A DNA stretch of 42,840 nucleotides from IMG/VR virus record IMGVR_UViG_3300045988_034730, one strand, 5' to 3'. Position numbers and translations under genes: made by a program. Each line of letters starts with the position of its first letter. Within the stretch, counting starts at the first letter, position 1. Below are positions 1-42,840 of the stretch, one piece after another. This DNA is from a virus. The notes under the pieces are model-generated. The model was not told the DNA's origin. It made no database searches and saw only the letters and a program-made list of their open reading frames with translations.

Positions 1-228
1 GTGGGTGTACGGCGATGCGCGGGTGTACGGCAATGCGCGGGTGTACGGCAATGCGATGGTGTCCGGCGATGCGATGGTGTCCGGCGATGCGCGGGTGTCC
101 GGCGATGCGCGGGTGTACGGCAATGCGATGGTGTACGGCAATGCGCGGGTGTCCGGCGATGCGATGGTGTACGGCAATGCGCGGGTGTACGGCAATGCGC
201 GGGTGTCCGGCGATGCGCGGGTGTTTAG
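1..228. repeat. About 12 tandem copies of a degenerate 18-bp unit, gcgcgggtgtacggcaat and variants. The array is coding and continues from 42788 across the junction.
   Basis: The 18-nt periodicity is directly visible. Variants are cgg/atg, tac/tcc and aat/gat. Confidence 0.9.
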
Positions 229-487
229 AATGTCTCACTATCTTACTGTTGGCCCGCTCGGTAGCAGAAATGATTTCACCACTTTCTTCCGCACAAAGCA
301 TCTTACAATCGGCGTAAACTGTGGATGCTTTGAAGGAGACATAGATCAATTCTTCGAAGCCGTAGAGAAAACGCATGGAAACAATAAACATGCACGGGCG
401 TATAAAGCTGCTATTGCACTGGCAAAGTTACAGATTGATTTAAACGAGGAGGATTCCAATGAAGAAGAGACTGAAAAAGAAAGTTGA
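1..487 (+). CDS. 3' portion of the hexapeptide-repeat protein (possible left-handed beta-helix); combined length about 212 aa.
   Basis: Tandem 6-aa repeats A(R/M)V(Y/S)G(N/D), encoded by the 18-bp DNA repeats, followed by a unique C-terminal domain. Its 3' end overlaps the next gene (459). The other two frames across the repeat array (1..228, 15..317) are repeat artefacts. Confidence 0.55.
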   Translation, partial: WVYGDARVYGNARVYGNAMVSGDAMVSGDARVSGDARVYGNAMVYGNARVSGDAMVYGNARVYGNARVSGDARVFRMSHYLTVGPLGSRNDFTTFFRTKHLTIGVNCGCFEGDIDQFFEAVEKTHGNNKHARAYKAAIALAKLQIDLNEEDSNEEETEKES

Positions 488-767
488 GAAGATGCGCCGG
501 AAGAAGGTGCATGAGATTCTGGAAATGGTGCTGGAAATCAACACCACATATGCAAGAAGACAGGATGTTACAGGAAACAAGCCTACGGCGTTTTTCTGGT
601 TTAATGGACATACCGCCAGTTTAGATATTAGCGTATATCAGAATGGGTGGTATCCAAATTGCTGTGAATGTCAGAATTTCAATACTATTTTTGAGTATAG
701 CATGGATGAATTGTTAGAAGAACTTTCAAATAGGAAAAAGGAGTTGCAGGATGCCGGAAAGATGTGA
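459..767 (+). CDS. hypothetical protein
   Basis: 102-aa ORF with a GAGGAGG ribosome-binding site 8 nt upstream of the ATG. Confidence 0.5.
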   Translation: MKKRLKKKVEKMRRKKVHEILEMVLEINTTYARRQDVTGNKPTAFFWFNGHTASLDISVYQNGWYPNCCECQNFNTIFEYSMDELLEELSNRKKELQDAGKM

Positions 768-897
768 CTGTTGCGGTGCATATCTGGAAGCTGGCGGACT
801 CCTCTGCGAGAGATGCCGGGAAGATATGAAACGCCGAATCAAACATAGAAAAGAAAGGGAGAGCGAAAGAAATGCTGAAAAAAGCGGACGATCTTAA
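751..897 (+). CDS. Small CxxC...CxxC zinc-ribbon-like protein of 48 aa. Not in the ORF track because it is under 60 aa.
   Basis: ATG at 751. Translation is MPERCDCCGAYLEAGGLLCERCREDMKRRIKHRKERESERNAEKSGRS. A GGAG sits 9 nt upstream. The ORF fills the gap between neighbours and overlaps both. Confidence 0.35.
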   Translation: MPERCDCCGAYLEAGGLLCERCREDMKRRIKHRKERESERNAEKSGRS

Positions 898-1096
898 GAT
901 CGGAGATGAAATTATCGTCAAGGGATATGGCGGGCTTGAGTGGAACACGCTCAAGGGGAAAATCGTCAAAATCGTGGATAGCGGGAAGTGGCTTACTGCA
1001 TTTGTGGATGATGGGAATGCGTTCCGGTTGCCGAGCGGAACCGTGATCTACAAAGATGTTGCGCTGAGCAAGGAAGATTCAATCGAGGTGGCGTGA
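872..1096 (+). CDS. hypothetical protein
   Basis: 74-aa ORF preceded by GGGAGAG. Confidence 0.5.
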   Translation: MLKKADDLKIGDEIIVKGYGGLEWNTLKGKIVKIVDSGKWLTAFVDDGNAFRLPSGTVIYKDVALSKEDSIEVA

Positions 1097-1758
1097 TGGA
1101 AGAGAAGAAGAAAAACATTCATGAGTCGATCGCGGCTGTCATGGCTGAGATCGGGGCGATCGGCAAGAACAGCCAAAACAAACAGCAGGGATTCATGTAC
1201 AGGGGTGTTGACGCAGTCATTAACGCGATCAACCCGGCGCTGATCAAGTACAAGATGTATATTGTCCCGGAAGTGTTGGAGTATACATGCAACGAGCGGA
1301 CAACAGCGAAGGGCGGGAACCTGATCTATGCAATCTGCAAAATGCGGTACACATTTTACGCCGAAGACGGATCTTGCATTCCTGCAACTGTAATGGGAAT
1401 GGGTATGGATAGCGGAGACAAGGCAATGAATAAAGCGATGTCTGTAGCATTCAAATATGCTTGCTTCCAGACATTTTGCATCCCGACTGAGGAAATGAAA
1501 GATCCGGATGCAGAGACACCACCGCCAAGTAAACCGGCAAAGCCAACACTGGAAGCCAAATATGTAAACACGCTTTTCGCTGAGCTTCAGCGGACCGGCA
1601 TCGGATTAAAAGGCATCTTACAGACGTACAAAGTCGCAGACGTGCATGATATGACATTTGAGGATTGGAAAAAGGCTATGGATATCCTCAAGGGAAAGCC
1701 AGACAAGCCTGCACCGGATGTCCCGGACAAGGCTGATGAGGGTCTGCCGTGGAATTGA
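1093..1758 (+). CDS. Putative ERF-family single-strand annealing protein.
   Basis: The N-terminal region, ...NKQQGFMYRGVDAVINAINPAL..., resembles the ERF superfamily core. The gene is in a recombination-module position upstream of RusA. Confidence 0.5.
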   Translation: MMEEKKKNIHESIAAVMAEIGAIGKNSQNKQQGFMYRGVDAVINAINPALIKYKMYIVPEVLEYTCNERTTAKGGNLIYAICKMRYTFYAEDGSCIPATVMGMGMDSGDKAMNKAMSVAFKYACFQTFCIPTEEMKDPDAETPPPSKPAKPTLEAKYVNTLFAELQRTGIGLKGILQTYKVADVHDMTFEDWKKAMDILKGKPDKPAPDVPDKADEGLPWN

Positions 1759-1769
1759 GGTGGTAACAC

Positions 1770-2342
1770 ATGGAATGTACCGGAAAGCTTAAGGGAGTCG
1801 CGAAGGACTGGGTGAGCGGAAAATGGAACCTCACATTCGAGGTTGACGGCGATATCATCGCAGGGATCGACCAGATCAAGGACAAGCTCCTGACGGTGAT
1901 CGTGAAACAGTACCGGAAGAAGCGGAGCCTGGATGCGAACGGAATGTACTGGAAGCTCCTTAGTGAGCTTGCAGAAGCGCTGAAAGTCAGCAAGCCGTGT
2001 ATGCATAACGAGATGTTAAGGCGATACGGACAGCTCGAGATGATTGAAGGGCAGTGCGTGCCGCTCCGGATCCCGGACACCGATGAAGCCTATCAGAAAG
2101 CGCTGGAGGCGGAAGAGTATCACATCCGCCCCACATCGCAGACGATCGAGCGGAACGGAAAGCGTGACAGAGTATACTATCTCCTTCGCGGATCGCATGA
2201 TTATGATACGAAAGAGTTCTCTGAGCTCCTGAGCGGACTTATAAGCGAGTGCAAGGAACAGGGCATACCAACAATCGCACCGGACGAGTTCAAGCGGCTC
2301 ATGGGCGCGTATGAAGCGCAGAACGGCGGCAAACATGGCTAA
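1770..2342 (+). CDS. hypothetical protein (early region)
   Basis: 190-aa ORF with a short start overlap with the upstream gene. Confidence 0.5.
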   Translation: MECTGKLKGVAKDWVSGKWNLTFEVDGDIIAGIDQIKDKLLTVIVKQYRKKRSLDANGMYWKLLSELAEALKVSKPCMHNEMLRRYGQLEMIEGQCVPLRIPDTDEAYQKALEAEEYHIRPTSQTIERNGKRDRVYYLLRGSHDYDTKEFSELLSGLISECKEQGIPTIAPDEFKRLMGAYEAQNGGKHG

Positions 2343-2631
2343 GAAATTATGGAGCATCTTTACCGACGATATGGATCACTGCTACTTTACGGGATCACCG
2401 GAAGTGGAAAGGCACCACGTCTTCGGTGCTGCGAATCGCAGCAGATCGGAAGTGTACGGATATGTGATCCCGTTGCACCCGACACTGCACCCAAATGGGG
2501 CGATGTTCAAGCGCACGAAAGAGAACTTGAAGATTGATAAGTATCTGAAACAGCGCTGCCAGAGAGATTACGAAAAGAATCATGGCAGCAGAGCGGACTT
2601 CATAAAGGAGTTCGGGGAATCATACTTGTAA
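2311..2631 (+). CDS. Hypothetical protein, possibly a degenerate His-Me/HNH-like nuclease. An alternative start lies at 2335.
   Basis: Motif CYFTG...ERHHVFG...N...S...G.VIPLHP.LH. The ATG at 2335 overlaps the upstream stop. Both candidate starts have weak ribosome-binding sites. Confidence 0.4.
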   Translation: MKRRTAANMAKKLWSIFTDDMDHCYFTGSPEVERHHVFGAANRSRSEVYGYVIPLHPTLHPNGAMFKRTKENLKIDKYLKQRCQRDYEKNHGSRADFIKEFGESYL

Positions 2632-2753
2632 GGAAATCTTACAAGTTGGAATCAACCTCCAAATGGCACCTTTACATGTCACAGCATCTTATCGAGTGCC
2701 ATTTTAATACATACCTCAAGCCCCGGATCATGCCGGGGCGGAAAGGAGGAGCA

Positions 2754-3098
2754 ATGAAAGAGAAGGTAGACATGAATCTTGCAATGCTCATCGTGTACAA
2801 TACGCTGGGCATAGGAAAAGAGAATGCGGTCAGCCGCAGGCAGATCGTGGAATCGACAGGATACCCAGACCGGCTGATAAGAGAATGCATCGAGCGGCTC
2901 AGAGAAGAAGAGCCGATACTTTCCGCCACTGATGGAAGTGGCTACTACATTGCCACAGAGGACGCACAGGGAGTCACAGAAGCCGTTGAATGGGTAACGG
3001 GGCAGAACCGCAGGGCGAAGTCTATACGGAAGTCATGCAGCGGCGCACAGAAGCTTATAAGCAGAGTACAGCAGATGGAGATGGGACATGAAATATAG
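2754..3098 (+). CDS. Hypothetical protein, winged-helix-like.
   Basis: Strong AAAGGAGGAG ribosome-binding site 6 nt before the ATG at 2754. The ORF track's upstream extension to 2646 lacks a ribosome-binding site. Confidence 0.5.
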   Translation: MKEKVDMNLAMLIVYNTLGIGKENAVSRRQIVESTGYPDRLIRECIERLREEEPILSATDGSGYYIATEDAQGVTEAVEWVTGQNRRAKSIRKSCSGAQKLISRVQQMEMGHEI

Positions 3099-3465
3099 TT
3101 TTACGATCCACGGGCGGCTCAAGGGGCTTAATGACTACATAGATGCCTGCCGGAGAAATCCGAAAGGCGGCGGCAGATTCAAGCATAAGGAACAGGCGTG
3201 GGTTTCCCTCTGTGTGAGAAATAAGCTCAGAGGGGTCAAGATCAGACGCCCGGTCATTATCCATTATCACTGGTACGAGCCGAACCGGAGACGGGACCTT
3301 GATAACATCGCAGGGTTTGGCCACAAAGTGATTCAGGATGCACTTGTTGAATGCGGAGTCCTCGCCAATGATGGATGGAAAGAGGTTTGTGGGTTTACTG
3401 ATACCTTCTCTGTTACAAAGAAAGAACCGTGTGTAGCGGTCGAACTGGAGGAGGTGGAAGAATGA
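3088..3465 (+). CDS. rusA: RusA-family Holliday-junction resolvase.
   Basis: Contains the conserved EPNRRRDLDNIAGFGHKVIQDAL motif, with the RRDLDN catalytic core characteristic of RusA. Confidence 0.8.
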   Translation: MKYSFTIHGRLKGLNDYIDACRRNPKGGGRFKHKEQAWVSLCVRNKLRGVKIRRPVIIHYHWYEPNRRRDLDNIAGFGHKVIQDALVECGVLANDGWKEVCGFTDTFSVTKKEPCVAVELEEVEE

Positions 3466-4163
3466 GAGAGAGCATGGTATTCTACCAGTCCTTCGCAAAG
3501 GCGATCAAGCTCATGCCGAAGGACAAACAGTTAGACGCCTTGTGGGCGATCATTGATTATGGACTGGATGGCACAGAGCCGGATCCAGAGACAGACGTTT
3601 ACACGATGATGGTTTTCGAGATGGCAAAGCCGCAGATTGACTCGAATGTCAAACGGAAGGTGAATGGATCATCCGGCGGCAGACCGAAAACCTATGGTTA
3701 TGAAGATGAAAAACCAGTGGTTACTGAAAGTGAAAACCATAGGTTATCGGATGAAAAACCTAATGTAAATGTAAATGAGAATGTAAATGTAAAGGAAAAT
3801 GATAAAAAGAAAGACACTAACGTGTCTAAAGAAAAGCGCTTTGCGCCACCCACCCCGGAGAATGTGAGTGAATATTGCCGGGAAATGGGATACACGCATG
3901 TTGACGCTAATAAGTTCGTCGATACATTTTCTGCAAAGGGATGGAGAGTCGGGAAGACCAATACCCCCATGAAGGACTGGAAAGCGTCCGTAAGGAACTG
4001 GGAACGGCAAGAGAAAGAGTGGAGGGAGGAAAAGACCGCCAAAACTCAGGACAAGTCATCGAACCGGTTCAAGAATTTCACAGAGCGGCAGTATAACCAG
4101 TCTGACTATGACAAGATCATTTTCGGCGAGCTTGCGAAACCAAGAGGGGAGGAACACACATGA
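3462..4163 (+). CDS. Putative phage replication-organiser protein with a conserved phage C-terminal domain resembling Phg_2220_C/DnaD.
   Basis: ATG at 3462 sits after GAGGAGGTGGAAGA. The C-terminal stretch, ...NVSEYCREMGYTHVDANKFVDTFSAKGWRVGKTNTPMKDWKASVRNWERQ, looks like the C-terminus of phage replisome-organiser proteins. An internal low-complexity linker is also present. Confidence 0.45.
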   Translation: MRESMVFYQSFAKAIKLMPKDKQLDALWAIIDYGLDGTEPDPETDVYTMMVFEMAKPQIDSNVKRKVNGSSGGRPKTYGYEDEKPVVTESENHRLSDEKPNVNVNENVNVKENDKKKDTNVSKEKRFAPPTPENVSEYCREMGYTHVDANKFVDTFSAKGWRVGKTNTPMKDWKASVRNWERQEKEWREEKTAKTQDKSSNRFKNFTERQYNQSDYDKIIFGELAKPRGEEHT

Positions 4164-4435
4164 AATACCTGTATGACGTTCTCGACACAGATACCGGAGA
4201 GCGCGTGGTTGAGAGCGGCACCGCGAAAGATGTCGAGAGCGCAATTGGAATTGAAAAACGCCGGATCGCCATGTATGTAAAGACTGGGAATAAGTTTCAC
4301 CGGCGCTATCTGATCGAGAGTGTAGGTGTCATTGATACTACCGAAGGGGCGCAGTTATGGTGTAACCGCTTTGCACGCGAATGGGACAAGGCGAGGGAAA
4401 AGGTCATGGGAGGTCTGAGAGATGCTGTTAAGTAA
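4160..4435 (+). CDS. hypothetical protein
   Basis: 91-aa ORF preceded by GGGGAGGAAC. Confidence 0.5.
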   Translation: MKYLYDVLDTDTGERVVESGTAKDVESAIGIEKRRIAMYVKTGNKFHRRYLIESVGVIDTTEGAQLWCNRFAREWDKAREKVMGGLRDAVK

Positions 4436-4757
4436 AGACGAGGCAAAGCTCCAGCGGTACACGCAGGCGCAGATTTTTATGGACAGGATCGCGCTTGCCG
4501 CGCATAAGGTTAAGCCAGGAGATAAGCTGACGGTATGGGCGCTCAAATGCAGTACAACAGAAGCTTGCAATAACAGGACGGAAGTCCACAGAAAAGCGAA
4601 GGTGATTGCGGTTTATCCACATTTTGTCCACGCGAGACTGGTGAACCCGCATCCTGGGCGGACTGGATGCGAAGAGAGCTTCCGTTGGGATGATATCGTG
4701 AAGTGGAATAAGTATTTATGGGAGGGCGCACAGAATGAAAGTGTTAGTCGCATGTGA
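4422..4757 (+). CDS. hypothetical protein
   Basis: 111-aa ORF. Confidence 0.45.
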   Translation: MLLSKDEAKLQRYTQAQIFMDRIALAAHKVKPGDKLTVWALKCSTTEACNNRTEVHRKAKVIAVYPHFVHARLVNPHPGRTGCEESFRWDDIVKWNKYLWEGAQNESVSRM

Positions 4758-5394
4758 AGAGTCACAGACCGTTTGTAAGGCGTTTCGCGACTTAGGGCAT
4801 GAAGCGTATAGCTGCGACATCAAAAAGCCGTCTGGCGGTCATCCAGAGTGGCACATCCTCAATGACGCACTCAAAGTTCTGGCGGGGGGTCAAATCGTGA
4901 CTATGGACGGCGCAACGCATGACGTTGGCAAGTGGGATTTGCTCATTGCGCATCCACCCTGCACTTATCTGTCAAACGCTGGTGCACGCCACCTCTGGAA
5001 AGGGCATGAGTTGCAGGCCGACCGTGTGATGCATGGGATTCTTGGCAGAGATTTGTTTATGCATTTTTGGTGGGCTGACATTCCCAAAATATGTGTAGAA
5101 AATCCAGTGCCCAGCAAAGTGTTTTGCCTGCCTAAGCATACACAGACTGTGCAACCGTATGAATATGGACATCCGTACAGCAAGAAAACCCGCCTTTGGC
5201 TGAAAGGACTTGAACCGCTACATCCAACAGATATCGTTGAACCTGTAGCAACGTGGTGCCCGTCTGGCTCGTACTCTCACAAACATGGAGAGTGCCATAA
5301 AGGGATGTTTACAACCGACAGAGCAAGAAACCGGGCAAAAACGTTTCCGGGGATCGCTAAGGCAATGGCAGAACAGTGGGGAGGTAAGGCATGA
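4735..5394 (+). CDS. DNA cytosine-C5-methyltransferase-like protein that lacks the canonical FxGxGG AdoMet-binding loop.
   Basis: Carries motif IV-like DLLIAHPPCTYLSNAG (a Pro-Cys catalytic dipeptide) and ENV-like CVENPVPS. The N-terminus reads MKVLVACEESQ where the Gly loop is expected. At 219 aa it is only about half the size of a typical methyltransferase. Confidence 0.45.
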   Translation: MKVLVACEESQTVCKAFRDLGHEAYSCDIKKPSGGHPEWHILNDALKVLAGGQIVTMDGATHDVGKWDLLIAHPPCTYLSNAGARHLWKGHELQADRVMHGILGRDLFMHFWWADIPKICVENPVPSKVFCLPKHTQTVQPYEYGHPYSKKTRLWLKGLEPLHPTDIVEPVATWCPSGSYSHKHGECHKGMFTTDRARNRAKTFPGIAKAMAEQWGGKA

Positions 5395-5570
5395 ATGATG
5401 AGATGGCAACCACAGCAGATTTGCGGGATCTAAGAAGACTCATTCACGAGGTCACAGGATACCGGCTTTTGACAAGGAGTGAAGTCCATCAGATCACCAT
5501 AATTTTGGAGCACGCAGTAGATCGTGAGCTTGCAAAAGCGGTGATGGAACAGGATGGTGGTAAGGAATGA
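5391..5570 (+). CDS. Small hypothetical protein of 59 aa.
   Basis: ATG at 5391 overlaps the upstream stop (ATGA). GGGGAGGTAAGGC lies upstream. Translation is MNDEMATTADLRDLRRLIHEVTGYRLL... Confidence 0.35.
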   Translation: MNDEMATTADLRDLRRLIHEVTGYRLLTRSEVHQITIILEHAVDRELAKAVMEQDGGKE

Positions 5571-5746
5571 TTAGATTTTTAATTGGGGTTTGGCTCATCG
5601 TGATGGCGATAGGCGCAGCTATGTCAGTCATGATTGCTTGTGACGATGAGGACGTAAAAGGCGCAGTTTTATTTCTGACAACTCTGGGTTTAACATCTGC
5701 GATAGCTGAATTTGGCTTATGGATGATTATGGCAGCAGGAGGATGA
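5567..5746 (+). CDS. Small membrane protein of 59 aa; tandem paralogue 1.
   Basis: Translation is MIRFLIGVWLIVMAIGAAMSVMIACDDEDVKGAVLFLTTLGLTSAIAEFGLWMIMAAGG. Hydrophobic, with an acidic CDDED/EDD loop. Confidence 0.35.
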   Translation: MIRFLIGVWLIVMAIGAAMSVMIACDDEDVKGAVLFLTTLGLTSAIAEFGLWMIMAAGG

Positions 5747-5751
5747 GATAG

Positions 5752-5910
5752 ATGAGAGTAATGTTTGGCTACTGGACCGTATGTATAACAGTGATTTCCT
5801 TCATCCTTTGCATTGCGGAAGACGATATAAAAGAGAAACTGCTTATAGTGGGAGCCACTGGGATATTTCTGGCCATGCTATTATTTGGCCTGTGGTTGAT
5901 AGGAGGGTGA
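5752..5910 (+). CDS. Small membrane protein of 52 aa; tandem paralogue 2.
   Basis: Translation is MRVMFGYWTVCITVISFILCIAEDDIKEKLLIVGATGIFLAMLLFGLWLIGG. The junction sequence GGAGG(A/G)TGAGATAGATGAGAG recurs at the ends of both paralogues. Confidence 0.35.
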   Translation: MRVMFGYWTVCITVISFILCIAEDDIKEKLLIVGATGIFLAMLLFGLWLIGG

Positions 5911-5915
5911 GATAG

Positions 5916-6422
5916 ATGAGAGATCTTAATGAAATCTTAAGCAACAAGCACATATGGGGACATAGTATCATGTTCCCGATGCATACGGCATGGATCAAGC
6001 TGCCAGACTGCGGCACATGCAGCGTAATCTGGAGCGAGAACGAGGCTGGAATGGAGCACGTGAGCATTTCCCCGAAGAAAAAGTTAAGAATCCCCACATG
6101 GGATGACATGTGCGTTCTTAAGGAAACCTTTTTCCGGGACAGTGAAGAAGCTTACGAGATACACCCCAAAAAGAGCGAGTACGTCAACGTGGTTGAGAAC
6201 TGCTTACACCTCTGGAAGCCGATCGGGCAGGAGCTGGAGGATTTGATCGAGATCAATGGGGAGATGAAAGCCATACTCATGAAGCTTGCGAAAGTAGAGC
6301 GGGATAATGAGGAGCTTAGAGAAAAACTTCGGCAGATTGATGGACCAGTGCAAGAAAGTAATATACGAAAGATCACGCTAATGGACGGCAGGAACGCATA
6401 TGCTTGTGAAGTCGAACCGTGA
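5916..6422 (+). CDS. hypothetical protein
   Basis: 168-aa ORF. The start overlaps the upstream repeat junction. Confidence 0.5.
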   Translation: MRDLNEILSNKHIWGHSIMFPMHTAWIKLPDCGTCSVIWSENEAGMEHVSISPKKKLRIPTWDDMCVLKETFFRDSEEAYEIHPKKSEYVNVVENCLHLWKPIGQELEDLIEINGEMKAILMKLAKVERDNEELREKLRQIDGPVQESNIRKITLMDGRNAYACEVEP

Positions 6423-6437
6423 GGAAGGAGAAAAATC

Positions 6438-6569
6438 ATGGAAAAAGAACGCTGTGACAACTGCTTGTATGAGTACGCCTGTGACTGGAGCAAGGCAGGA
6501 GAAGAGTTGAAATGCGAGGATTGGAAGCCGGAGGTGATGAGTAATGGATCTCGAACAGAAGAGCATTGA
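6438..6569 (+). CDS. Small Cys-rich protein of 43 aa.
   Basis: GAGGAAGGAG ribosome-binding site. Translation is MEKERCDNCLYEYACDWSKAGEELKCEDWKPEVMSNGSRTEEH. It overlaps the start of the next gene. Confidence 0.3.
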   Translation: MEKERCDNCLYEYACDWSKAGEELKCEDWKPEVMSNGSRTEEH

Positions 6570-7395
6570 GAGAATCAAGACGGCATCAGAGATGAGCTTA
6601 CACCACTATGGCAAGCCGCTGATCTGCACTTATTCCGGCGGAAAAGACAGTGATGTGATGTTAGAGCTTTTCAAAAGATCCGGTGTTCCGTTCGAGGTTT
6701 CACACGGCCTGACAACCGTGGACGCGCCTCCGACAGTGCGACACATCAAAGAGACGTTTGCACGGCTTGAGGAGTCAGGAATCACGGCAACGATCCACCA
6801 CCCGAAGATGACGATGTGGCAGCTTATTCCGCATAAGAAGATGCCACCTTCCAGAATGAAACGTTACTGTTGCGAGGAGTACAAGGAAAACGTCAATCCC
6901 AATCGCTTTGTGGCTACTGGAGTACGATGGGCCGAGAGCAACAAGAGAAAGAATCGTCAGGACATCGAGCCGAAGGAGAAAAAGGCAGCAGAAAAGCTCT
7001 TGCTGATGAGCGAAAATGACAGAAAAAGAGCGCTGATTGAGACGTGCAAGATTAAGGGAAATATGATCGTCAATCCGATTGTCGATTGGCTGGACAGTGA
7101 CATCTGGGAATACTACTGGAATGAATGCCCATCCCACAATGATCTGTACGAAATGGGATACTACCGCGTTGGCTGTATCGGGTGCCCAATGGCCGGAAAA
7201 AAGCACAGATACAAGGAATTCTCCGATTTCCCTACGTATCAGCGGGCCTATATAAGAGCATTCGGTAAGATGCTGGAGGCGATCCATGCGGCGGGAAAAG
7301 AGACACGATGGAAGAACGCAGACGATGTGTTCCGCTGGTGGATGGAAGACACCAACGTAGAAGGGCAGATATCAATGTTTGACGATACAGAATAG
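6544..7395 (+). CDS. Phosphoadenosine-phosphosulfate-reductase-family protein (PP-loop ATP pyrophosphatase; DndC-like).
   Basis: PP-loop motif SGGKDS near the N-terminus. A C-terminal Cys cluster, YRVGCIGCPMAGKK, is also present. Confidence 0.7.
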   Translation: MDLEQKSIERIKTASEMSLHHYGKPLICTYSGGKDSDVMLELFKRSGVPFEVSHGLTTVDAPPTVRHIKETFARLEESGITATIHHPKMTMWQLIPHKKMPPSRMKRYCCEEYKENVNPNRFVATGVRWAESNKRKNRQDIEPKEKKAAEKLLLMSENDRKRALIETCKIKGNMIVNPIVDWLDSDIWEYYWNECPSHNDLYEMGYYRVGCIGCPMAGKKHRYKEFSDFPTYQRAYIRAFGKMLEAIHAAGKETRWKNADDVFRWWMEDTNVEGQISMFDDTE

Positions 7396-7400
7396 AAAAA

Positions 7401-7437
7401 TAGCGGCGGACCACCCGCCAAGATGATTCCGCCGCTA
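7401..7437. other. Stem-loop with 9-bp arms, tagcggcgg / ccgccgcta.
   Basis: Perfect 9-bp inverted repeat with a 19-nt spacer. A runs flank it on the + strand, so T runs flank it on the - strand. It lies between the PAPS-reductase-like gene and the recombinase gene. Confidence 0.4.
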
Positions 7438-7498
7438 AGAAAATAAATCGCTTAAGTCCATTATAGCCGACTTGAGCGCCAAAATCAAGGAGGTACTT

Positions 7499-8536
7499 AT
7501 GAGTAACATTAAATCCGATATTATCAATAATGTAACCGTTACAATGTCCGTATATATCCAGGACAGAGAAGCCCTTGATGTATTGGAGCTTGTGTTGGCT
7601 AATGAGCTTATGAAGGTGAATGTCGAGGAGATCACGACTCTTCCGGCAGAGGTTAAAAGTAGCGTGGATCAGCGGAATGCGTATCTGCTGCAGCTCTTTA
7701 TGATCCAGAAACGCCACCTAAAAAAGCGCACGATTGAGGCGTATATGGGATCTGTACGCCGCTTGGTGCTGGCTACAGGGAAACGTCTGGATCTTATCGA
7801 CACGCTGGATATTGATTGGTATCTGGCACAGTATGAGAAGCACAAAGGCGTGCGGACGGAGCAGATCACGAACCGCACCTACAACAACGAGCGCCGGAAC
7901 CTCTCGGCATTCTTTACGTGGATGCGGAAGTCAAAGATCATACAGGACAACCCCGTAGATAATGTGGACGCGAAAAAGGTTGTTATGGGGAAAATCGACT
8001 ACTATAGCCGGGAGGAGATCATTGAGCTGCGGGACGCGTGCAAAACGAAGCGGGATCGTGCCATTATCGAGGTATTCCGTTCCACGGGTGCGCGTGTAGG
8101 CGAGATCGCAGATATCCGCCTGGATCAAGTGGATATGCATACCGGGGACATCCCGATCATTGGGGAAAAGGGCGGGCGTGCCAGAACATTATATCTGGAT
8201 GCGGAGGCGAGATATTATCTTGCAGCGTATCTTGATGAGAGGAAGGATAACAGCCCGTACCTCTTTACCCAGACCGTAGGCGCAAAGCGAGGGAGGATGG
8301 GGACGGCAACGTACCGGACTATCATGAGAAAAATTGGCAAGCGTGCGAAGATCCAGTGCCGCGTGTATCCGCACAAGATGCGTAAGACACTGGGAATGGA
8401 TCTCAAGCAGCACGGCCTTGATATCGGAATTATCCAAGAGATCCTCGGACACGCGTCACCGGCAGTCACCAGTATGTATTACGCTCAGTCCACTACAGAA
8501 ACGCTGAGAAGCGTACGCCAGAGGTTGAGCGCATAA
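7499..8536 (+). CDS. Tyrosine recombinase (XerD/integrase family); the second recombinase of the element.
   Basis: The C-terminal catalytic region reads ...RSTGARVGE...HKMRKTLG...LGHASPAVTSMYY, matching the R..K..H-R-H..Y tyrosine recombinase signature. AAGGAGGT ribosome-binding site 7 nt before the ATG at 7499. Confidence 0.8.
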   Translation: MSNIKSDIINNVTVTMSVYIQDREALDVLELVLANELMKVNVEEITTLPAEVKSSVDQRNAYLLQLFMIQKRHLKKRTIEAYMGSVRRLVLATGKRLDLIDTLDIDWYLAQYEKHKGVRTEQITNRTYNNERRNLSAFFTWMRKSKIIQDNPVDNVDAKKVVMGKIDYYSREEIIELRDACKTKRDRAIIEVFRSTGARVGEIADIRLDQVDMHTGDIPIIGEKGGRARTLYLDAEARYYLAAYLDERKDNSPYLFTQTVGAKRGRMGTATYRTIMRKIGKRAKIQCRVYPHKMRKTLGMDLKQHGLDIGIIQEILGHASPAVTSMYYAQSTTETLRSVRQRLSA

Positions 8537-8547
8537 GGAGGTATAAG

Positions 8548-9222
8548 ATGGATAAAAAGAAAGTAATAGAACGATTTAAAAATCACAAAGCAACATTCAC
8601 AGATTATGGCAATATCAAAGTTCTGGATTTCGAGGAGCCGGGAAGAATAGAGTATCGCATTCGATTCCTTTTCGAAGAAGATCATTACATTCTCCACATC
8701 ACTGGAGACCTCGGGGAGTTGACTGCGAGCAACTATAGCAACATGACATATGAAGGATTTACTGAGTTTGTCAATAATACCGGGTATTTCAAGGAGAAAA
8801 TTGACTGCATGAACCGCCCACTGTACTTTTGGGATGAAAACGAGGCAAGGCAGGAACTTGAAAAGAAATTAGAAGAAGCAGGATATGACATAGAGGAAAT
8901 AAAATCTGATATTGATGAAATCATGAATGGATTTGATGATGGTCATGGAATTACTCCAGACGGGCAAGAAAAACTTGAGGATTTAATATCTGATAGTTGG
9001 GAGTTTGCCGGAGAACTGGGGAAAAGAGATACCGGCATAATAGATATATACATGATTGCGTTTAAACTCGCTAAGAAGCAACTTACTGATAAGGAGAATT
9101 TAAGATTGGAGGATGTTACGAGATGTCCATATTGTAACTACATCCCGAAATGCAACGAGCAGACCTGCAAGGATTGTAAGGTCTATGAGGATTTCTTAGA
9201 TGATGCAGATGACCTTTATTAA
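8548..9222 (+). CDS. Hypothetical protein with a C-terminal CxxC...CxxC zinc ribbon.
   Basis: TAAGGAGGT ribosome-binding site. The C-terminus reads ...RCPYCNYIPKCNEQTCKDCKVYE. Confidence 0.5.
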   Translation: MDKKKVIERFKNHKATFTDYGNIKVLDFEEPGRIEYRIRFLFEEDHYILHITGDLGELTASNYSNMTYEGFTEFVNNTGYFKEKIDCMNRPLYFWDENEARQELEKKLEEAGYDIEEIKSDIDEIMNGFDDGHGITPDGQEKLEDLISDSWEFAGELGKRDTGIIDIYMIAFKLAKKQLTDKENLRLEDVTRCPYCNYIPKCNEQTCKDCKVYEDFLDDADDLY

Positions 9223-9243
9223 GATTTAAGGAGGAGAATCTAT

Positions 9244-9630
9244 ATGAAAAAATTATTCGCAAGTGTACCGATGAGAGGAAGAACAGAGGAAGAGATCCGC
9301 GAGAGCTTCGCAAAAATGAAGAGAATTGCGGAAGCATATGAGGGTGAGAGTTTGGAACTGATTGATACATGGATTGCGGAGGAACCGCCGGAAGGAGCAA
9401 AGACCAGCGCTGTGTGGTATCTGGGAAAATCACTGGAGATGCTGAGCACGGCAGATGTATACATCGGTGTGAGTACATATGGATATTTCCCAGGATGCTG
9501 CGTCGAAGAGGAAGTTGCGCAGCTGTACAAAATCAAGCGATATCATGTTGACGCAACGGACATCATCCCGAACTGGAATGAGCTTATGCAGAGACTGAGT
9601 GCGCTTGAAAGACCTACATTAGGACTATAG
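9244..9630 (+). CDS. Hypothetical protein, possibly DUF4406-like with a nucleoside-deoxyribosyltransferase-like fold.
   Basis: AAGGAGGAG ribosome-binding site. The N-terminus, MKKLFASVPMRGRTEEE, weakly resembles that family. Confidence 0.4.
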   Translation: MKKLFASVPMRGRTEEEIRESFAKMKRIAEAYEGESLELIDTWIAEEPPEGAKTSAVWYLGKSLEMLSTADVYIGVSTYGYFPGCCVEEEVAQLYKIKRYHVDATDIIPNWNELMQRLSALERPTLGL

Positions 9631-9655
9631 GAGGAAAGTTGGTAGGTGATGGCAA

Positions 9656-9889
9656 ATGAAGGTAGATCATATAGAGACGTGCGTGTGCATAGACCATGAG
9701 CCGACAGCAGCAGATAGCGTATATTACGGGATGCCGCAGCTCAAAGTAACAAAGGGGCAAGAATGGAGCGCTTTCTGCCCTAATTGCGGACGAGGCGGAT
9801 GTCTCGATTTTAAATCGCAGTATCTTGCCCTGGAGCATTGGAATAAGATGCAGAAAATGCTAAAAAACCTTGATGATATATTAAATTAA
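9656..9889 (+). CDS. Hypothetical Cys-containing small protein.
   Basis: 77-aa ORF with CxC...CPNCGRGGC. Confidence 0.4.
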   Translation: MKVDHIETCVCIDHEPTAADSVYYGMPQLKVTKGQEWSAFCPNCGRGGCLDFKSQYLALEHWNKMQKMLKNLDDILN

Positions 9890-9906
9890 GATTGGAGTGA
9901 CAGAGA

Positions 9907-10239
9907 ATGGGAAAAGCAATCCTCAGAACAAAAGAAATGCTCGACAGATGTGCTATCCAAGGAAAGGACCACGAACTTTGGAAAAACATTTATGAGCTTA
10001 TGGACGGTGAAATCGCTTACGTGTACAAGAGTAAGGCAGAGGAAGGAAAGTATGTCTTTTGTGGGCTGTCTGATCCAGAAAAGAATAAGGATCTGTTTTT
10101 CTTGATCGAACAGGATAGTGTAATCGGCAGATATATTGATGATTGGGAAGAGTTTACGGTAGATTGGGAAGCCGGACGCTACGAAATGGATGGGTGCATT
10201 TATTTAGATGCAGGAAATATTACCCAAACTGAAATTTGA
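9907..10239 (+). CDS. hypothetical protein
   Basis: 110-aa ORF preceded by GGAGTGACAGAGA. Confidence 0.45.
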   Translation: MGKAILRTKEMLDRCAIQGKDHELWKNIYELMDGEIAYVYKSKAEEGKYVFCGLSDPEKNKDLFFLIEQDSVIGRYIDDWEEFTVDWEAGRYEMDGCIYLDAGNITQTEI

Positions 10240-10253
10240 GAAAGGAGAAAGAA

Positions 10254-10520
10254 ATGTTACAGATTAGAGCAAAAAAACTGACAGAAGGGTATGCAGTCAA
10301 CGTGGACTACATCGACATCGACACATACACCGATGTACTTAATATGCTGTGCGCGATCAACGAGGAGATCGTCACGACATTACATGCTAAGCAGCCAGAG
10401 AGCATGACTCTCCACAAGTCTGATTACTATGGTGGAGTCATCGCAATCCTAAACAAGCTCAGACAGCAGGACGAGGAGGCGAGAGCCGATGGGGTACAAG
10501 TACAACAGCAGCCGGATTAA
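10254..10520 (+). CDS. hypothetical protein
   Basis: ATG at 10254 sits after AAAGGAGAAAGAA. The ORF track's upstream start at 10236 lacks a ribosome-binding site. Confidence 0.4.
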   Translation: MLQIRAKKLTEGYAVNVDYIDIDTYTDVLNMLCAINEEIVTTLHAKQPESMTLHKSDYYGGVIAILNKLRQQDEEARADGVQVQQQPD

Positions 10521-10728
10521 GTGCCCATACTTCAGACGGGTGATCCGGACGCGCAAGGGGCAGTTTATCGGAATCGAGTGCGATCCGATGCAGGACGATA
10601 TCGGTTTTGACGTGGGGCAGGTGGTGCGGGTGCGGACATCGGGAGATCTCAAGGACTACACGGAGCTGTTTTGCAAGGACTGTTTCGAGAGCTGCCCGTA
10701 TTATAAGATTCATGGCAACGGTACATAG
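10489..10728 (+). CDS. Hypothetical Cys-rich small protein.
   Basis: 79-aa ORF with CPYF...C...CKDCFESCPYY. It overlaps the upstream gene. Confidence 0.35.
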   Translation: MGYKYNSSRIKCPYFRRVIRTRKGQFIGIECDPMQDDIGFDVGQVVRVRTSGDLKDYTELFCKDCFESCPYYKIHGNGT

Positions 10729-10759
10729 GGATCAGGAGTTTATCTTCTGGTCCTTTTTT
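10729..10759 (+). terminator. Candidate intrinsic terminator at the early/late boundary.
   Basis: Stem ggatcag / ctggtcc (6 of 7 positions pair) with an 11-nt loop, followed by tttttt immediately after the TAG stop. Confidence 0.5.
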
Positions 10760-10825
10760 CTGCAAATAGGGCGGTTTCTCTGCGATGTATATATCAACTA
10801 TACTTTCACGCAGGAGGGATGCACT

Positions 10826-11248
10826 ATGGAGACTGTAAGTAAATCGCCAGAGCTGCGGAAGCTGGGCGATAAGATTATAAAAGAGCACGCAGACCTACAC
10901 TGGATCAAGGACAGCCGGATCCGCATTGGATACTGCGAGAGCGATCTTGATAAGCGCAAGGGTGGTGGACTCGTCTATGCAGAGTGCCACAAGGTACGCC
11001 CACTCTATCAGGCATATGTACCGTATGACTTTATCATCGTTTTCTATACGCCAAACGCCGATCTTATGACAGATGCACAGCGCGATATCCTTATGTATCA
11101 TGAGCTACTCCACGTAGGCATGGACCCCACTGGCTCCCTACGCCTTGTCCCGCATGATATCGAGGATTTCAAAGCGATCCTGGATCAGTACGGTATGCTG
11201 TGGGATATGCCGGAGGAGCTGAGAGGAGCTGATCTGGATGGCACGTAA
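10826..11248 (+). CDS. Putative HExxH zinc metallopeptidase-like protein.
   Basis: ATG at 10826 sits after CAGGAGGG. HELLH motif in ...ILMYHELLHVGMD... The long upstream extension in the ORF track has no ribosome-binding site. Confidence 0.5.
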   Translation: METVSKSPELRKLGDKIIKEHADLHWIKDSRIRIGYCESDLDKRKGGGLVYAECHKVRPLYQAYVPYDFIIVFYTPNADLMTDAQRDILMYHELLHVGMDPTGSLRLVPHDIEDFKAILDQYGMLWDMPEELRGADLDGT

Positions 11249-11558
11249 CCCAAAGCAGGACGCAAACCTCAAAAAAATTGACAGCACGAGCCGAGCGAGA
11301 GAGCTGGGGAGCAAGGGCGGCAAGGCAACGGCGGCTAATAAGCGGGCGATTAAGAGCTTTAAGCAGGCACTGGTGGACGGACTGACTGAGCAGGAGCAGG
11401 AGATCATGCTAAAAGCCCTCAAGCGCAATGCCATGCGCGGCAATCTGGCGGCGTTGGAGTTTTTGCTCAAAGTAGAGGGACAGCATCCAGATCAGGAGCA
11501 GACTGCCGACAACTCCATCAACATCACGATCAGCGGAGGTGACGAGTATGCAGATTGA
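11238..11558 (+). CDS. Putative terminase small subunit.
   Basis: 106-aa basic N-terminus. The gene lies immediately upstream of the terminase large subunit and overlaps it. Confidence 0.45.
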   Translation: MARNPKQDANLKKIDSTSRARELGSKGGKATAANKRAIKSFKQALVDGLTEQEQEIMLKALKRNAMRGNLAALEFLLKVEGQHPDQEQTADNSINITISGGDEYAD

Positions 11559-12939
11559 TCTCGGCACACCAAACGTCAAGCAGCAGGCATTTTTGAGAGA
11601 TACACACAAGCATGTGGGTTTTGGCGGCGCACGAGGCGGCGGTAAGTCCTGGGCGATCCGGGCAAAAGCCACGATCCTCTGCACTAAGCACCCTGGCATC
11701 AGCGTGCTCATCATCCGTAAGACATATCCAGAGCTACTCGCCAATCATATCAAGCCGTTTAAGCAGCTACTCCATATCGGTTTACAGGGCAATCCAATCC
11801 GATTTAACGAGAGTAAAAAGGAGATCAGCTTCCCCAACGGCAGCACAATCCGCTTTGGATACTGCAATCACGAGGCAGATGTAGACAGATATCAGGGTAC
11901 AGAGTGCGATATCCTCTTTTTAGATGAGGCCACACAGCTCTCAGAGGATCAGATCAAGGCACTGGTGGCATGTGTGCGTGGTGCCAACGCCTTCCCAAAG
12001 CGGATCTACTACACCTGCAACCCCGGCGGCAAGGGGCACGGCTACATCAAGCGCCTTTTTATCGACAAGGAGTATCTGGATGGCGAGTATGCAGAGGAGT
12101 ACAGCTTTATCCAGAGCCTTGTATACGACAACGCCGCGCTGATGGAGAGCAACCCGGACTATGTAAGACAGCTTGAGGCACTGCCAGAAGCTAAGCGTAA
12201 GGCGTGGCTTGAGGGTGACTGGGACAGCTTCGTCGGTCAGGTATTCACGGAGTGGCGCAACGATCCGGCGCACTATCAGGATAGATTATGGACGCACGTC
12301 ATTGATGACTTCGAGATCCCGCGCGACTGGAAGATCTACCGCGGCTTTGACTGGGGATACAGCAAGCCGTTCTCTGTCGGTTGGTTTGCGGTCGATCACA
12401 GCGGCAGGATTTATCGCTTTAAGGAGTGGTATGGCTGCACAAGGCAGGCAAACACCGGTTTACAGCTCACTGTGCAGGAGGTAGCGGCTAAGATTGCGGA
12501 GATGGAGCGCACTGATCCAGCATTAAAAGGCCGCAAGATCATCGGCATCGCTGATCCGGCTATCTGGGGCAGTACCACAGGAGAGAGTATCGAGGATATG
12601 ATGGAGCGGTGCGGCGTGTTTTTTAACAAGGGCGATCACACAAGGCTTGCCGGGCTGATGCAGTTCCACTATCGGCTGGCTTTTGATGCTTACGGCTTGC
12701 CGATGTTTTACTGTTTCCGCACATGTAAGCAGTTCATTCGTACGATCCCGCTGCTGATCTACGACGAGAAGCATGTGGAGGATATTGACACGGAGCTTGA
12801 GGATCACATCTATGATGAGACACGGTATGTTTTCATGGATCATCCGCTCAATCCACGCAAAAACGTCAAGCGGTATACGGCAAGTGATCCACTTCCGCCG
12901 GACGATCCGCTTAACATCATAAGGCCAGTAGGCAGATAA
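11548..12939 (+). CDS. terL: Terminase large subunit.
   Basis: Walker A motif GFGGARGGGKS and an ATPase-plus-nuclease architecture of about 463 aa. ATG at 11548 sits after GGAGGTGA. Confidence 0.85.
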   Translation: MQIDLGTPNVKQQAFLRDTHKHVGFGGARGGGKSWAIRAKATILCTKHPGISVLIIRKTYPELLANHIKPFKQLLHIGLQGNPIRFNESKKEISFPNGSTIRFGYCNHEADVDRYQGTECDILFLDEATQLSEDQIKALVACVRGANAFPKRIYYTCNPGGKGHGYIKRLFIDKEYLDGEYAEEYSFIQSLVYDNAALMESNPDYVRQLEALPEAKRKAWLEGDWDSFVGQVFTEWRNDPAHYQDRLWTHVIDDFEIPRDWKIYRGFDWGYSKPFSVGWFAVDHSGRIYRFKEWYGCTRQANTGLQLTVQEVAAKIAEMERTDPALKGRKIIGIADPAIWGSTTGESIEDMMERCGVFFNKGDHTRLAGLMQFHYRLAFDAYGLPMFYCFRTCKQFIRTIPLLIYDEKHVEDIDTELEDHIYDETRYVFMDHPLNPRKNVKRYTASDPLPPDDPLNIIRPVGR

Positions 12940-12949
12940 GGAGGATATT

Positions 12950-14803
12950 ATGGTAAAAATGGACGGGCAGACGATCCCAGACGGCACAGGAGAGGCACAG
13001 GGATCCACGGAGAGCATTGGCAAGCGTGTGATTGACGCTACGGCGATCCGCACAGCGCACGAGACACTGCAAAAGTACATGGCAGGCAAGCAGGAGCTGG
13101 ATAAGAGGATCATCGACAACGAGGACTGGTGGAAGCTTCAGCACTGGCGCAATTTCCATCAGAACGAACTGGATCGGAAGGAGCAGAGCACATCAGCGTG
13201 GCTGTTTAACTCCATCGCCAACAAGCACGCTGATGCGATGGACAGCTATCCGGTTCCGGCAGTGCTGCCGAGGTCACTGGATGATGAGGGCACGGCTAAG
13301 ACACTGTCCTCTATTCTCCCGGCAATCTTTGATAACTGCGATTTTGAGCAGATCTACTCTGATAACTGGTGGGATAAGCTCAAAAACGGCTGTGCGATCT
13401 ACGCAGTCATGTGGGATCAGAGCAAAAATCACGGGCAGGGAGACATCTCCATCAGAGGCGTGGACATGCTGTCCTTTTACTGGGAGCCGGGCATACAGGA
13501 TATACAGGATTCCAAAAACATCTTTGTCCTTGCGCTAGCAGACAATGACGCGCTTGAGGCGCAGTATCCGCAGTTACAGGGCAAGTTATCGGGCAATTCT
13601 ATCGACAAAAAGCAGTATCACTACGACGATGCCGTGGACACGACTGGCAAATCTATCGTGGTGGACTGGTATTACAAGGTACAGACGGAGACCGGCCCGC
13701 TTGTCCATTATGTCAAGTATGTAGACGAGACAGTTCTCTTTGCCAGTGAGGACACGCCGGGGTATGAGGACGGCATATACGATCACGGCAAATATCCTTT
13801 TGTTCTTGATGTTTTGTACGCCGAGAAAGGCACCCCAGCAGGTTTTGGCTATGTGGATATCTGCAAATCCCCGCAGGAGTACATTGATCGCCTTGGTATG
13901 GCACTTCTGCTTAATGCGGAGGAGGCAGCACAGCGCAGATACTTTGTTAAGGACGGCTGTCAGGTCAACGAGGAGGAGCTTTTAGATATCCATAAGCGCG
14001 TGATCCATGTGGCAGGATCGCCCAACGATGACAATATCCGCTCATTCGATACACCGGAGCTGTCTTCCGTATATCTGTCCGTCCTTCAGGATAAGGTCAA
14101 TGAGCTTAAGGAAACGAGTGCCAACCGCGACTTTAACCAGGGCGGCACAGCGAGCGGTGTCACGGCGGCAAGTGCAATCACAGCCTTGCAGGAGGCGGGC
14201 AACAAGACGAGTAGGGACCTTATCAAGAGTTCTTACCGCTGTTACACGCAGATCTGCATCATGGTGATTGATCTCATGCGGCAGTTTTACGATATCAGCC
14301 GCACATTCCGTATCACAGGCGAACAGGGCACCCCGAAGTATGTGCAGTTTAACAACGGCGGCTTAAAGGGCGGAGAAAAGAGCGTGGCCGGACAGGACTT
14401 CAGGACAAAAGAGCCAATCTTTGACGTGATCCCGTCCGCGCAGAAGCAGAATCCGTACAGCAAGCTCAGTCAGAACGAGATGGCGCTTCAGTTTTATAAT
14501 GCCGGATTCTTTAATCCTCAGCTTGCCGATCAGGTACTCCAGTGTATCGACATGATGGATTTTGATGGCAAGGAGAAGGTACGGCAGGGAATCCAGCAGA
14601 ACAGCACGATGTATCAGCAGATGCAGCAGCTTACCCAGATCGCTACAATGGCGGCGCAGGCACTCGCCCAGAAGGGTGACTCCCGTGTATTGATGGCAAT
14701 GCAGCAGATGGGGCTTGGAGCGGATCAGACACAGCAGATGGCACAGGGACAGCAGACACAGGCGGAGGTGGATATCAATGACAACAGTCAGAATCAAAAT
14801 TAA
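12950..14803 (+). CDS. Portal protein.
   Basis: 617-aa protein directly after the large terminase. TAAGGAGGA ribosome-binding site. Gln-rich C-terminus. Confidence 0.65.
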   Translation: MVKMDGQTIPDGTGEAQGSTESIGKRVIDATAIRTAHETLQKYMAGKQELDKRIIDNEDWWKLQHWRNFHQNELDRKEQSTSAWLFNSIANKHADAMDSYPVPAVLPRSLDDEGTAKTLSSILPAIFDNCDFEQIYSDNWWDKLKNGCAIYAVMWDQSKNHGQGDISIRGVDMLSFYWEPGIQDIQDSKNIFVLALADNDALEAQYPQLQGKLSGNSIDKKQYHYDDAVDTTGKSIVVDWYYKVQTETGPLVHYVKYVDETVLFASEDTPGYEDGIYDHGKYPFVLDVLYAEKGTPAGFGYVDICKSPQEYIDRLGMALLLNAEEAAQRRYFVKDGCQVNEEELLDIHKRVIHVAGSPNDDNIRSFDTPELSSVYLSVLQDKVNELKETSANRDFNQGGTASGVTAASAITALQEAGNKTSRDLIKSSYRCYTQICIMVIDLMRQFYDISRTFRITGEQGTPKYVQFNNGGLKGGEKSVAGQDFRTKEPIFDVIPSAQKQNPYSKLSQNEMALQFYNAGFFNPQLADQVLQCIDMMDFDGKEKVRQGIQQNSTMYQQMQQLTQIATMAAQALAQKGDSRVLMAMQQMGLGADQTQQMAQGQQTQAEVDINDNSQNQN

Positions 14804-15107
14804 GAGCAAATTGACCGTAGAGGTCTCAGTCAAAGGACACGCAGACTACAATCCGGGCAACGATATTGTGTGCGCCGGAATCTCCACATTATCGTACACG
14901 CTGCTCAATTATCTCCGGCAGGCAGAAAAAGAGCACTTGGTCAGTGACTACTCGTACACAGAGGAGCCGGGAGATATCCACATGGAGTTTAAGGTGCACT
15001 GGATGTTTGACAGAGAGATCGGCACAGCGATTGATGTATTCCGTACAGGCATGGAGATGCTGGAGTCGCAGTACCCGGACAATATCAGAGTGGAGGTGGA
15101 GCCATGA
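14778..15107 (+). CDS. Prp-like (ribosomal-processing cysteine protease family) prohead protease.
   Basis: Motif KGHADYNPGNDIVCAGISTL matches the Prp/YsxB catalytic H...C signature. ATG at 14778 sits after GGAGGTGG and overlaps the end of the portal gene. Confidence 0.7.
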   Translation: MTTVRIKIKSKLTVEVSVKGHADYNPGNDIVCAGISTLSYTLLNYLRQAEKEHLVSDYSYTEEPGDIHMEFKVHWMFDREIGTAIDVFRTGMEMLESQYPDNIRVEVEP

Positions 15108-15592
15108 CGTTAGGCACATTGATTAGTAAGGTCACGCTTCTGCGTCCGAGCGAGTACGACAAGGACGAGCTGACACAGTGGGTCAACGAGGTGGAGTTTA
15201 TGGCATACGATCAGGTGATCGGCATGGCAGAACCGCTGTTCCCGCCGGGAATGATAGCGGCAAAGGACCCGGTTACCGTATATCCGGTTAAGCCAGGGGA
15301 CGAAACATCCCCTACGCCGCCGCCGGAACCGCCTAAACCGCAGGAGTATGAGCCGTATGAGTACAGCAGAGACGTGGATAAGACTCTTATGATCCCGGAT
15401 CAGTTCAATGGCGTGTATACGTCCTATCTATTCTCTAAGATCGACTTCAACAACGCAGAGATTGACCGGTACAATCTGGACGCGACAATGTTTTCCAGTG
15501 AGTGGGCGGCTTATGCCGGGTGGTATCGCCGCACACACAGACCGAAGGAGGTGCGACATGAAGCTCCCTATCATCAGTTCCAGCCTTTCTAA
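15104..15592 (+). CDS. Hypothetical virion protein with a Pro-rich linker.
   Basis: GGAGGTGGAG ribosome-binding site; start overlaps the upstream stop (ATGA). Linker TSPTPPPEPPKPQEYEPYEY. Confidence 0.45.
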   Translation: MTLGTLISKVTLLRPSEYDKDELTQWVNEVEFMAYDQVIGMAEPLFPPGMIAAKDPVTVYPVKPGDETSPTPPPEPPKPQEYEPYEYSRDVDKTLMIPDQFNGVYTSYLFSKIDFNNAEIDRYNLDATMFSSEWAAYAGWYRRTHRPKEVRHEAPYHQFQPF

Positions 15593-17132
15593 ACGCACTT
15601 CCATCATCAGTACGTTTAAAGGGCTCAACCAGAACCTCATCACATCGGACGGCGAGTGGGCGGACATGAAGAATATCTCTGATCGCTTCTATCCAGCCGC
15701 CGCCACACGCCCTTCGAGAGGTACGGCAGAACGCGCATTCGCCAATCCAAAGGGCATTCTCTATAAAAACGGGCTGTTTTACATTGACGGTACAAAAGCC
15801 TGCTACAAGGGCACTGAGGTGTTCACGGTGACAGATTCCGACAAGCTTATTGCGGGAATGGGCGCGTATATCTGTGTATTCCCGGACGGAATCATTTACA
15901 ACACCCATACTGGAGAGCGCACCAACATGGTATCCACCTTTACTCCGTCCGGCACAGTGACGTTCGCCCCGTTATCTGACAAATCCGTGTTCACGAAGAT
16001 CACGGCAACCGGTATCCACAACTATTTCTCAAAAAACGATAACGTCACGATCTCTGGCTGCACCAACTCCGCATACAATGCCACAAAGGTTATCACGGAG
16101 TCCGGCACAGACTACATCGTGGTCACTGGATCACTGGATAAGTCCTTCACACAGTCCTCCGGGCTGACATTCACACGCAAGATACCGGAGCTTGATTATG
16201 TGTCAGAGCGTGATAACCGCTTGTGGGGGTGCAGTAGCAAAAATCATGAGGTGTACTGCTGTAAGGTTGGCGATCCGAAGAACTGGTACAACTACGAGAG
16301 CGGCGCAGATAATGCATGGGCGGCAACGGTCGGATCAGACGGGGATTTCACGGCCTGCACAAAGTTCTCCACCTATATGCTGTTCTTCAAAGAAAATGCA
16401 ATCCACATCCTTCGAGGCGATAAGCCGTCCAATTTCTCTCTCACGGAGAAAGAGCTTCCCGGTGTACGTTCTGGATGCAGTAGGTCGGTTCAGATTATTG
16501 ACGAAACACTGTATTATGTTGGCAGGAACGGCGTGTATGCGTTCGATGGATCAATTCCGCAGAAGATCAGCAACAACATTACGGAGGATATCTCCGCTGC
16601 CGTGAGCGGCACATACCAGTCAAAGCTTTATATCTCCTGTCTGTTAGGAGGCAAGCGGACTCTGCTTGTGTATGATCCGCGCACTGGTATCTGGAACAAA
16701 GAGGATGATGCCACATTTCTGTATGCGGCGTACTCTGATGGGAAGTTACATTTTGTTGACGCCAACAAGACGTTACGGACCATCTCCGGCAGTGAGACAG
16801 AGACCATTGATTGGTATCTGGAGTCAGGAGACATCGAGGAAGGGTCCTTAGATCAAAAATATATCTCAAAACTCAAATTAAATTTGTGGTTGGAGATCAA
16901 TTCCGAAGTAACGGTGAAGCTGAAGTTTGACGATGAACCGTTATGGCAGAAGAAAGGCTACATCCGCAGCACACGCAACAAGACATACACCATCCCGATC
17001 ATGCCGCGGAGAACAGGGAAGTACCGCATCCGCCTGGAAGGGCGAGGACAGTTCAAGCTACTTGGCATGTCGAAGGAAGTAGAGCAGGGAAGTGAAGTAA
17101 ATGGCAGTATTCACGTCGGATTCCGTCGATAG
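15558..17132 (+). CDS. Hypothetical beta-rich structural protein, possibly a tail or nozzle component.
   Basis: ATG at 15558 sits after GAAGGAGGTG. 524 aa. It lies between the head-processing genes and the fibre gene. Confidence 0.45.
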   Translation: MKLPIISSSLSKRTSIISTFKGLNQNLITSDGEWADMKNISDRFYPAAATRPSRGTAERAFANPKGILYKNGLFYIDGTKACYKGTEVFTVTDSDKLIAGMGAYICVFPDGIIYNTHTGERTNMVSTFTPSGTVTFAPLSDKSVFTKITATGIHNYFSKNDNVTISGCTNSAYNATKVITESGTDYIVVTGSLDKSFTQSSGLTFTRKIPELDYVSERDNRLWGCSSKNHEVYCCKVGDPKNWYNYESGADNAWAATVGSDGDFTACTKFSTYMLFFKENAIHILRGDKPSNFSLTEKELPGVRSGCSRSVQIIDETLYYVGRNGVYAFDGSIPQKISNNITEDISAAVSGTYQSKLYISCLLGGKRTLLVYDPRTGIWNKEDDATFLYAAYSDGKLHFVDANKTLRTISGSETETIDWYLESGDIEEGSLDQKYISKLKLNLWLEINSEVTVKLKFDDEPLWQKKGYIRSTRNKTYTIPIMPRRTGKYRIRLEGRGQFKLLGMSKEVEQGSEVNGSIHVGFRR

Positions 17133-18276
17133 ATTAAATTCGATTGAGGACCGGAAGATCCGGGCATACCTTTACAAACTGAATGAAGATCTCACCTATA
17201 TGTTCAACAACCTCACACCAGAGGACAACTACTCCGAGCTGGCAAGGCTTGTGTATGTAGCGGATAGGGAGAATGTTGCACGTTTGGAAGTGCGTGCGGA
17301 CGGAATCGAGCTGGAAGTATCGAGAAACTCTTCACAGATCGCCAACCTGTCCGTTCAGGCAGGTCAGATCAGTGCGAAGGTGACTGACGTTGCGAATAAC
17401 TACAATTCGTCCATGAATCTCCTTGCGAATATGTTTTCCCTCAGCGTCAATACGCCGTCTGGCTCATCCAGTGCGGTGCTCACAGGTGACAGGATCGCAC
17501 TCACCACAGGACATTTTACCATTGACGCAAAGAATCTTAAGGTGGATGCATCCGGCAATGCCACATTCGCCGGTGATCTTGAGGGCGCAACATTGACAGG
17601 CTGTGATATTGTCGGCGGATCGCTCAGCATAGCGAACGGAACTCTTTATGCAGATTCGGGATGGGTAAAGTTCGGAGATTTCACGGTATCGACGAACAAT
17701 GCCTACAAAATGTATTCTGGAGATGGTAGCTTTGAAATCACTACGGCGAAAAGCCCGGGCGGCTCCGTTGCCGCAGTGATTGTCGGCACGAGTGTCAACC
17801 AGACAGAAATTGAGGGCGGCAACATTACGTCTACGGGAGCGCTGAATATCCCTGTTGTTTACGCCACTACAGGAAAACATGTATCAGAATTTTACGATAT
17901 CCAATTAAGTAAGTCATGGTGGAAGGGCTGGACGATCACGGAAACCGTACAGGACTTATGGGATCAGGTCGATTCGCTGTCTGATGCAACGGCAAAAGAG
18001 AACGTCTACAATATTGATGCTGATGAGGCATTACAGTTCCTTCTTGATACAAGGACGGTCACATTCCAGTACAAAAGCGATGGGAAATGGTCCGCCGGAG
18101 TAATCGCACAGGAAGTAGATGCGCTGCAAGACCGGCTTGAGATCTATTATCCACTGGTAAGGCTGGACAAAAGGTCCCAGAAATACCGGGTTGATTATAA
18201 AAATTACATTCCCCTGCTGATCGCCGCTGTCCAGAATCTCCAACGGCAGATTACGGCGTTGAAAGGAGTGAACTAA
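17101..18276 (+). CDS. Tail fibre or tailspike with a C-terminal intramolecular-chaperone (peptidase S74-like) domain.
   Basis: The C-terminus reads ...ENVYNIDADEALQFLLDTRTVTFQYKSDGKWSAGVIAQEVDAL..., typical of self-cleaving fibre chaperone domains. Gly/Ser-rich beta-helical middle region. Confidence 0.55.
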   Translation: MAVFTSDSVDRLNSIEDRKIRAYLYKLNEDLTYMFNNLTPEDNYSELARLVYVADRENVARLEVRADGIELEVSRNSSQIANLSVQAGQISAKVTDVANNYNSSMNLLANMFSLSVNTPSGSSSAVLTGDRIALTTGHFTIDAKNLKVDASGNATFAGDLEGATLTGCDIVGGSLSIANGTLYADSGWVKFGDFTVSTNNAYKMYSGDGSFEITTAKSPGGSVAAVIVGTSVNQTEIEGGNITSTGALNIPVVYATTGKHVSEFYDIQLSKSWWKGWTITETVQDLWDQVDSLSDATAKENVYNIDADEALQFLLDTRTVTFQYKSDGKWSAGVIAQEVDALQDRLEIYYPLVRLDKRSQKYRVDYKNYIPLLIAAVQNLQRQITALKGVN

Positions 18277-18468
18277 ATGAGTAAAGTGATGTATGAGAAA
18301 GAACAGATTGATAAGGTTCTGGTGCTTTTAGATCAGGTGAGGGTTGAGGGGTTGCAAAGTTTCCGAAACATGACGCTTGCGGAAATGACTCTTCGTGATT
18401 TCAAACTGGTACAGGAGCAGGAAGGAGCCGGAAAGGAGGCCGACGATGGCAATAACGAGCATAGTTGA
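18277..18468 (+). CDS. hypothetical small protein
   Basis: 63-aa ORF preceded by GGAGTG. Confidence 0.4.
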   Translation: MSKVMYEKEQIDKVLVLLDQVRVEGLQSFRNMTLAEMTLRDFKLVQEQEGAGKEADDGNNEHS

Positions 18469-20173
18469 CTATCTCAAAAAGAACAATCAGGACAGCTCAT
18501 ACAACGCCAGAAAGACACTGGCGGCGAACAATGGGATTTCTGATTATAAGGGAACAGCGGCGCAGAATATGAAGCTCTTGCAGATTTTACAGAGCGGATC
18601 ACAGGGGCAGACACCATCGGCGGCGGTGACTGCCGGGAACAATGCCACTACCGCAAACAGCCCGACAACGACCGCCACAAAGTCTTATCAGAGTACATTT
18701 AAGCCCACAGAGCTGACGGATCGCTACAAGAATCTCATGACCAGCAACGAGAACAACTTCAAGACAAGCGACCAGACCAACAGCTATCAAAACAAGATGC
18801 AGAGTGCGGAGAAGCCGTTTAAGGCATCCAGCTACACGAAGAACTATAAGAAAAAGCTGTCACAGGTGGAGAACAGCAAGCCCGGCGCGTACCAGTCCGC
18901 ATACGAGAGCACCATCAACGATATTCTGAATACGATCAATAACCGTGGGCAGTTTGATGTCAAGAATGATGCAAACTACAATGCACTGTACGACCAGTAC
19001 CGGGAGCAGTACGAAGCGCAGGCAAACAAGGCGATGAGAGATACCCTCGCCAGTGCGAATGCGGTAACCGGCGGCTATGGGTCCACATACGGGCAGGCAG
19101 TAGCACAGCAGGCGTATGACGACACCATGCAGGGCTTGAACGGGCAGAATTTGAATCTGCTTAACCTTGCCTACCAGATGTATTCTGACGATCGTGCCAA
19201 TGATTACAACAAGCTGGCGGCATATCAGGGGCAGGACAATACCATGTATAACCGCTATCGTGATACCGTCTCTGACTGGCAAAATGACCGGAATTACTAC
19301 GCGAACCAGTATCAGCAGAATTACTCGAACGACCGGAATGCGTACGAGAACGACCGGAACTACTATTCCAGCCAGTATTGGAACAGCTACAACAATGACC
19401 GGTCTGCATTTGAGAATGACCGGAACTACTTTTCCAACAGCTATTGGAACTCCTTCCAGAACGACCGGTCTGCGTATGAAAATGACCGTACCTTCGATTA
19501 CAACATGGATCAGGACGCACTTAACCGCGATGATGCAAACTATCAGAATGCTTTGCAGACAGCTATGGGGCTGGCACAGAGTGGTCTTTCTGTTCCGGCA
19601 TACCTTACGGAAGCGATTGACAGGTACAACGAAGCACATGGTCTCTCTGGCGGCTCAGCAGGGCAGATGGCTTCTATTGCGGCACAGGCGCTGGCGGCTA
19701 AGAAGTCAAGTGCGAAGGGATCTTCTGGAGGATCATCAAAGAAATCTGGAAGATCTAAATCATCTGGAAAAGGTAAGATCACGGACGGAAGCATGAATTC
19801 CGGTTCAGGCGCCAGCATGTCAGATGCAACGGCAACGAAACTTAAAAATGGGCTTGCAGCAGCAAATGATAATATACTGGCAAGTAAAACACTCATGGCT
19901 GATATGAAGGCAGGAAAGAGAAATTCACTTACAGGAATTGGCAAACTTTCGTCTATTGCTTCATCCTTAAGCAATAGATCAAATACGCCACTTACAGTAG
20001 ATGCTGTATCGTCTGCTGCACCGGTCCAGGATATAACCAACAGTCACGGTAATGGCTGGGTCTATGTGGAAGGAATGGGGCGCATGACATGGGACGAGCT
20101 TGAATCAGAAATCGACAATGGTAAAGTTGTAGAGACAATGAAGAATGGTGTTTACACATATAGAAAGGCGTAA
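18446..20173 (+). CDS. Tail-associated protein with a LysM-like N-terminal domain and tandem 22-aa Asn/Tyr-rich repeats.
   Basis: ATG at 18446 sits after AAAGGAGG. The N-terminus is ITSIVDYLKKNNQDSSYNARKTLAANNGISDYKGTAAQNMKLLQIL. Three copies of a 66-bp repeat lie at 19283-19480 and encode NDRNYYxxQYxxxYx-NDRxAxE. Ser/Gly/Lys-rich C-terminal region. Confidence 0.45.
   Translation: MAITSIVDYLKKNNQDSSYNARKTLAANNGISDYKGTAAQNMKLLQILQSGSQGQTPSAAVTAGNNATTANSPTTTATKSYQSTFKPTELTDRYKNLMTSNENNFKTSDQTNSYQNKMQSAEKPFKASSYTKNYKKKLSQVENSKPGAYQSAYESTINDILNTINNRGQFDVKNDANYNALYDQYREQYEAQANKAMRDTLASANAVTGGYGSTYGQAVAQQAYDDTMQGLNGQNLNLLNLAYQMYSDDRANDYNKLAAYQGQDNTMYNRYRDTVSDWQNDRNYYANQYQQNYSNDRNAYENDRNYYSSQYWNSYNNDRSAFENDRNYFSNSYWNSFQNDRSAYENDRTFDYNMDQDALNRDDANYQNALQTAMGLAQSGLSVPAYLTEAIDRYNEAHGLSGGSAGQMASIAAQALAAKKSSAKGSSGGSSKKSGRSKSSGKGKITDGSMNSGSGASMSDATATKLKNGLAAANDNILASKTLMADMKAGKRNSLTGIGKLSSIASSLSNRSNTPLTVDAVSSAAPVQDITNSHGNGWVYVEGMGRMTWDELESEIDNGKVVETMKNGVYTYRKA
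19283..19500. repeat. Three and a half tandem 66-bp coding repeats.
   Basis: The peptide NDRNYYANQYQQNYSNDRNAYE occurs about three times with minor variation. The repeats explain spurious overlapping ORFs on both strands. Confidence 0.8.
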
Positions 20174-20175
20174 TT

Positions 20176-21606
20176 ATGATCATCTTAAGAAGCAGATCTC
20201 TTATTATTCCGACTGACGAGTACAATCTTGGCAATGACTATGACACTAATACAGCGACAAGAGTTTTTCAACTTGAGCGTGTGATGGAAGGCATAGACCT
20301 TGCCAATCTCATGTTTAAGCTGGATCTCACCTACGCAGACGGTACAAGCGATACGCTTGCACTCGATAGCGAAGTCACAGACGATAAGATCAACCTTACA
20401 TGGACCGTGACAAAGAATCAGCTTCATGTTCCGGGAACTGTCGTGGTACAGATCCGTGCGCTGAATGTGGACGGAAATATGAAGTGGACTTCCTACATCG
20501 GTGCGTTCTTTGTTGAAGCGTCTATGTTTGGCAGTGCTGATTATAGCGGAAAGCTCACCGAAGTCGAGCAGTTTGAGGTTGCGATTAAATCAGAAAAAGA
20601 ACGTGTACAGAACGAAAAAGCCAGACAGGACGCAGAAGCAGAGAGAGTACAAGCCGAAGCGGAGCGCAAGCCTGCCGAAGAAGAAAGGAAAACTGCCGAA
20701 GCGGAACGCAAATCTGCCGAGACGGTACGTTCCAATGCAGAGACAGCGCGAGAATCGGCGGAAACAGAACGTGAAAAGTGGTACAATTCAGCAAAGACAA
20801 ACTTTGATGCGGCAATAGCTTCAGGCGATAAGGCAGAGGAGATTGCAAACTCATTGGAGACCAATGTGGAGGCCAACATGAAAGCGGCAGCGGCTTCTGC
20901 AACGGCAGCGGCTGGGTCTGCATCAGCGGCAGCAGGATCAGCGAACGAAGCGAAGCAGTATAGCCAGAACTGGTCGGCATTAGATCAGAGAGTAACGAAA
21001 AACGCCGACGACATCGCTGCCACAAATAACAATTTGAGTAAGAGATTATTAGTTGGAAACAATATTGCATCTGCTGATCTCTCAAATGATATGCCTGATG
21101 AACGATTTGGCACATTATCTATGCGTTTTAGTGACGGAACAATAAATCAATTAATACTCTTAAAGGACACAGCGAATGTTTCCATTTTTAGAGATAATAA
21201 ATGGATAGAACAATATTGGTTTGCAACAACGTCAATGTTGTCCGATTATGTTCCCAAGTCAGATCTCGTTGCTTCCTCTTCGGACATACAGTCAAAACAA
21301 AACATTACTGACAGCTCATACATTAAATTTTATAAATACGGAAAGATTGTCGTTGCGCATATTCAAATAACAACAACATCGAATTTATCTGGATACGATA
21401 CGCTAAAAGTGGGAGTTGCCCCGAATGGATTCAAACCATTGTATGAATGCAGAAGCGTCGTTCTTATGCAACAAACCAATGTATCGAGAATTTTAGCATT
21501 CACAACATATGGCGATATTAATTTATGGAACTGGTCATCGGATAGTTCTATCACAACTCCATCCGGTAGCGCATTAAATGGTTTCGCGGTGTATTGCGTT
21601 GCTTAA
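20176..21606 (+). CDS. Tail fibre / receptor-binding protein. It has a constant N-terminal part, a coiled-coil stalk and a variable C-terminal cassette.
   Basis: N-terminal anchor domain, then Ala/Glu/Arg-rich heptads AEAERKPAEEERKTAEAERKSAE. After base 21042 the coding sequence becomes AT-rich and encodes a beta-rich C-terminal domain. Confidence 0.55.
   Translation: MIILRSRSLIIPTDEYNLGNDYDTNTATRVFQLERVMEGIDLANLMFKLDLTYADGTSDTLALDSEVTDDKINLTWTVTKNQLHVPGTVVVQIRALNVDGNMKWTSYIGAFFVEASMFGSADYSGKLTEVEQFEVAIKSEKERVQNEKARQDAEAERVQAEAERKPAEEERKTAEAERKSAETVRSNAETARESAETEREKWYNSAKTNFDAAIASGDKAEEIANSLETNVEANMKAAAASATAAAGSASAAAGSANEAKQYSQNWSALDQRVTKNADDIAATNNNLSKRLLVGNNIASADLSNDMPDERFGTLSMRFSDGTINQLILLKDTANVSIFRDNKWIEQYWFATTSMLSDYVPKSDLVASSSDIQSKQNITDSSYIKFYKYGKIVVAHIQITTTSNLSGYDTLKVGVAPNGFKPLYECRSVVLMQQTNVSRILAFTTYGDINLWNWSSDSSITTPSGSALNGFAVYCVA
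21024..21041. repeat. Left copy of an 18-bp perfect inverted repeat, aaataacaatttgagtaa. It lies inside the fibre gene and encodes NNNLS.
   Basis: Exact reverse-complement match to 21860-21877. The position within the codon frame is the same in both copies. Confidence 0.8.
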
Positions 21607-21888
21607 TCAGATCTTTTTCCATGACAGAGGCGAACCATCCAATGTATACATTCCCGCGTTCGAGACCCCGATTACTAACCAGTTTGAAGCAAAAAAGAAC
21701 ATAGTATTTTTTTCTGGTAACAGGTCTGCTAATTGCCAATCGATGTATCCGATATAAAATTTTGAGTTTTGCCTTGAAAGGTCAACAATATCTTGCAAGG
21801 TTTGATTTGACTTGATAGTACCATAAAAAGACACTTTTTTATTAAGATCTGTCTGTACATTACTCAAATTGTTATTTACATAACACAT
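21607..21888 (-). CDS. Promoterless, opposite-strand alternative C-terminal fibre cassette; a candidate second receptor-binding domain.
   Basis: 93-aa ORF with no ribosome-binding site. An in-frame TGA lies 9 nt upstream of its ATG. Its stop abuts the + fibre stop with zero spacing. It begins MCYVNNNLS, sharing the NNNLS junction with the fibre gene. Confidence 0.4.
   Translation of the reverse strand: MCYVNNNLSNVQTDLNKKVSFYGTIKSNQTLQDIVDLSRQNSKFYIGYIDWQLADLLPEKNTMFFFASNWLVIGVSNAGMYTLDGSPLSWKKI
21860..21877. repeat. Right copy of the 18-bp inverted repeat. On the - strand it encodes NNNLS.
   Basis: ttactcaaattgttattt is the reverse complement of 21024-21041. Confidence 0.8.
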
Positions 21889-21917
21889 TTTAATTCAAAA
21901 AAAGAAAGGAAAAAATT

Positions 21918-22427
21918 ATGAATTTTAAAGAAGCTTTGAAACTAATGAAAAAAGGAGAAAAAGTAAAACTTCCGGGATGGGGAGGTTACTGGTACTGGGA
22001 TCCGAGAAAGGGAACTGTAATGATGCAGTGCCGAAAGGAGGACGCTGATGATGGCGAGCTTCTCGACATCCGCGATACGCAGAGAGTAGAATACACGCTG
22101 CTTAACGTGGCATCAGATGAATGGGAGATTGCAGACGAGCATAATTGCCCGGTGCTGGGTGGAATTGCAACATTTTCTTTCTCAGATGCGATCAGATACT
22201 TAAAACGTGGACTTAAGGTTGCCAGAAAAGGCTGGAACGGAAAGAAACAGTATATTCAGCTGGCCACGGCAATCTCGTATAAATCGGCTGATGGAGAGAT
22301 TGTGAACTGTGATCACGATGCCATCGGAAACAAGGCCATTGCGTTTATCGGCACAAGTGGGGTGCAGATGGGATGGCTTGCATCACAGGCGGACATGCTG
22401 GCAGAGGATTGGACATTCGCAGACTGA
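21918..22427 (+). CDS. Hypothetical protein with two internal copies of a DUF2829-like motif.
   Basis: Repeat 1 is MNFKEALKLMKKGEKVKLPGWGGYWYW. Repeat 2 is FSDAIRYLKRGLKVARKGWNGKKQYIQL. AAAGGAAAA ribosome-binding site. Confidence 0.45.
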   Translation: MNFKEALKLMKKGEKVKLPGWGGYWYWDPRKGTVMMQCRKEDADDGELLDIRDTQRVEYTLLNVASDEWEIADEHNCPVLGGIATFSFSDAIRYLKRGLKVARKGWNGKKQYIQLATAISYKSADGEIVNCDHDAIGNKAIAFIGTSGVQMGWLASQADMLAEDWTFAD

Positions 22428-22610
22428 CCATTTCGGTGAGTTCACCGAGATGGCTTGTTATTAATTTGAGCAAGGACAGGAAGACACAAAAACGGCGGCA
22501 CCGGGGGAAAGCGGGGTGCCGCCAAAAGAAAGGTAGTAGGGATATGGGACCCTACACTAATACAAACGCAGAAAAAGTAAAATTGTGACTATTATTGTAA
22601 AAAATAACAG

Positions 22611-22656
22611 AAGCTCCCGCACCTCTCAACGATGTGTCCCAGGGAGCACTTTTTTT
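22611..22656 (+). terminator. Candidate intrinsic terminator.
   Basis: Imperfect stem (gctccc...gggagc, with a gtgt/gcac alternative) followed by a T7 run. Confidence 0.45.
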
Positions 22657-22720
22657 AGGTCGGTATACGGTAAAAGATTCATTCGCTATGATTAACAAAA
22701 AAGAGTGAAGGAGTAGTGTT

Positions 22721-23032
22721 ATGGACGAAGCTACAAGAGAAGCATTTGAAAGGATCCATGATGAGGATAAAAGGCAGAACCGTCGGCTGGATGAATTGGA
22801 GAGGGTCACAAAGACTTTGCAGGAGATCACAAGCTCCGTCCAGGAATTGGCACTTAATATGAAGCACATGGCCGAAGAGCAGGCAAAACAGGGGCAGAAG
22901 CTTGACCAGCTTGAAAAAGCACCATTGGACAATTTAAAGGCAGCCGAGGCAACGGCACAGTCTACGATTGTCGGAATTGTTGTAGGAGCACTGGCAACAG
23001 GATTGATTCAGCTAATAGTGGCAAACATTTAA
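22721..23032 (+). CDS. XhlA-like protein: coiled-coil plus a C-terminal transmembrane helix, of the type associated with lysis.
   Basis: GAAGGAG ribosome-binding site. Coiled-coil N-terminus and hydrophobic C-terminus IVGIVVGALATGLIQLIVANI. Confidence 0.5.
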   Translation: MDEATREAFERIHDEDKRQNRRLDELERVTKTLQEITSSVQELALNMKHMAEEQAKQGQKLDQLEKAPLDNLKAAEATAQSTIVGIVVGALATGLIQLIVANI

Positions 23033-23041
23033 GGAGGAGCT

Positions 23042-26000
23042 ATGGCAAGTCAGTTTGTAAAAAATATGGCACAGCAGACAAAAAAGAAAAAAAAACAGCA
23101 GGACGCAGCGGTTGATGCATTAAAAAGCCGTTCTGGAAAGTCTGTAACACAGGTGGAGCAGAGCCTTTCAAACAAATCCATTCAGAATGCTGCGAAGAAG
23201 GTGGATGGAACAAGCGCGTCAAAACCAACTCCAGCAAGGCAGCTTTCGAAACCTGCCAAGAAATCAGACGATGCATGGAACTCCAGCGTAAACGGGGGGT
23301 CAAGCAGCTTTGTAAAGACAATGGCGCAGAATCAGCGTGCACACTACGAAGAAATCAACCGTAATGCGGCTGTTGATGCAATGAAGCAGCGGTTTAGAAA
23401 TACGCAGAATACGCATACAGACTATAATGACAGCTTTTCTAATGATTCCGCGGTTACCCAGAAGAAAGCCACGGCATCAAATGCACAGAAAAACCGCTTT
23501 ACATATTCACCGTCCTATATTCATTCTCAAAAGACAATGGCACAGGATAATAGCACATTGGCTCTTTCCGATGCGCAGAAGAAGAACATGCCGAAGAACA
23601 TCACAGTGAAGAACCAGAACGAACCGAATGCGCGCGTTGTAGACCAGTCCTTCAAGAACTTCAATCCGAATGACCCGAATTATTCCACTCCGGCTGATGA
23701 GCGTAGTTACCGCAATACAAGAGAGGGAGCATATGCCTATAAGCATCCAATCGCAGGTGTGGCAAGCCATGTTATCAACAACATTGGATCCGGCTTTGAA
23801 GGTATTGCCGGAACCGCATACCAGGCAGTGACAGGGAAAAAACTGGACGATCAGTTCTTTAAGGGGACTTATGCGGCGCAGGATGCACAGTCGGGTGTCA
23901 GACGGCGCGTACAGGACGCTACAGGCGGCAGACAGGACGGCATCAGCACCACAGGGGAAAATGCGGCAGGGTTCCTTACGGACACAGGCATGAGCATCCT
24001 TGACAGCGCGGCGAACCGTGCGCTGGCGAGCTATTTCGCACCAGGCAAGGCTGGCGAGGTCGGCGGTCTTGCGCTTATGGCTGGCGGAGCGGCGGCTGGA
24101 CAGCTCACGGATCTTAACCAGAATGAGAAGGTGTCCGGCAGACGGGCGGCAGTTGATGCGGCGGCGAACGGCGCATTTGAGTATTTATCCGAAAAGCTTT
24201 CATGGGACAAGCTGAACGCATTCAAGGACATGGAGGTATCTCCGCACAATGTCGGTGAGGTTATCAAGAGGATTGCACAGCAGGCGGCAACGGAGGGCGG
24301 CGAGGAAGTCTTCTCCACGCTTGCAGATGCTGCGGCAGATAGCTTAATCCTTGGCAACGAAGCAGAATATGTTAGTCAGTATAACGCATATAAGGGAAGC
24401 GGAATGTCCAACGGAGAAGCTATGCAGAATGTGGTTTACAATCTTCTCAAGGAAAGTGCATTGTCCTTCCTTGGCGGCGCGATCTCCGGCGGTGTCATGG
24501 GATCCGGTGCAACCGTCATGAACTACATGAACGCAAAGGCAAACCAGAACTTCACCGAGGATGAACTGCGCCAGACGGCAGATGCAATCGACACAAGCCC
24601 AGAAGCGTATACTCGTGAGGACGGCACTGTTGATACAAAAGGTCTCGACCAGGCGATCGCGACATCGAAAAAACTTTCCGGCTATGCGAATAAGCTTGCG
24701 AATGGGGACATTCTGACTCTTGAGGAACAGCAGGACATTTATAACGGCGTGGAAAGCACCATTGACCGGGCAGCAGATGCAAAGGGTGTTGCGCCTGTCA
24801 TTACCGAGGACAAGAACCTGGATGAGATGGTCAATGACTGGGTTGAGGAAGCGACAGCACAGGAAGAAGAACGTGCGAGCAGTGAACCTATTTCTCTTTC
24901 ATCTACACCAGAAGAAGCCAAAGCGTCCACACAGGCGGCGATTGATGCGATTAACAGCCCGGTCAATGTGGTAGATGAAACAGCCGCAGAACCGGTCACA
25001 GAGAGCCAGGCAAGCCCGGCGGAACAGCTTGCCACAGAGCTTGCACAGGAATCCGCACAGGGCACGAACGAGAATCCGCCAGAGGAGTACATGGATGCCC
25101 AGGATATGGAACCGGACACAGCTATGTCCGGTCAGGCTGACGATATTGTTGACGTCAACAATATCGTGCCGGAAGATGATGCCCCAACGCTTCCGGGCAT
25201 CGAAGAACTTTCTAACCAGTATACCGGAAATGTTAAGACATCCTTTGAAAACGGATATGAAGGTGTAGATATTCTGTGGTATGATGATAATATGAGAAAG
25301 GTATACCAGGCAGCAGTGAAGGGAGAAACTCTGCGGGATCTTATGCAGAACGATACAGATTTTCAGAAGTTTTTCAGCAGTCCTTATGGGGACGCGGTTC
25401 TTCCCTTCTACGATGCGGCATATGCCGAAGGAGTAAAGACCACAGGAGGTAATGGTTATGGCGATTTACACAACAATGATGAAGTACGTGACGAAGGAGC
25501 AGTACGACAGCCTGTCGAGGTTCGGGAAGGAGATCTTGGAGGATCTGATCCGGTACGCGCCGAAGAAGTTACAGACGATGCAGCAGGACGGCAGCCTGTA
25601 TCCGACCTTGAAGAAGTCGGGGGATCAGATGTTGGATCGGTATCTGGATCTTCTGGACGCGGGGTATCAGGACAACGAAGCACTGGAAGTAGTGCGGGAG
25701 ATCAAGTATCAGATCACGTCGGAGGAAGAGACGGAGGAGTAACGCCGCCGGAGCTGGTTCAGAGTGCGCAGAATGGCGTCACATCGGATAATGACCAGAA
25801 TATTACAACTGAATCAACGCAGAAAACGGAACAAAACGTACCGAACACGAATTCAGGCACAGAAGAAACGGTTGGTAACTTAACTAACTCAACTAACTCA
25901 ACTTCTAACTCAACTGAACCGAGTTATAACTCGAATAATTCAATTAAAGAGCAGAATAAAGAGAAAGATAAAAAGCCGACCAAAAAGAAAGCTGAGAAGA

Positions 26001-29000
26001 AAGCACCGAAGGAAGCTGTAACTGTTGAGGAGCAGACAGAGCAGAAGAAGGAAATTGCCACACAGGAGAAGCCGAAGGGGAATAACTATGTCCTCACGGC
26101 TGAGTCTGCAAAAAGCATTCCTTCCACGCCTGCAACGAGGCTTTCTGCGAACCTTGATGCAGTAAAGACCTTAAAGGACATCATGGCAGGAGACCGTATT
26201 GCGACAGCAGAGGAGCAGACGATCCTTGCGAAGTACACCGGATGGGGCGGCATCGGGGAAGATATGTGGAAGCGCGCGGAAACGGAACTTTCCGGGATTC
26301 TCACTGATGAGGAGCTGAAGACAGCAAGATCGTCTATCACCGATGCGTACTACACGGATCCGGCAATCATTAACGGCATGTATAAGGGCTTACAGTCCAT
26401 CGGTTTCAATGGTGGTAAGCTCTTGGAACCGTCTGCCGGTGTAGGAAGGTTCATCGGTGCAATGCCGTCTGATCTTATCCCTTCCGTTCGCTCTTGGACG
26501 GCTGTGGAGCTTGATACGGTCACGGGTAATATTGCAAAGGCGCTCTACCCGATTGCCGATGTGCGTGTACAGGGCTTCGAGAAAGCGATCCTTGCGAATG
26601 GCTATATGGACGCTGTGGTTGGCAATGTACCGTTTGGTGAGTACGGAGTCACAGATAAGCGCTACCCGTCTGCCATTACATCGAAGATCCACAATTATTT
26701 CATTGCGCGTTCTCTCGACACACTGCGTCCGGGCGGTATTGCCTGCCTTATCACTTCCAGCGGTACGATGGATGCAAAGGGAGAGGCTGCACGGAAATAT
26801 TTCAGCGGACAGGCTGATTTAATCGGAGCAATCCGTCTTCCGAATACCGCATTCAAGGGTACCGGAACGGAAGTAGTGACGGACATTCTGGTATTCCAGA
26901 AACGTGCGGCAAATACTCCGTATCAGGGCGAAGCCTTTCTCGGAACGAGCTGGCAGTATAACACAGGAGATATCAACCAGTATTTTGCCGATCACCCGGA
27001 AATGGTTCTTGGAAGAGCCAGAAGAACAACGGGGCAGTTCGGACGTACAGTCACGACTTACGATCCGCTTGAGGGAAAAGGCAGCTTAGAGGAGCAGATT
27101 ACAAAGGCATTCCAGCACATTGACCGCAAGATGGAATATCCGAAGGTGAATCATCACGAGGAAGCTGTCAAGGCGGTCAAGGAAGCCAGAAACAAGAAGC
27201 AGGGAACGGCGTACAAAAAGGACGGCAAGCTTTATAAAAATGACGGCGGAGTGGAGACGGAATTAAACCTTGAAGCGAAGGAGAAGGCCATCTATGAGGG
27301 AGCTGTTGAGATACGCGACACGGCACGCAACCTTGTGGATGCGATGCTGACCGGAAAGTCTGATGCGGATATTGCAAAGCTCCGTGAACGTCTGAATAAG
27401 CAGTATGATAACTTCACAGCGAAGTACAAGAACGGTTTCCATACGCCTGCAGTCAAAAAAGTCCTTAGGAACGACACGGACTATGCGTTCTTACAGTCCT
27501 TGGAGAAGGTCAAGGATAAGACCGTCTCTAAGAACGATATTTTTACGAGGAACACGGTCAATCAGGCAGTGGATATTACATCAGTCAACACGGTTTCTGA
27601 TGGTATCGAGGTTTCTTTAAATCAGTTAGGATATATTGATTCCCAGAAGATTGCAGACCTGATGCGTAAGCCGAAAGCAGAGGTTGAGAAGGATCTTGAT
27701 ACCGGAGATCTTGCGTTCCGTGACGCAGACGGGAACTTTGTCAGTGCCACTACATATCTTTCCGGTAACGTCCGGGCAAAGCTCAAGGAAGCAGAGATGC
27801 TTGCGGAGGGCAATCCTGAGTACAAAAAGAATGTGGATGCACTTAAGAAGGTTGTCCCGGCATATAAGCATGGAAAGGATATCTCTGTCAATCTTGGTGT
27901 TACATGGATCCCGGCAGAGCTTTACGGGGATTTTGCGTCCGAACTTCTTGGAGGAAATCCAGGGGACGTAACAGTCACATATTCCAAAGTCGGCGGCTAT
28001 GACGTAAAGGTCAATCGTTATTCTCTTTATCGGACAGCGGAGAACACGAAGATGTTCGGTAATAAGTATATGGGATTCCTTTATTCAAACAACAACGACA
28101 GGGGAATGCTTTACAACATTCTTAACAACAGGGATCTCACGGTAAAGTCAACGGATCTTGACGGAAAGAGTGTTCCAAACTTGGAAGCCACGGAAGCTTG
28201 CAAGGAGTTAAAGAACAAGATCACGGACGAGTTCAATAAGTGGCTGTGGAAGGACGAGGGACGGCGCACGCAGCTTGAGGAAGTCTACAATGACAGCTAT
28301 AACGCAATGGCGCGGGCGCATTATGACAGCAAGGTTACAATTCCGGGGCAGACTGCGGATATTCAGCTGCGCGATCATCAGGGGTCCGCAATCAACCGCA
28401 TTGTGCAGTCCCCGTATAATACGTTGCTCCAGCACGGCGCAGGAGCCGGTAAGACCTTCGCGATGATCGGTGCAACAAAGAAACTCCGTGAACTTGGCAT
28501 CGCAAAGAAGCCGGTCATTGTCGTTCCAAAGAACAAGGTCGGTGACTGGATCAACGACTATTACAAGATGTTCCCGACTGCGAATGTACTCGTGGCGGAT
28601 GACACCACATTTACAGCGGCAAACCGGAAGGAGTTCACGAACCGAATTGCCACAACAGACGTGGATGCAGTCATTATCTCTAAAGAACAGTTCCAGAAGA
28701 TTCCAATGTCAGAGGAATATCAGAAGGACTTTATCCAGGAACAGATTGACTCCATCATTGCCATGCAGGAGGAGTTGAAAGCGAATAAGGGTGGTAATCC
28801 GTCTACCACGAGACAGCTTGAAAGCCGCAGGAAATCGCTGCAAAATCGTCTGAATAAGCTGGCAGACGCAAAGCGTGATACCGACAATATCACCTTTGAG
28901 GAGACGGGAATTGACTATGTGTTCGCTGATGAAGCCCAGGCCTATAAGAACCTTGCCTATACGACAAATCTGTCCAATGTTGCTGACATGGGAAAACCGG

Positions 29001-32000
29001 ACGGAAACCAGATCACGTTTGACATGAAGATGAAAACAGATTATGTGCGGAACATGCAGGGCGGTAAAGGCGTTGTGTTTGGCACTGCAACTCCGGTTAT
29101 GAACTCTCCAGTAGAAGCGTATGCGATGCTTCAGTATCTTTGCCCGGAAGAATTGGAGAAGCGCGGTATCTATAATCTGGACAACTTTATTGATATGTTT
29201 GGGCGTATTGAGGGTATCACAAGGCAGGATGCAGTCGGAAGATCATGGATCAACCGGAACTCCTTCACCGGTTTCATCAACATGGGTGAATGGCAGCAGA
29301 TCTGGGGAACCGTTACGGACCGCGTACGGACACAGGACGTGCCGGGAATCAAGCTTCCGAAGATGAAGGGCGGAGACCGTAACGTGGTGATTTGTCAGGC
29401 TGGTCAGAAAGCAAGGGAAACCATCAATGGACTTGCAGACCGGTTAAAGACAGGAGATCGCAAAGGAAAAGACCATATATTCGCATTGCAGAGTGATGGT
29501 AAAAAGGCATCGTTCTCCCAGCGCATGATTGACCCGTCTCTTCCGTATGGTGCGAACGAGAAAGTTCCGACCGCGGTAAATGAAATTTACAAGATCTGGA
29601 ACGAGTCTAAGACTTTTACAGATGTGAACGGCAACACGCAGGAGAACGGCGTTCAGCTTGTATTCTGCGACTATGGTGTGCCGAAAACAGAAAGTAAGAG
29701 CAAGACCACGAGTAGCGTGGAGACCGAAGCGGAAACGGACGAGTCCTACAATCCGAACGAAGAATTTTTCGATTCACGGGTCAATGTCTATCAGGACATG
29801 AAAGACATGCTGATTGAGAAGGGTGTACCGGCAGATCAGATCGCATTCATTCACGATGCGACGAACGACGCAAAGCGGAATGCCCTTTACGAGAAGATCC
29901 GGAGCGGAGAGGTGCGTATTCTCATTGGTTCCGCAAAAAAGATGGGTGAGGGGCTTAATGTGCAGGATCGTGTTGTTGCACTGCATGAAATGAACCCGCT
30001 TGCAAGACCGGGAGATATTGAGCAGGTAGAGGCGCGTGCAATCCGACAGGGAAACCTTTCACCGGAAGTCGCAGTAAATGTCTACGTTACGGAAGATACC
30101 TTCGATACGAAGCAGTGGGATACATTACGGGCAAAATCCCAGTTCATTGACGAGATCACCAGTGGAACGTATAGCGGAAACAACGCGGACTTCTCTTCTA
30201 ATGAATTTGGCGCGTCTGCTGGAGACATTATGGCGGTAGCGTCTGGCAATCCGCTTTTGAAAGAACAGGCGGACAACAATGATAAGCTCCGCAAACTGGA
30301 AGGCTTGAAAAAGCAGTTTGACCGCAGTATCTATGATGCACGTGTGGACTTAGAGCAGACCGAACGCCGTATCCGCAATACCAAAGAAATGCTTCCGAAG
30401 TATGAAGCGGACGCAAAGAAGGTCATGGACCTTACTGGAGATAATTTCAAAGGAATGGTTGGTAAGAAGTCCTTCACGAACCGCGAGGAGTTTGGTGCAG
30501 CACTCATTGTGGCGGCAAAGAAAGCGCAGGTCGCAAGGGCTGACTCCACGAAGGTCGGTTCCATCAGTGGCTTTGACATCTATGCAGGGCATGATGGTGG
30601 CGTGATCCAGCTTGTAGGCGAGGCGTCTTACGGTTCCCAGATCAACCTGTTTAGCTCCAAAGGAACGACTACGATGGTTGTGAACGCTGTGAAGAAGATC
30701 CCGAATCAGCTTAAGAGTGCGCAGACATCTCTGTCTGTGGACGAGGCGAATGTTCCGAAGCTGAAAGCAGTAATCGGTTCGGAGTTTTCAAAGGCAGATG
30801 AGCTGGCGGCAACAAGAAAACGTGCGACAGAGATCGAACAGGAGCTTCTTGCCAATAATGCGGAGGCTGTTTCCGATGCGAAGGAAAGCAGCGAGGGCGG
30901 AGTTTATGCGAGAAAGCTCAAGGCGGCAGGTATAAAGCCGAAAGCAGCGGCAGGTAAGCCGGTCACAGGCAAGAGCGCGGTGCAGGGCTTTATCAGCCAG
31001 ACGAGTGATGCAAGGCCGCAGGATTGGACAGCAGAGAAGAATACGAACAGTACAGCGGAACATGCGAAACCACTTGCGGAGATCATCGGAAAGGCGATGC
31101 ACGATTTCGGAATTAACCTTGATACCGGATATGTCCGTGGTGCTGGCGTAACCGGTCAGTACAACACGAATGACAAGGGATTGAGGACAAAGATTGCCAA
31201 CGACCTTCCGTCTGTGTCTCACGAGTTCGGTCACTGGCTGGATGATAAGTACAATATTCTGAAAGATACGGCGATCCCGAAGGCTGCTGAGGAGGACTTC
31301 CAAAAAGCATTTGAGAAGGAGCCGGGGAATAAGGCGGCGTATGATCCTTCACTTCATAAGATCGAGGGTGTTGCGGAATTTATCCGGTACTATCTCCAGA
31401 ATAAGGACACAGCAGCGATTGACTATCCGGCGGCAACAGAGTATATCAAGAAAAAGATCACCAATCCGACAGAGCTGGCACGTTTTGAGCGGTTCGCGGA
31501 CGAGGTAAACGCATATTATTCCGAAGGTGCAAAGAGTGCGGCAAGTGCTCTGGTGTATAAGGAAAACCGCATCAGTGATTACCGTACAACGAAAGAAAAA
31601 GCGCAGGACGCAGTAGATAAGCGTATACAGGAATGGGTAGATTCCAACCATGCAATCCGGTTACTTGACCGGAAAACAGGTGGAAAAGCGTATGTCATGG
31701 CGTCCAATTCGGCATACTCAGAAGCCCGCGCAAAGCAGATCCTTGAAGGGGACTTACTGGATATCAACGGAAACTACGTCGGTCATGGTTTGAAGTGGGC
31801 ATTACAGGGTATCAATACAGTAAATAAGGAAGAGTACACAGCATTCAACGAGTATCTGACGGTTCTTCACGGTATCGAGTGGATCGAAAACGGCAAGCGT
31901 GTATTTGCTGATGACCGGATGAACAACCGACAGTGGATGGCAAGCCGCGCACTGGAACTTGAGAACGAATATCCGAAGTTCAAAGAAGCAGCAAAGCGTG

Positions 32001-34960
32001 TGTTTGAATTTACCGATCTCTTCACACGCACCTACGGTCTTGGAACCGGACTTATCTCAAAGGATCGTTATCTTGCCATGAAGAAACTGTATCAGCGGTA
32101 TGTTCCGTTCTTCCGCGCTGGATTTAAGAACCGCGGTAATTCTCTTGCGAAAGCGAAGGGAAGCGGACGACAGATTATCATGCCGGTGGACAATATCATG
32201 GATATGGTCAACAAGATGGTTTCCACGGCAACCAGAAACAGCACACTGCTTGAGATCCGTAAGGCATCTACGGAACTCGGAGCAGATGCCACCTTACTCG
32301 AGAGAATCCCGGATCCAAAGGTCCCGAAGCAGATCAACATCAGCGATCTAAAGCAGGAGATTTATGAATCTGCGGGTGACAAAGAAATGTCTGCGGATGC
32401 ACTGGACGTTCTTGACGATGTTCTCGGTACATTGGATGATGTGTATACACAGTTCGAGCTTGGTAAGGCAAACCAGAAAAAAGGGGAAATCTGCATTCTT
32501 GTAGACGGCAAGCCGGAGTTCTGGAAAGTGAATGACGAGCTTCTTCTGGACAGCATCAGCAACATGTCTCCGGGGCATCTTGGGGCAGTCCTTGGCACCT
32601 ATGGGAAGATCACGAAGTTCATGACTGCCAATATCACCGGAAACAACATCATTTGGAGCGCATTCTCCAATGCACCACGTGATTTGCAGACGATGTTCAA
32701 CTATGCGAAACAGACAAAGAACCCGGCTAAGCTTTTTTCTGGAATCGCCAGTGCTTATCTCAACTCTTTCAAAGAGGCTAATGGTAAGGAAGTGTCTCCA
32801 CTTTATCGCGAATACTTGGCAATGGGCGGCGGTAATACCGGCGTATGGCAAGGCAGTGAGAAGTACGCAGCTGACATCCGGAAGTCTTTAAATAGTACTG
32901 GGCTGAATAAGAAGGGCAACGCAGACCACTTCTATAAGCATCCTGTATCAAGCTTCTTCGGGGCGATTTCTGTGCTTTCAGATACCATTGAGCAGGGACC
33001 GCGTTTCGCGATTTACAGCTTATGCAGACAGCAGGGAATGACTCAGCAGGAAGCATTCCACGAAGCAACAGATATCACGGTGAACTTTAGACGCCACGGG
33101 ACAAATTCCAAAGCGGCGAATGCGGTCATTCCGTTCTTTAATGCCGGTATTCAGAGTACGGATAAGACGATCCGGTATTTTACCGGTGAGGATCTGAAAG
33201 GCACGAAATACACGGCGAAGCAGCGCGGCAAGATCATATTCCAGAGATGGGCATTCCTTGCGGTAACGTCTATGATTATGACAGCCATTGAATACGCATT
33301 AAACCATAAGAGCAAGGACGATAAGGAGAACTATAACCAGTTAAGCAACCATGTGAAGAACTCAAACTTCCTTATTCCTCTTGGCAAAGGAAAGTATTTT
33401 GCACTCACGAAATCACATGAGCTTGGAATCCCGTCCTCTGCAATGGAGCGGATACTGGAACTCACGCAGGACGATCAGGATCATGCGTTTGACGATTTTG
33501 CGGCATACGCGACATCGAATTTCCTTCCTTCTATCGTCTCTGATCTTGTGGAAATGCCGTTTAATGTGGCGAGTGAGGGACTTTACGATGCTTCGAAGGA
33601 TGCATTAACTGGAGCAATCAGTTCAACGGGAATCTTCGGCGTTGGCGCTGCGATCAACGCAAACAAAGATTATCTCGGCTCCCCGATTGTCAGCAGTTCT
33701 CTTGAGGGTAAAGTTCCGAAACAGCAGTATACAGCAAGAACGAGTCATGCGGCGTACCTTATGGGACAGTTTTTGAATCTCAGCCCGCAGCAGATCGACT
33801 ACTTTGGTAAGAATGTTCTTGGCGGATACTGGACATACCAGACGGCACTTTTTCCTGTTAATGATGGCAAGGGTGTGAAAGGTAAACGCGACTGGACGCT
33901 GGGAGTTAAGAACACCTATAACAAGGATAATATCTACTCACAGGATCTTGCAAACTGGATGTATGACAAGGCAGATGAATCCTCGATGTACGCGAAGTCT
34001 TACCCGGATAACAAGACGTATCTCTTAGAATCCTCACAGGACAGTGCCATGACAAGTTATTATTCAAGGGCGATGGGTCTTGTAAAGGATAATGCGGACA
34101 GCGCGGAGTACCGGATCGTTAAACAGTCTCTTCTTGACAGCATCAAGACATACCAGAAGAAGTCTGACCGCAATGCATGGACGAGTGCGGAGAAATCCGT
34201 CCAGAACTTTGTGAAGAAAACCGGGAATAAGAATGTGCTTCCGGGTGCTCTCAACACAGAGATTACGGACAGTGAGGGAAAGAAGCATTCCCTTAAAGGA
34301 CGCGAGTACATTCAGTATCAGAAGACTTACGAGCAGGCTTACTGGAAGTATGTCAAGGAACAGTTTACCGGGAAGAAGTTCAGCGATGAGGACGCGGCGC
34401 AGGTGCTGTCAACGATCAAAAAGACCGCGAAAGACGTGGCAGATGCGACAATCCTCAAGCAGAAGGGTGTCAAGGTTGCGAAAAGCTCCTCCGGCTTTAA
34501 TTCCTATAAGAGTGCGGCCAGTGACAAGCTGAAAGCGAAGGATAAGGATGCGAACCTTTCTGCAAAGGATGTTTACAATCTTGCTGTTGATTATGCGAAA
34601 GTAAACGGTCTTGATGCGAAGACAGAGTATTACAATGCGTTGTCTGACGATCAGCAAAAGAAGTACGATGAGTGGGAGAAGTATGGCGGCACGTTTGATA
34701 CCTATGACGAGTATCTCGGCACAAGGGATTTCAAGGCTTCAACATACGAGGAATCCGGCGAATCGGTCAGCGGAAGTAAAAAGTATAAGATTGCGAAGTA
34801 TCTGGTGGAACAGGTGCAGAACAACACTTTAAGTTACAATCAGGCAGAGGTGGCATGGGAACTTTCCGGCTACAATAGTAAGAAGGAAAAGAGTGATACT
34901 CTGGATGATTATTATGGTAGTTCGGAATGGTATAAGTTACAGAATATCCTCGGATATTAA
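23042..34960 (+). CDS. Giant 3,972-aa polyvalent protein, DarB-like. It contains an N6-adenine DNA methyltransferase domain, an SNF2/DEAD-like helicase domain, an HExxH motif and a large domain of unknown function.
   Basis: AAGGAGGAG ribosome-binding site. Methyltransferase motif I LEPSAGVG at about 26426-26446 and motif IV GNVPFG at 26621-26638. Helicase Walker A GAGAGKT at about 28439-28456, DEAQ box at 28927-28938, and C-terminal helicase lobe at about 29920-30060. HEFGH at 31220-31234. Lys-rich and duplicated N-terminal modules, and a Ser/Thr/Asn/Lys-rich linker at about 25790-26080. Confidence 0.85.
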   Translation: MASQFVKNMAQQTKKKKKQQDAAVDALKSRSGKSVTQVEQSLSNKSIQNAAKKVDGTSASKPTPARQLSKPAKKSDDAWNSSVNGGSSSFVKTMAQNQRAHYEEINRNAAVDAMKQRFRNTQNTHTDYNDSFSNDSAVTQKKATASNAQKNRFTYSPSYIHSQKTMAQDNSTLALSDAQKKNMPKNITVKNQNEPNARVVDQSFKNFNPNDPNYSTPADERSYRNTREGAYAYKHPIAGVASHVINNIGSGFEGIAGTAYQAVTGKKLDDQFFKGTYAAQDAQSGVRRRVQDATGGRQDGISTTGENAAGFLTDTGMSILDSAANRALASYFAPGKAGEVGGLALMAGGAAAGQLTDLNQNEKVSGRRAAVDAAANGAFEYLSEKLSWDKLNAFKDMEVSPHNVGEVIKRIAQQAATEGGEEVFSTLADAAADSLILGNEAEYVSQYNAYKGSGMSNGEAMQNVVYNLLKESALSFLGGAISGGVMGSGATVMNYMNAKANQNFTEDELRQTADAIDTSPEAYTREDGTVDTKGLDQAIATSKKLSGYANKLANGDILTLEEQQDIYNGVESTIDRAADAKGVAPVITEDKNLDEMVNDWVEEATAQEEERASSEPISLSSTPEEAKASTQAAIDAINSPVNVVDETAAEPVTESQASPAEQLATELAQESAQGTNENPPEEYMDAQDMEPDTAMSGQADDIVDVNNIVPEDDAPTLPGIEELSNQYTGNVKTSFENGYEGVDILWYDDNMRKVYQAAVKGETLRDLMQNDTDFQKFFSSPYGDAVLPFYDAAYAEGVKTTGGNGYGDLHNNDEVRDEGAVRQPVEVREGDLGGSDPVRAEEVTDDAAGRQPVSDLEEVGGSDVGSVSGSSGRGVSGQRSTGSSAGDQVSDHVGGRDGGVTPPELVQSAQNGVTSDNDQNITTESTQKTEQNVPNTNSGTEETVGNLTNSTNSTSNSTEPSYNSNNSIKEQNKEKDKKPTKKKAEKKAPKEAVTVEEQTEQKKEIATQEKPKGNNYVLTAESAKSIPSTPATRLSANLDAVKTLKDIMAGDRIATAEEQTILAKYTGWGGIGEDMWKRAETELSGILTDEELKTARSSITDAYYTDPAIINGMYKGLQSIGFNGGKLLEPSAGVGRFIGAMPSDLIPSVRSWTAVELDTVTGNIAKALYPIADVRVQGFEKAILANGYMDAVVGNVPFGEYGVTDKRYPSAITSKIHNYFIARSLDTLRPGGIACLITSSGTMDAKGEAARKYFSGQADLIGAIRLPNTAFKGTGTEVVTDILVFQKRAANTPYQGEAFLGTSWQYNTGDINQYFADHPEMVLGRARRTTGQFGRTVTTYDPLEGKGSLEEQITKAFQHIDRKMEYPKVNHHEEAVKAVKEARNKKQGTAYKKDGKLYKNDGGVETELNLEAKEKAIYEGAVEIRDTARNLVDAMLTGKSDADIAKLRERLNKQYDNFTAKYKNGFHTPAVKKVLRNDTDYAFLQSLEKVKDKTVSKNDIFTRNTVNQAVDITSVNTVSDGIEVSLNQLGYIDSQKIADLMRKPKAEVEKDLDTGDLAFRDADGNFVSATTYLSGNVRAKLKEAEMLAEGNPEYKKNVDALKKVVPAYKHGKDISVNLGVTWIPAELYGDFASELLGGNPGDVTVTYSKVGGYDVKVNRYSLYRTAENTKMFGNKYMGFLYSNNNDRGMLYNILNNRDLTVKSTDLDGKSVPNLEATEACKELKNKITDEFNKWLWKDEGRRTQLEEVYNDSYNAMARAHYDSKVTIPGQTADIQLRDHQGSAINRIVQSPYNTLLQHGAGAGKTFAMIGATKKLRELGIAKKPVIVVPKNKVGDWINDYYKMFPTANVLVADDTTFTAANRKEFTNRIATTDVDAVIISKEQFQKIPMSEEYQKDFIQEQIDSIIAMQEELKANKGGNPSTTRQLESRRKSLQNRLNKLADAKRDTDNITFEETGIDYVFADEAQAYKNLAYTTNLSNVADMGKPDGNQITFDMKMKTDYVRNMQGGKGVVFGTATPVMNSPVEAYAMLQYLCPEELEKRGIYNLDNFIDMFGRIEGITRQDAVGRSWINRNSFTGFINMGEWQQIWGTVTDRVRTQDVPGIKLPKMKGGDRNVVICQAGQKARETINGLADRLKTGDRKGKDHIFALQSDGKKASFSQRMIDPSLPYGANEKVPTAVNEIYKIWNESKTFTDVNGNTQENGVQLVFCDYGVPKTESKSKTTSSVETEAETDESYNPNEEFFDSRVNVYQDMKDMLIEKGVPADQIAFIHDATNDAKRNALYEKIRSGEVRILIGSAKKMGEGLNVQDRVVALHEMNPLARPGDIEQVEARAIRQGNLSPEVAVNVYVTEDTFDTKQWDTLRAKSQFIDEITSGTYSGNNADFSSNEFGASAGDIMAVASGNPLLKEQADNNDKLRKLEGLKKQFDRSIYDARVDLEQTERRIRNTKEMLPKYEADAKKVMDLTGDNFKGMVGKKSFTNREEFGAALIVAAKKAQVARADSTKVGSISGFDIYAGHDGGVIQLVGEASYGSQINLFSSKGTTTMVVNAVKKIPNQLKSAQTSLSVDEANVPKLKAVIGSEFSKADELAATRKRATEIEQELLANNAEAVSDAKESSEGGVYARKLKAAGIKPKAAAGKPVTGKSAVQGFISQTSDARPQDWTAEKNTNSTAEHAKPLAEIIGKAMHDFGINLDTGYVRGAGVTGQYNTNDKGLRTKIANDLPSVSHEFGHWLDDKYNILKDTAIPKAAEEDFQKAFEKEPGNKAAYDPSLHKIEGVAEFIRYYLQNKDTAAIDYPAATEYIKKKITNPTELARFERFADEVNAYYSEGAKSAASALVYKENRISDYRTTKEKAQDAVDKRIQEWVDSNHAIRLLDRKTGGKAYVMASNSAYSEARAKQILEGDLLDINGNYVGHGLKWALQGINTVNKEEYTAFNEYLTVLHGIEWIENGKRVFADDRMNNRQWMASRALELENEYPKFKEAAKRVFEFTDLFTRTYGLGTGLISKDRYLAMKKLYQRYVPFFRAGFKNRGNSLAKAKGSGRQIIMPVDNIMDMVNKMVSTATRNSTLLEIRKASTELGADATLLERIPDPKVPKQINISDLKQEIYESAGDKEMSADALDVLDDVLGTLDDVYTQFELGKANQKKGEICILVDGKPEFWKVNDELLLDSISNMSPGHLGAVLGTYGKITKFMTANITGNNIIWSAFSNAPRDLQTMFNYAKQTKNPAKLFSGIASAYLNSFKEANGKEVSPLYREYLAMGGGNTGVWQGSEKYAADIRKSLNSTGLNKKGNADHFYKHPVSSFFGAISVLSDTIEQGPRFAIYSLCRQQGMTQQEAFHEATDITVNFRRHGTNSKAANAVIPFFNAGIQSTDKTIRYFTGEDLKGTKYTAKQRGKIIFQRWAFLAVTSMIMTAIEYALNHKSKDDKENYNQLSNHVKNSNFLIPLGKGKYFALTKSHELGIPSSAMERILELTQDDQDHAFDDFAAYATSNFLPSIVSDLVEMPFNVASEGLYDASKDALTGAISSTGIFGVGAAINANKDYLGSPIVSSSLEGKVPKQQYTARTSHAAYLMGQFLNLSPQQIDYFGKNVLGGYWTYQTALFPVNDGKGVKGKRDWTLGVKNTYNKDNIYSQDLANWMYDKADESSMYAKSYPDNKTYLLESSQDSAMTSYYSRAMGLVKDNADSAEYRIVKQSLLDSIKTYQKKSDRNAWTSAEKSVQNFVKKTGNKNVLPGALNTEITDSEGKKHSLKGREYIQYQKTYEQAYWKYVKEQFTGKKFSDEDAAQVLSTIKKTAKDVADATILKQKGVKVAKSSSGFNSYKSAASDKLKAKDKDANLSAKDVYNLAVDYAKVNGLDAKTEYYNALSDDQQKKYDEWEKYGGTFDTYDEYLGTRDFKASTYEESGESVSGSKKYKIAKYLVEQVQNNTLSYNQAEVAWELSGYNSKKEKSDTLDDYYGSSEWYKLQNILGY

Positions 34961-34964
34961 AAGG

Positions 34965-34990
34965 AGACGGGCGTTTGCCCGTCTTTTTTT
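34965..34990 (+). terminator. Strong intrinsic terminator after the giant gene.
   Basis: Stem agacgggc / gcccgtct with a gttt loop, followed by a T7 run. Confidence 0.8.
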
Positions 34991-35090
34991 GTGCGCAAAA
35001 ATAGGTCGGTCGGTTTTTTCTTCGTCAAAAGATAGAATGATGGCATAAAGCGAAAGCTGACTCACGGGAAAGACCGCGTTGGAGGAATTT

Positions 35091-35960
35091 ATGAAGAAAT
35101 TTTTATTTAATCTCCGTGCATTTGACGGTGAAGGCGGCGGAGCCGCTGCCGGTGCAGGAGCGGGCGCAGGTGCCGCAGGCACATCTCAGGCCGCCGCTGG
35201 GAATCAGGCGCAGGGGCTTGTAGCCTCTGATGGTGAGAACGCCACTCACACGGAACAGAGCATGTCTTTTGACGATTATGTCAAAGCCCACAAGGATGAA
35301 GCGAGCAAGTGGTTTCAGAAACAGTTTAACCGGCGTCACGCCGATTACAACCAGTTAAAATCCAGAGCAGATGCATCAGCACAGGTACTGGATGTGCTTG
35401 CCGCAAAATACAATCTGGATGCAAATGATGTTGATGGTATCGTGAAAGCCTTAAACGGAGATGACTCCATGTTTGAGGAACGGGCGATCGAAGCCGGAAT
35501 GACGGTGGAACAGTACAAACGTTTTTCGGAAGCGCAGGCAGAGAACCGCAGACTGCGTGCCGAACAGCAGCAGTTTCAGCAGACACAGCAGATCCAGAGA
35601 CAGATGGAAGAGTGGGACAGGCAGTCGAACAACTTAAAACAGATCTTCCCGGACTTTGACCTTGACACAGAGCTGGAAAACCCAGACTTTGAAAAGGCTT
35701 TAAGAAGCGGTCTCTCCATTGACCGTGCCTTTTATGCGGTTCATGGTGCTGAAATCACATCCGGAGCGATGCAGTACACCGCACAGCAGGTCCGCCAGGC
35801 AACAGCTGAAGATCTTGCCACACGGAGAAACCGTCCGGTTGAGAATGGATTATCTCCAATGGCATCCGCGAAGGTGACAAAAGATGTGCATAACCTTACC
35901 AAGAGAGAGAGAGCGGAACTTGCGAAGCGCTCCATGAGCGGAGAAAGGATCCGCTTCTAA
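35091..35960 (+). CDS. Scaffolding protein.
   Basis: ATG at 35091 sits after TGGAGGAA. The N-terminus MKKFLFNLRAF-DGEGGG resembles the ribosomal protein L27 / Prp cleavage motif. Long alpha-helical, Gln/Glu-rich body. The position before the major capsid gene is typical. Confidence 0.6.
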   Translation: MKKFLFNLRAFDGEGGGAAAGAGAGAGAAGTSQAAAGNQAQGLVASDGENATHTEQSMSFDDYVKAHKDEASKWFQKQFNRRHADYNQLKSRADASAQVLDVLAAKYNLDANDVDGIVKALNGDDSMFEERAIEAGMTVEQYKRFSEAQAENRRLRAEQQQFQQTQQIQRQMEEWDRQSNNLKQIFPDFDLDTELENPDFEKALRSGLSIDRAFYAVHGAEITSGAMQYTAQQVRQATAEDLATRRNRPVENGLSPMASAKVTKDVHNLTKRERAELAKRSMSGERIRF

Positions 35961-35976
35961 GAGAAGGGGAATTTAT

Positions 35977-36972
35977 ATGCGCAAAAAATATATTTTTAAC
36001 ATTCAGGCATTTACAACTGTGCTGAATGCTTCCACATCCAGCACTTCCGGCAACAACCTTGCACCGGAAGTCAAGACCTATTATTCTGATTATCTGATCC
36101 AGCTTGCAGAAGCACAGCTTGTTCACGATCAGTTTGGACAGAAGAGAAACATCCCGTCCGGCAACGGTAAGTCTATCGAGTTCAGACAGTTCACACCGCT
36201 TGCAAAGATCACAGAAGCCCTTGTCGAGGGTGTTACACCGGATGGACAGGCACTTGACACTTCCACGATCACTGCAACTGTAAAGCAGTACGGCGGATAT
36301 GTTGTTATCACGGATATCCTTGACCTTACAGCAATCGACAATATCAAGACGGAAGCTGTTCAGCTTATCGGGTCTCAGGCGGGCAGATCCCTTGATACGG
36401 TTGTCAGAGAGGTGTTAAACGGCGGCACAAACGTCCAGTACCATGAGGGAGAGAGAGCAAGCCGTTCTGCCATCACCGCAACTGATACTCTTACTGTGAA
36501 AGCAGTCAGGGCAGCAGTCCGAACCTTAAAGAGACAGAACGCGGAAACTATCGACGGCTCCTTCGTTGGAATCATCCATCCGGATGTCGCATTCGATCTT
36601 ATGTCTGATCCGACGTGGGTGGAATGGCACAAGTACACGGACAATGACGCAATGTTTACCAATGAGATCGGTAAGATCGCAAATGTCCGGTTTGTCGAGA
36701 CCACAGAAGCGAAGATCTTCGAAGATGCTGGCGGAGCTGCTTCAGCCAAGTTCGACATCTATTCCACACTGATTATCGCAAAGAACGCATATGGTACAAC
36801 GAACATCGAGGGCGGCGGACTTGAGCTTATCACCAAGCAGAAGGGTTCTGCCGGTACTGCGGATCCGCTTGACCAGCGTTCCACTGTCGGTTGGAAAGCA
36901 ACAAAGACAGCAGAGAGACTCGTTGAGGACTACATGGTCCGTATCGAGACAGCCTGCTCTTACGCAGCCTAA
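35977..36972 (+). CDS. Major capsid protein.
   Basis: 331 aa. The N-terminus MRKKYIFNIQAF-TTVLN is a second Prp-type motif. The gene follows the scaffold gene and is followed by a strong terminator, both typical of a major capsid gene. Confidence 0.7.
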   Translation: MRKKYIFNIQAFTTVLNASTSSTSGNNLAPEVKTYYSDYLIQLAEAQLVHDQFGQKRNIPSGNGKSIEFRQFTPLAKITEALVEGVTPDGQALDTSTITATVKQYGGYVVITDILDLTAIDNIKTEAVQLIGSQAGRSLDTVVREVLNGGTNVQYHEGERASRSAITATDTLTVKAVRAAVRTLKRQNAETIDGSFVGIIHPDVAFDLMSDPTWVEWHKYTDNDAMFTNEIGKIANVRFVETTEAKIFEDAGGAASAKFDIYSTLIIAKNAYGTTNIEGGGLELITKQKGSAGTADPLDQRSTVGWKATKTAERLVEDYMVRIETACSYAA

Positions 36973-37002
36973 TTACCGGGCGGAGGTTTTAGCCCGCCCT
37001 TA

Positions 37003-37034
37003 GGGAAGTGTAGCCTCCGCACTTCCCTATTTTT
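37003..37034 (+). terminator. Intrinsic terminator after the capsid gene.
   Basis: Stem gggaagtg / cacttccc of 8 bp with a 9-nt loop, followed by tattttt. It is preceded by a second hairpin, gggcgg...ccgccc, at 36978-36999. Confidence 0.75.
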
Positions 37035-37046
37035 GGAGGATAATTT

Positions 37047-37352
37047 ATGCCAAGAAAAGCAGAAGTACAGGAAGAAGTAAAAGAAGTACAGGAAGAAGTA
37101 CAGGCAGAAGAAACTAATACAGAAAAGCCGGGCGTTGAATACGTGGATCATGCTCCGCTTTTCCGTGACGGCGAAAAGTATAAAAACCCATTAAACGTCA
37201 TTGTCAATGGCGTGAAGTATTCCGTTCCGCGCGGAGTGCCGTTAAGACTGCCGAAGGTAGTAGCAGAGGTCATTGACCAGAGTATCGCACAGGACGCATA
37301 TGCGGCAGAGCTTGACCGCAAGATGCAGGAAGCACAGGTAACTGTATTCTAA
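37047..37352 (+). CDS. Hypothetical protein (head-associated?).
   Basis: GGAGGA ribosome-binding site. 101 aa with an acidic EEV-repeat N-terminus. Confidence 0.45.
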   Translation: MPRKAEVQEEVKEVQEEVQAEETNTEKPGVEYVDHAPLFRDGEKYKNPLNVIVNGVKYSVPRGVPLRLPKVVAEVIDQSIAQDAYAAELDRKMQEAQVTVF

Positions 37353-37362
37353 GGAGGTAGCT

Positions 37363-37581
37363 ATGAAGTTATCCAACACAACTTATGATATCCTCAAGTG
37401 GGCCGCGCAGTATCTTCTCCCTGCGGCTGGCACACTGTACTTTTCCATCTCCCAGATCTGGGGACTTCCGTATGGGGAACAGGTGGTCGGTACGATCACT
37501 GCGTTAGACACGTTCCTCGGAGTGCTTCTCGGTCTGAGCAGCAACACATATAATAAGGAGATTCCGACAGATGAGGATTAG
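37363..37581 (+). CDS. Holin (phiLC3/SPP1-like).
   Basis: 72 aa with two predicted transmembrane segments. Characteristic sequence ...KWAAQYLLPAAGTLYFSISQIWGLPYGEQVVGTITALDTFLGVLLGL..., immediately upstream of the endolysin with an overlap. Confidence 0.75.
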   Translation: MKLSNTTYDILKWAAQYLLPAAGTLYFSISQIWGLPYGEQVVGTITALDTFLGVLLGLSSNTYNKEIPTDED

Positions 37582-38257
37582 CGAGAACGGCTTGAATCTG
37601 ATTAAGAGCTTTGAAGGCTGTCGCCTGACTGCCTACAAATGCCCTGCCGGTGTCTGGACCATCGGATGGGGACACACCGGCGGCGTGAAACCTGGGCAGA
37701 AGATCACGCAGGCAGAAGCGGATCAGATGCTTGTATCTGATATGACAGCATACGAGCACAAGGTTGACAAGTACGCTTCCTATCACTGGAACCAGAATGA
37801 GTTTGACGCGCTGACTTCCTTTGCATACAATGTCGGCAGCATTGACCAGCTCACAGCGAACGGGACAAGGAACCGTGCCACGATTGCGGAGAAGATCCTG
37901 CAATACAATAAAGGTGGCGGAAAGGTTCTCCCCGGACTCACAAAGCGGCGTGAGGCGGAAAGAAAACTTTTCCTTACACCAGTTATGGCAAAGCCGTTTG
38001 TCCCGCACTGGGAAAAAGATGGTAATACCTGGTATTACCGCATTGGCGAACGCCAGAACGCGCATGGCTGGCAGAAGATCCGAAATGCGGACGGAAAGAT
38101 CCGTTGGTATTACTTTGACTCCGATGGCAAGATGTGTACCGGCTGGAAGAAAATCGGTAACGAATGGTTTTATCTGGAGACCACCGGCGATTTTGAGGGT
38201 GCGTGCTATGTTACAGACAGCAAAGGTGCGCAGTCTGTAATGATCGTAAAAGAGTGA
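37571..38257 (+). CDS. Endolysin: GH24 lysozyme domain plus C-terminal choline-binding-type cell-wall-binding repeats.
   Basis: N-terminus GLNLIKSFEGCRLTAYKCPAGVWTIGWGHT matches the phage lysozyme family. C-terminal repeats GWQKIRNADGKIRWYYFDSDGKMCTGWKKIGNEWFYL. Confidence 0.85.
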   Translation: MRISENGLNLIKSFEGCRLTAYKCPAGVWTIGWGHTGGVKPGQKITQAEADQMLVSDMTAYEHKVDKYASYHWNQNEFDALTSFAYNVGSIDQLTANGTRNRATIAEKILQYNKGGGKVLPGLTKRREAERKLFLTPVMAKPFVPHWEKDGNTWYYRIGERQNAHGWQKIRNADGKIRWYYFDSDGKMCTGWKKIGNEWFYLETTGDFEGACYVTDSKGAQSVMIVKE

Positions 38258-38259
38258 TG

Positions 38260-38283
38260 ATATCACACGAAATATCACACGAA
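38260..38283. repeat. Two tandem direct repeats of atatcacacgaa; candidate integrase arm-type sites on the left side of attP.
   Basis: 12-bp period. The same motif recurs at 38458-38480. Confidence 0.6.
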
Positions 38284-38293
38284 CCCTCGCAAA

Positions 38294-38341
38294 CCCTTTA
38301 TTTATAAGGGGTATACGAGGGTTCGAATCCCTCCGTCTCCG
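38294..38341 (+). other. attP core with a tRNA 3'-half-like segment (anticodon arm through acceptor 3' strand). It is not a complete tRNA gene.
   Basis: Canonical T-arm gaggg-TTCGAAT-ccctc followed by a 7-nt acceptor strand and discriminator. An upstream 5-bp stem ccctt/aaggg carries a 7-nt loop. No 5' acceptor strand or D-arm is present. Confidence 0.6.
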
Positions 38342-38457
38342 CTTTTGGGGAATCCTTGAGTTTACTGGGATTCCCTTATTTTATGCCTGTTTGCGGGAAT
38401 TTTGGAAAGATGTTATCAGTGCGTTTAGAATGGTAAAAGTGCAGATTTACGGGGAAA

Positions 38458-38480
38458 GTATCACACGAAGTATCACACGA
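38458..38480. repeat. Two tandem direct repeats of gtatcacacga(a); candidate arm-type sites on the right side of attP, overlapping the integrase stop codon.
   Basis: Same 12-bp motif and orientation as 38260-38283. Confidence 0.6.
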
Positions 38481-39507
38481 CAAAACGGTTCTTTTTTGCA
38501 TATTCTTCTTCAATTTTAGCGCGTTCCTCATCAATGACATTCTCGTAGACACGCTTCAGGACAGAGCTTCCAGGCTTCCATCCGCCAATGGCTTCGATGT
38601 AGCGATCTGGTACACCATCGACATGCATCTGGGACGCTGCGTAATGCCGTAAGTCATGGAAGCGGAAGGATGGAAGACCGGCGTTTCGGAGCGCCTTTCT
38701 GAAATGCCGGTAAAGGATGTCCGGCGACATACCCACAACGGTATCTTTATCATGGTGAATCGTTTTCACAAGGTCGATCACATATTGCGGTACACGAACG
38801 GTCCGATACGAATTATATGTTTTCGGATTGTGAATGACCCATTTCCAGTCGTCGGTCTCAGAGATCCCTTTGTTGATCCGTATGGTGCAGTTTTCGTAGT
38901 CAATATCATCGAAGGTGACAGCACATGCTTCTCCCCGCCGCATTGTCCCAACCGCAGCAAATAGGATCCCTGCCTTGGTCTCAGGTGAATCACAATGATC
39001 GAGAAGGGACTGGACATCACTGGCAGAAGGCGTGTAGTATTCTAACTTCCTTTTCTGCGGAAATGTAATGTTTGGAGTAAATGCGGGAAGATATACGGAG
39101 AGTGCTGCGGATATGAGACCGAACACGTTTCGGACGTATTTTGGTGAGTGCTCCATAGAAAGATCGGAAACAAACCTCTGCAAATCAGTATTTTTAACGA
39201 CAGACAAATCAGCAGATGCAATCTTGTGTGTCTGGATACGGCGAAGCGCAGTGCAATAACCTTTGATTGTTGATGGTGACAGCACATTCCGCTTCATTTC
39301 AATGTACCTCTCGCACGCCTGTGCGACCGTCAGAGACTCTTTCAGCTCTCTTCGGTGATTCTTCCACTCGGTAGCCAAAGCCTGTGCCTGTGCCTTTGTG
39401 GGAGCTGTGAAGCTCTTGTAGTGTTTCTTTCCGTCATTATCCGTGTAGTCGTAGACCTGTACGCGGATATTCCCGGATGGCAGTTCGTTTTTCTTCTTTC
39501 TTGCCAT
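38473..39507 (-). CDS. int: Tyrosine integrase (phage integrase family).
   Basis: 344 aa. Catalytic region ...RRGEACAV...RFHDLRHYAASQ...Y. AAGGAGGAATTGTG ribosome-binding site. The gene sits next to the attP-like site at the end of the lysogeny module. Confidence 0.85.
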   Translation of the reverse strand: MARKKKNELPSGNIRVQVYDYTDNDGKKHYKSFTAPTKAQAQALATEWKNHRRELKESLTVAQACERYIEMKRNVLSPSTIKGYCTALRRIQTHKIASADLSVVKNTDLQRFVSDLSMEHSPKYVRNVFGLISAALSVYLPAFTPNITFPQKRKLEYYTPSASDVQSLLDHCDSPETKAGILFAAVGTMRRGEACAVTFDDIDYENCTIRINKGISETDDWKWVIHNPKTYNSYRTVRVPQYVIDLVKTIHHDKDTVVGMSPDILYRHFRKALRNAGLPSFRFHDLRHYAASQMHVDGVPDRYIEAIGGWKPGSSVLKRVYENVIDEERAKIEEEYAKKNRFVV

Positions 39508-39605
39508 TACACAATTCCTCCTTGCTTAAAATAAGGGGGAGTGCTACAATATAGGCATTCCAATATTGAAATCCATAACTCACATGTAACCTCCCCTGGT
39601 TGCAG

Positions 39606-39640
39606 AAATCCCCCAGTGATTCAGACCCACTGGGGGATTT
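39606..39640. terminator. Hairpin with a 13-bp stem and T-rich flanks on both strands, immediately downstream of the - strand gene 39642-40871.
   Basis: aaatcccccagtg-attcagacc-cactgggggattt. On the - strand it is followed by tttctgc. Confidence 0.6.
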
Positions 39641-39641
39641 T

Positions 39642-40871
39642 CTATACAGCTTTTGGAAAATCCGTATAGTCAATAGACTGTGTGTGAAGATTTCCATCAG
39701 GAACCGGATATAGCGTAATAGTTTTCCCAACGGCTCCAGAATCATCAACATAGAATTCCATCAAATTGCTGGCTTTGGTGGATATGGTATCATCTCCAAA
39801 TAAGTGTGTCGGACCATAAAAGGTTTTTCCAGTGCAGTAGTAGAATATATAAATTCCGACAGGAATATCAATATCAACGACTTGCCCGGCTTTTACATAG
39901 AACGCGATGTCGTTCCCATAATCATTGGAGAAATCATAACTTGGATCAGTTTTTTCACTATGTTTAAAAAATTTTAGATAAATATAATAATCGCTATCAG
40001 AAGACGCTTGGACTTCAAGCGGGCATATTCCTTCATTGCTTGGTTTCACAAAGCATTCCCCATTACCGGCTTTTACAACCGGATATGAATTTTTAACCGG
40101 AGATCCCCAAGTTTGTGTTCCGGCCGTATAAGTAGAATCAGTCTTGGAACTGGATACTGTACTTCCACTTAAGTCCTGATAAAAACAAACTATCAATAAG
40201 ACTACGGCGCAGACCATAATTGCTGCTAAAGCGAACATGGGGTGTATACCAAAGCGTTTTTTTACTGGTTCCTTAGAACGACTTTCATCTGCCGAATTAG
40301 AGTTCGTAGTAGAGAATTCGTTTTTCATAAATGCATCAGAGTACTTACCAGACGATGCAATATATACTTCTCCATCCCTAAAATTATAAACAGTGTCGTT
40401 TTTAAAAACGATCATGAAATCCCTGACGTTCCCAACCAGGCGGATAATATCATCTATTTTTATTCTCAATATGCTTTTATAACCATTATTGCTACAAACA
40501 AGATCAAAATCTTTTCCATAAGGATATGGCAACTCTCCTGAATTTCCATAATCGGTTCTTATTGATATATAAGGATAAAGAATGATGTATTTTGTCAAGA
40601 AATCGGAAATCACTTCCTGTGCCTGTTCATTCATATAAAGGAAATTGTATATCTTAAACTCAAAACGTTTGGGGTTTTCGATATACATTTCAGTCAGTTT
40701 TTTTTCTATCTCCACGTAGTTCATTATTCGGGAAGCACAATGAAGCTCTTTAAGATTATGGGAGTGAGTGTGCAACCCAAAAGCAGAAACATATTGCCAA
40801 TACTGTTTTTCTGATATAAATACGGTTAGATTTTTTATAAAGTAGAAACCTTCAAAGACATCAGGCGCCAT
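39642..40871 (-). CDS. Membrane-anchored protein encoded in the lysogeny module; AT-rich. Candidate superinfection-exclusion, abortive-infection or lysogenic-conversion protein.
   Basis: 409 aa with a single central transmembrane helix, FGIHPMFALAAIMVCAVVLLIVCFY. The coding sequence is visibly AT-richer than its neighbours. It has its own terminator and sits between int and immA. Confidence 0.5.
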   Translation of the reverse strand: MAPDVFEGFYFIKNLTVFISEKQYWQYVSAFGLHTHSHNLKELHCASRIMNYVEIEKKLTEMYIENPKRFEFKIYNFLYMNEQAQEVISDFLTKYIILYPYISIRTDYGNSGELPYPYGKDFDLVCSNNGYKSILRIKIDDIIRLVGNVRDFMIVFKNDTVYNFRDGEVYIASSGKYSDAFMKNEFSTTNSNSADESRSKEPVKKRFGIHPMFALAAIMVCAVVLLIVCFYQDLSGSTVSSSKTDSTYTAGTQTWGSPVKNSYPVVKAGNGECFVKPSNEGICPLEVQASSDSDYYIYLKFFKHSEKTDPSYDFSNDYGNDIAFYVKAGQVVDIDIPVGIYIFYYCTGKTFYGPTHLFGDDTISTKASNLMEFYVDDSGAVGKTITLYPVPDGNLHTQSIDYTDFPKAV

Positions 40872-40881
40872 ATATGTTCCT

Positions 40882-41313
40882 CTATTTCAATCTCAACTCC
40901 AGCAGTTCCTTCGGATATCCTGTACACTGGCAAAATTGCTCTTCGGTATATCCCCGGTACTGCGTCAACAGTTCCTCTGATATCAGCAGGTGTGCCGCGA
41001 ACAGGTTCGCCCTGCGCTCCAGCTTCGATACCAGTAATAATGTTTTATTGCGTATAAAGTAACAGTTCGCCTTGCGGTCTAAGAGTGCGTGACCTAACTC
41101 ATGTGCCATCACAAGGCGAAGCTCTTCACGGCTCAGCTGATTACTTAAGAATATGTACCGGTGGTTCTTGAGGAACATGTAACAACCTTCGTGCTTGCAG
41201 TTCCCTATCTGGTACAACACACCAAGCTGATCGGCAATCTCGAACGGATCATCTGTACCGCATTTTCTTTTGTAGTATGATACAAGCCGTTTCACTCGTG
41301 CCAGATCGTCCAT
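40882..41313 (-). CDS. immA: ImmA/IrrE-family metallopeptidase (antirepressor protease).
   Basis: HEXXH motif in VMAHELGHALLD. The gene lies immediately downstream of the HTH repressor, a canonical pairing. Confidence 0.8.
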   Translation of the reverse strand: MDDLARVKRLVSYYKRKCGTDDPFEIADQLGVLYQIGNCKHEGCYMFLKNHRYIFLSNQLSREELRLVMAHELGHALLDRKANCYFIRNKTLLLVSKLERRANLFAAHLLISEELLTQYRGYTEEQFCQCTGYPKELLELRLK

Positions 41314-41324
41314 AATGACATCAC

Positions 41325-41750
41325 CTACTTCTTATAACGCTTGTTCGTATACTTTTCTTTATTTATCATCTTTAGTCTTCGCAACGCGATTTCCAACTCG
41401 TCTTTAAATAATGCAGCCGCCTCCGGATCCAGGTCCTCGCCATTATAACATGCCGGGCCGCTTTCACCAGCGGTAAGTTTTTCCATGATCCGGTCGAGGT
41501 CTTTCGCAATGTCCCGCTCGTCCTTTGCAGTCAGCTCCGGGGCTTTTTCTTTCGGCTCTTCTTTGCCTGTCATGAGGTATTCAACAGTTACACCAAAGTA
41601 GTCAGCTATCTTTTGTAGTTTCTCTTGCTTAGGCGTATATCTTCCTTTTTTCCAACTGGTTAAAGTTGCTGTTGTGATACCGGTTGCTTTAGCTACTTTA
41701 TAAGCCGTTATTCCGTGTTCGGCCAACAGTCGTTCAAATACTTCATACAT
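41325..41750 (-). CDS. immR: XRE-family HTH repressor (CI/ImmR-like).
   Basis: N-terminal HTH ...ITAYKVAKATGITTATLTSWKKGRYTPKQEKLQKIADYFGVTVEYL. It is divergent from the cro-like gene. Confidence 0.8.
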   Translation of the reverse strand: MYEVFERLLAEHGITAYKVAKATGITTATLTSWKKGRYTPKQEKLQKIADYFGVTVEYLMTGKEEPKEKAPELTAKDERDIAKDLDRIMEKLTAGESGPACYNGEDLDPEAAALFKDELEIALRRLKMINKEKYTNKRYKK

Positions 41751-41770
41751 GGCATTCCTTTCCGCTTAAA

Positions 41771-41929
41771 ATAGCATAGAAAAATTAGCTAAAATCATTG
41801 ACAAACATAGAAAACTATGCTATTGTATGAATGTAGCAAAGATTTCTAAGCTATATAACAAATAAAGCTCTGGTTTCTTATTTAACTTAGGTGGTACTTT
41901 GATTATATAAGAAACCTTAGCTAAAGTCA
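41771..41929. promoter_or_regulatory. Immunity-switch control region with operator-like repeats.
   Basis: Inverted repeat atagcatag (41771-41779) / ctatgctat (41815-41823) flanks a -35 element. Direct repeat ttagctaaaRtca at 41785-41797 and 41917-41929, each abutting a -35 hexamer. Confidence 0.5.
41798..41826 (+). promoter_or_regulatory. Candidate rightward lytic promoter: TTGACA, 17-nt spacer, TATTGT, with a TGn extension.
   Basis: -35 at 41798-41803 and -10 at 41821-41826, upstream of the cro-like gene. Confidence 0.4.
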
Positions 41930-41930
41930 A
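41902..41930 (-). promoter_or_regulatory. Candidate leftward maintenance promoter: TTGACT, 17-nt spacer, TATAAT. It is oriented face-to-face with the rightward promoter.
   Basis: On the - strand the -35 is the complement of 41925-41930 and the -10 the complement of 41902-41907. It would read toward immR with a 5' UTR of about 145 nt. Confidence 0.45.
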
Positions 41931-41957
41931 TACATTTTGCTAAGGAGGTGTCGAAAA

Positions 41958-42149
41958 TTGTATAAAAAATATGCCGAGTTAAGGGATAATGCGGGGCTTA
42001 CCGATTATAGGGTGTCGAAAGATACAGGAATTTCAACCGCTACGCTTTCGAGCTGGAAGAATGGAAACTATTCTCCGAAGTTCGACAAGCTTCTGACCCT
42101 CGCCAAATACTTCAATGTTCCGGTCGAGTATTTCGCGGACGAGGAGTAA
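41958..42149 (+). CDS. Cro-like XRE-family HTH protein with a TTG start.
   Basis: AGGAGGTG ribosome-binding site 7 nt before the TTG at 41958. HTH ...LTDYRVSKDTGISTATLSSWKNGNYSPKFDKLLTLAKYFNV. Confidence 0.65.
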   Translation: MYKKYAELRDNAGLTDYRVSKDTGISTATLSSWKNGNYSPKFDKLLTLAKYFNVPVEYFADEE

Positions 42150-42170
42150 CAATCAGGGGAGGTGCAGAAC

Positions 42171-42404
42171 ATGGCAAAGAGTTTAACCGACAATGCAATC
42201 ATCAACTTCCGCTGCGACTTCCACAGATTAAAGGAAATCCTCGGATATGATGACAAGCAGCTTGCGAAGTATCTGGGATGCTCAGAAAGCACGGTTAGGA
42301 AGCTCCGTAGGGAGCCGATGAATGTAAGCGGAAAATATATCCTGTTGGTGCAGGCGCACTTAGCACAGGAAGATGCCAAAAGGTGGGGAGGAGTACTGAA
42401 ATGA
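42171..42404 (+). CDS. Hypothetical DNA-binding (HTH-like) early protein.
   Basis: ATG at 42171 sits after GGGGAGGTG. Contains ...LAKYLGCSESTVRKLRREP. Confidence 0.45.
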   Translation: MAKSLTDNAIINFRCDFHRLKEILGYDDKQLAKYLGCSESTVRKLRREPMNVSGKYILLVQAHLAQEDAKRWGGVLK

Positions 42405-42637
42405 GAGCGTTAGTTGTAACAATGGGCCAGAACGAAGCAAAGCGCCGGATCCGCGCGAAGAAACGCCAGATGATTGTCCGGGCGCTTGTCCGGTACGCAG
42501 TAAGACTTGCGATTCTGCTGTTTGCATGGATTGGAATCTTCACTCTTGTCGTGCCGTACAGCACGATAGGAGTAGCGATCGTTACCGCGTTTCTGGCGAT
42601 GGTGCCGATGATGTGGGGAATGGAGGATATGGAATGA
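42401..42637 (+). CDS. Small membrane protein.
   Basis: ATG at 42401 sits after GGGGAGGAG. Two hydrophobic helices, ILLFAWIGIFTLVV and IGVAIVTAFLAMVPMMW. Confidence 0.45.
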   Translation: MRALVVTMGQNEAKRRIRAKKRQMIVRALVRYAVRLAILLFAWIGIFTLVVPYSTIGVAIVTAFLAMVPMMWGMEDME

Positions 42638-42840
42638 AGAAATATGAATTAATAGCCGAAAGCATTGTGGAGTTCGACAGAACACTTTTTAGAATTAAGG
42701 CTCTGGTAGCCTTTGGGAATGTTGAAGAGGGAGAGCTTGGAGGATTTGTCGAGAAAGAAGGAAATCTCGATCAGTCCGGCAATGCGTGGGTGTACGGCGA
42801 TGCGCGGGTGTACGGCAATGCGCGGGTGTACGGCAATGCG
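42634..42840 (+). CDS. 5' portion of a hexapeptide-repeat protein gene that crosses the window junction and continues at 1..487.
   Basis: ATG at 42634 overlaps the upstream stop (ATGA). Translation is MKKYELIAESIVEF...AWVYGDARVYGNARV. The frame matches ORF 5..487 once the 55-bp terminal duplicate is removed. The ORF track lists 42646, but codon counting gives 42634. Confidence 0.55.
   Translation, partial: MKKYELIAESIVEFDRTLFRIKALVAFGNVEEGELGGFVEKEGNLDQSGNAWVYGDARVYGNARVYGNA
42786..42840. repeat. Terminal overlap: an exact duplicate of bases 1-55. Either a circular-assembly artefact or terminal redundancy.
   Basis: A 55/55 identity. It sits inside the 18-bp tandem array, so the true copy number at the junction is uncertain by multiples of 18 bp. 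Confidence 0.85.

What the first reader, a model, noticed from the sequence alone, without database searches (positions are those of the whole stretch)
7499..8536. A second tyrosine recombinase sits in the early region, 30 kb from attP; it is a candidate for the fibre inversion or another rearrangement.
The element already has a canonical integrase next to attP (38473-39507). This additional XerD-like recombinase has the full R..K..H-R-H..Y catalytic set and its own strong ribosome-binding site. It is flanked upstream by a stem-loop (7401-7437) with T runs on the opposite strand. Tyrosine recombinases that act on distant inverted repeats are known (the RecV-type invertases of Clostridia are one example). 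It could catalyse the inversion proposed at 21024-21877, resolve dimers, or be the remnant of a separate mobile insertion.
Basis: inference. Interest (0 to 1): 0.55.

Follow-up and report, generated by a model that had tools for sequence, protein, structure and literature searches.

The report
Distant invertase for phage tail-fibre switch
This gut phage carries a second, intact DNA-flipping enzyme gene 12.5 kb from a flippable piece of its tail-fibre gene, and comparison with related phages points to it as the enzyme that swaps the fibre's host-recognition tip, which is a known kind of trick in an unusual layout.

Summary
Window 7499-8536(+) encodes a 345-aa tyrosine recombinase, here called rec2. 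It has a complete catalytic set (R199, K224, H292, R295, H318, Y327), an AGGAGG ribosome-binding site and an upstream hairpin. It is separate from the integrase at 38473-39507.

Rec2 is not an insertion remnant. Homologues (48-99% identical) lie 2-4 kb upstream of the large terminase gene in about 80 Lachnospiraceae phage contigs. It scores below NCBIfam's curated cut-offs for XerA, XerC and XerD.

The proposed inverton is real. A perfect 18-bp inverted repeat (21024-21041 / 21860-21877, AAATAACAATTTGAGTAA, coding NNNLS in frame in both arms) brackets an expressed 188-aa and a silent 84-aa fibre C-terminus.

Four lines link rec2 to it:
- The window has no other recombinase except the integrase.
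- Rec2's nearest relatives outside its clade (32% identical) sit beside fibre shufflons with the same kind of site.
- Rec2-clade phages carry such invertons.
- A same-backbone phage with a non-invertible fibre lacks rec2 at the syntenic position.

No exact flipped copy of this inverton was found, so catalysis is inferred (confidence about 0.7). It is a distally encoded variant of the Rin-type phage shufflon.

The parts
7499..8536 (+). rec2: a 345-aa tyrosine recombinase without an arm-binding domain, proposed to be the fibre invertase. It has an N-terminal extension of about 55 aa, a SAM-like core-binding domain and a catalytic domain.
7487..7492 (+). AGGAGG ribosome-binding site, 6 nt upstream of the rec2 ATG.
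   Evidence: Read directly from the sequence.
7401..7437 (.). Hairpin with a 10-bp stem between the PAPS-reductase gene and rec2. It is terminator-like only on the minus strand, and its role is unknown.
20176..21023 (+). Constant N-terminal part of the putative tail-fibre / receptor-binding gene. Residues 1-288 run to the end of the crossover site.
21024..21041 (+). Left crossover site (site2), AAATAACAATTTGAGTAA. It lies inside the fibre ORF and codes (T)NNNLS(K).
21042..21606 (+). The currently expressed variable C-terminal cassette (188 aa, KRLLVGNNIAS...). The region is low in GC.
21607..21859 (-). Silent alternative C-terminal cassette (84 aa after NNNLS). It has no promoter and no ribosome-binding site, and it reads towards the fibre gene.
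21860..21877 (-). Right crossover site (site2), a perfect inverted copy. It is in frame as (V)NNNLS(N) in the minus-strand ORF 21607-21888.

Best explanation
Rec2 is a phage-encoded tyrosine DNA invertase that acts at a distance. It is made from the early region and binds the two 18-bp sites that lie in opposite orientation, one inside the fibre gene (21024-21041) and one at the head of a silent cassette (21860-21877). It exchanges strands within them and flips the 854-bp segment.

The flip replaces the 188-aa C-terminal tip of the 476-aa fibre with an alternative 84-aa tip, giving a predicted 372-aa protein. The phage population would then carry two receptor specificities.

What is shown: the enzyme is intact; the sites are in frame in both arms; many different tips are joined to this fibre at exactly this point in nature; and recombinases of this family are associated with sites of this kind.

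What is inferred: that rec2 itself is the catalyst, when it is expressed, and that the tips determine host range.
For: 1. The inverton anatomy fits. The perfect 18-bp inverted repeat occurs only twice in the window, where 0.07 copies are expected. Both arms code NNNLS in frame.

2. The same fibre N-terminus (residues 1-288, 94-100% identical) is fused at NNNLS to at least 40 different C-termini. The window's C-terminus is fused to at least 8 other N-termini.

3. Contigs L210 and L211 have flanks 99-100% identical to the window, with related cassettes in the opposite arrangement.

4. The window has only two recombinases and no serine invertase. Contig 020849 shares rec2 at 97% and the identical site core, but its integrase is only 32% identical and its late genes are unrelated.

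5. Thirteen loci with site2 invertons show no recombinase within 6 kb, so a distal enzyme is the norm.

6. Rec2's best relatives outside its clade are the L259 and L213 recombinases (175 and 171 bits, 32% identity over residues 3-329). They lie next to fibre shufflons whose sites are TAAATAGTAATTTA and TAAATAATAATTTGCAC. The next relatives are recombinases embedded in other fibre shufflons and in hsdS shufflons. All share an N-terminal extension of about 55 aa.

7. Rec2-clade loci carry site2-like inverted-repeat pairs in L031, L034, L047, L048, L050, L056, L057 and L241. In L055, L058, L059, L060, L061, L063 and L066 the left arm is present just before the fetched DNA ends.

8. The same-backbone contig 094392 has a 930-aa fibre with no inverted repeat and has no rec2 at the syntenic position.

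9. The Logan contigs L205 and L272 end 31 and 28 nt after the start of the site, as expected if the assembly graph branches there.
Against: - No sequence with this exact segment flipped was found. The silent cassette appears only as short silent ORFs in the protein database, and L210/L211 carry diverged alleles of the cassettes.
- The shufflon-embedded relatives are only about 30-32% identical to rec2.
- Phage phiCs5676-1 has a rec2 homologue at 50% identity but no recognisable site2 pair.
- L075 shows no site in the part of its fibre that could be read.
- Contig 057092 has an inverton, but rec2 is not in the 1 kb upstream of the usual neighbouring gene, and the rest of that contig could not be fetched.
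- Much of the co-occurrence could reflect shared ancestry rather than function.
- No plus-strand promoter was predicted upstream of rec2.
Confidence: 0.7

Rival explanations
1. Rec2 has a different early-phase job, such as resolving replication multimers in the manner of Cre or Xer, or another rearrangement. The fibre segment would then be flipped by a host recombinase or by the phage integrase.
For: Rec2 is XerA/XerD-like in fold. It occupies a conserved place in the early region, far from the inverton. phiCs5676-1 keeps a homologue without an evident inverton. Lachnospiraceae hosts encode many tyrosine recombinases; that statement rests on general knowledge and was not tested here.
Against: No dif- or lox-like site was found near rec2 in the window or its relatives; the recurrent repeats upstream in some relatives look like a promoter plus a terminator. 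Rec2 falls below the curated cut-offs for XerA, XerC and XerD. Its closest relatives outside its clade sit beside shufflons. The integrase differs (32% identity) between two phages that share rec2 and the same site. Rec2 is missing from the same-backbone phage that lacks the inverton.
Confidence: 0.15
2. The segment no longer inverts. NNNLS would be a conserved structural joint at which fibres are reshuffled by homologous or illegitimate recombination between phages, the minus-strand cassette would be a relic, and rec2 would be unrelated to it.
For: No exact flipped allele was recovered. Identical cassettes occur in unrelated backbones, bounded at the site, which shows exchange between genomes rather than flipping. 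The motif is conserved at the protein level across many fibres.
Against: The two arms are identical at all 18 nt, including synonymous positions and 3 nt outside the NNNLS codons. A promoterless cassette in inverted orientation headed by the site recurs in many backbones. Related phages have recombinases directly beside the same kind of repeats. L210/L211 show the reciprocal arrangement with 99-100% identical flanks. Contigs break at the site.
Confidence: 0.1
3. Rec2 is a second integrase, or the leftover of a separate mobile element inserted into the early region.
For: It is annotated 'integrase' in PHROGs and in phiCs5676-1. A hairpin lies upstream.
Against: It holds a conserved syntenic position 2-4 kb upstream of the terminase gene in about 80 contigs with different late modules. 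The 1-kb stretches covering the gene (GC 0.475 and 0.466) fall within the range of most other stretches of the window. Apart from the fibre inverton, the repeat scan listed only imperfect, widely scattered pairs. Pfam finds no arm-binding domain above threshold (Int_N at 17 bits against a cut-off of 27). The catalytic residues are conserved across the clade, so the gene is under selection.
Confidence: 0.05

Closest known systems
Rin shufflon of Bifidobacterium and Eggerthella prophages (Mavrich et al. 2018, PMC6109161; PMC8778435)
   Same: A phage-encoded tyrosine recombinase without an arm-binding domain, distinct from the phage integrase. Short crossover repeats lie inside the receptor-binding gene and ahead of promoterless alternative C-terminal cassettes. 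The outcome is switching of the C-terminus.
   Different: rin lies directly beside its cassettes, whereas rec2 is 12.5 kb away in the early region. The sites differ: 8-11 bp (TTCCCTAACCC or ttccgtat) against the 18-bp AAATAACAATTTGAGTAA. The hosts are Actinobacteria rather than Lachnospiraceae. There are several cassettes there and two here. Sequence homology to Rin was not tested. Mavrich et al. noted a second inverton with no adjacent recombinase and remarked that an invertase supplied in trans had not been reported in phage genomes.
Recombinase-embedded fibre shufflons found here (L259, L213; L220-L222, L178, L157, L096)
   Same: The recombinases are homologous to rec2 over their full length (30-32% identity) and share the N-terminal extension. 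L259 and L213 use the same kind of site (AAAT-RRY-AATTT, coding N-N/S-N-L) at fibre C-terminal junctions.
   Different: In these loci the recombinase gene sits inside or next to the shufflon. L220 and L178 use a different site, CTCAATTGTATAGTGA (coding TQLYS), 8 codons upstream of NNNLS. None has been characterised experimentally.
Phase-variable type I restriction-modification hsdS shufflons with an embedded tyrosine recombinase (seen here in L212 and L214)
   Same: The recombinase is homologous (29-31% identity) and shares the N-terminal extension. The inversion is intragenic and swaps a specificity domain. The crossover core, ATAAATGATAATTTA, resembles site2.
   Different: The target is a restriction specificity subunit, not a fibre. 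The recombinase is embedded between the hsdS copies.
Gin/G segment of Mu, Cin of P1, Min of p15B
   Same: The biological logic is the same: inversion swaps the C-terminal part of a tail fibre and changes host range. This comparison rests on established knowledge and on PMC6109161.
   Different: Those systems use serine recombinases encoded next to the segment, together with an enhancer and Fis. The window has no resolvase-family protein.
RecV of Clostridioides difficile and Mpi of Bacteroides (invertases that act on distant sites)
   Same: A recombinase gene placed far from the inverted repeats it acts on.
   Different: Those are host chromosomal enzymes that control several loci (Mpi is a serine recombinase). 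Rec2 is phage-borne, and only one target pair exists in this genome. Homology to RecV was not tested.
XerC/XerD/XerA chromosome-dimer resolvases
   Same: They give the best structural and profile matches: XerA 4a8e at 1.3e-25, XerD 1a0p at 2.4e-15, and NF040815 at 158.9 bits. The two-domain architecture without an arm-binding domain is the same.
   Different: Rec2 is below every curated equivalog cut-off (220, 329.6 and 335 bits). It has an extra N-terminal extension. No dif-like site was found, and the gene is phage-encoded in an early operon.

Membership tests
Tyrosine recombinase superfamily (Pfam PF00589) | Catalytic domain scoring above the Pfam gathering threshold. | tested here: met
   112.1 bits against a cut-off of 27.1.
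Tyrosine recombinase superfamily (Pfam PF00589) | Catalytic R-K-H-R-H/W-Y residues present. | tested here: met
   R199, K224, H292, R295, H318 and Y327 align to XerA. Five are invariant or nearly so and Y327 is present in 119 of 126 relatives.
XerC/XerD (and archaeal XerA) dimer resolvases | Score above the NCBIfam equivalog cut-off. | tested here: not met
   XerA 158.9 against 220, XerD 116.5 against 329.6, XerC 112.6 against 335.15.
XerC/XerD (and archaeal XerA) dimer resolvases | A cognate dif-like site (two arms of about 11 bp around a 6-8 bp spacer), usually one per replicon. | tested here: inconclusive
   No conserved palindromic site was seen near rec2 in the window or its relatives. 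A single site elsewhere could not be excluded.
Rin-type phage receptor-binding-protein shufflon | Tyrosine recombinase without an arm-binding domain, distinct from the phage's own integrase. | tested here: met
   Only the SAM-like and catalytic domains score above threshold. Int1 gives no BLASTP hit to rec2.
Rin-type phage receptor-binding-protein shufflon | Short crossover repeats inside the receptor-binding gene and ahead of inverted, promoterless C-terminal cassettes. | tested here: met
   18-bp sites at 21024 and 21860, in frame in both arms, with a silent minus-strand cassette.
Rin-type phage receptor-binding-protein shufflon | The recombinase gene flanks the cassette array. | tested here: not met
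   Rec2 ends at 8536 and the first site starts at 21024. No recombinase lies within 6 kb of site2 invertons in 13 loci.
Rin-type phage receptor-binding-protein shufflon | Alternative orientations observed among genomes or reads. | tested here: inconclusive
   L210/L211 show the reciprocal arrangement with 99-100% identical flanks, but their cassettes have diverged. Contigs break at the site. No exact flipped allele was found.
Rin-type phage receptor-binding-protein shufflon | Sequence homology to Bifidobacterium Rin. | not tested
   No Rin sequence was available in the collections that were searched.
Rci / R64-type shufflon | Homology to Rci, asymmetric 19-bp sfx sites, and rci adjacent to the segments. 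| not tested
   The R64 record is not in the plasmid collection. The only observation is that the 18-bp shared core is similar in length to sfx (from general knowledge).
Serine invertases (Gin, Cin, Hin, Min) | A resolvase-family catalytic domain encoded beside the invertible segment. | tested here: not met
   No resolvase-family hit among the larger window ORFs that were scanned, nor among the 25 of 27 families listed for 82 ORFs around 13 related invertons.
FimB/FimE-type tyrosine DNA invertases (NF007370, NF007371) | Score above the NCBIfam cut-off. | tested here: not met
   36.9 and 36.1 bits against cut-offs of 221 and 222.
Shufflon-associated clade defined here (recombinases embedded in fibre and hsdS shufflons) | Full-length homology that includes the N-terminal helical extension of about 55 aa. 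| tested here: met
   BLASTP scores of 130-175 bits over residues 3-329. The neighbour-joining tree, built without support values, groups rec2 with L213.

The most novel reading that the evidence does not exclude
The rec2 family and the NNNLS-coding site may form a shared, trans-acting standard across Lachnospiraceae phages. Besides flipping the resident segment, the recombinase would recombine sites on different co-resident phage genomes, so that receptor-binding tips move between unrelated phages as cassettes, somewhat as in an integron. This would explain why at least 40 tips are found on one fibre stem, why one tip is found on at least 8 stems, why a 572-nt cassette is 100% identical in two unrelated backbones and is bounded at the site, and why one contig has two invertons with the same site.
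Probability: 0.25. Interest if true: 0.8.

Novelty: new variant of a known kind. Interest (0 to 1): 0.55.

Why it matters
Switching of phage tail fibres by DNA inversion is a classic mechanism, and tyrosine-recombinase versions (the Rin shufflon) are known in Actinobacteria prophages, where the enzyme sits beside its cassettes.

Here the likely enzyme is a conserved early-region gene that acts about 12.5 kb away, or 25 kb in one relative. It occurs in a large group of temperate phages of human-gut Lachnospiraceae (Enterocloster, Lacrimispora, Hungatella, Clostridium scindens and others).

If this reading is right, three things follow:
- Many 'second integrase' or 'XerD' annotations in gut phage genomes are host-range switches.
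- The 18-bp site marks the exact joint at which receptor-binding tips are exchanged in nature, which is useful for predicting or engineering host range.
- Assembly breaks in these fibre genes become understandable.

The experiments that would decide the question are simple.

Tried and rejected
- **Scan for the exact 18-mer in viral contigs.** Most hits were chance matches to an AT-rich word. It became useful only after filtering for inverted pairs.
- **Patterns specific to the window's fibre flank.** They found nothing in viral contigs or in metagenome contigs, so this exact phage is absent from those sets. The right-flank pattern found only L111.
- **Apparent inversion between L084 and L171.** It was only a difference in locus orientation and was discarded.
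- **L096, L157, L178 and L220 as recombinases using the NNNLS site.** This was my first reading. Their repeats are in fact centred on a different site, CTCAATTGTATAGTGA, so they support family function but not site identity.
- **L212 and L214 as fibre shufflons.** They are hsdS restriction-specificity shufflons.
- **The recurrent GAATATTGATAGTTGG inverted repeats upstream of rec2 homologues.** I considered them as a cognate site. They look like a promoter plus a terminator hairpin around small genes, and the window has none.
- **Cross-matching contig lengths between fibre hits and rec2 hits.** This was uninformative.
- **Search with the silent cassette for a flipped full-length fibre.** Only silent copies were found.
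- **The g15408 look-up and the R64 rci fetch.** Both failed.
- **Walking further along contig 057092.** No new DNA was returned.
- **An inverton in phiCs5676-1.** Only an 11-nt in-frame match was seen, which is too weak to count.
- **Not run.** Structure prediction and the large representative-protein search, because they would not separate the rival explanations.

Full report
**The object.** The window behaves as a complete, circularly permuted temperate phage genome of 42.8 kb. The same 18-nt tandem repeat runs off both ends.
- The genes run from an early region (Erf, NinB, DUF6291, a DNA methyltransferase, DUF7694, a PAPS reductase) through the large terminase and a P22-type portal.
- Then come internal-virion and tail-fibre genes, a 3972-aa polyvalent protein, scaffold and major capsid genes, and an endolysin.
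- On the minus strand lie an integrase, a metalloprotease and a repressor.
- Identical copies occur in human-gut metagenome contigs (L202-L204).
- Homologues of the gene under study are found in Enterocloster, Lacrimispora, Hungatella, Clostridium asparagiforme, Robinsoniella and Roseburia genomes. The host is therefore a member of the Lachnospiraceae.

Window 7499-8536(+) encodes a 345-aa protein, here called rec2.
- It has a Phage_integrase catalytic domain (3.2e-32) and an N-terminal SAM-like core-binding domain.
- The catalytic residues R199, K224, H292, R295, H318 and Y327 align to archaeal XerA. Five are invariant or nearly so in 126 relatives, and the tyrosine is present in 119.
- AGGAGG lies 6 nt before the ATG.
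- The hairpin at 7401-7437 is real (z = -4.5 for the intergenic fold) and has a T-run only on the minus strand.
- The integrase at 38473-39507 is unrelated at the BLASTP level.

**What rec2 is not.**
- It is not a remnant of an insertion. In about 80 IMG/VR loci, homologues at 48-99% identity occupy the same slot, 2-4.5 kb upstream of the large terminase gene. The late modules of these loci range from this podovirus-like type to the siphovirus phiCs5676-1 of Clostridium scindens.
- It is not XerC, XerD or XerA. Those are the best profile and structure matches, but all fall far below the curated cut-offs: 158.9 against 220, 116.5 against 329.6 and 112.6 against 335.
- The FimB/E models also fail.

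**The inverton is real.**
- The arms at 21024-21041 and 21860-21877 are a perfect 18-mer pair, AAATAACAATTTGAGTAA. They are the only two copies in the window, where 0.07 are expected.
- The left arm lies in codons 283-289 of the 476-aa fibre-like ORF (...AATNNNLSKRLLVG...). The right arm lies in codons 4-10 of a 93-aa minus-strand ORF (MCYVNNNLSNVQTD...). NNNLS is therefore in frame in both.
- Inversion would give a 372-aa fibre with a different 84-aa tip.
- The segment is low in GC, 0.356.

**The joint is used widely in nature.**
- More than 40 database proteins share residues 1-288 at 94-100% identity and then diverge completely right after NNNL(S). The window's tip (KRLLVGNNIAS...) is also found on at least 8 unrelated N-termini, always after NNNLS.
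- Contigs L210 and L211 have flanks 99-100% identical to the window. A homologue of the window's silent cassette is expressed there, and a homologue of the window's expressed cassette (90% over its first 225 nt) lies silent in the inverted position.
- Two Logan contigs stop 31 and 28 nt after the site begins, as expected from a k = 31 assembly graph that branches there.
- An exact flipped copy of this very segment was not found.

**The link to rec2.**
- **Elimination.** The window has two recombinases and no resolvase-family protein.
- **Mosaic genomes.** Contig 020849 shares the early region with the window (rec2 97%). Its late region is unrelated, and its integrase is only 32% identical. It still carries an inverton with the same core, GTAAATAACAATTTGAGT, about 25 kb from rec2.
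- **Distal is normal.** Thirteen loci with this kind of inverton show no recombinase within 6 kb. One contig, L219, has two such invertons 6 kb apart.
- **Family function.**
  - Outside its own clade, rec2's best matches are the L259 and L213 recombinases (175 and 171 bits, 32% identity over residues 3-329).
  - These lie immediately beside fibre shufflons. L259 has four sites reading TAAATAGTAATTTA (coding NSNL) that span the lysin and holin genes up to a fibre gene. L213 has a pair reading TAAATAATAATTTGCAC (coding NNNL).
  - The next relatives are recombinases embedded in other fibre shufflons. These are L220-L222 (a myovirus prophage), L178, L157 and L096. They use CTCAATTGTATAGTGA, coding TQLYS, 8 codons upstream of NNNLS.
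  - After those come the recombinases of hsdS shufflons, L212 and L214, whose core is ATAAATGATAATTTA.
  - All share an N-terminal extension of about 55 aa.
  - A rough neighbour-joining tree groups the rec2 clade with L213. It places the canonical integrases outside.
- **Co-occurrence.**
  - In rec2-clade loci whose fetched DNA reaches far enough, site2-like pairs sit in the fibre gene. They read AAATAGCAATTTAG, TTAAATAGCAATTTA or AATAGTGATTTAA. The loci are L031, L034, L047, L048, L050, L056, L057 and L241.
  - In L055, L058, L059, L060, L061, L063 and L066 the left arm is present just before the locus ends.
  - L049 has a one-mismatch version, and L075 has none that could be seen.
- **A natural control.** Contig 094392 has the window's backbone (portal 98%). 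It carries a 930-aa fibre with no inverted repeat and no silent cassette, and it has no rec2 or PAPS-reductase gene in the syntenic slot.

**Weak points.**
- Catalysis by rec2 is inferred, not shown.
- The shufflon-linked relatives are distant.
- phiCs5676-1 keeps a homologue at 50% identity without a recognisable inverton. An IS200-like transposase sits just after its tail genes.
- Contig 057092 has an inverton whose arms match at 17 of 19 positions. Rec2 is not where expected there, and the remainder of that contig could not be retrieved.
- Many genome loci stop short of the fibre region, and shared ancestry inflates the co-occurrence.

**Mechanism proposed.**
- Rec2 probably acts as a tetramer, as tyrosine recombinases generally do (established knowledge).
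- It would synapse the two inverted sites and exchange strands through a Holliday junction within the shared 18 bp, inverting the 854-bp segment.
- Only 14-18 bp are shared between partner sites. The sites would therefore be asymmetric, which is how Rci avoids deletions (from general knowledge; a lead, not a test).
- Expression from the early operon would diversify progeny during replication. Expression in the lysogen is possible but has no support, since no promoter was predicted.

**Comparison with the literature.**
- The closest described system is the Rin shufflon of Bifidobacterium and Eggerthella prophages, where the tyrosine invertase flanks its cassettes.
- The authors of the Bifidobacterium study noted a second inverton without a neighbouring recombinase. 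They remarked that an invertase supplied in trans had not been reported in phage genomes.
- Tail-fibre inversions in general are well documented.
- I found no description of this early-region recombinase family or of the NNNLS site.

**Verdict.** The system is a new variant of a known kind and is of moderate interest.

Noticed in passing
window 21918-22427 (+); L219 4783-5292 and 18620-19138: A Tad2-like (Thoeris anti-defence 2) gene lies immediately downstream of the fibre inverton (Pfam 2.8e-25). In L219 a Tad2-like gene also lies directly after a second site2 inverton. In L264 the gene is missing at this position.
   Followed up: partly
window 23042-34960 (+): A single 3972-aa ORF lies between the tail genes and the scaffold gene. 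Precomputed Pfam hits on the identical product include an Eco57I-like methylase (weak), ResIII, a helicase domain and LPD38. It looks like a large polyvalent protein, possibly an injected anti-restriction protein.
   Followed up: no
window 1-254 and 42756-42840: An 18-nt tandem repeat (GTACGGCGATGCGCGGGT-like, at least 13 units) runs off both ends of the window. The ends therefore join inside one repeat-coding ORF, and the genome is circularly permuted.
   Followed up: no
proteins P0001-P0120; L084 6629-7200 against L195 788-1359: NNNLS is a general module joint: one fibre stem carries at least 40 tips and one tip occurs on at least 8 stems. A 572-nt cassette is 100% identical in two contigs whose flanks are unrelated, and it ends at the site. 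This indicates exchange of cassettes between phage genomes at this point.
   Followed up: partly
L220-L222 10700-13900; L178 2860-6200; L157; L096: A second fibre shufflon type has the recombinase embedded and four or more sites reading CTCAATTGTATAGTGA (coding TQLYS[D/E]). In some fibres this site lies only 8 codons upstream of NNNLS (TQLYSDLNTTNNNLS), so one fibre may be a substrate for two systems.
   Followed up: partly
L212 (MT835621) 4026-13057; L214 (MT838471): These records, deposited as 'Bacteriophage sp.', carry type I restriction-modification loci with hsdS shufflons. An embedded recombinase is homologous to rec2, and the crossover core ATAAATGATAATTTA resembles the fibre site.
   Followed up: partly
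L028, L031, L033, L034, L045, L057, L228, L231, L232, L257, upstream of the rec2 homologue: Inverted copies of GAATATTGATAGTTGG recur around small genes 0.2-7 kb upstream of rec2 homologues. In L045 one copy overlaps a -35/-10-like sequence and the other forms a terminator hairpin. They look like boundaries of independently transcribed small genes. The window has none.
   Followed up: partly
L265 10001-12793 and L266 (contig 3300045988_094392): A phage with the window's backbone (portal 98%) has a 930-aa non-invertible fibre. Its early region lacks both the PAPS-reductase gene and rec2 and holds small cysteine-rich ORFs instead.
   Followed up: yes
L001 (phiCs5676-1) 13699-14565: This Clostridium scindens phage has a rec2 homologue at 50% identity but no site2 pair. 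Directly after its tail genes lie minus-strand ORFs, including an IS200-like transposase. This may be a disrupted former cassette region.
   Followed up: partly
L218 (Terrisporobacter phage TPELB_ph1) 17645-18640: An annotated 'integrase' (29% identical to rec2) sits between the last tail gene and the holin, while a 527-aa protein also annotated 'integrase' occupies the lysogeny module. No clear inverted repeat was found around it.
   Followed up: partly
window 7460-7488 (-) and 7404-7420 (-): In the gap before rec2 there is a minus-strand promoter-like site (TTGATT-17-TATAAT, 10 of 12 matches) followed by a minus-strand terminator-like hairpin. This could be a short antisense transcript or chance.
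   Followed up: no
L068 863-1873 and L070 485-1405: Two contigs carry a second, distant family member (about 30% identical to rec2) roughly 8 kb upstream of their rec2-clade gene. No inverted repeats were found near it.
   Followed up: partly

Follow-up and report, generated by a model that had tools for sequence, protein, structure and literature searches.

In the fibre-inversion systems of Mu (G/Gin), P1 (C/Cin) and p15B (Min), a constant fibre N-terminus is followed by opposed C-terminal modules enclosed by inverted repeats that lie inside the coding sequence; inversion preserves the reading frame and changes the host range. A serine invertase is encoded beside the invertible segment in the Gin/Cin/Min systems; their crossover sites measure ~26 bp, and they include a Fis-dependent enhancer. 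The R64 shufflon employs a tyrosine recombinase, Rci; conservation in its asymmetric site, sfx, is confined to ~19 bp, and the site is in frame where the constant part of an adhesin meets the variable part. In Clostridioides difficile, RecV is a master invertase that acts in trans. In Bifidobacterium prophages, the Rin shufflon uses an asymmetric in-frame site of 11 bp, rix, at the constant/variable junction of a receptor-binding protein (Mavrich et al. 2018, PMC6109161). A second Bifidobacterium locus has an 8-bp repeat at such a junction but lacks a recombinase in its flanks, and the paper proposed that it is served by an enzyme in trans; the evidence given there was inversions between related genomes (PMC6109161). 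Mpi of Bacteroides fragilis is another master invertase that acts in trans (cited in PMC6109161).

The DNA studied here (the window) is a stretch of 42,840 nucleotides from a temperate, podovirus-like phage of the human gut. Its fibre locus is a variation on the classical phage fibre-inversion switch; we found no description of the NNNLS site family in the literature. The features of the window that enter the argument are as follows.

1093..1758, + strand: ERF-family single-strand annealing protein (Pfam ERF, E = 4e-27)
7472..8536, + strand: Xer-like tyrosine recombinase (“Xer2”), 12.5 kb upstream of the locus; candidate invertase
20176..21606, + strand: fibre ORF, 476 aa
20176..21023, + strand: constant N-terminal part of the fibre, residues 1-283; conserved N-domain and Ala/Glu/Arg-rich coiled-coil shaft
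21024..21041, + strand: left inverted repeat and putative crossover site, in frame as (T)NNNLS(K)
21042..21606, + strand: module A, the expressed C-terminal module, 188 aa plus stop; low G+C
21607..21859, - strand: module B, an alternative C-terminal module that is silent; 84 aa plus stop
21607..21888, - strand: minus-strand ORF, 93 aa, abutting the fibre ORF with 0 nt between the stops
21860..21877, - strand: right inverted repeat, sharing the codon phase of the left one
21878..21897, - strand: outer right flank, with an incidental ATG at 21886-21888 (M-C-Y-V) and an in-frame TGA at 21895-21897
38473..39507, - strand: phage integrase (tyrosine recombinase), beside ImmA/HTH immunity genes and 16.6 kb from the locus; weak candidate invertase

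The repeat is the 18-mer AAATAACAATTTGAGTAA, which stands at 21024-21041 on the plus strand and again, reverse-complemented, at 21860-21877; the arms are 818 nt apart, and the second copy faces the opposite way, 836 bp downstream of the left one. The window has no further copy, even with three mismatches allowed. The chance expectation for the repeat is 0.07, and two copies appeared in 0 of 100 shuffles. Each copy is read as xxA AAT AAC AAT TTG AGT AAx and encodes N-N-N-L-S. The first-pass annotation had claimed a perfect inverted repeat with this shared codon phase, a tail-to-tail arrangement of the modules with zero spacing, and a module B devoid of a ribosome-binding site of its own, and these claims hold. 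The arms are 100% complementary, the ORFs 20176..21606 and 21607..21888 abut, no purine-rich ribosome-binding site can be read ahead of the minus-strand ATG, and the in-frame TGA stands 6 nt ahead of that ATG. Further, promoter-like matches near the right flank are no more numerous than expected by chance.

As judged from sequence comparison, the effective site is the 17-mer AATAACAATTTGAGTAA (positions 2-18), which is common to many unrelated phages. Across 60 distinct contexts, chosen by a criterion that took in positions 2-12 and not 13-18, positions 2-18 are 92-100% conserved, and the synonymous positions of the five site codons are essentially fixed. Conservation falls abruptly at both edges, to ~45-60% just outside the 17-mer. 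Position 1 goes with the flank, and positions 13-18 can go with the cassette. The conserved site is 17-18 bp long and has no clear dyad. Its sharp edges are not in themselves proof of a site-specific enzyme, because, where the flanks are unrelated, the 17-mer is the only homologous place for a crossover.

Opposed fibre C-termini within in-frame inverted repeats are what the window shares with the Gin/Cin/Min/Pin systems. It differs from Gin/Cin/Min in its site, a 17-mer rather than ~26 bp, in its hosts, which are gut Clostridia rather than enterobacteria, and in that no serine recombinase is encoded anywhere in it. This last point had been claimed in the first-pass annotation and stands: Pfam scans of the window ORFs returned no Resolvase domain, and the best phmmer match of Hin and gamma-delta resolvase seeds to all window ORFs of >=70 aa had an E-value of 0.28. 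The same claim had overlooked the two tyrosine recombinases. The window's short asymmetric repeat, in frame at a constant/variable junction, is of the kind found in tyrosine-recombinase shufflons. The likeness to the Rin system extends to its residence in temperate phages of Gram-positive gut bacteria, whereas the phylum, site sequence and fibre family differ, and the window has two cassettes and no adjacent rin-like gene; further, its site is common to many unrelated backbones, with whole cassettes moving between them. Shufflons have three or more cassettes; the window has two sites and two modules, and related loci have three or four. The tyrosine recombinases of the Rci and Rin systems are dedicated and adjacent, whereas the nearest to this locus are 12.5 and 16.6 kb off. 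R64, set beside the window by description, also differs in serving a plasmid pilus adhesin, with many cassettes and rci adjacent. The resemblance to Mpi and RecV lies in dispersed inverted-repeat pairs of shared consensus with no recombinase gene per locus, an arrangement seen here at 21 loci; those enzymes mostly flip promoters in bacterial chromosomes.

In related gut phages of the L076/L246 type, the fibre locus is a shufflon of several cassettes in which an Xer-like recombinase is embedded; fibre shufflons with a tyrosine recombinase thus have a precedent among close relatives of the fibres studied here. These loci have in common with the window the shaft motif ...TQLYSDLNTTNNNLS..., some tip modules and, inside some cassettes, the 17-mer. 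Every cassette and the recombinase gene in them are flanked by CTNAATTGTATAGTGA (QLYSD/E), which lies 24 nt upstream of NNNLS; nothing in the window matches this motif within 1 mismatch, and the window has no embedded recombinase.

The segment in the window looks like a real host-range switch because the same DNA is found in both orientations in other metagenomes. Positions 21025-21876 (852 bp) are 99.9% identical to a contig that holds them in the inverted sense (L158) and 99.8% identical to one that holds them in the direct sense (L161). These two contigs represent one siphovirus, which is unrelated to the window phage. Between them, the left flank is collinear over 4212 nt (99.24% identity), and the 854-nt segment is 99.88% identical but inverted. 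On the right, 33 nt of flank could be compared, ~15 nt of them beyond the repeat, and these are collinear. The segment of this siphovirus was assembled in the inverted, B-on state in three independent runs and in the direct state in one sample. A second flip distinguishes two window-type phages, L123 and L157: an 878-bp segment is 99.66% identical only as the reverse complement, and the flank is collinear at 97.3%. The breakpoints of both flips fall inside the repeat, as in shufflons, and both orientations are observed between assemblies, not within one population. In each flip the cassette has diverged less than the backbone, which marks both events as recent. The earlier proposal that recombination in the repeat would swap the C-terminal domain in frame is supported by these two natural flips. 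Module B also occurs in the expressed position: one fibre (P0126) has its 84 aa joined in frame to an N-terminal part, and another (P0009) has a B-like module on an N-terminus 100% identical to that of the window. Likewise, the silent module of L123 matches the expressed tip of a third fibre (P0005) at 99% identity.

For the window phage itself, every contig with its exact fibre (11 read) or exact portal (21 read) that reaches the fibre is A-on. The proteins expected of its flipped form (372 and 197 aa) were absent from ~15 billion sequences on exact look-up, and the same look-up found none of the predicted flipped proteins of two relatives. Two contigs of the window phage stop exactly one k-mer beyond the left repeat, as would be expected if the assembly graph branches there.

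The first-pass annotation had suggested seeking the same repeat in relatives, and a convergent in-frame pair is present at 21 of 21 loci examined, from several phage types. These loci have a long N-terminal ORF on one side of the pair and almost none on the other; only 0-51 open codons precede the silent cassette, which often lacks a start codon. Open frames of 72 aa upstream of some of these “silent” sites were rejected as coding, as they look non-coding. The silent, start-less cassettes stay intact at all 21 loci; truncated or decayed ones occur in some relatives (L149, L066). One prophage of Clostridium sp. OF03-18AA has three site pairs. When viral contigs were scanned with the 18-mer alone, at least 13 real loci emerged, the matches listed being mostly due to chance, and JGI metagenome contigs gave only 5 loci. 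Among one-genome-per-species bacterial contigs, none matched the fibre N-terminus and one prophage matched module A. Isolated-phage records held no relative of the fibre: the DNA search matched the Tad2 gene only, and the protein search matched nothing.

The fibre ORF matches PHROG 25888 and tail-fibre PHROGs. More than 60 fibre homologues are ~90-100% identical over residues 1-288 and diverge completely past NNNLS. Conversely, at least nine unrelated N-terminal scaffolds carry module A, at 38-96% identity, behind NNNLS. Identical cassettes are found in unrelated phage backbones, and therefore cassettes are exchanged as well as flipped. Two-state switching is no more prominent than such exchange from phage to phage.

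We conclude that the segment is very probably a genuine invertible and exchangeable fibre cassette. The full explanation, an invertible fibre-tip switch with a site-specific mechanism, is one that we favour with some reserve. A constant N-terminal scaffold is joined at the in-frame AATAACAATTTGAGTAA to a C-terminal module that would be swappable and bind the receptor. Conservative recombination between the two site copies would invert the 852-bp segment, whereupon the fibre would end in B and A would turn silent; an in-silico flip indeed yields an unbroken 372-aa fibre with module B at its end. The reaction would be site-specific and catalyzed by a tyrosine recombinase not adjacent to the locus, and modules A and B may confer different receptor specificities. 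The inverted arrangement of the sites would also let co-resident phages replace the entire cassette by double crossover.

Some of these observations could be accommodated with no dedicated invertase. On that account, RecA or ERF would rarely recombine the 17-18 bp of identity, NNNLS would be a conserved shaft linker, the downstream module would be a stored spare and not part of a programmed switch, and inversions and inter-phage swaps would be rare events. A recombinase adjoins neither the window locus nor ~20 other pair-bearing loci, the phage encodes an ERF protein, and NNNLS and QLYSD both fall within a repeated shaft motif. Further, module A is internally mosaic, with 75 conserved proximal aa and a distal half in two alternatives, which shows ordinary homologous exchange, and assemblies of the exact window phage are all in a single orientation. 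However, 17-18 bp is below the length for efficient recombination by RecA or annealing proteins. The backbones diverged before the two clean inversions and before several transfers of whole cassettes, and both the fixed synonymous positions of the five codons and the intact start-less cassettes argue against this account, which we regard as rather unlikely. The sole A-on state of the window phage and the absence of a recombinase linked to the locus are also compatible with a fossil: a switch once active that no longer flips in this phage, with module B as dead cargo. Flipping would have been lost because no cognate enzyme is available, and the relatives with decayed silent cassettes fit such a history. 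Yet both repeat copies are perfect and the module B ORF is intact, only 1 nt in 852 separates its segment from the copy expressed in the siphovirus, and the two contigs that end just past the left repeat suggest a branch in the assembly graph. A fossil thus seems quite improbable to us.

It is very hard to sustain the idea that the minus-strand ORF is an ordinary separate gene, such as one for a fibre chaperone, with a coincidental or structural repeat. It has an ATG and 93 codons, and a weak promoter-like match lies upstream (21951-21922), but such matches do not exceed chance, the ribosome-binding site is missing, and a stop precedes the ATG by 6 nt. Moreover, the equivalent cassette lacks any start codon in other loci, the same 84 aa are in frame on a fibre N-terminus in P0126, and the repeat is far beyond chance. 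The comparative evidence comes wholly from metagenome assemblies, and one locus (L277) may be a chimera assembled through a shared cassette; the apparent flips could in principle be artefacts of assembly. The repeat alone cannot cause misjoining, however, because its 18 bp are shorter than the assembly k-mers. Three runs yielded independent assemblies of the B-on siphovirus and two runs did so for L123/L124, and the alignments are clean to the base level; we consider this possibility negligible.

Given site-specific recombination, the question of the enzyme arises, and we see an even chance that it acts in trans and comes from a co-resident element or from the host. That it is the product of the phage's own Xer-like gene (7472-8536) is a tentative possibility, and that it is the integrase is doubtful. 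Xer2 has Pfam Phage_integrase and SAM_4 domains, its matches to Xer-type NCBIfam models are under the cut-offs, and it is 29% identical to the shufflon-embedded recombinase. In relatives of Xer2, the site is absent from the surrounding 10 kb and the gene is not flanked by repeats, and a sister phage that has the site pair (L131) lacks the gene; Xer2 was therefore kept as a weak candidate. The integrase's attachment core is not similar to the site, since the window has no third site copy (<=3 mismatches). No recombinase adjoins the locus in the window, and neither of its tyrosine recombinases is linked to the site. The available flanks of most of ~20 other pair-bearing loci likewise hold no local recombinase, the exceptions being an Int-like ORF ~2.3 kb from one pair (L030) and the embedded recombinase of L076. 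The latter was withdrawn as an NNNLS invertase, as it is universally flanked by the different (LYS) motif; the embedded shufflon recombinase is associated with CTNAATTGTATAGTGA, not with NNNLS. The likeness of the reverse-complemented NNNLS site (ACTCAAATTGT) to the LYS site (ACTCAATTGT) is probably coincidental. Among the candidates examined, no recombinase co-varies with the site. The ERF protein is relevant only to the homology-driven alternative.

Host range is the main unknown for uncultured human-gut phages. If the switch works, a single phage genome holds two receptor specificities, and podoviruses and siphoviruses of gut Clostridia could swap ready-made receptor-binding modules at one 17-base junction. 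This would bear on how phages keep pace with host-surface variation and on the fragmentation of fibre loci in metagenome assemblies. The locus is also a clean test case for a phage fibre switch relying on a recombinase encoded elsewhere, a dependence so far only proposed, for one Bifidobacterium phage (PMC6109161). We offer as a speculation, and one we think somewhat unlikely, a “community shufflon”: a 17-bp in-frame site in the fibres of unrelated temperate phages of gut Clostridia, at which cassettes would be flipped and exchanged by a recombinase in trans. An enzyme from a co-resident prophage or the host would flip the resident two-module cassette, and whole cassettes would also be exchanged when phages meet in one cell. 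Were this so, dozens of receptor-binding modules would form a pool open to many lineages, and orphan module pairs elsewhere in prophages would be reservoirs. The junction is relevant to engineered fibres because it is a natural in-frame splice point; the enzyme, if found, would be a compact tool for inversion and cassette exchange.

A diversity-generating retroelement combines a reverse transcriptase with a template/variable repeat pair that differs at adenines. Here the modules are unrelated in sequence and are not near-repeats, and no reverse-transcriptase domain was found among the scanned ORFs. Structure prediction of both modules, proposed in the first-pass annotation, was informative for one of them: module B has a predicted fibre-like fold, and the AF2 model of module A (pLDDT 48) was too poor for a fold search. 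A feature absent from that annotation is a fall in G+C content from ~0.50 to ~0.35 exactly over 21000-21900.

The 18-mer AAATAACAATTTGAGTAA lies at 21024-21041 within the fibre gene and its reverse complement at 21860-21877, forming a perfect, 100% complementary 18-bp inverted repeat with 818 nt between its arms. The window contains no third copy, even when up to 3 mismatches are allowed; the chance expectation is 0.07, and two copies occurred in 0/100 shuffles. The plus-strand fibre ORF (20176..21606, 476 aa) abuts a minus-strand ORF (21607..21888, 93 aa) with zero spacing, and both copies of the repeat are read in one phase, xxA-AAT-AAC-AAT-TTG-AGT-AAx, which encodes N-N-N-L-S (hereafter the NNNLS site). 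The minus-strand ATG (21886-21888) has an in-frame TGA 6 nt upstream and, as read from the sequence, follows a pyrimidine-rich stretch with no Shine-Dalgarno element; it is very unlikely that this ORF is an independent small gene. Promoter-like matches around the cassette do not exceed the frequency seen after shuffling. Inversion of the segment in silico yields an uninterrupted 372-aa fibre that ends in the silent module B (21607..21859, minus strand) in place of the expressed module A (21042..21606, plus strand). Further, a drop in G+C from about 0.50 to 0.35 coincides exactly with the repeat-bounded segment. The first-pass annotation had described the repeat, its shared codon phase, the tail-to-tail modules, the minus-strand module with a stop before its ATG and no ribosome-binding site, and the preservation of frame upon inversion; all of these features hold.

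That annotation also held that recombination within the repeat would swap the C-terminal part of the fibre, and suggested a search of relatives for the segment in either orientation. Comparisons between assemblies point to just such a swap: both orientations occur, with breakpoints inside the repeat, for the window's own cassette in a siphovirus and for a sister cassette pair in phages of the window's type. Window positions 21025-21876 match contig L158 (10337-11188) in reverse orientation at 99.9% identity, with 1 mismatch in 852, and contig L161 (4193-5053) in direct orientation at 99.8%. Contigs L158 to L161 come from a single siphovirus, which has tape measure and tail terminator genes and whose flanks show no relationship to the window's. 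L161 and L158 are collinear on the left at 99.24% over 4212 nt and on the right over the 33 nt available, about 15 nt of which lie outside the repeat, and the 854-nt segment between their repeats is inverted at 99.88% identity. The inverted state, a 201-aa fibre ending in module B (P0126), was assembled independently from 3 sequencing runs; the other state is a 305-aa fibre ending in module A (P0067). Among phages of the window's type, L123 and L124, with flanks 100% identical to the window's at the protein level, have a B-like module on the fibre and a silent A-like module, and L157 has the same two modules in the opposite arrangement. The 878-bp repeat-to-repeat segments of L123 and L157 are 99.66% identical, only as reverse complements, and the fibre N-terminus is collinear at 97.3%. 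In both flips the strand switch of the alignment falls within the repeat. Cassettes have diverged less than the backbones that carry them, and the flips are therefore recent.

NNNLS acts as a module boundary in these fibres generally. Searching with the window's fibre found more than 60 proteins that are ~90-100% identical to it over the first 288 residues and unrelated right after N-N-N-L-S, where the C-terminal modules, 75-210 aa long, are of dozens of different kinds; module A, in turn, is carried after NNNLS by at least 9 unrelated N-terminal scaffolds. The same inverted repeat, which the first-pass annotation proposed to look for in related genomes, is present and frame-matched in 21/21 loci for which the available DNA allows a judgement (the window itself, 12 contigs from IMG/VR, several from ENA and Logan, and one prophage, that of Clostridium sp. 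OF03-18AA): a second in-frame site, 655-1237 bp away, faces the first and heads a second module. The distance between the ends of paired modules ranges from -6 to 250 nt and mostly does not exceed 26 nt. At each locus one site stands behind a long N-terminal ORF and the other behind 0-51 open codons, save for 3 loci with longer, apparently non-coding open frames upstream of the second site. Conservation of the 17 bases AATAACAATTTGAGTAA is 92-100%, synonymous positions of the five codons included, across 60 distinct site contexts with 32 different outer and 40 different inner flanks; the contexts were selected on positions 1-11 of this 17-mer, positions 12-17 being free of that criterion. Conservation falls to ~45-60% at 1-2 bases outside the 17-mer.

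Variant sites bear on the position of the crossover. Position 1 of the 18-mer belongs to the flank: it is A in the window and T at either side of the siphovirus cassette, and identity between the cassettes begins at position 2. Positions 13-18 can differ between paired sites, in which case they move together with the cassette; the variants are as follows.

AGGTAA in L121, a sister phage
GGGTAA in L076
GAGTCA in L026
GAGTGT in L030

From this behaviour we infer that exchange probably takes place within AATAACAATTT.

Conservative site-specific recombination between NNNLS sites, by a tyrosine recombinase that would be encoded away from the locus, is the explanation that we favour as the probable one. 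The site is short, asymmetric and invariant, even at silent positions; silent, start-less cassettes are kept intact; the divergence of the backbones predates two clean inversions and several whole-cassette transfers; and tyrosine invertases typically use short asymmetric sites, 8-19 bp in length. Among such short, asymmetric sites is sfx; others are rix and 8-bp examples (PMC6109161). The main rival, to which we give a distinctly smaller chance, is homology-driven recombination at a conserved linker, aided by the phage's single-strand annealing protein (ERF). With unrelated flanks, the 17-mer would be the sole place for a homologous crossover, and thus sharp boundaries alone do not discriminate between the two mechanisms. 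It is improbable that the switch in the window's phage is a fossil, as the uniform A-on state (fibre ending in module A) of all its assemblies suggested, given that its repeats are perfect and its module B is intact. That the flips are artefacts of assembly is very unlikely, because the assembly k-mers exceed the repeat in length and the flipped states were assembled repeatedly.

The window is a temperate, podovirus-like phage known solely from human-gut metagenomes, and no isolated phage is related to its fibre. Its genes include the following.

Structural and packaging genes: large terminase, P22-type portal, internal virion protein, capsid protein
Tail fibre with a Peptidase_S74 chaperone domain
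7472-8536 (+), second, Xer-like tyrosine recombinase (Xer2)
23042-34960, single 3972-aa ORF with Eco57I-type methyltransferase, ResIII helicase and LPD38 domains, kept in sister phages
38473-39507 (-), tyrosine integrase adjoining ImmA/HTH immunity genes (lysogeny)
Others: ERF and a Tad2-like anti-Thoeris gene

The window holds no serine recombinase or invertase, in agreement with the first-pass annotation, and two tyrosine recombinases. Near the integrase, in the lysogeny module, a scan of the window found no site-like sequence. Xer2 is an armless, Xer-like enzyme; essentially no NNNLS site lies within 10 kb of its relatives (80 of 176 IMG/VR relatives), no inverted repeats flank them in 33 checked, and Xer2 and an NNNLS pair occur together on one other contig only. 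In the sister phage L131, the pair is present and the Xer2 block is replaced. There, an unrelated 2-kb block (4071-6018) stands in place of window 6544-8536 (a PAPS-reductase-like gene and the Xer-like recombinase), which is absent from L125.

Between the cassettes of a three-site fibre array, contig L076 encodes an Xer-like recombinase that aligns with Xer2 over 343 aa at 29% identity, and all relatives of this enzyme (71-100% identity) are embedded in multi-cassette fibre shufflons. The L076-type gene and every cassette are flanked by CTNAATTGTATAGTGA (Q-L-Y-S-D/E, the LYS motif), with the NNNLS 17-mer 24 nt further in at some cassettes only. Since the LYS motif is absent from the window at up to 1 mismatch, the enzyme cannot be assigned to the NNNLS site. 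The L076-type loci do show that fibres of the window's family are a substrate of tyrosine-recombinase shufflons; NNNLS and QLYSD are shown to belong to a single repeated shaft motif. LYS-type shufflons and NNNLS-only pairs also exchange modules, and the breakpoint is then at NNNLS; the VEVNDL module (L030 vs L246) is an example. Shufflons with the embedded recombinase were seen at L246 4800-7900 (the same contig as L076), L248, L097, L250-L256, L258 and L266; in these, the motif lies ~50-60 bp before the start of the recombinase gene and ~102 bp after its end. The orientation of this gene relative to the fibre differs between loci, and the gene would therefore itself lie in an invertible segment. 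We found no published description of gut-phage shufflons with this motif and an embedded recombinase.

The principle of fibre inversion is classical. The window's cassette is functionally like Mu G, P1 C and p15B Min, but lacks their defining adjacent serine invertase; the first-pass annotation had invoked the architecture of Mu G and P1 C. The cassette also resembles the Rin shufflon of Bifidobacterium prophages, and closest to it is a second, recombinase-less inverted locus in the same report, whose authors proposed that an enzyme acts on it in trans, something then unreported in phages (PMC6109161). Systematic surveys of programmed inversion include tail fibres in their lists of targets (PMC9881135; PMC5903667). 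In the literature on programmed inversion we found no description of the NNNLS site family or of Clostridia phages. What is new is the site family, the lack of a linked enzyme, and one junction and one module pool common to unrelated gut phages.

The predicted model of module A is poor (pLDDT 48). The module is a mosaic of a conserved proximal ~75 aa (NNNLSKRLLVG...ATTSMLSDY) and one of two unrelated distal halves, in 193-aa and 198-aa forms, which implies a second exchange point inside it. Its position in the fibre and its mosaicism suggest a putative receptor-binding tip, and A and B may differ in receptor specificity.

Cassettes also appear on different backbones. The identical A/B cassette is found in the window's podovirus and in the siphovirus (L158/L161), and module A occurs at 91-99% identity on at least 3 further fibre scaffolds. 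The same flanks hold different cassette pairs in L021, L078 and L069, and likewise in L084 and L114; cassette G+C is 33-36% in all cases, regardless of backbone. In L277 (ENA ERZ28598462 scaffold_6611), a fibre N-terminus of the P0068/L003 type is joined at the left repeat to the A/B cassette, beyond which 2.9 kb are 100% identical to the window's right flank (matches to window 21025-22980 and 23039-23979). Natural recombination would account for this contig, as would chimeric assembly through a cassette common to two phages of one sample. Two contigs of the window's phage stop shortly after the left repeat: L272 (Logan ERR12723876_30790) 13 nt past the 18-mer (18 + 13 = 31, which we take to be the k of the Logan assembly), and L274 (ENA ERZ913819 k127_436, MEGAHIT) 110 nt past the repeat (17 + 110 = 127). 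The terminal 31-mer and 127-mer begin at the repeat boundary. Contig ends exactly one k-mer past the repeat are characteristic of a branch in the assembly graph at that point, and module A would thus be joined to more than one left context in those samples; the extra context may come from the flipped state or from another phage that shares the cassette.

The Clostridium sp. OF03-18AA prophage (L162, QUEP01000001.1) has 3 inverted NNNLS pairs (834-1755, 3925-4941 and 10000-10880). The fibre N-terminus is joined to the middle pair only; the others are orphan tail-to-tail module pairs, one following the endolysin gene, the other flanked by a sigma-like gene and the distal-tail gene. No head or tail-tube genes lie between its terminase and distal-tail gene, a gap that may reflect either loss of DNA by deletion between sites or an artefact of scaffolding.

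Upstream of the window's fibre, 18395-20173 encodes a 592-aa protein whose N-terminus matches peptidoglycan-binding-like PHROGs and which has a degenerate Asn/Asp/Arg/Tyr-rich repeat run (NDRNYY..., repeat families D2-D4, 19283-19489). Directly downstream of the cassette lies the Tad2-like gene (21918-22427), without counterpart in the sister phages L121 and L157; it is the region's only DNA similarity to isolated phages (Ruminococcus gnavus and Dorea phages). Another sister phage (L122/L125 17162-19954), with a portal 98% identical, has a 930-aa fibre that matches the window's only over the first ~216 residues and has neither NNNLS site nor inverted cassette, a non-switching alternative at the same genome position.

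Follow-up and report, generated by a model that had tools for sequence, protein, structure and literature searches.

A temperate, podovirus-like phage that infects gut Clostridia encodes a 3,972-residue protein that is, with a probability that we put at about three in four, a very large virion-internal protein entering the cell along with the DNA. The protein belongs to the phage polyvalent proteins described by Iyer et al. 2017 (PMC5512222), because a methylase, an SF2 helicase, a zincin and the LPD38 domain are found in one open reading frame (ORF); as in that class, it is encoded among late/virion genes. The class of giant polyvalent virion proteins has already been described. Homology and context evidence all agree with, and support, a polyvalent DarB-like ejected protein, and by analogy the giant is probably packaged and ejected. 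Such giants are common in phage genomes and almost unstudied functionally; to our knowledge, nobody has so far shown the methylase-helicase function of those of podophages. The present case adds temperate podophages of gut Clostridia to the class, a setting in which no periplasm has to be bridged.

The gene and its setting

The gene runs from 23042 to 34960 on the + strand, as do the segments of its product described below, starts with ATG and encodes a protein of 437 kDa. In the ORF listing it occupies 27.8% of the window (the whole stretch of 42,840 nt that was analysed), in agreement with the 28% of the genome given by an earlier sequence-only reading of this DNA. A Shine-Dalgarno sequence, AAGGAGG, at 23031-23037 overlaps the stop codon of the preceding gene, to which the giant gene is translationally coupled.

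The same reading had raised the worry that several genes were joined by an assembly indel. In favour of this, a 20-nt deletion in a low-complexity linker divides the equivalent region of a sibling, L009, into ORFs of 906 and 1,569 aa. However, an intact frame is present in four independent assemblies: it recurs in a 3,973-aa twin (P0053) with ~97% identity end to end, and is unbroken in each of three contigs from different samples (L032, L033 and L034). Moreover, the equivalent frames of diverged relatives (3,500-4,250 aa) are likewise undivided, and isolated phages encode giants of 3,639-4,515 aa with an identical domain order. The ORF is real and is one intact gene, and the chance of an artefact is negligible. 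No identical protein is on record (exact look-up), the gene has no megablast match among the INPHARED phages, and phmmer found no match for the full protein among PDB sequences.

The gene belongs to the late/structural block: tail-fibre-like genes lie on one side of it and the scaffold-position and capsid genes on the other, and the window also contains terminase, portal, integrase and repressor genes. Its place immediately upstream of scaffold and capsid, as read from the sequence, was upheld by PHROG matches: the scaffold-position gene (293 aa, PHROG 13908) and the major capsid protein (331 aa, PHROG 1357, PF13252/PF25209) occupy 35079-36972 on the + strand, in the same order as in siblings L003 and L009. 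The lysis-associated genes that had been placed on the other side did not hold up, since the upstream gene has a PHROG 'hemolysin' match alone, with no Pfam match, and the actual holin and endolysin are encoded downstream of the giant, at 37363-38257. Of the two strong terminators said to flank the gene, the downstream one stood, as a terminator-like GC hairpin (34965-34984) with a T-run, spanning 34965-34991 on the + strand, 5 nt past the stop codon; the upstream one did not, the nearest terminator-like site (22428-22453) being separated from the gene by ~590 nt and two small ORFs. The podovirus-like nature of the genome was borne out by a capsid protein of the PF13252/Pagevirus podophage type, the P22-like portal of a sibling, and the lack of any tape-measure-sized gene between portal and giant.

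Domain organization

The protein begins with a leader rich in Lys, Asn and Gln (aa 1-199, 23042-23638), delimited by motif and self-alignment. It contains a tandem-duplicated module of ~35 aa, FVKxMAQ-(11-13 aa)-AAVDA(L/M)K(S/Q)R, at aa 5-31 and 90-118, with FVKNMAQ at aa 5 and FVKTMAQ at aa 90. Alignment of aa 1-80 with aa 81-160 gave z = 7.9, a score equalled by 0 of 300 shuffles, so that the duplicated module and Lys-rich N-terminus noticed earlier are confirmed. The leader differs in siblings L033 and L034; that of L033, read from the start codon, has a single module and retains MAS.F...AAVDSLKQR. No leader homologues were found beyond near-identical phages. By analogy with known systems, the leader may be a candidate capsid-targeting signal. 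The possibility that the duplicated module is a Prp cleavage leader was dropped, as no matching motif is present N-terminally or internally in the giant; the scaffold-position and capsid proteins do bear Prp-type cleavage leaders (FNLRAF / FNIQAF).

The next segment (aa 200-520, 23639-24601) is a Gly/Ala-rich N-terminal domain with eight long helices in a bundle (structural model, pLDDT 72) and the motifs HP, FL..TG.S, AE..FEK.SL, TEGSEE and FLGGAISGGVMG. It is not in Pfam, and aa 1-1000 match no Pfam family at E<=1; a tblastn search of phages with aa 1-850 and a Foldseek search of the PDB with the model (E<=0.001) returned no match. We flag here a large uncharacterised family: at E<=1e-3 it comprises 1,449 clusters (50% identity), with the domain sited at aa ~90-600 of proteins that are mostly 2,000-4,100 aa long. 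Among the 150 best-scoring members in a profile search, only 4 also have an LPD38-like C-terminus, which indicates that the N-terminal domain and the LPD38 module are independent; among these 150, the two are combined only in the small lineage of the giant. A bolder proposal, which we regard as doubtful, is that the N-terminal domain is an undescribed, widespread delivery chassis of giant injected phage proteins, that is, a translocon that engages the membrane or wall and acts independently of LPD38. If true, such a chassis would let short-tailed phages of Gram-positives thread cargo of several thousand residues into the cell, namely nucleases, ADP-ribosyltransferases and methylase-helicases.

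An acidic linker of low complexity, rich in Ser, Gly and Asn (aa 521-998, 24602-26035, defined by composition), follows. It is presumably disordered, has no family match, and contains the site of the frameshifting deletion of L009.

Beyond it lies a DarB-type cassette (aa 999-2407, 26036-30262), delimited by its domains and by an indel in L009. It consists of a possibly LPD36-like region, an N6-adenine methyltransferase (motif I LEPSAGVG at aa 1128, motif IV GNVPFG at aa 1194), a spacer and an SNF2/SF2 helicase (GAGAGKT at aa 1799, DEAQ at aa 1963, C-lobe up to ~2374). In polyvalent proteins, LPD36 is a domain of four helices with a GxGU motif, N-terminal to the methylase (PMC5512222); no Pfam model match to LPD36 was obtained in the giant. 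Every motif that the sequence-only reading had listed, including FVKNMAQ/FVKTMAQ and HEFGH, was found. The profile check it proposed for each domain gave a divided answer: Pfam Eco57I (28.8 bits, cut-off 25.3) and ResIII (34.4 bits, cut-off 22.5, helicase lobe only) scored above their thresholds, SNF2-rel_dom fell slightly below (24.1 bits, cut-off 24.9) and Helicase_C below (20.4 bits, cut-off 23.5). The parallel it drew with P1 DarB proved well founded. PHROG 10089, 'DarB-like antirestriction', matches aa 851-2748 with 1,326 bits, a region that includes a 'YTGWGGIGE' stretch a little upstream of motif I, and BLASTP aligns P1 DarB with the methylase (35% identity, E 7e-26) and the helicase (E 9e-29) in identical order.

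Fusions of a methylase and an SF2 helicase are also typical of restriction and defence systems. The giant could thus be a prophage defence or superinfection-exclusion enzyme, type ISP/IIG-like or BREX/DISARM-like, directed against incoming foreign DNA to the benefit of the lysogen. Two weak families, the dnd restriction helicase and the SCO1167 helicase, are the only NCBIfam matches (E<=0.01), and an adjacent slot holds conflict genes, for example that of a Tad2-like protein. However, the NCBIfam scores are 20-22 bits, far under the cut-offs of 600-1,200, and neither a nuclease nor a target-recognition (specificity) domain was found in the Pfam/NCBIfam scans or among the five PHROG families. 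Furthermore, the gene is co-oriented and translationally coupled within the late operon, outside the lysogeny region, and the nearest homologue with a characterised function acts against restriction and is not itself a restriction protein. We therefore consider a defence function very improbable.

C-terminal to the cassette, a coiled-coil or bridge segment (aa 2408-2689, 30263-31108), which lies within the PHROG DarB-like match and is kept in L009, leads to a zincin-like metallopeptidase (aa 2690-2800, 31109-31441) recognised by its active-site residues: HEFGH at 2727-2731, D2734, E2775 and E2779. These follow the pattern of the phage-clade zincin MPTase, namely HExxH, an Asp three residues on and a downstream Glu, with a conserved His ending strand 2 (PMC5512222). 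At this accessory position the giant has Tyr2697, and most homologues have His. Judged by these residues, the active site appears intact.

The conserved alpha-helical core (aa 2801-3650, 31442-33991) contains the sole strongly hydrophobic helix of the giant (aa 3398-3416, nt 33233-33289) and Pfam LPD38 (PF18857; aa 3429-3608, nt 33326-33865; 86.1 bits, cut-off 27), a phage-only polyvalent-protein domain (PMC5512222). LPD38 sits within a conserved C-terminal module of ~1,100 aa, and the earlier statement that the last ~1,200 aa have no recognisable motif is thereby overturned. A Lys-rich helical tail (aa 3651-3972, 33992-34957), conserved in close relatives only, ends the protein. Foldseek found no match in the PDB for the C-terminal model at E<=0.001; the weak top hits of this model and of the N-terminal one (TAL effectors, rhodopsins, transporters) were set aside as generic helical matches, and are not evidence of a membrane protein. 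The zincin domain apart, the giant has no significant match among solved structures, and the models of the C-terminal part and the N-terminal domain bear no likeness to any solved ejection protein.

Core, cargo and entry into the cell

Relatives were collected with a closer C-terminal alignment (A2), whereas a scan with a single C-terminal sequence found none. They comprise 25 related open frames, 21 from GTDB-species genomes (mostly MAGs) and 4 from other loci. The DarB dyad is present in nine. Five others are giants (3,567-4,248 aa) without the dyad, and both of the two dyad-less giants that were scanned have Strawberry-notch helicases; short forms of 1,419 and 2,143 aa also occur. In related prophages, zincin and LPD38 alone make up stand-alone proteins of 1,390-2,130 aa. 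One of them (P0022, 1,390 aa) is encoded in an Oscillibacter prophage by the final structural gene ahead of the holin, and another, in L007, adjoins the integrase; in P0022 and other close relatives, the zincin and the hydrophobic helix lie within the shared C-terminal module. Bacillus phage Page gp20 (1,679 aa), again the product of the final structural gene, matches the module with E 8e-15, scores 96 bits for LPD38 and has a hydrophobic stretch. Across these frames, the zincin + LPD38 module is the constant core of the family.

The methylase-helicase, in contrast to this core, is an exchangeable cassette and would be the dispensable part of the giant; it is missing in L009, and other relatives have Strawberry-notch helicases instead. 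In L009, a 96%-identical sibling, aa 999-2407 are missing in frame; the gap measures 4,227 nt, or 1,409 codons, with its junction at a GARCAG microhomology, and the junction had no match in other metagenomes. Given its frameshift, L009 may be a prophage in decay, in which case it would not prove that the phage can do without the cassette.

Where in the virion would such a protein reside? It might be an external or tail-tip protein (a central fibre, a wall-penetrating needle or a tape-measure analogue) with enzymatic passengers, rather than one inside the capsid. The giant is long and helical, it adjoins tail-fibre-like genes, and related prophages place the gene after the tail and before the lysis genes, which is the usual slot for tail-tip proteins. 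However, an in-frame length change of 4,227 nt is hard to tolerate in a length-determining protein, and the models contain neither a beta-helix nor a fibre-like fold. P1 DarB resides in the head (PMC9024508). Moreover, gp47 of phage phi24B is abundant in the proteome yet absent from the cryo-EM map of tail and capsid shell (bioRxiv 10.64898/2026.04.10.717836), which speaks for a disordered protein inside the particle. We consider an external position unlikely.

A second possibility is that the giant is not injected at all. It would then be an orphan processive methyltransferase-translocase, acting late in the cytoplasm or in the lysogen to methylate progeny or prophage DNA before packaging, with regulatory or scaffold roles for the helical parts. 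The methylase and the helicase have kept their motifs intact, the phage also encodes a second DNA methyltransferase and a PAPS-reductase-like gene, suggesting an investment in DNA modification, and the case for packaging of the giant is built on relatives. Against this, the gene sits in the structural block, the enzyme-free LPD38 core is the final structural gene in related prophages, relatives have been physically found in virions (JC1, phi24B), and making a protein of 437 kDa to deliver an ordinary methylase would be implausibly expensive. This explanation, too, is improbable, and we favour a packaged and ejected protein.

The following scheme can be proposed for the ejected protein. The giant would be made late and would enter the procapsid in few copies, perhaps directed by the conserved N-terminal leader 'MAS.F...AAVD.LK.R', in analogy with the capsid-targeting signal of P1 DarB. 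On infection it would leave through the short tail, either before the DNA or along with it, in a state that is at least partly unfolded. Its helical modules, namely the Gly/Ala-rich N-terminal domain and the LPD38 core, in which the one conserved hydrophobic helix lies, might then engage wall and membrane and help to build or extend a DNA conduit. The zincin may cut the polypeptide and free the cargo, and the methylase-helicase, freed or tethered, could track along the incoming genome and, as P1 DarB does, shield it in cis from type I-like restriction. Near-identical phages that have or lack the 1,409-codon cassette, and leaders swapped between close siblings, offer a natural experiment; with the zincin + LPD38 core constant across siblings, the distinction between a structural ejection core and optional anti-restriction cargo becomes directly testable.

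Comparison with known systems

Like the giant, P1 DarB (2,255 aa) has an N6-adenine methylase with a GNVPFG motif IV, followed by an SNF2-type helicase; its family is marked by a methylase of the EcoKI/TaqI-like kind joined to a SWI2/SNF2-type ATPase that lies C-terminal to it. It is packaged in the virion, in about 40 copies and with an N-terminal targeting signal of 30 residues, and is injected and shields phage DNA in cis (PMC9024508). Beyond methylase and helicase, there is no significant BLASTP similarity between the two proteins. Unlike the phage studied here, P1 is a myovirus, and packaging of its DarB needs DarA, Hdf, DdrA and Ulx; among the PHROG matches of the 20 neighbouring ORFs scanned, none was to DarA, Hdf, DdrA, DdrB or Ulx.

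Another known group is formed by the giants of Bcep22-like and related podophages: Bcep22 gp75 (going by passages in PMC9144972 and PMC8402733), JC1 gp69 (4,515 aa), and those of Klebsiella SopranoGao/LASTA and Erwinia PEp14/Pavtok. To these can be added Vibrio phage VvAW1 gp01 (3,639 aa; Eco57I, ResIII, SNF2, Helicase_C and LPD38). All share with the present giant a single ORF in the structural block that takes up 20-30% of a podophage genome, and the order methylase, SNF2 helicase, C-terminal LPD38. The dyad, 1,600 aa in length, is 30-34% identical and the C-terminal module ~22%; the capsid protein, too, is of the same type, PF13252. JC1 gp69, with transglycosylase, methylase, helicase, LPD3 and LPD38, was detected by mass spectrometry of CsCl-purified virions (PMC9144972). 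The hosts of these phages are Gram-negative, whereas that of the giant is Gram-positive. The N-termini differ as well: in this group they carry a lytic transglycosylase or cell-wall hydrolase, and in the giant a Lys-rich leader and the helical Gly/Ala-rich domain, no muralytic domain being found in the N-terminal searches (Pfam E<=1, aa 1-1000; phage tblastn, aa 1-850). The PLxRFG domain model had no match to the giant either (NCBIfam, E<=0.01). A trans-periplasmic conduit has been proposed as the role of the Gram-negative podophage giants; it is not directly transferable here, because the Gram-positive host has no periplasm.

The conserved C-terminal module is shared with phi24B gp47, E. coli phage PTXU04_00025, Page gp20 and P0022, in which the DarB dyad is absent or other cargo (LPD1/LPD5, Zeta toxin, PBECR nucleases) is present. 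The LPD38 signature of the first two is reported in the respective papers. The 2,811-aa gp47, with LPD38 and a metallopeptidase, is part of the virion proteome and was proposed by its authors to be an ejection protein (bioRxiv 10.64898/2026.04.10.717836), and efficient infection depends on PTXU04_00025 (2,198 aa).

The Pfam and PHROG scans found no RNA-polymerase family in the giant. It differs from the N4-type virion RNA polymerase (~3,500 aa) and from the T7/P22 ejection proteins in its enzymatic payload and in the envelope type of the host, and would resemble them in concept: a protein, very large or in several parts, that is stored in the podophage head, enters the cell ahead of the DNA or along with it, and acts immediately.

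The giant gene and its domains

The 3,972-aa giant is encoded by one open frame (23042..34960, + strand, ATG start; calculated mass 437 kDa) occupying 27.8% of the window, close to the 28% of the sequence-only reading. Its AAGGAGG Shine-Dalgarno sequence (23031-23037) overlaps the stop codon of a 103-aa gene upstream, so that the two genes are translationally coupled. That reading also placed terminators on both flanks. A terminator-like hairpin with a T-run does follow the stop codon (34965-34984), but the closest such site upstream (22428-22453) is about 590 nt off. So long a frame might be an assembly artefact, in which several genes are fused. This is ruled out by a near-identical twin, P0053 (3,973 aa, ~97% identity end to end, from a 15-billion-protein collection), and by three contigs from other samples in which the frame is uninterrupted to the limit of the fetched DNA (L032 and L033, from contigs of 42.3 kb and 39.9 kb respectively, and L034, from a viral-metagenome assembly). 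In remoter relatives (21 GTDB-species genomes, mostly MAGs), too, the counterpart is one frame, of 3,500-4,250 aa.

The motifs quoted earlier are all present: FVKNMAQ (aa 5), FVKTMAQ (aa 90), LEPSAGVG (aa 1128), GNVPFG (aa 1194), GAGAGKT (aa 1799), DEAQ (aa 1963) and HEFGH (aa 2727). The first two belong to a Lys/Asn/Gln-rich leader (aa 1-199) with a duplicated module, FVKxMAQ-(11-13 aa)-AAVDA(L/M)K(S/Q)R. The duplication is real (aa 1-80 against aa 81-160, z = 7.9; 0 of 300 shuffles scored as high), and the same analysis gave no support for a third copy. According to homology searches the leader is lineage-specific. L033 and L034 have a different one in its place, and that of L033, read from its start codon, retains one module (MAS.F ... 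AAVDSLKQR).

Next comes a conserved domain of ~320 aa (aa 200-520) to which a Pfam scan assigned no family. When 1.84 billion cluster representatives were searched in full with HMMER, 1,449 proteins matched it at E<=1e-3 (294 at E<=1e-10), almost always at aa ~90-600 of proteins of 2,000-4,100 aa. Conserved motifs include AE..FEK.SL, TEGSEE and FLGGAISGGVMG. An AlphaFold2 model from a 15-sequence alignment has eight long helices (pLDDT 72), and Foldseek matched it to no solved structure at E<=0.001. When six other giants with this domain were scanned with Pfam, PBECR5, PBECR3, ART-PolyVal and LPD3 were distributed across three of them, and the remaining three had no match. The C-terminal module of the giant is found in only 4 of the 150 listed proteins with the domain, even by profile search. 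The domain represents a large, uncharacterised protein family, independent of LPD38. An acidic linker of low-complexity composition (aa 521-998) follows.

The DarB-type methylase-helicase dyad (aa 999-2407) is recognised by Pfam, PHROG and BLASTP. In Pfam there are hits to Eco57I, ResIII, SNF2 and Helicase_C, of which SNF2 and Helicase_C fall just below their cut-offs. PHROG 10089 ('DarB-like antirestriction') matches aa 851-2748 with 1,326 bits. In a BLASTP comparison with P1 DarB, identity is 35% for the methylase (E 7e-26) and 26% for the helicase (E 9e-29), and both proteins have the two domains in the same order. VvAW1 gp01 and the giants of Klebsiella, Erwinia, Ralstonia and Burkholderia podophages are 30-34% identical to the dyad over ~1,600 aa.

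Beyond a coiled-coil bridge (aa 2408-2689) lies the zincin (aa 2690-2800). Its residues H2727, E2728, H2731, D2734, E2775 and E2779 are each kept in 21 to 23 of the 24 sequences in an alignment of closer C-terminal relatives; at each site, no more than one of the sequences with a residue there differs. It matches the phage-clade metallopeptidase signature of Iyer et al., except that the accessory His is a Tyr. The helical core (aa 2801-3650; model nearly all-alpha, pLDDT 75.7, pTM 0.60) contains the sole strongly hydrophobic helix of the giant (aa 3398-3416), hydrophobic in 24/24 sequences of the same alignment, and a Lys-rich, helical tail (aa 3651-3972) ends the protein. The PDB holds no structure resembling the part beyond the zincin. 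The last ~1,200 aa had been described as devoid of recognisable motifs. This is wrong, as Pfam LPD38 is present in the core (aa 3429-3608, 86 bits), and no other part of the giant is as conserved or as diagnostic.

A temperate phage or prophage with a possible exchangeable site

Judged from its genes, the window represents a temperate phage, or a prophage. It encodes a large terminase (11539-12939), a portal (12950-14803; the ortholog in the ~96%-identical sibling L009 is PF16510 P22_portal), an 'internal virion protein' (15408-17132), a tail-fibre-like protein (17101-18276), a scaffold-position gene (35079-35960), a major capsid protein (35977-36972, PF13252/PF25209), a Dp-1 holin (37363-37581), an endolysin (37571-38257) and, on the - strand, an integrase (38473-39507) and an ImmA-like protease and repressor (40882-41750). 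The capsid protein shares 38% identity with those of Pagevirus (Bacillus megaterium podophages), and the ORF listing has no tape-measure-sized gene between portal and giant, so that a podovirus-like virion is a fair inference. The 'lysis-associated' gene placed upstream of the giant (22721-23032) matches only a PHROG labelled 'hemolysin'; the true lysis cassette lies 3' of the capsid gene.

A Prp-like cysteine protease gene follows the portal (~14778-15107, +; the L009 ortholog matches PF04327). Prp-type leaders open the scaffold-position protein (KKFLFNLRAF|D, 35079-35130) and the capsid protein (KKYIFNIQAF|T, 35977-36015), and the motif was not found in the giant. Protease and leaders suggest Prp-mediated head maturation, which takes place in staphylococcal 80-alpha-type phages.

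Just 5' of the giant, a variable slot (~21045-22603) holds a 169-aa Tad2-like gene (21918-22427, +; PF11195 Thoeris anti-defence 2-like, 89 bits; PHROG 1048). The DNA around it is AT-rich (GC 0.36) and is not conserved in L009 and L032, both siblings with 96% identity. The slot looks like an exchangeable anti-defence or moron site. Two genes of the tyrosine integrase family, at 7472-8536 (+) and 38473-39507 (-), are present in this 42.8-kb element. Between the latter and the ImmA-like protease/repressor pair lies a 409-aa ORF (39642-40871, -) in low-GC DNA (0.38-0.43) and without match in PHROG or Pfam, perhaps a moron or defence gene that is expressed in lysogeny. A related phage contig with the same giant, scaffold-position gene and capsid order (L003) has a reverse transcriptase gene (RVT_1, L003 12267-13508) after its lysis genes, perhaps part of a diversity-generating retroelement.

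The window also contains a PAPS-reductase-like gene (6544-7395, +) and a separate DNA methyltransferase gene (4735-5394, +). Phage JC1 has a PAPS-reductase gene too, and in Vibrio PODOV008 phages it is fused to Dam; these phages carry giant DarB-like proteins, and the pairing may be recurrent.

Constant core and variable cargo

L009 is ~96% identical to the window from portal through endolysin. It lacks window positions 26036-30262, that is, 4,227 nt or exactly 1,409 codons, in frame, which takes out aa 999-2407, methylase and helicase together. The junction (L009 12963-12968) has a 6-nt microhomology (GAGCAG left, GAACAG right), and a search for a second copy of it found none. The right edge falls inside the DarB-like PHROG match region, and the gap has the look of a loss from L009, not of a gain by the window. 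A second loss, of 20 nt (window 25736-25755, L009 12670-12690), lies in the low-complexity linker and shifts the frame. The L009 gene is therefore called as two ORFs (906 and 1,569 aa), and L009 could be a decaying prophage. Its sequence nonetheless shows that the cassette can be parted from both the N-terminal domain and the LPD38 core.

For the zincin + LPD38 module, 47 homologues were found (21-51% identity). The module forms by itself a complete 1,390-aa gene in an Oscillibacter prophage, as the final structural gene before the holin, and a 2,130-aa gene adjoining an integrase in L007. An isolated phage, Bacillus phage Page, carries it as gp20 (1,679 aa; pairwise E 8e-15; LPD38 96 bits), immediately 5' of the holins. 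Among 25 related open frames (21 GTDB-species genome loci and 4 loci fetched earlier), 9 have the DarB dyad and 5 are giants of 3,567-4,248 aa without it. Two of these five, L011 and L019, were scanned, and have Strawberry-notch AAA_34 + Helicase_C_4 in its stead. Precomputed Pfam labels on further module homologues, some of which end at contig edges, include Zeta toxin, PBECR3 and DdrB-ParB. Comparison of these sequences shows a constant core with variable cargo.

Most of the 21 GTDB-species genomes are labelled Oscillospiraceae, Clostridia or Eubacteriales, with one Erysipelotrichaceae and two Bacteroidales. The last two, L023 and L029, hold close C-terminal-module homologues and are binned as Tannerellaceae and Bacteroides, all others being Clostridia or Erysipelotrichaceae; their labels are probably due to MAG mis-binning of phage contigs.

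Probable delivery with the virion, and known relatives

Architecture, intact catalytic motifs and late-operon context are directly observed for the giant. How it acts may be envisaged in several ways: as a polyvalent ejection protein that is delivered by the virion and bears a DarB-type cassette as an accessory, to which we give roughly three chances in four, or else as a methylase acting in the cytoplasm, an external tail protein or a prophage defence enzyme. As an ejection protein, the giant would, by analogy with its relatives, be packaged in the head and then ejected. We propose that the leader would be the capsid-targeting signal, that both helical modules, with the conserved hydrophobic helix, would work at the envelope, and that the zincin would free the cargo. 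The methylase-helicase might next act in cis on the entering genome, against type I-like restriction.

The protein itself will not surprise a specialist. New here are the sibling pair with and without cassette, the swapped leaders and the recognition of the N-terminal family. The lineage makes testable what such giants do, and which part is essential.

The class is already known, and the polyvalent, DarB-like reading held up: of the features that define phage-type polyvalent proteins and the DarB methylase-helicase family, the giant has those that were tested. The definitions of polyvalent proteins, of the dyad of methylase and helicase with LPD36, and of the metallopeptidase clades come from Iyer et al. 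2017 (PMC5512222), who listed LPD38 as restricted to the phage type. Podophages have been described as encoding giant DarB-like proteins since Gill et al. 2011, as cited in PMC9144972 and PMC8402733. As to the Gram-negative Bcep22/PLxRFG subgroup, neither an N-terminal muralytic domain nor an NCBIfam PLxRFG match was found in the giant. JC1, whose capsid protein is PF13252 as in the window phage, encodes gp69, with transglycosylase, methylase, COG4646 helicase, LPD3 and LPD38 domains, detected by mass spectrometry in CsCl-purified virions (PMC9144972). Knock-down of a 2,198-aa LPD38 protein impairs infection by PTXU04 (bioRxiv 10.1101/2023.09.18.558157). In phi24B, gp47 (2,811 aa; LPD5, LPD1, LPD38, metallopeptidase) makes an abundant component of the virion proteome but is unseen in the cryo-EM map, and its authors propose an encapsidated protein with a role in ejection (bioRxiv 10.64898/2026.04.10.717836). 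In P1, DarB is present in the head at ~40 copies, and its N-terminal 30 residues are enough for capsid targeting (PMC9024508).
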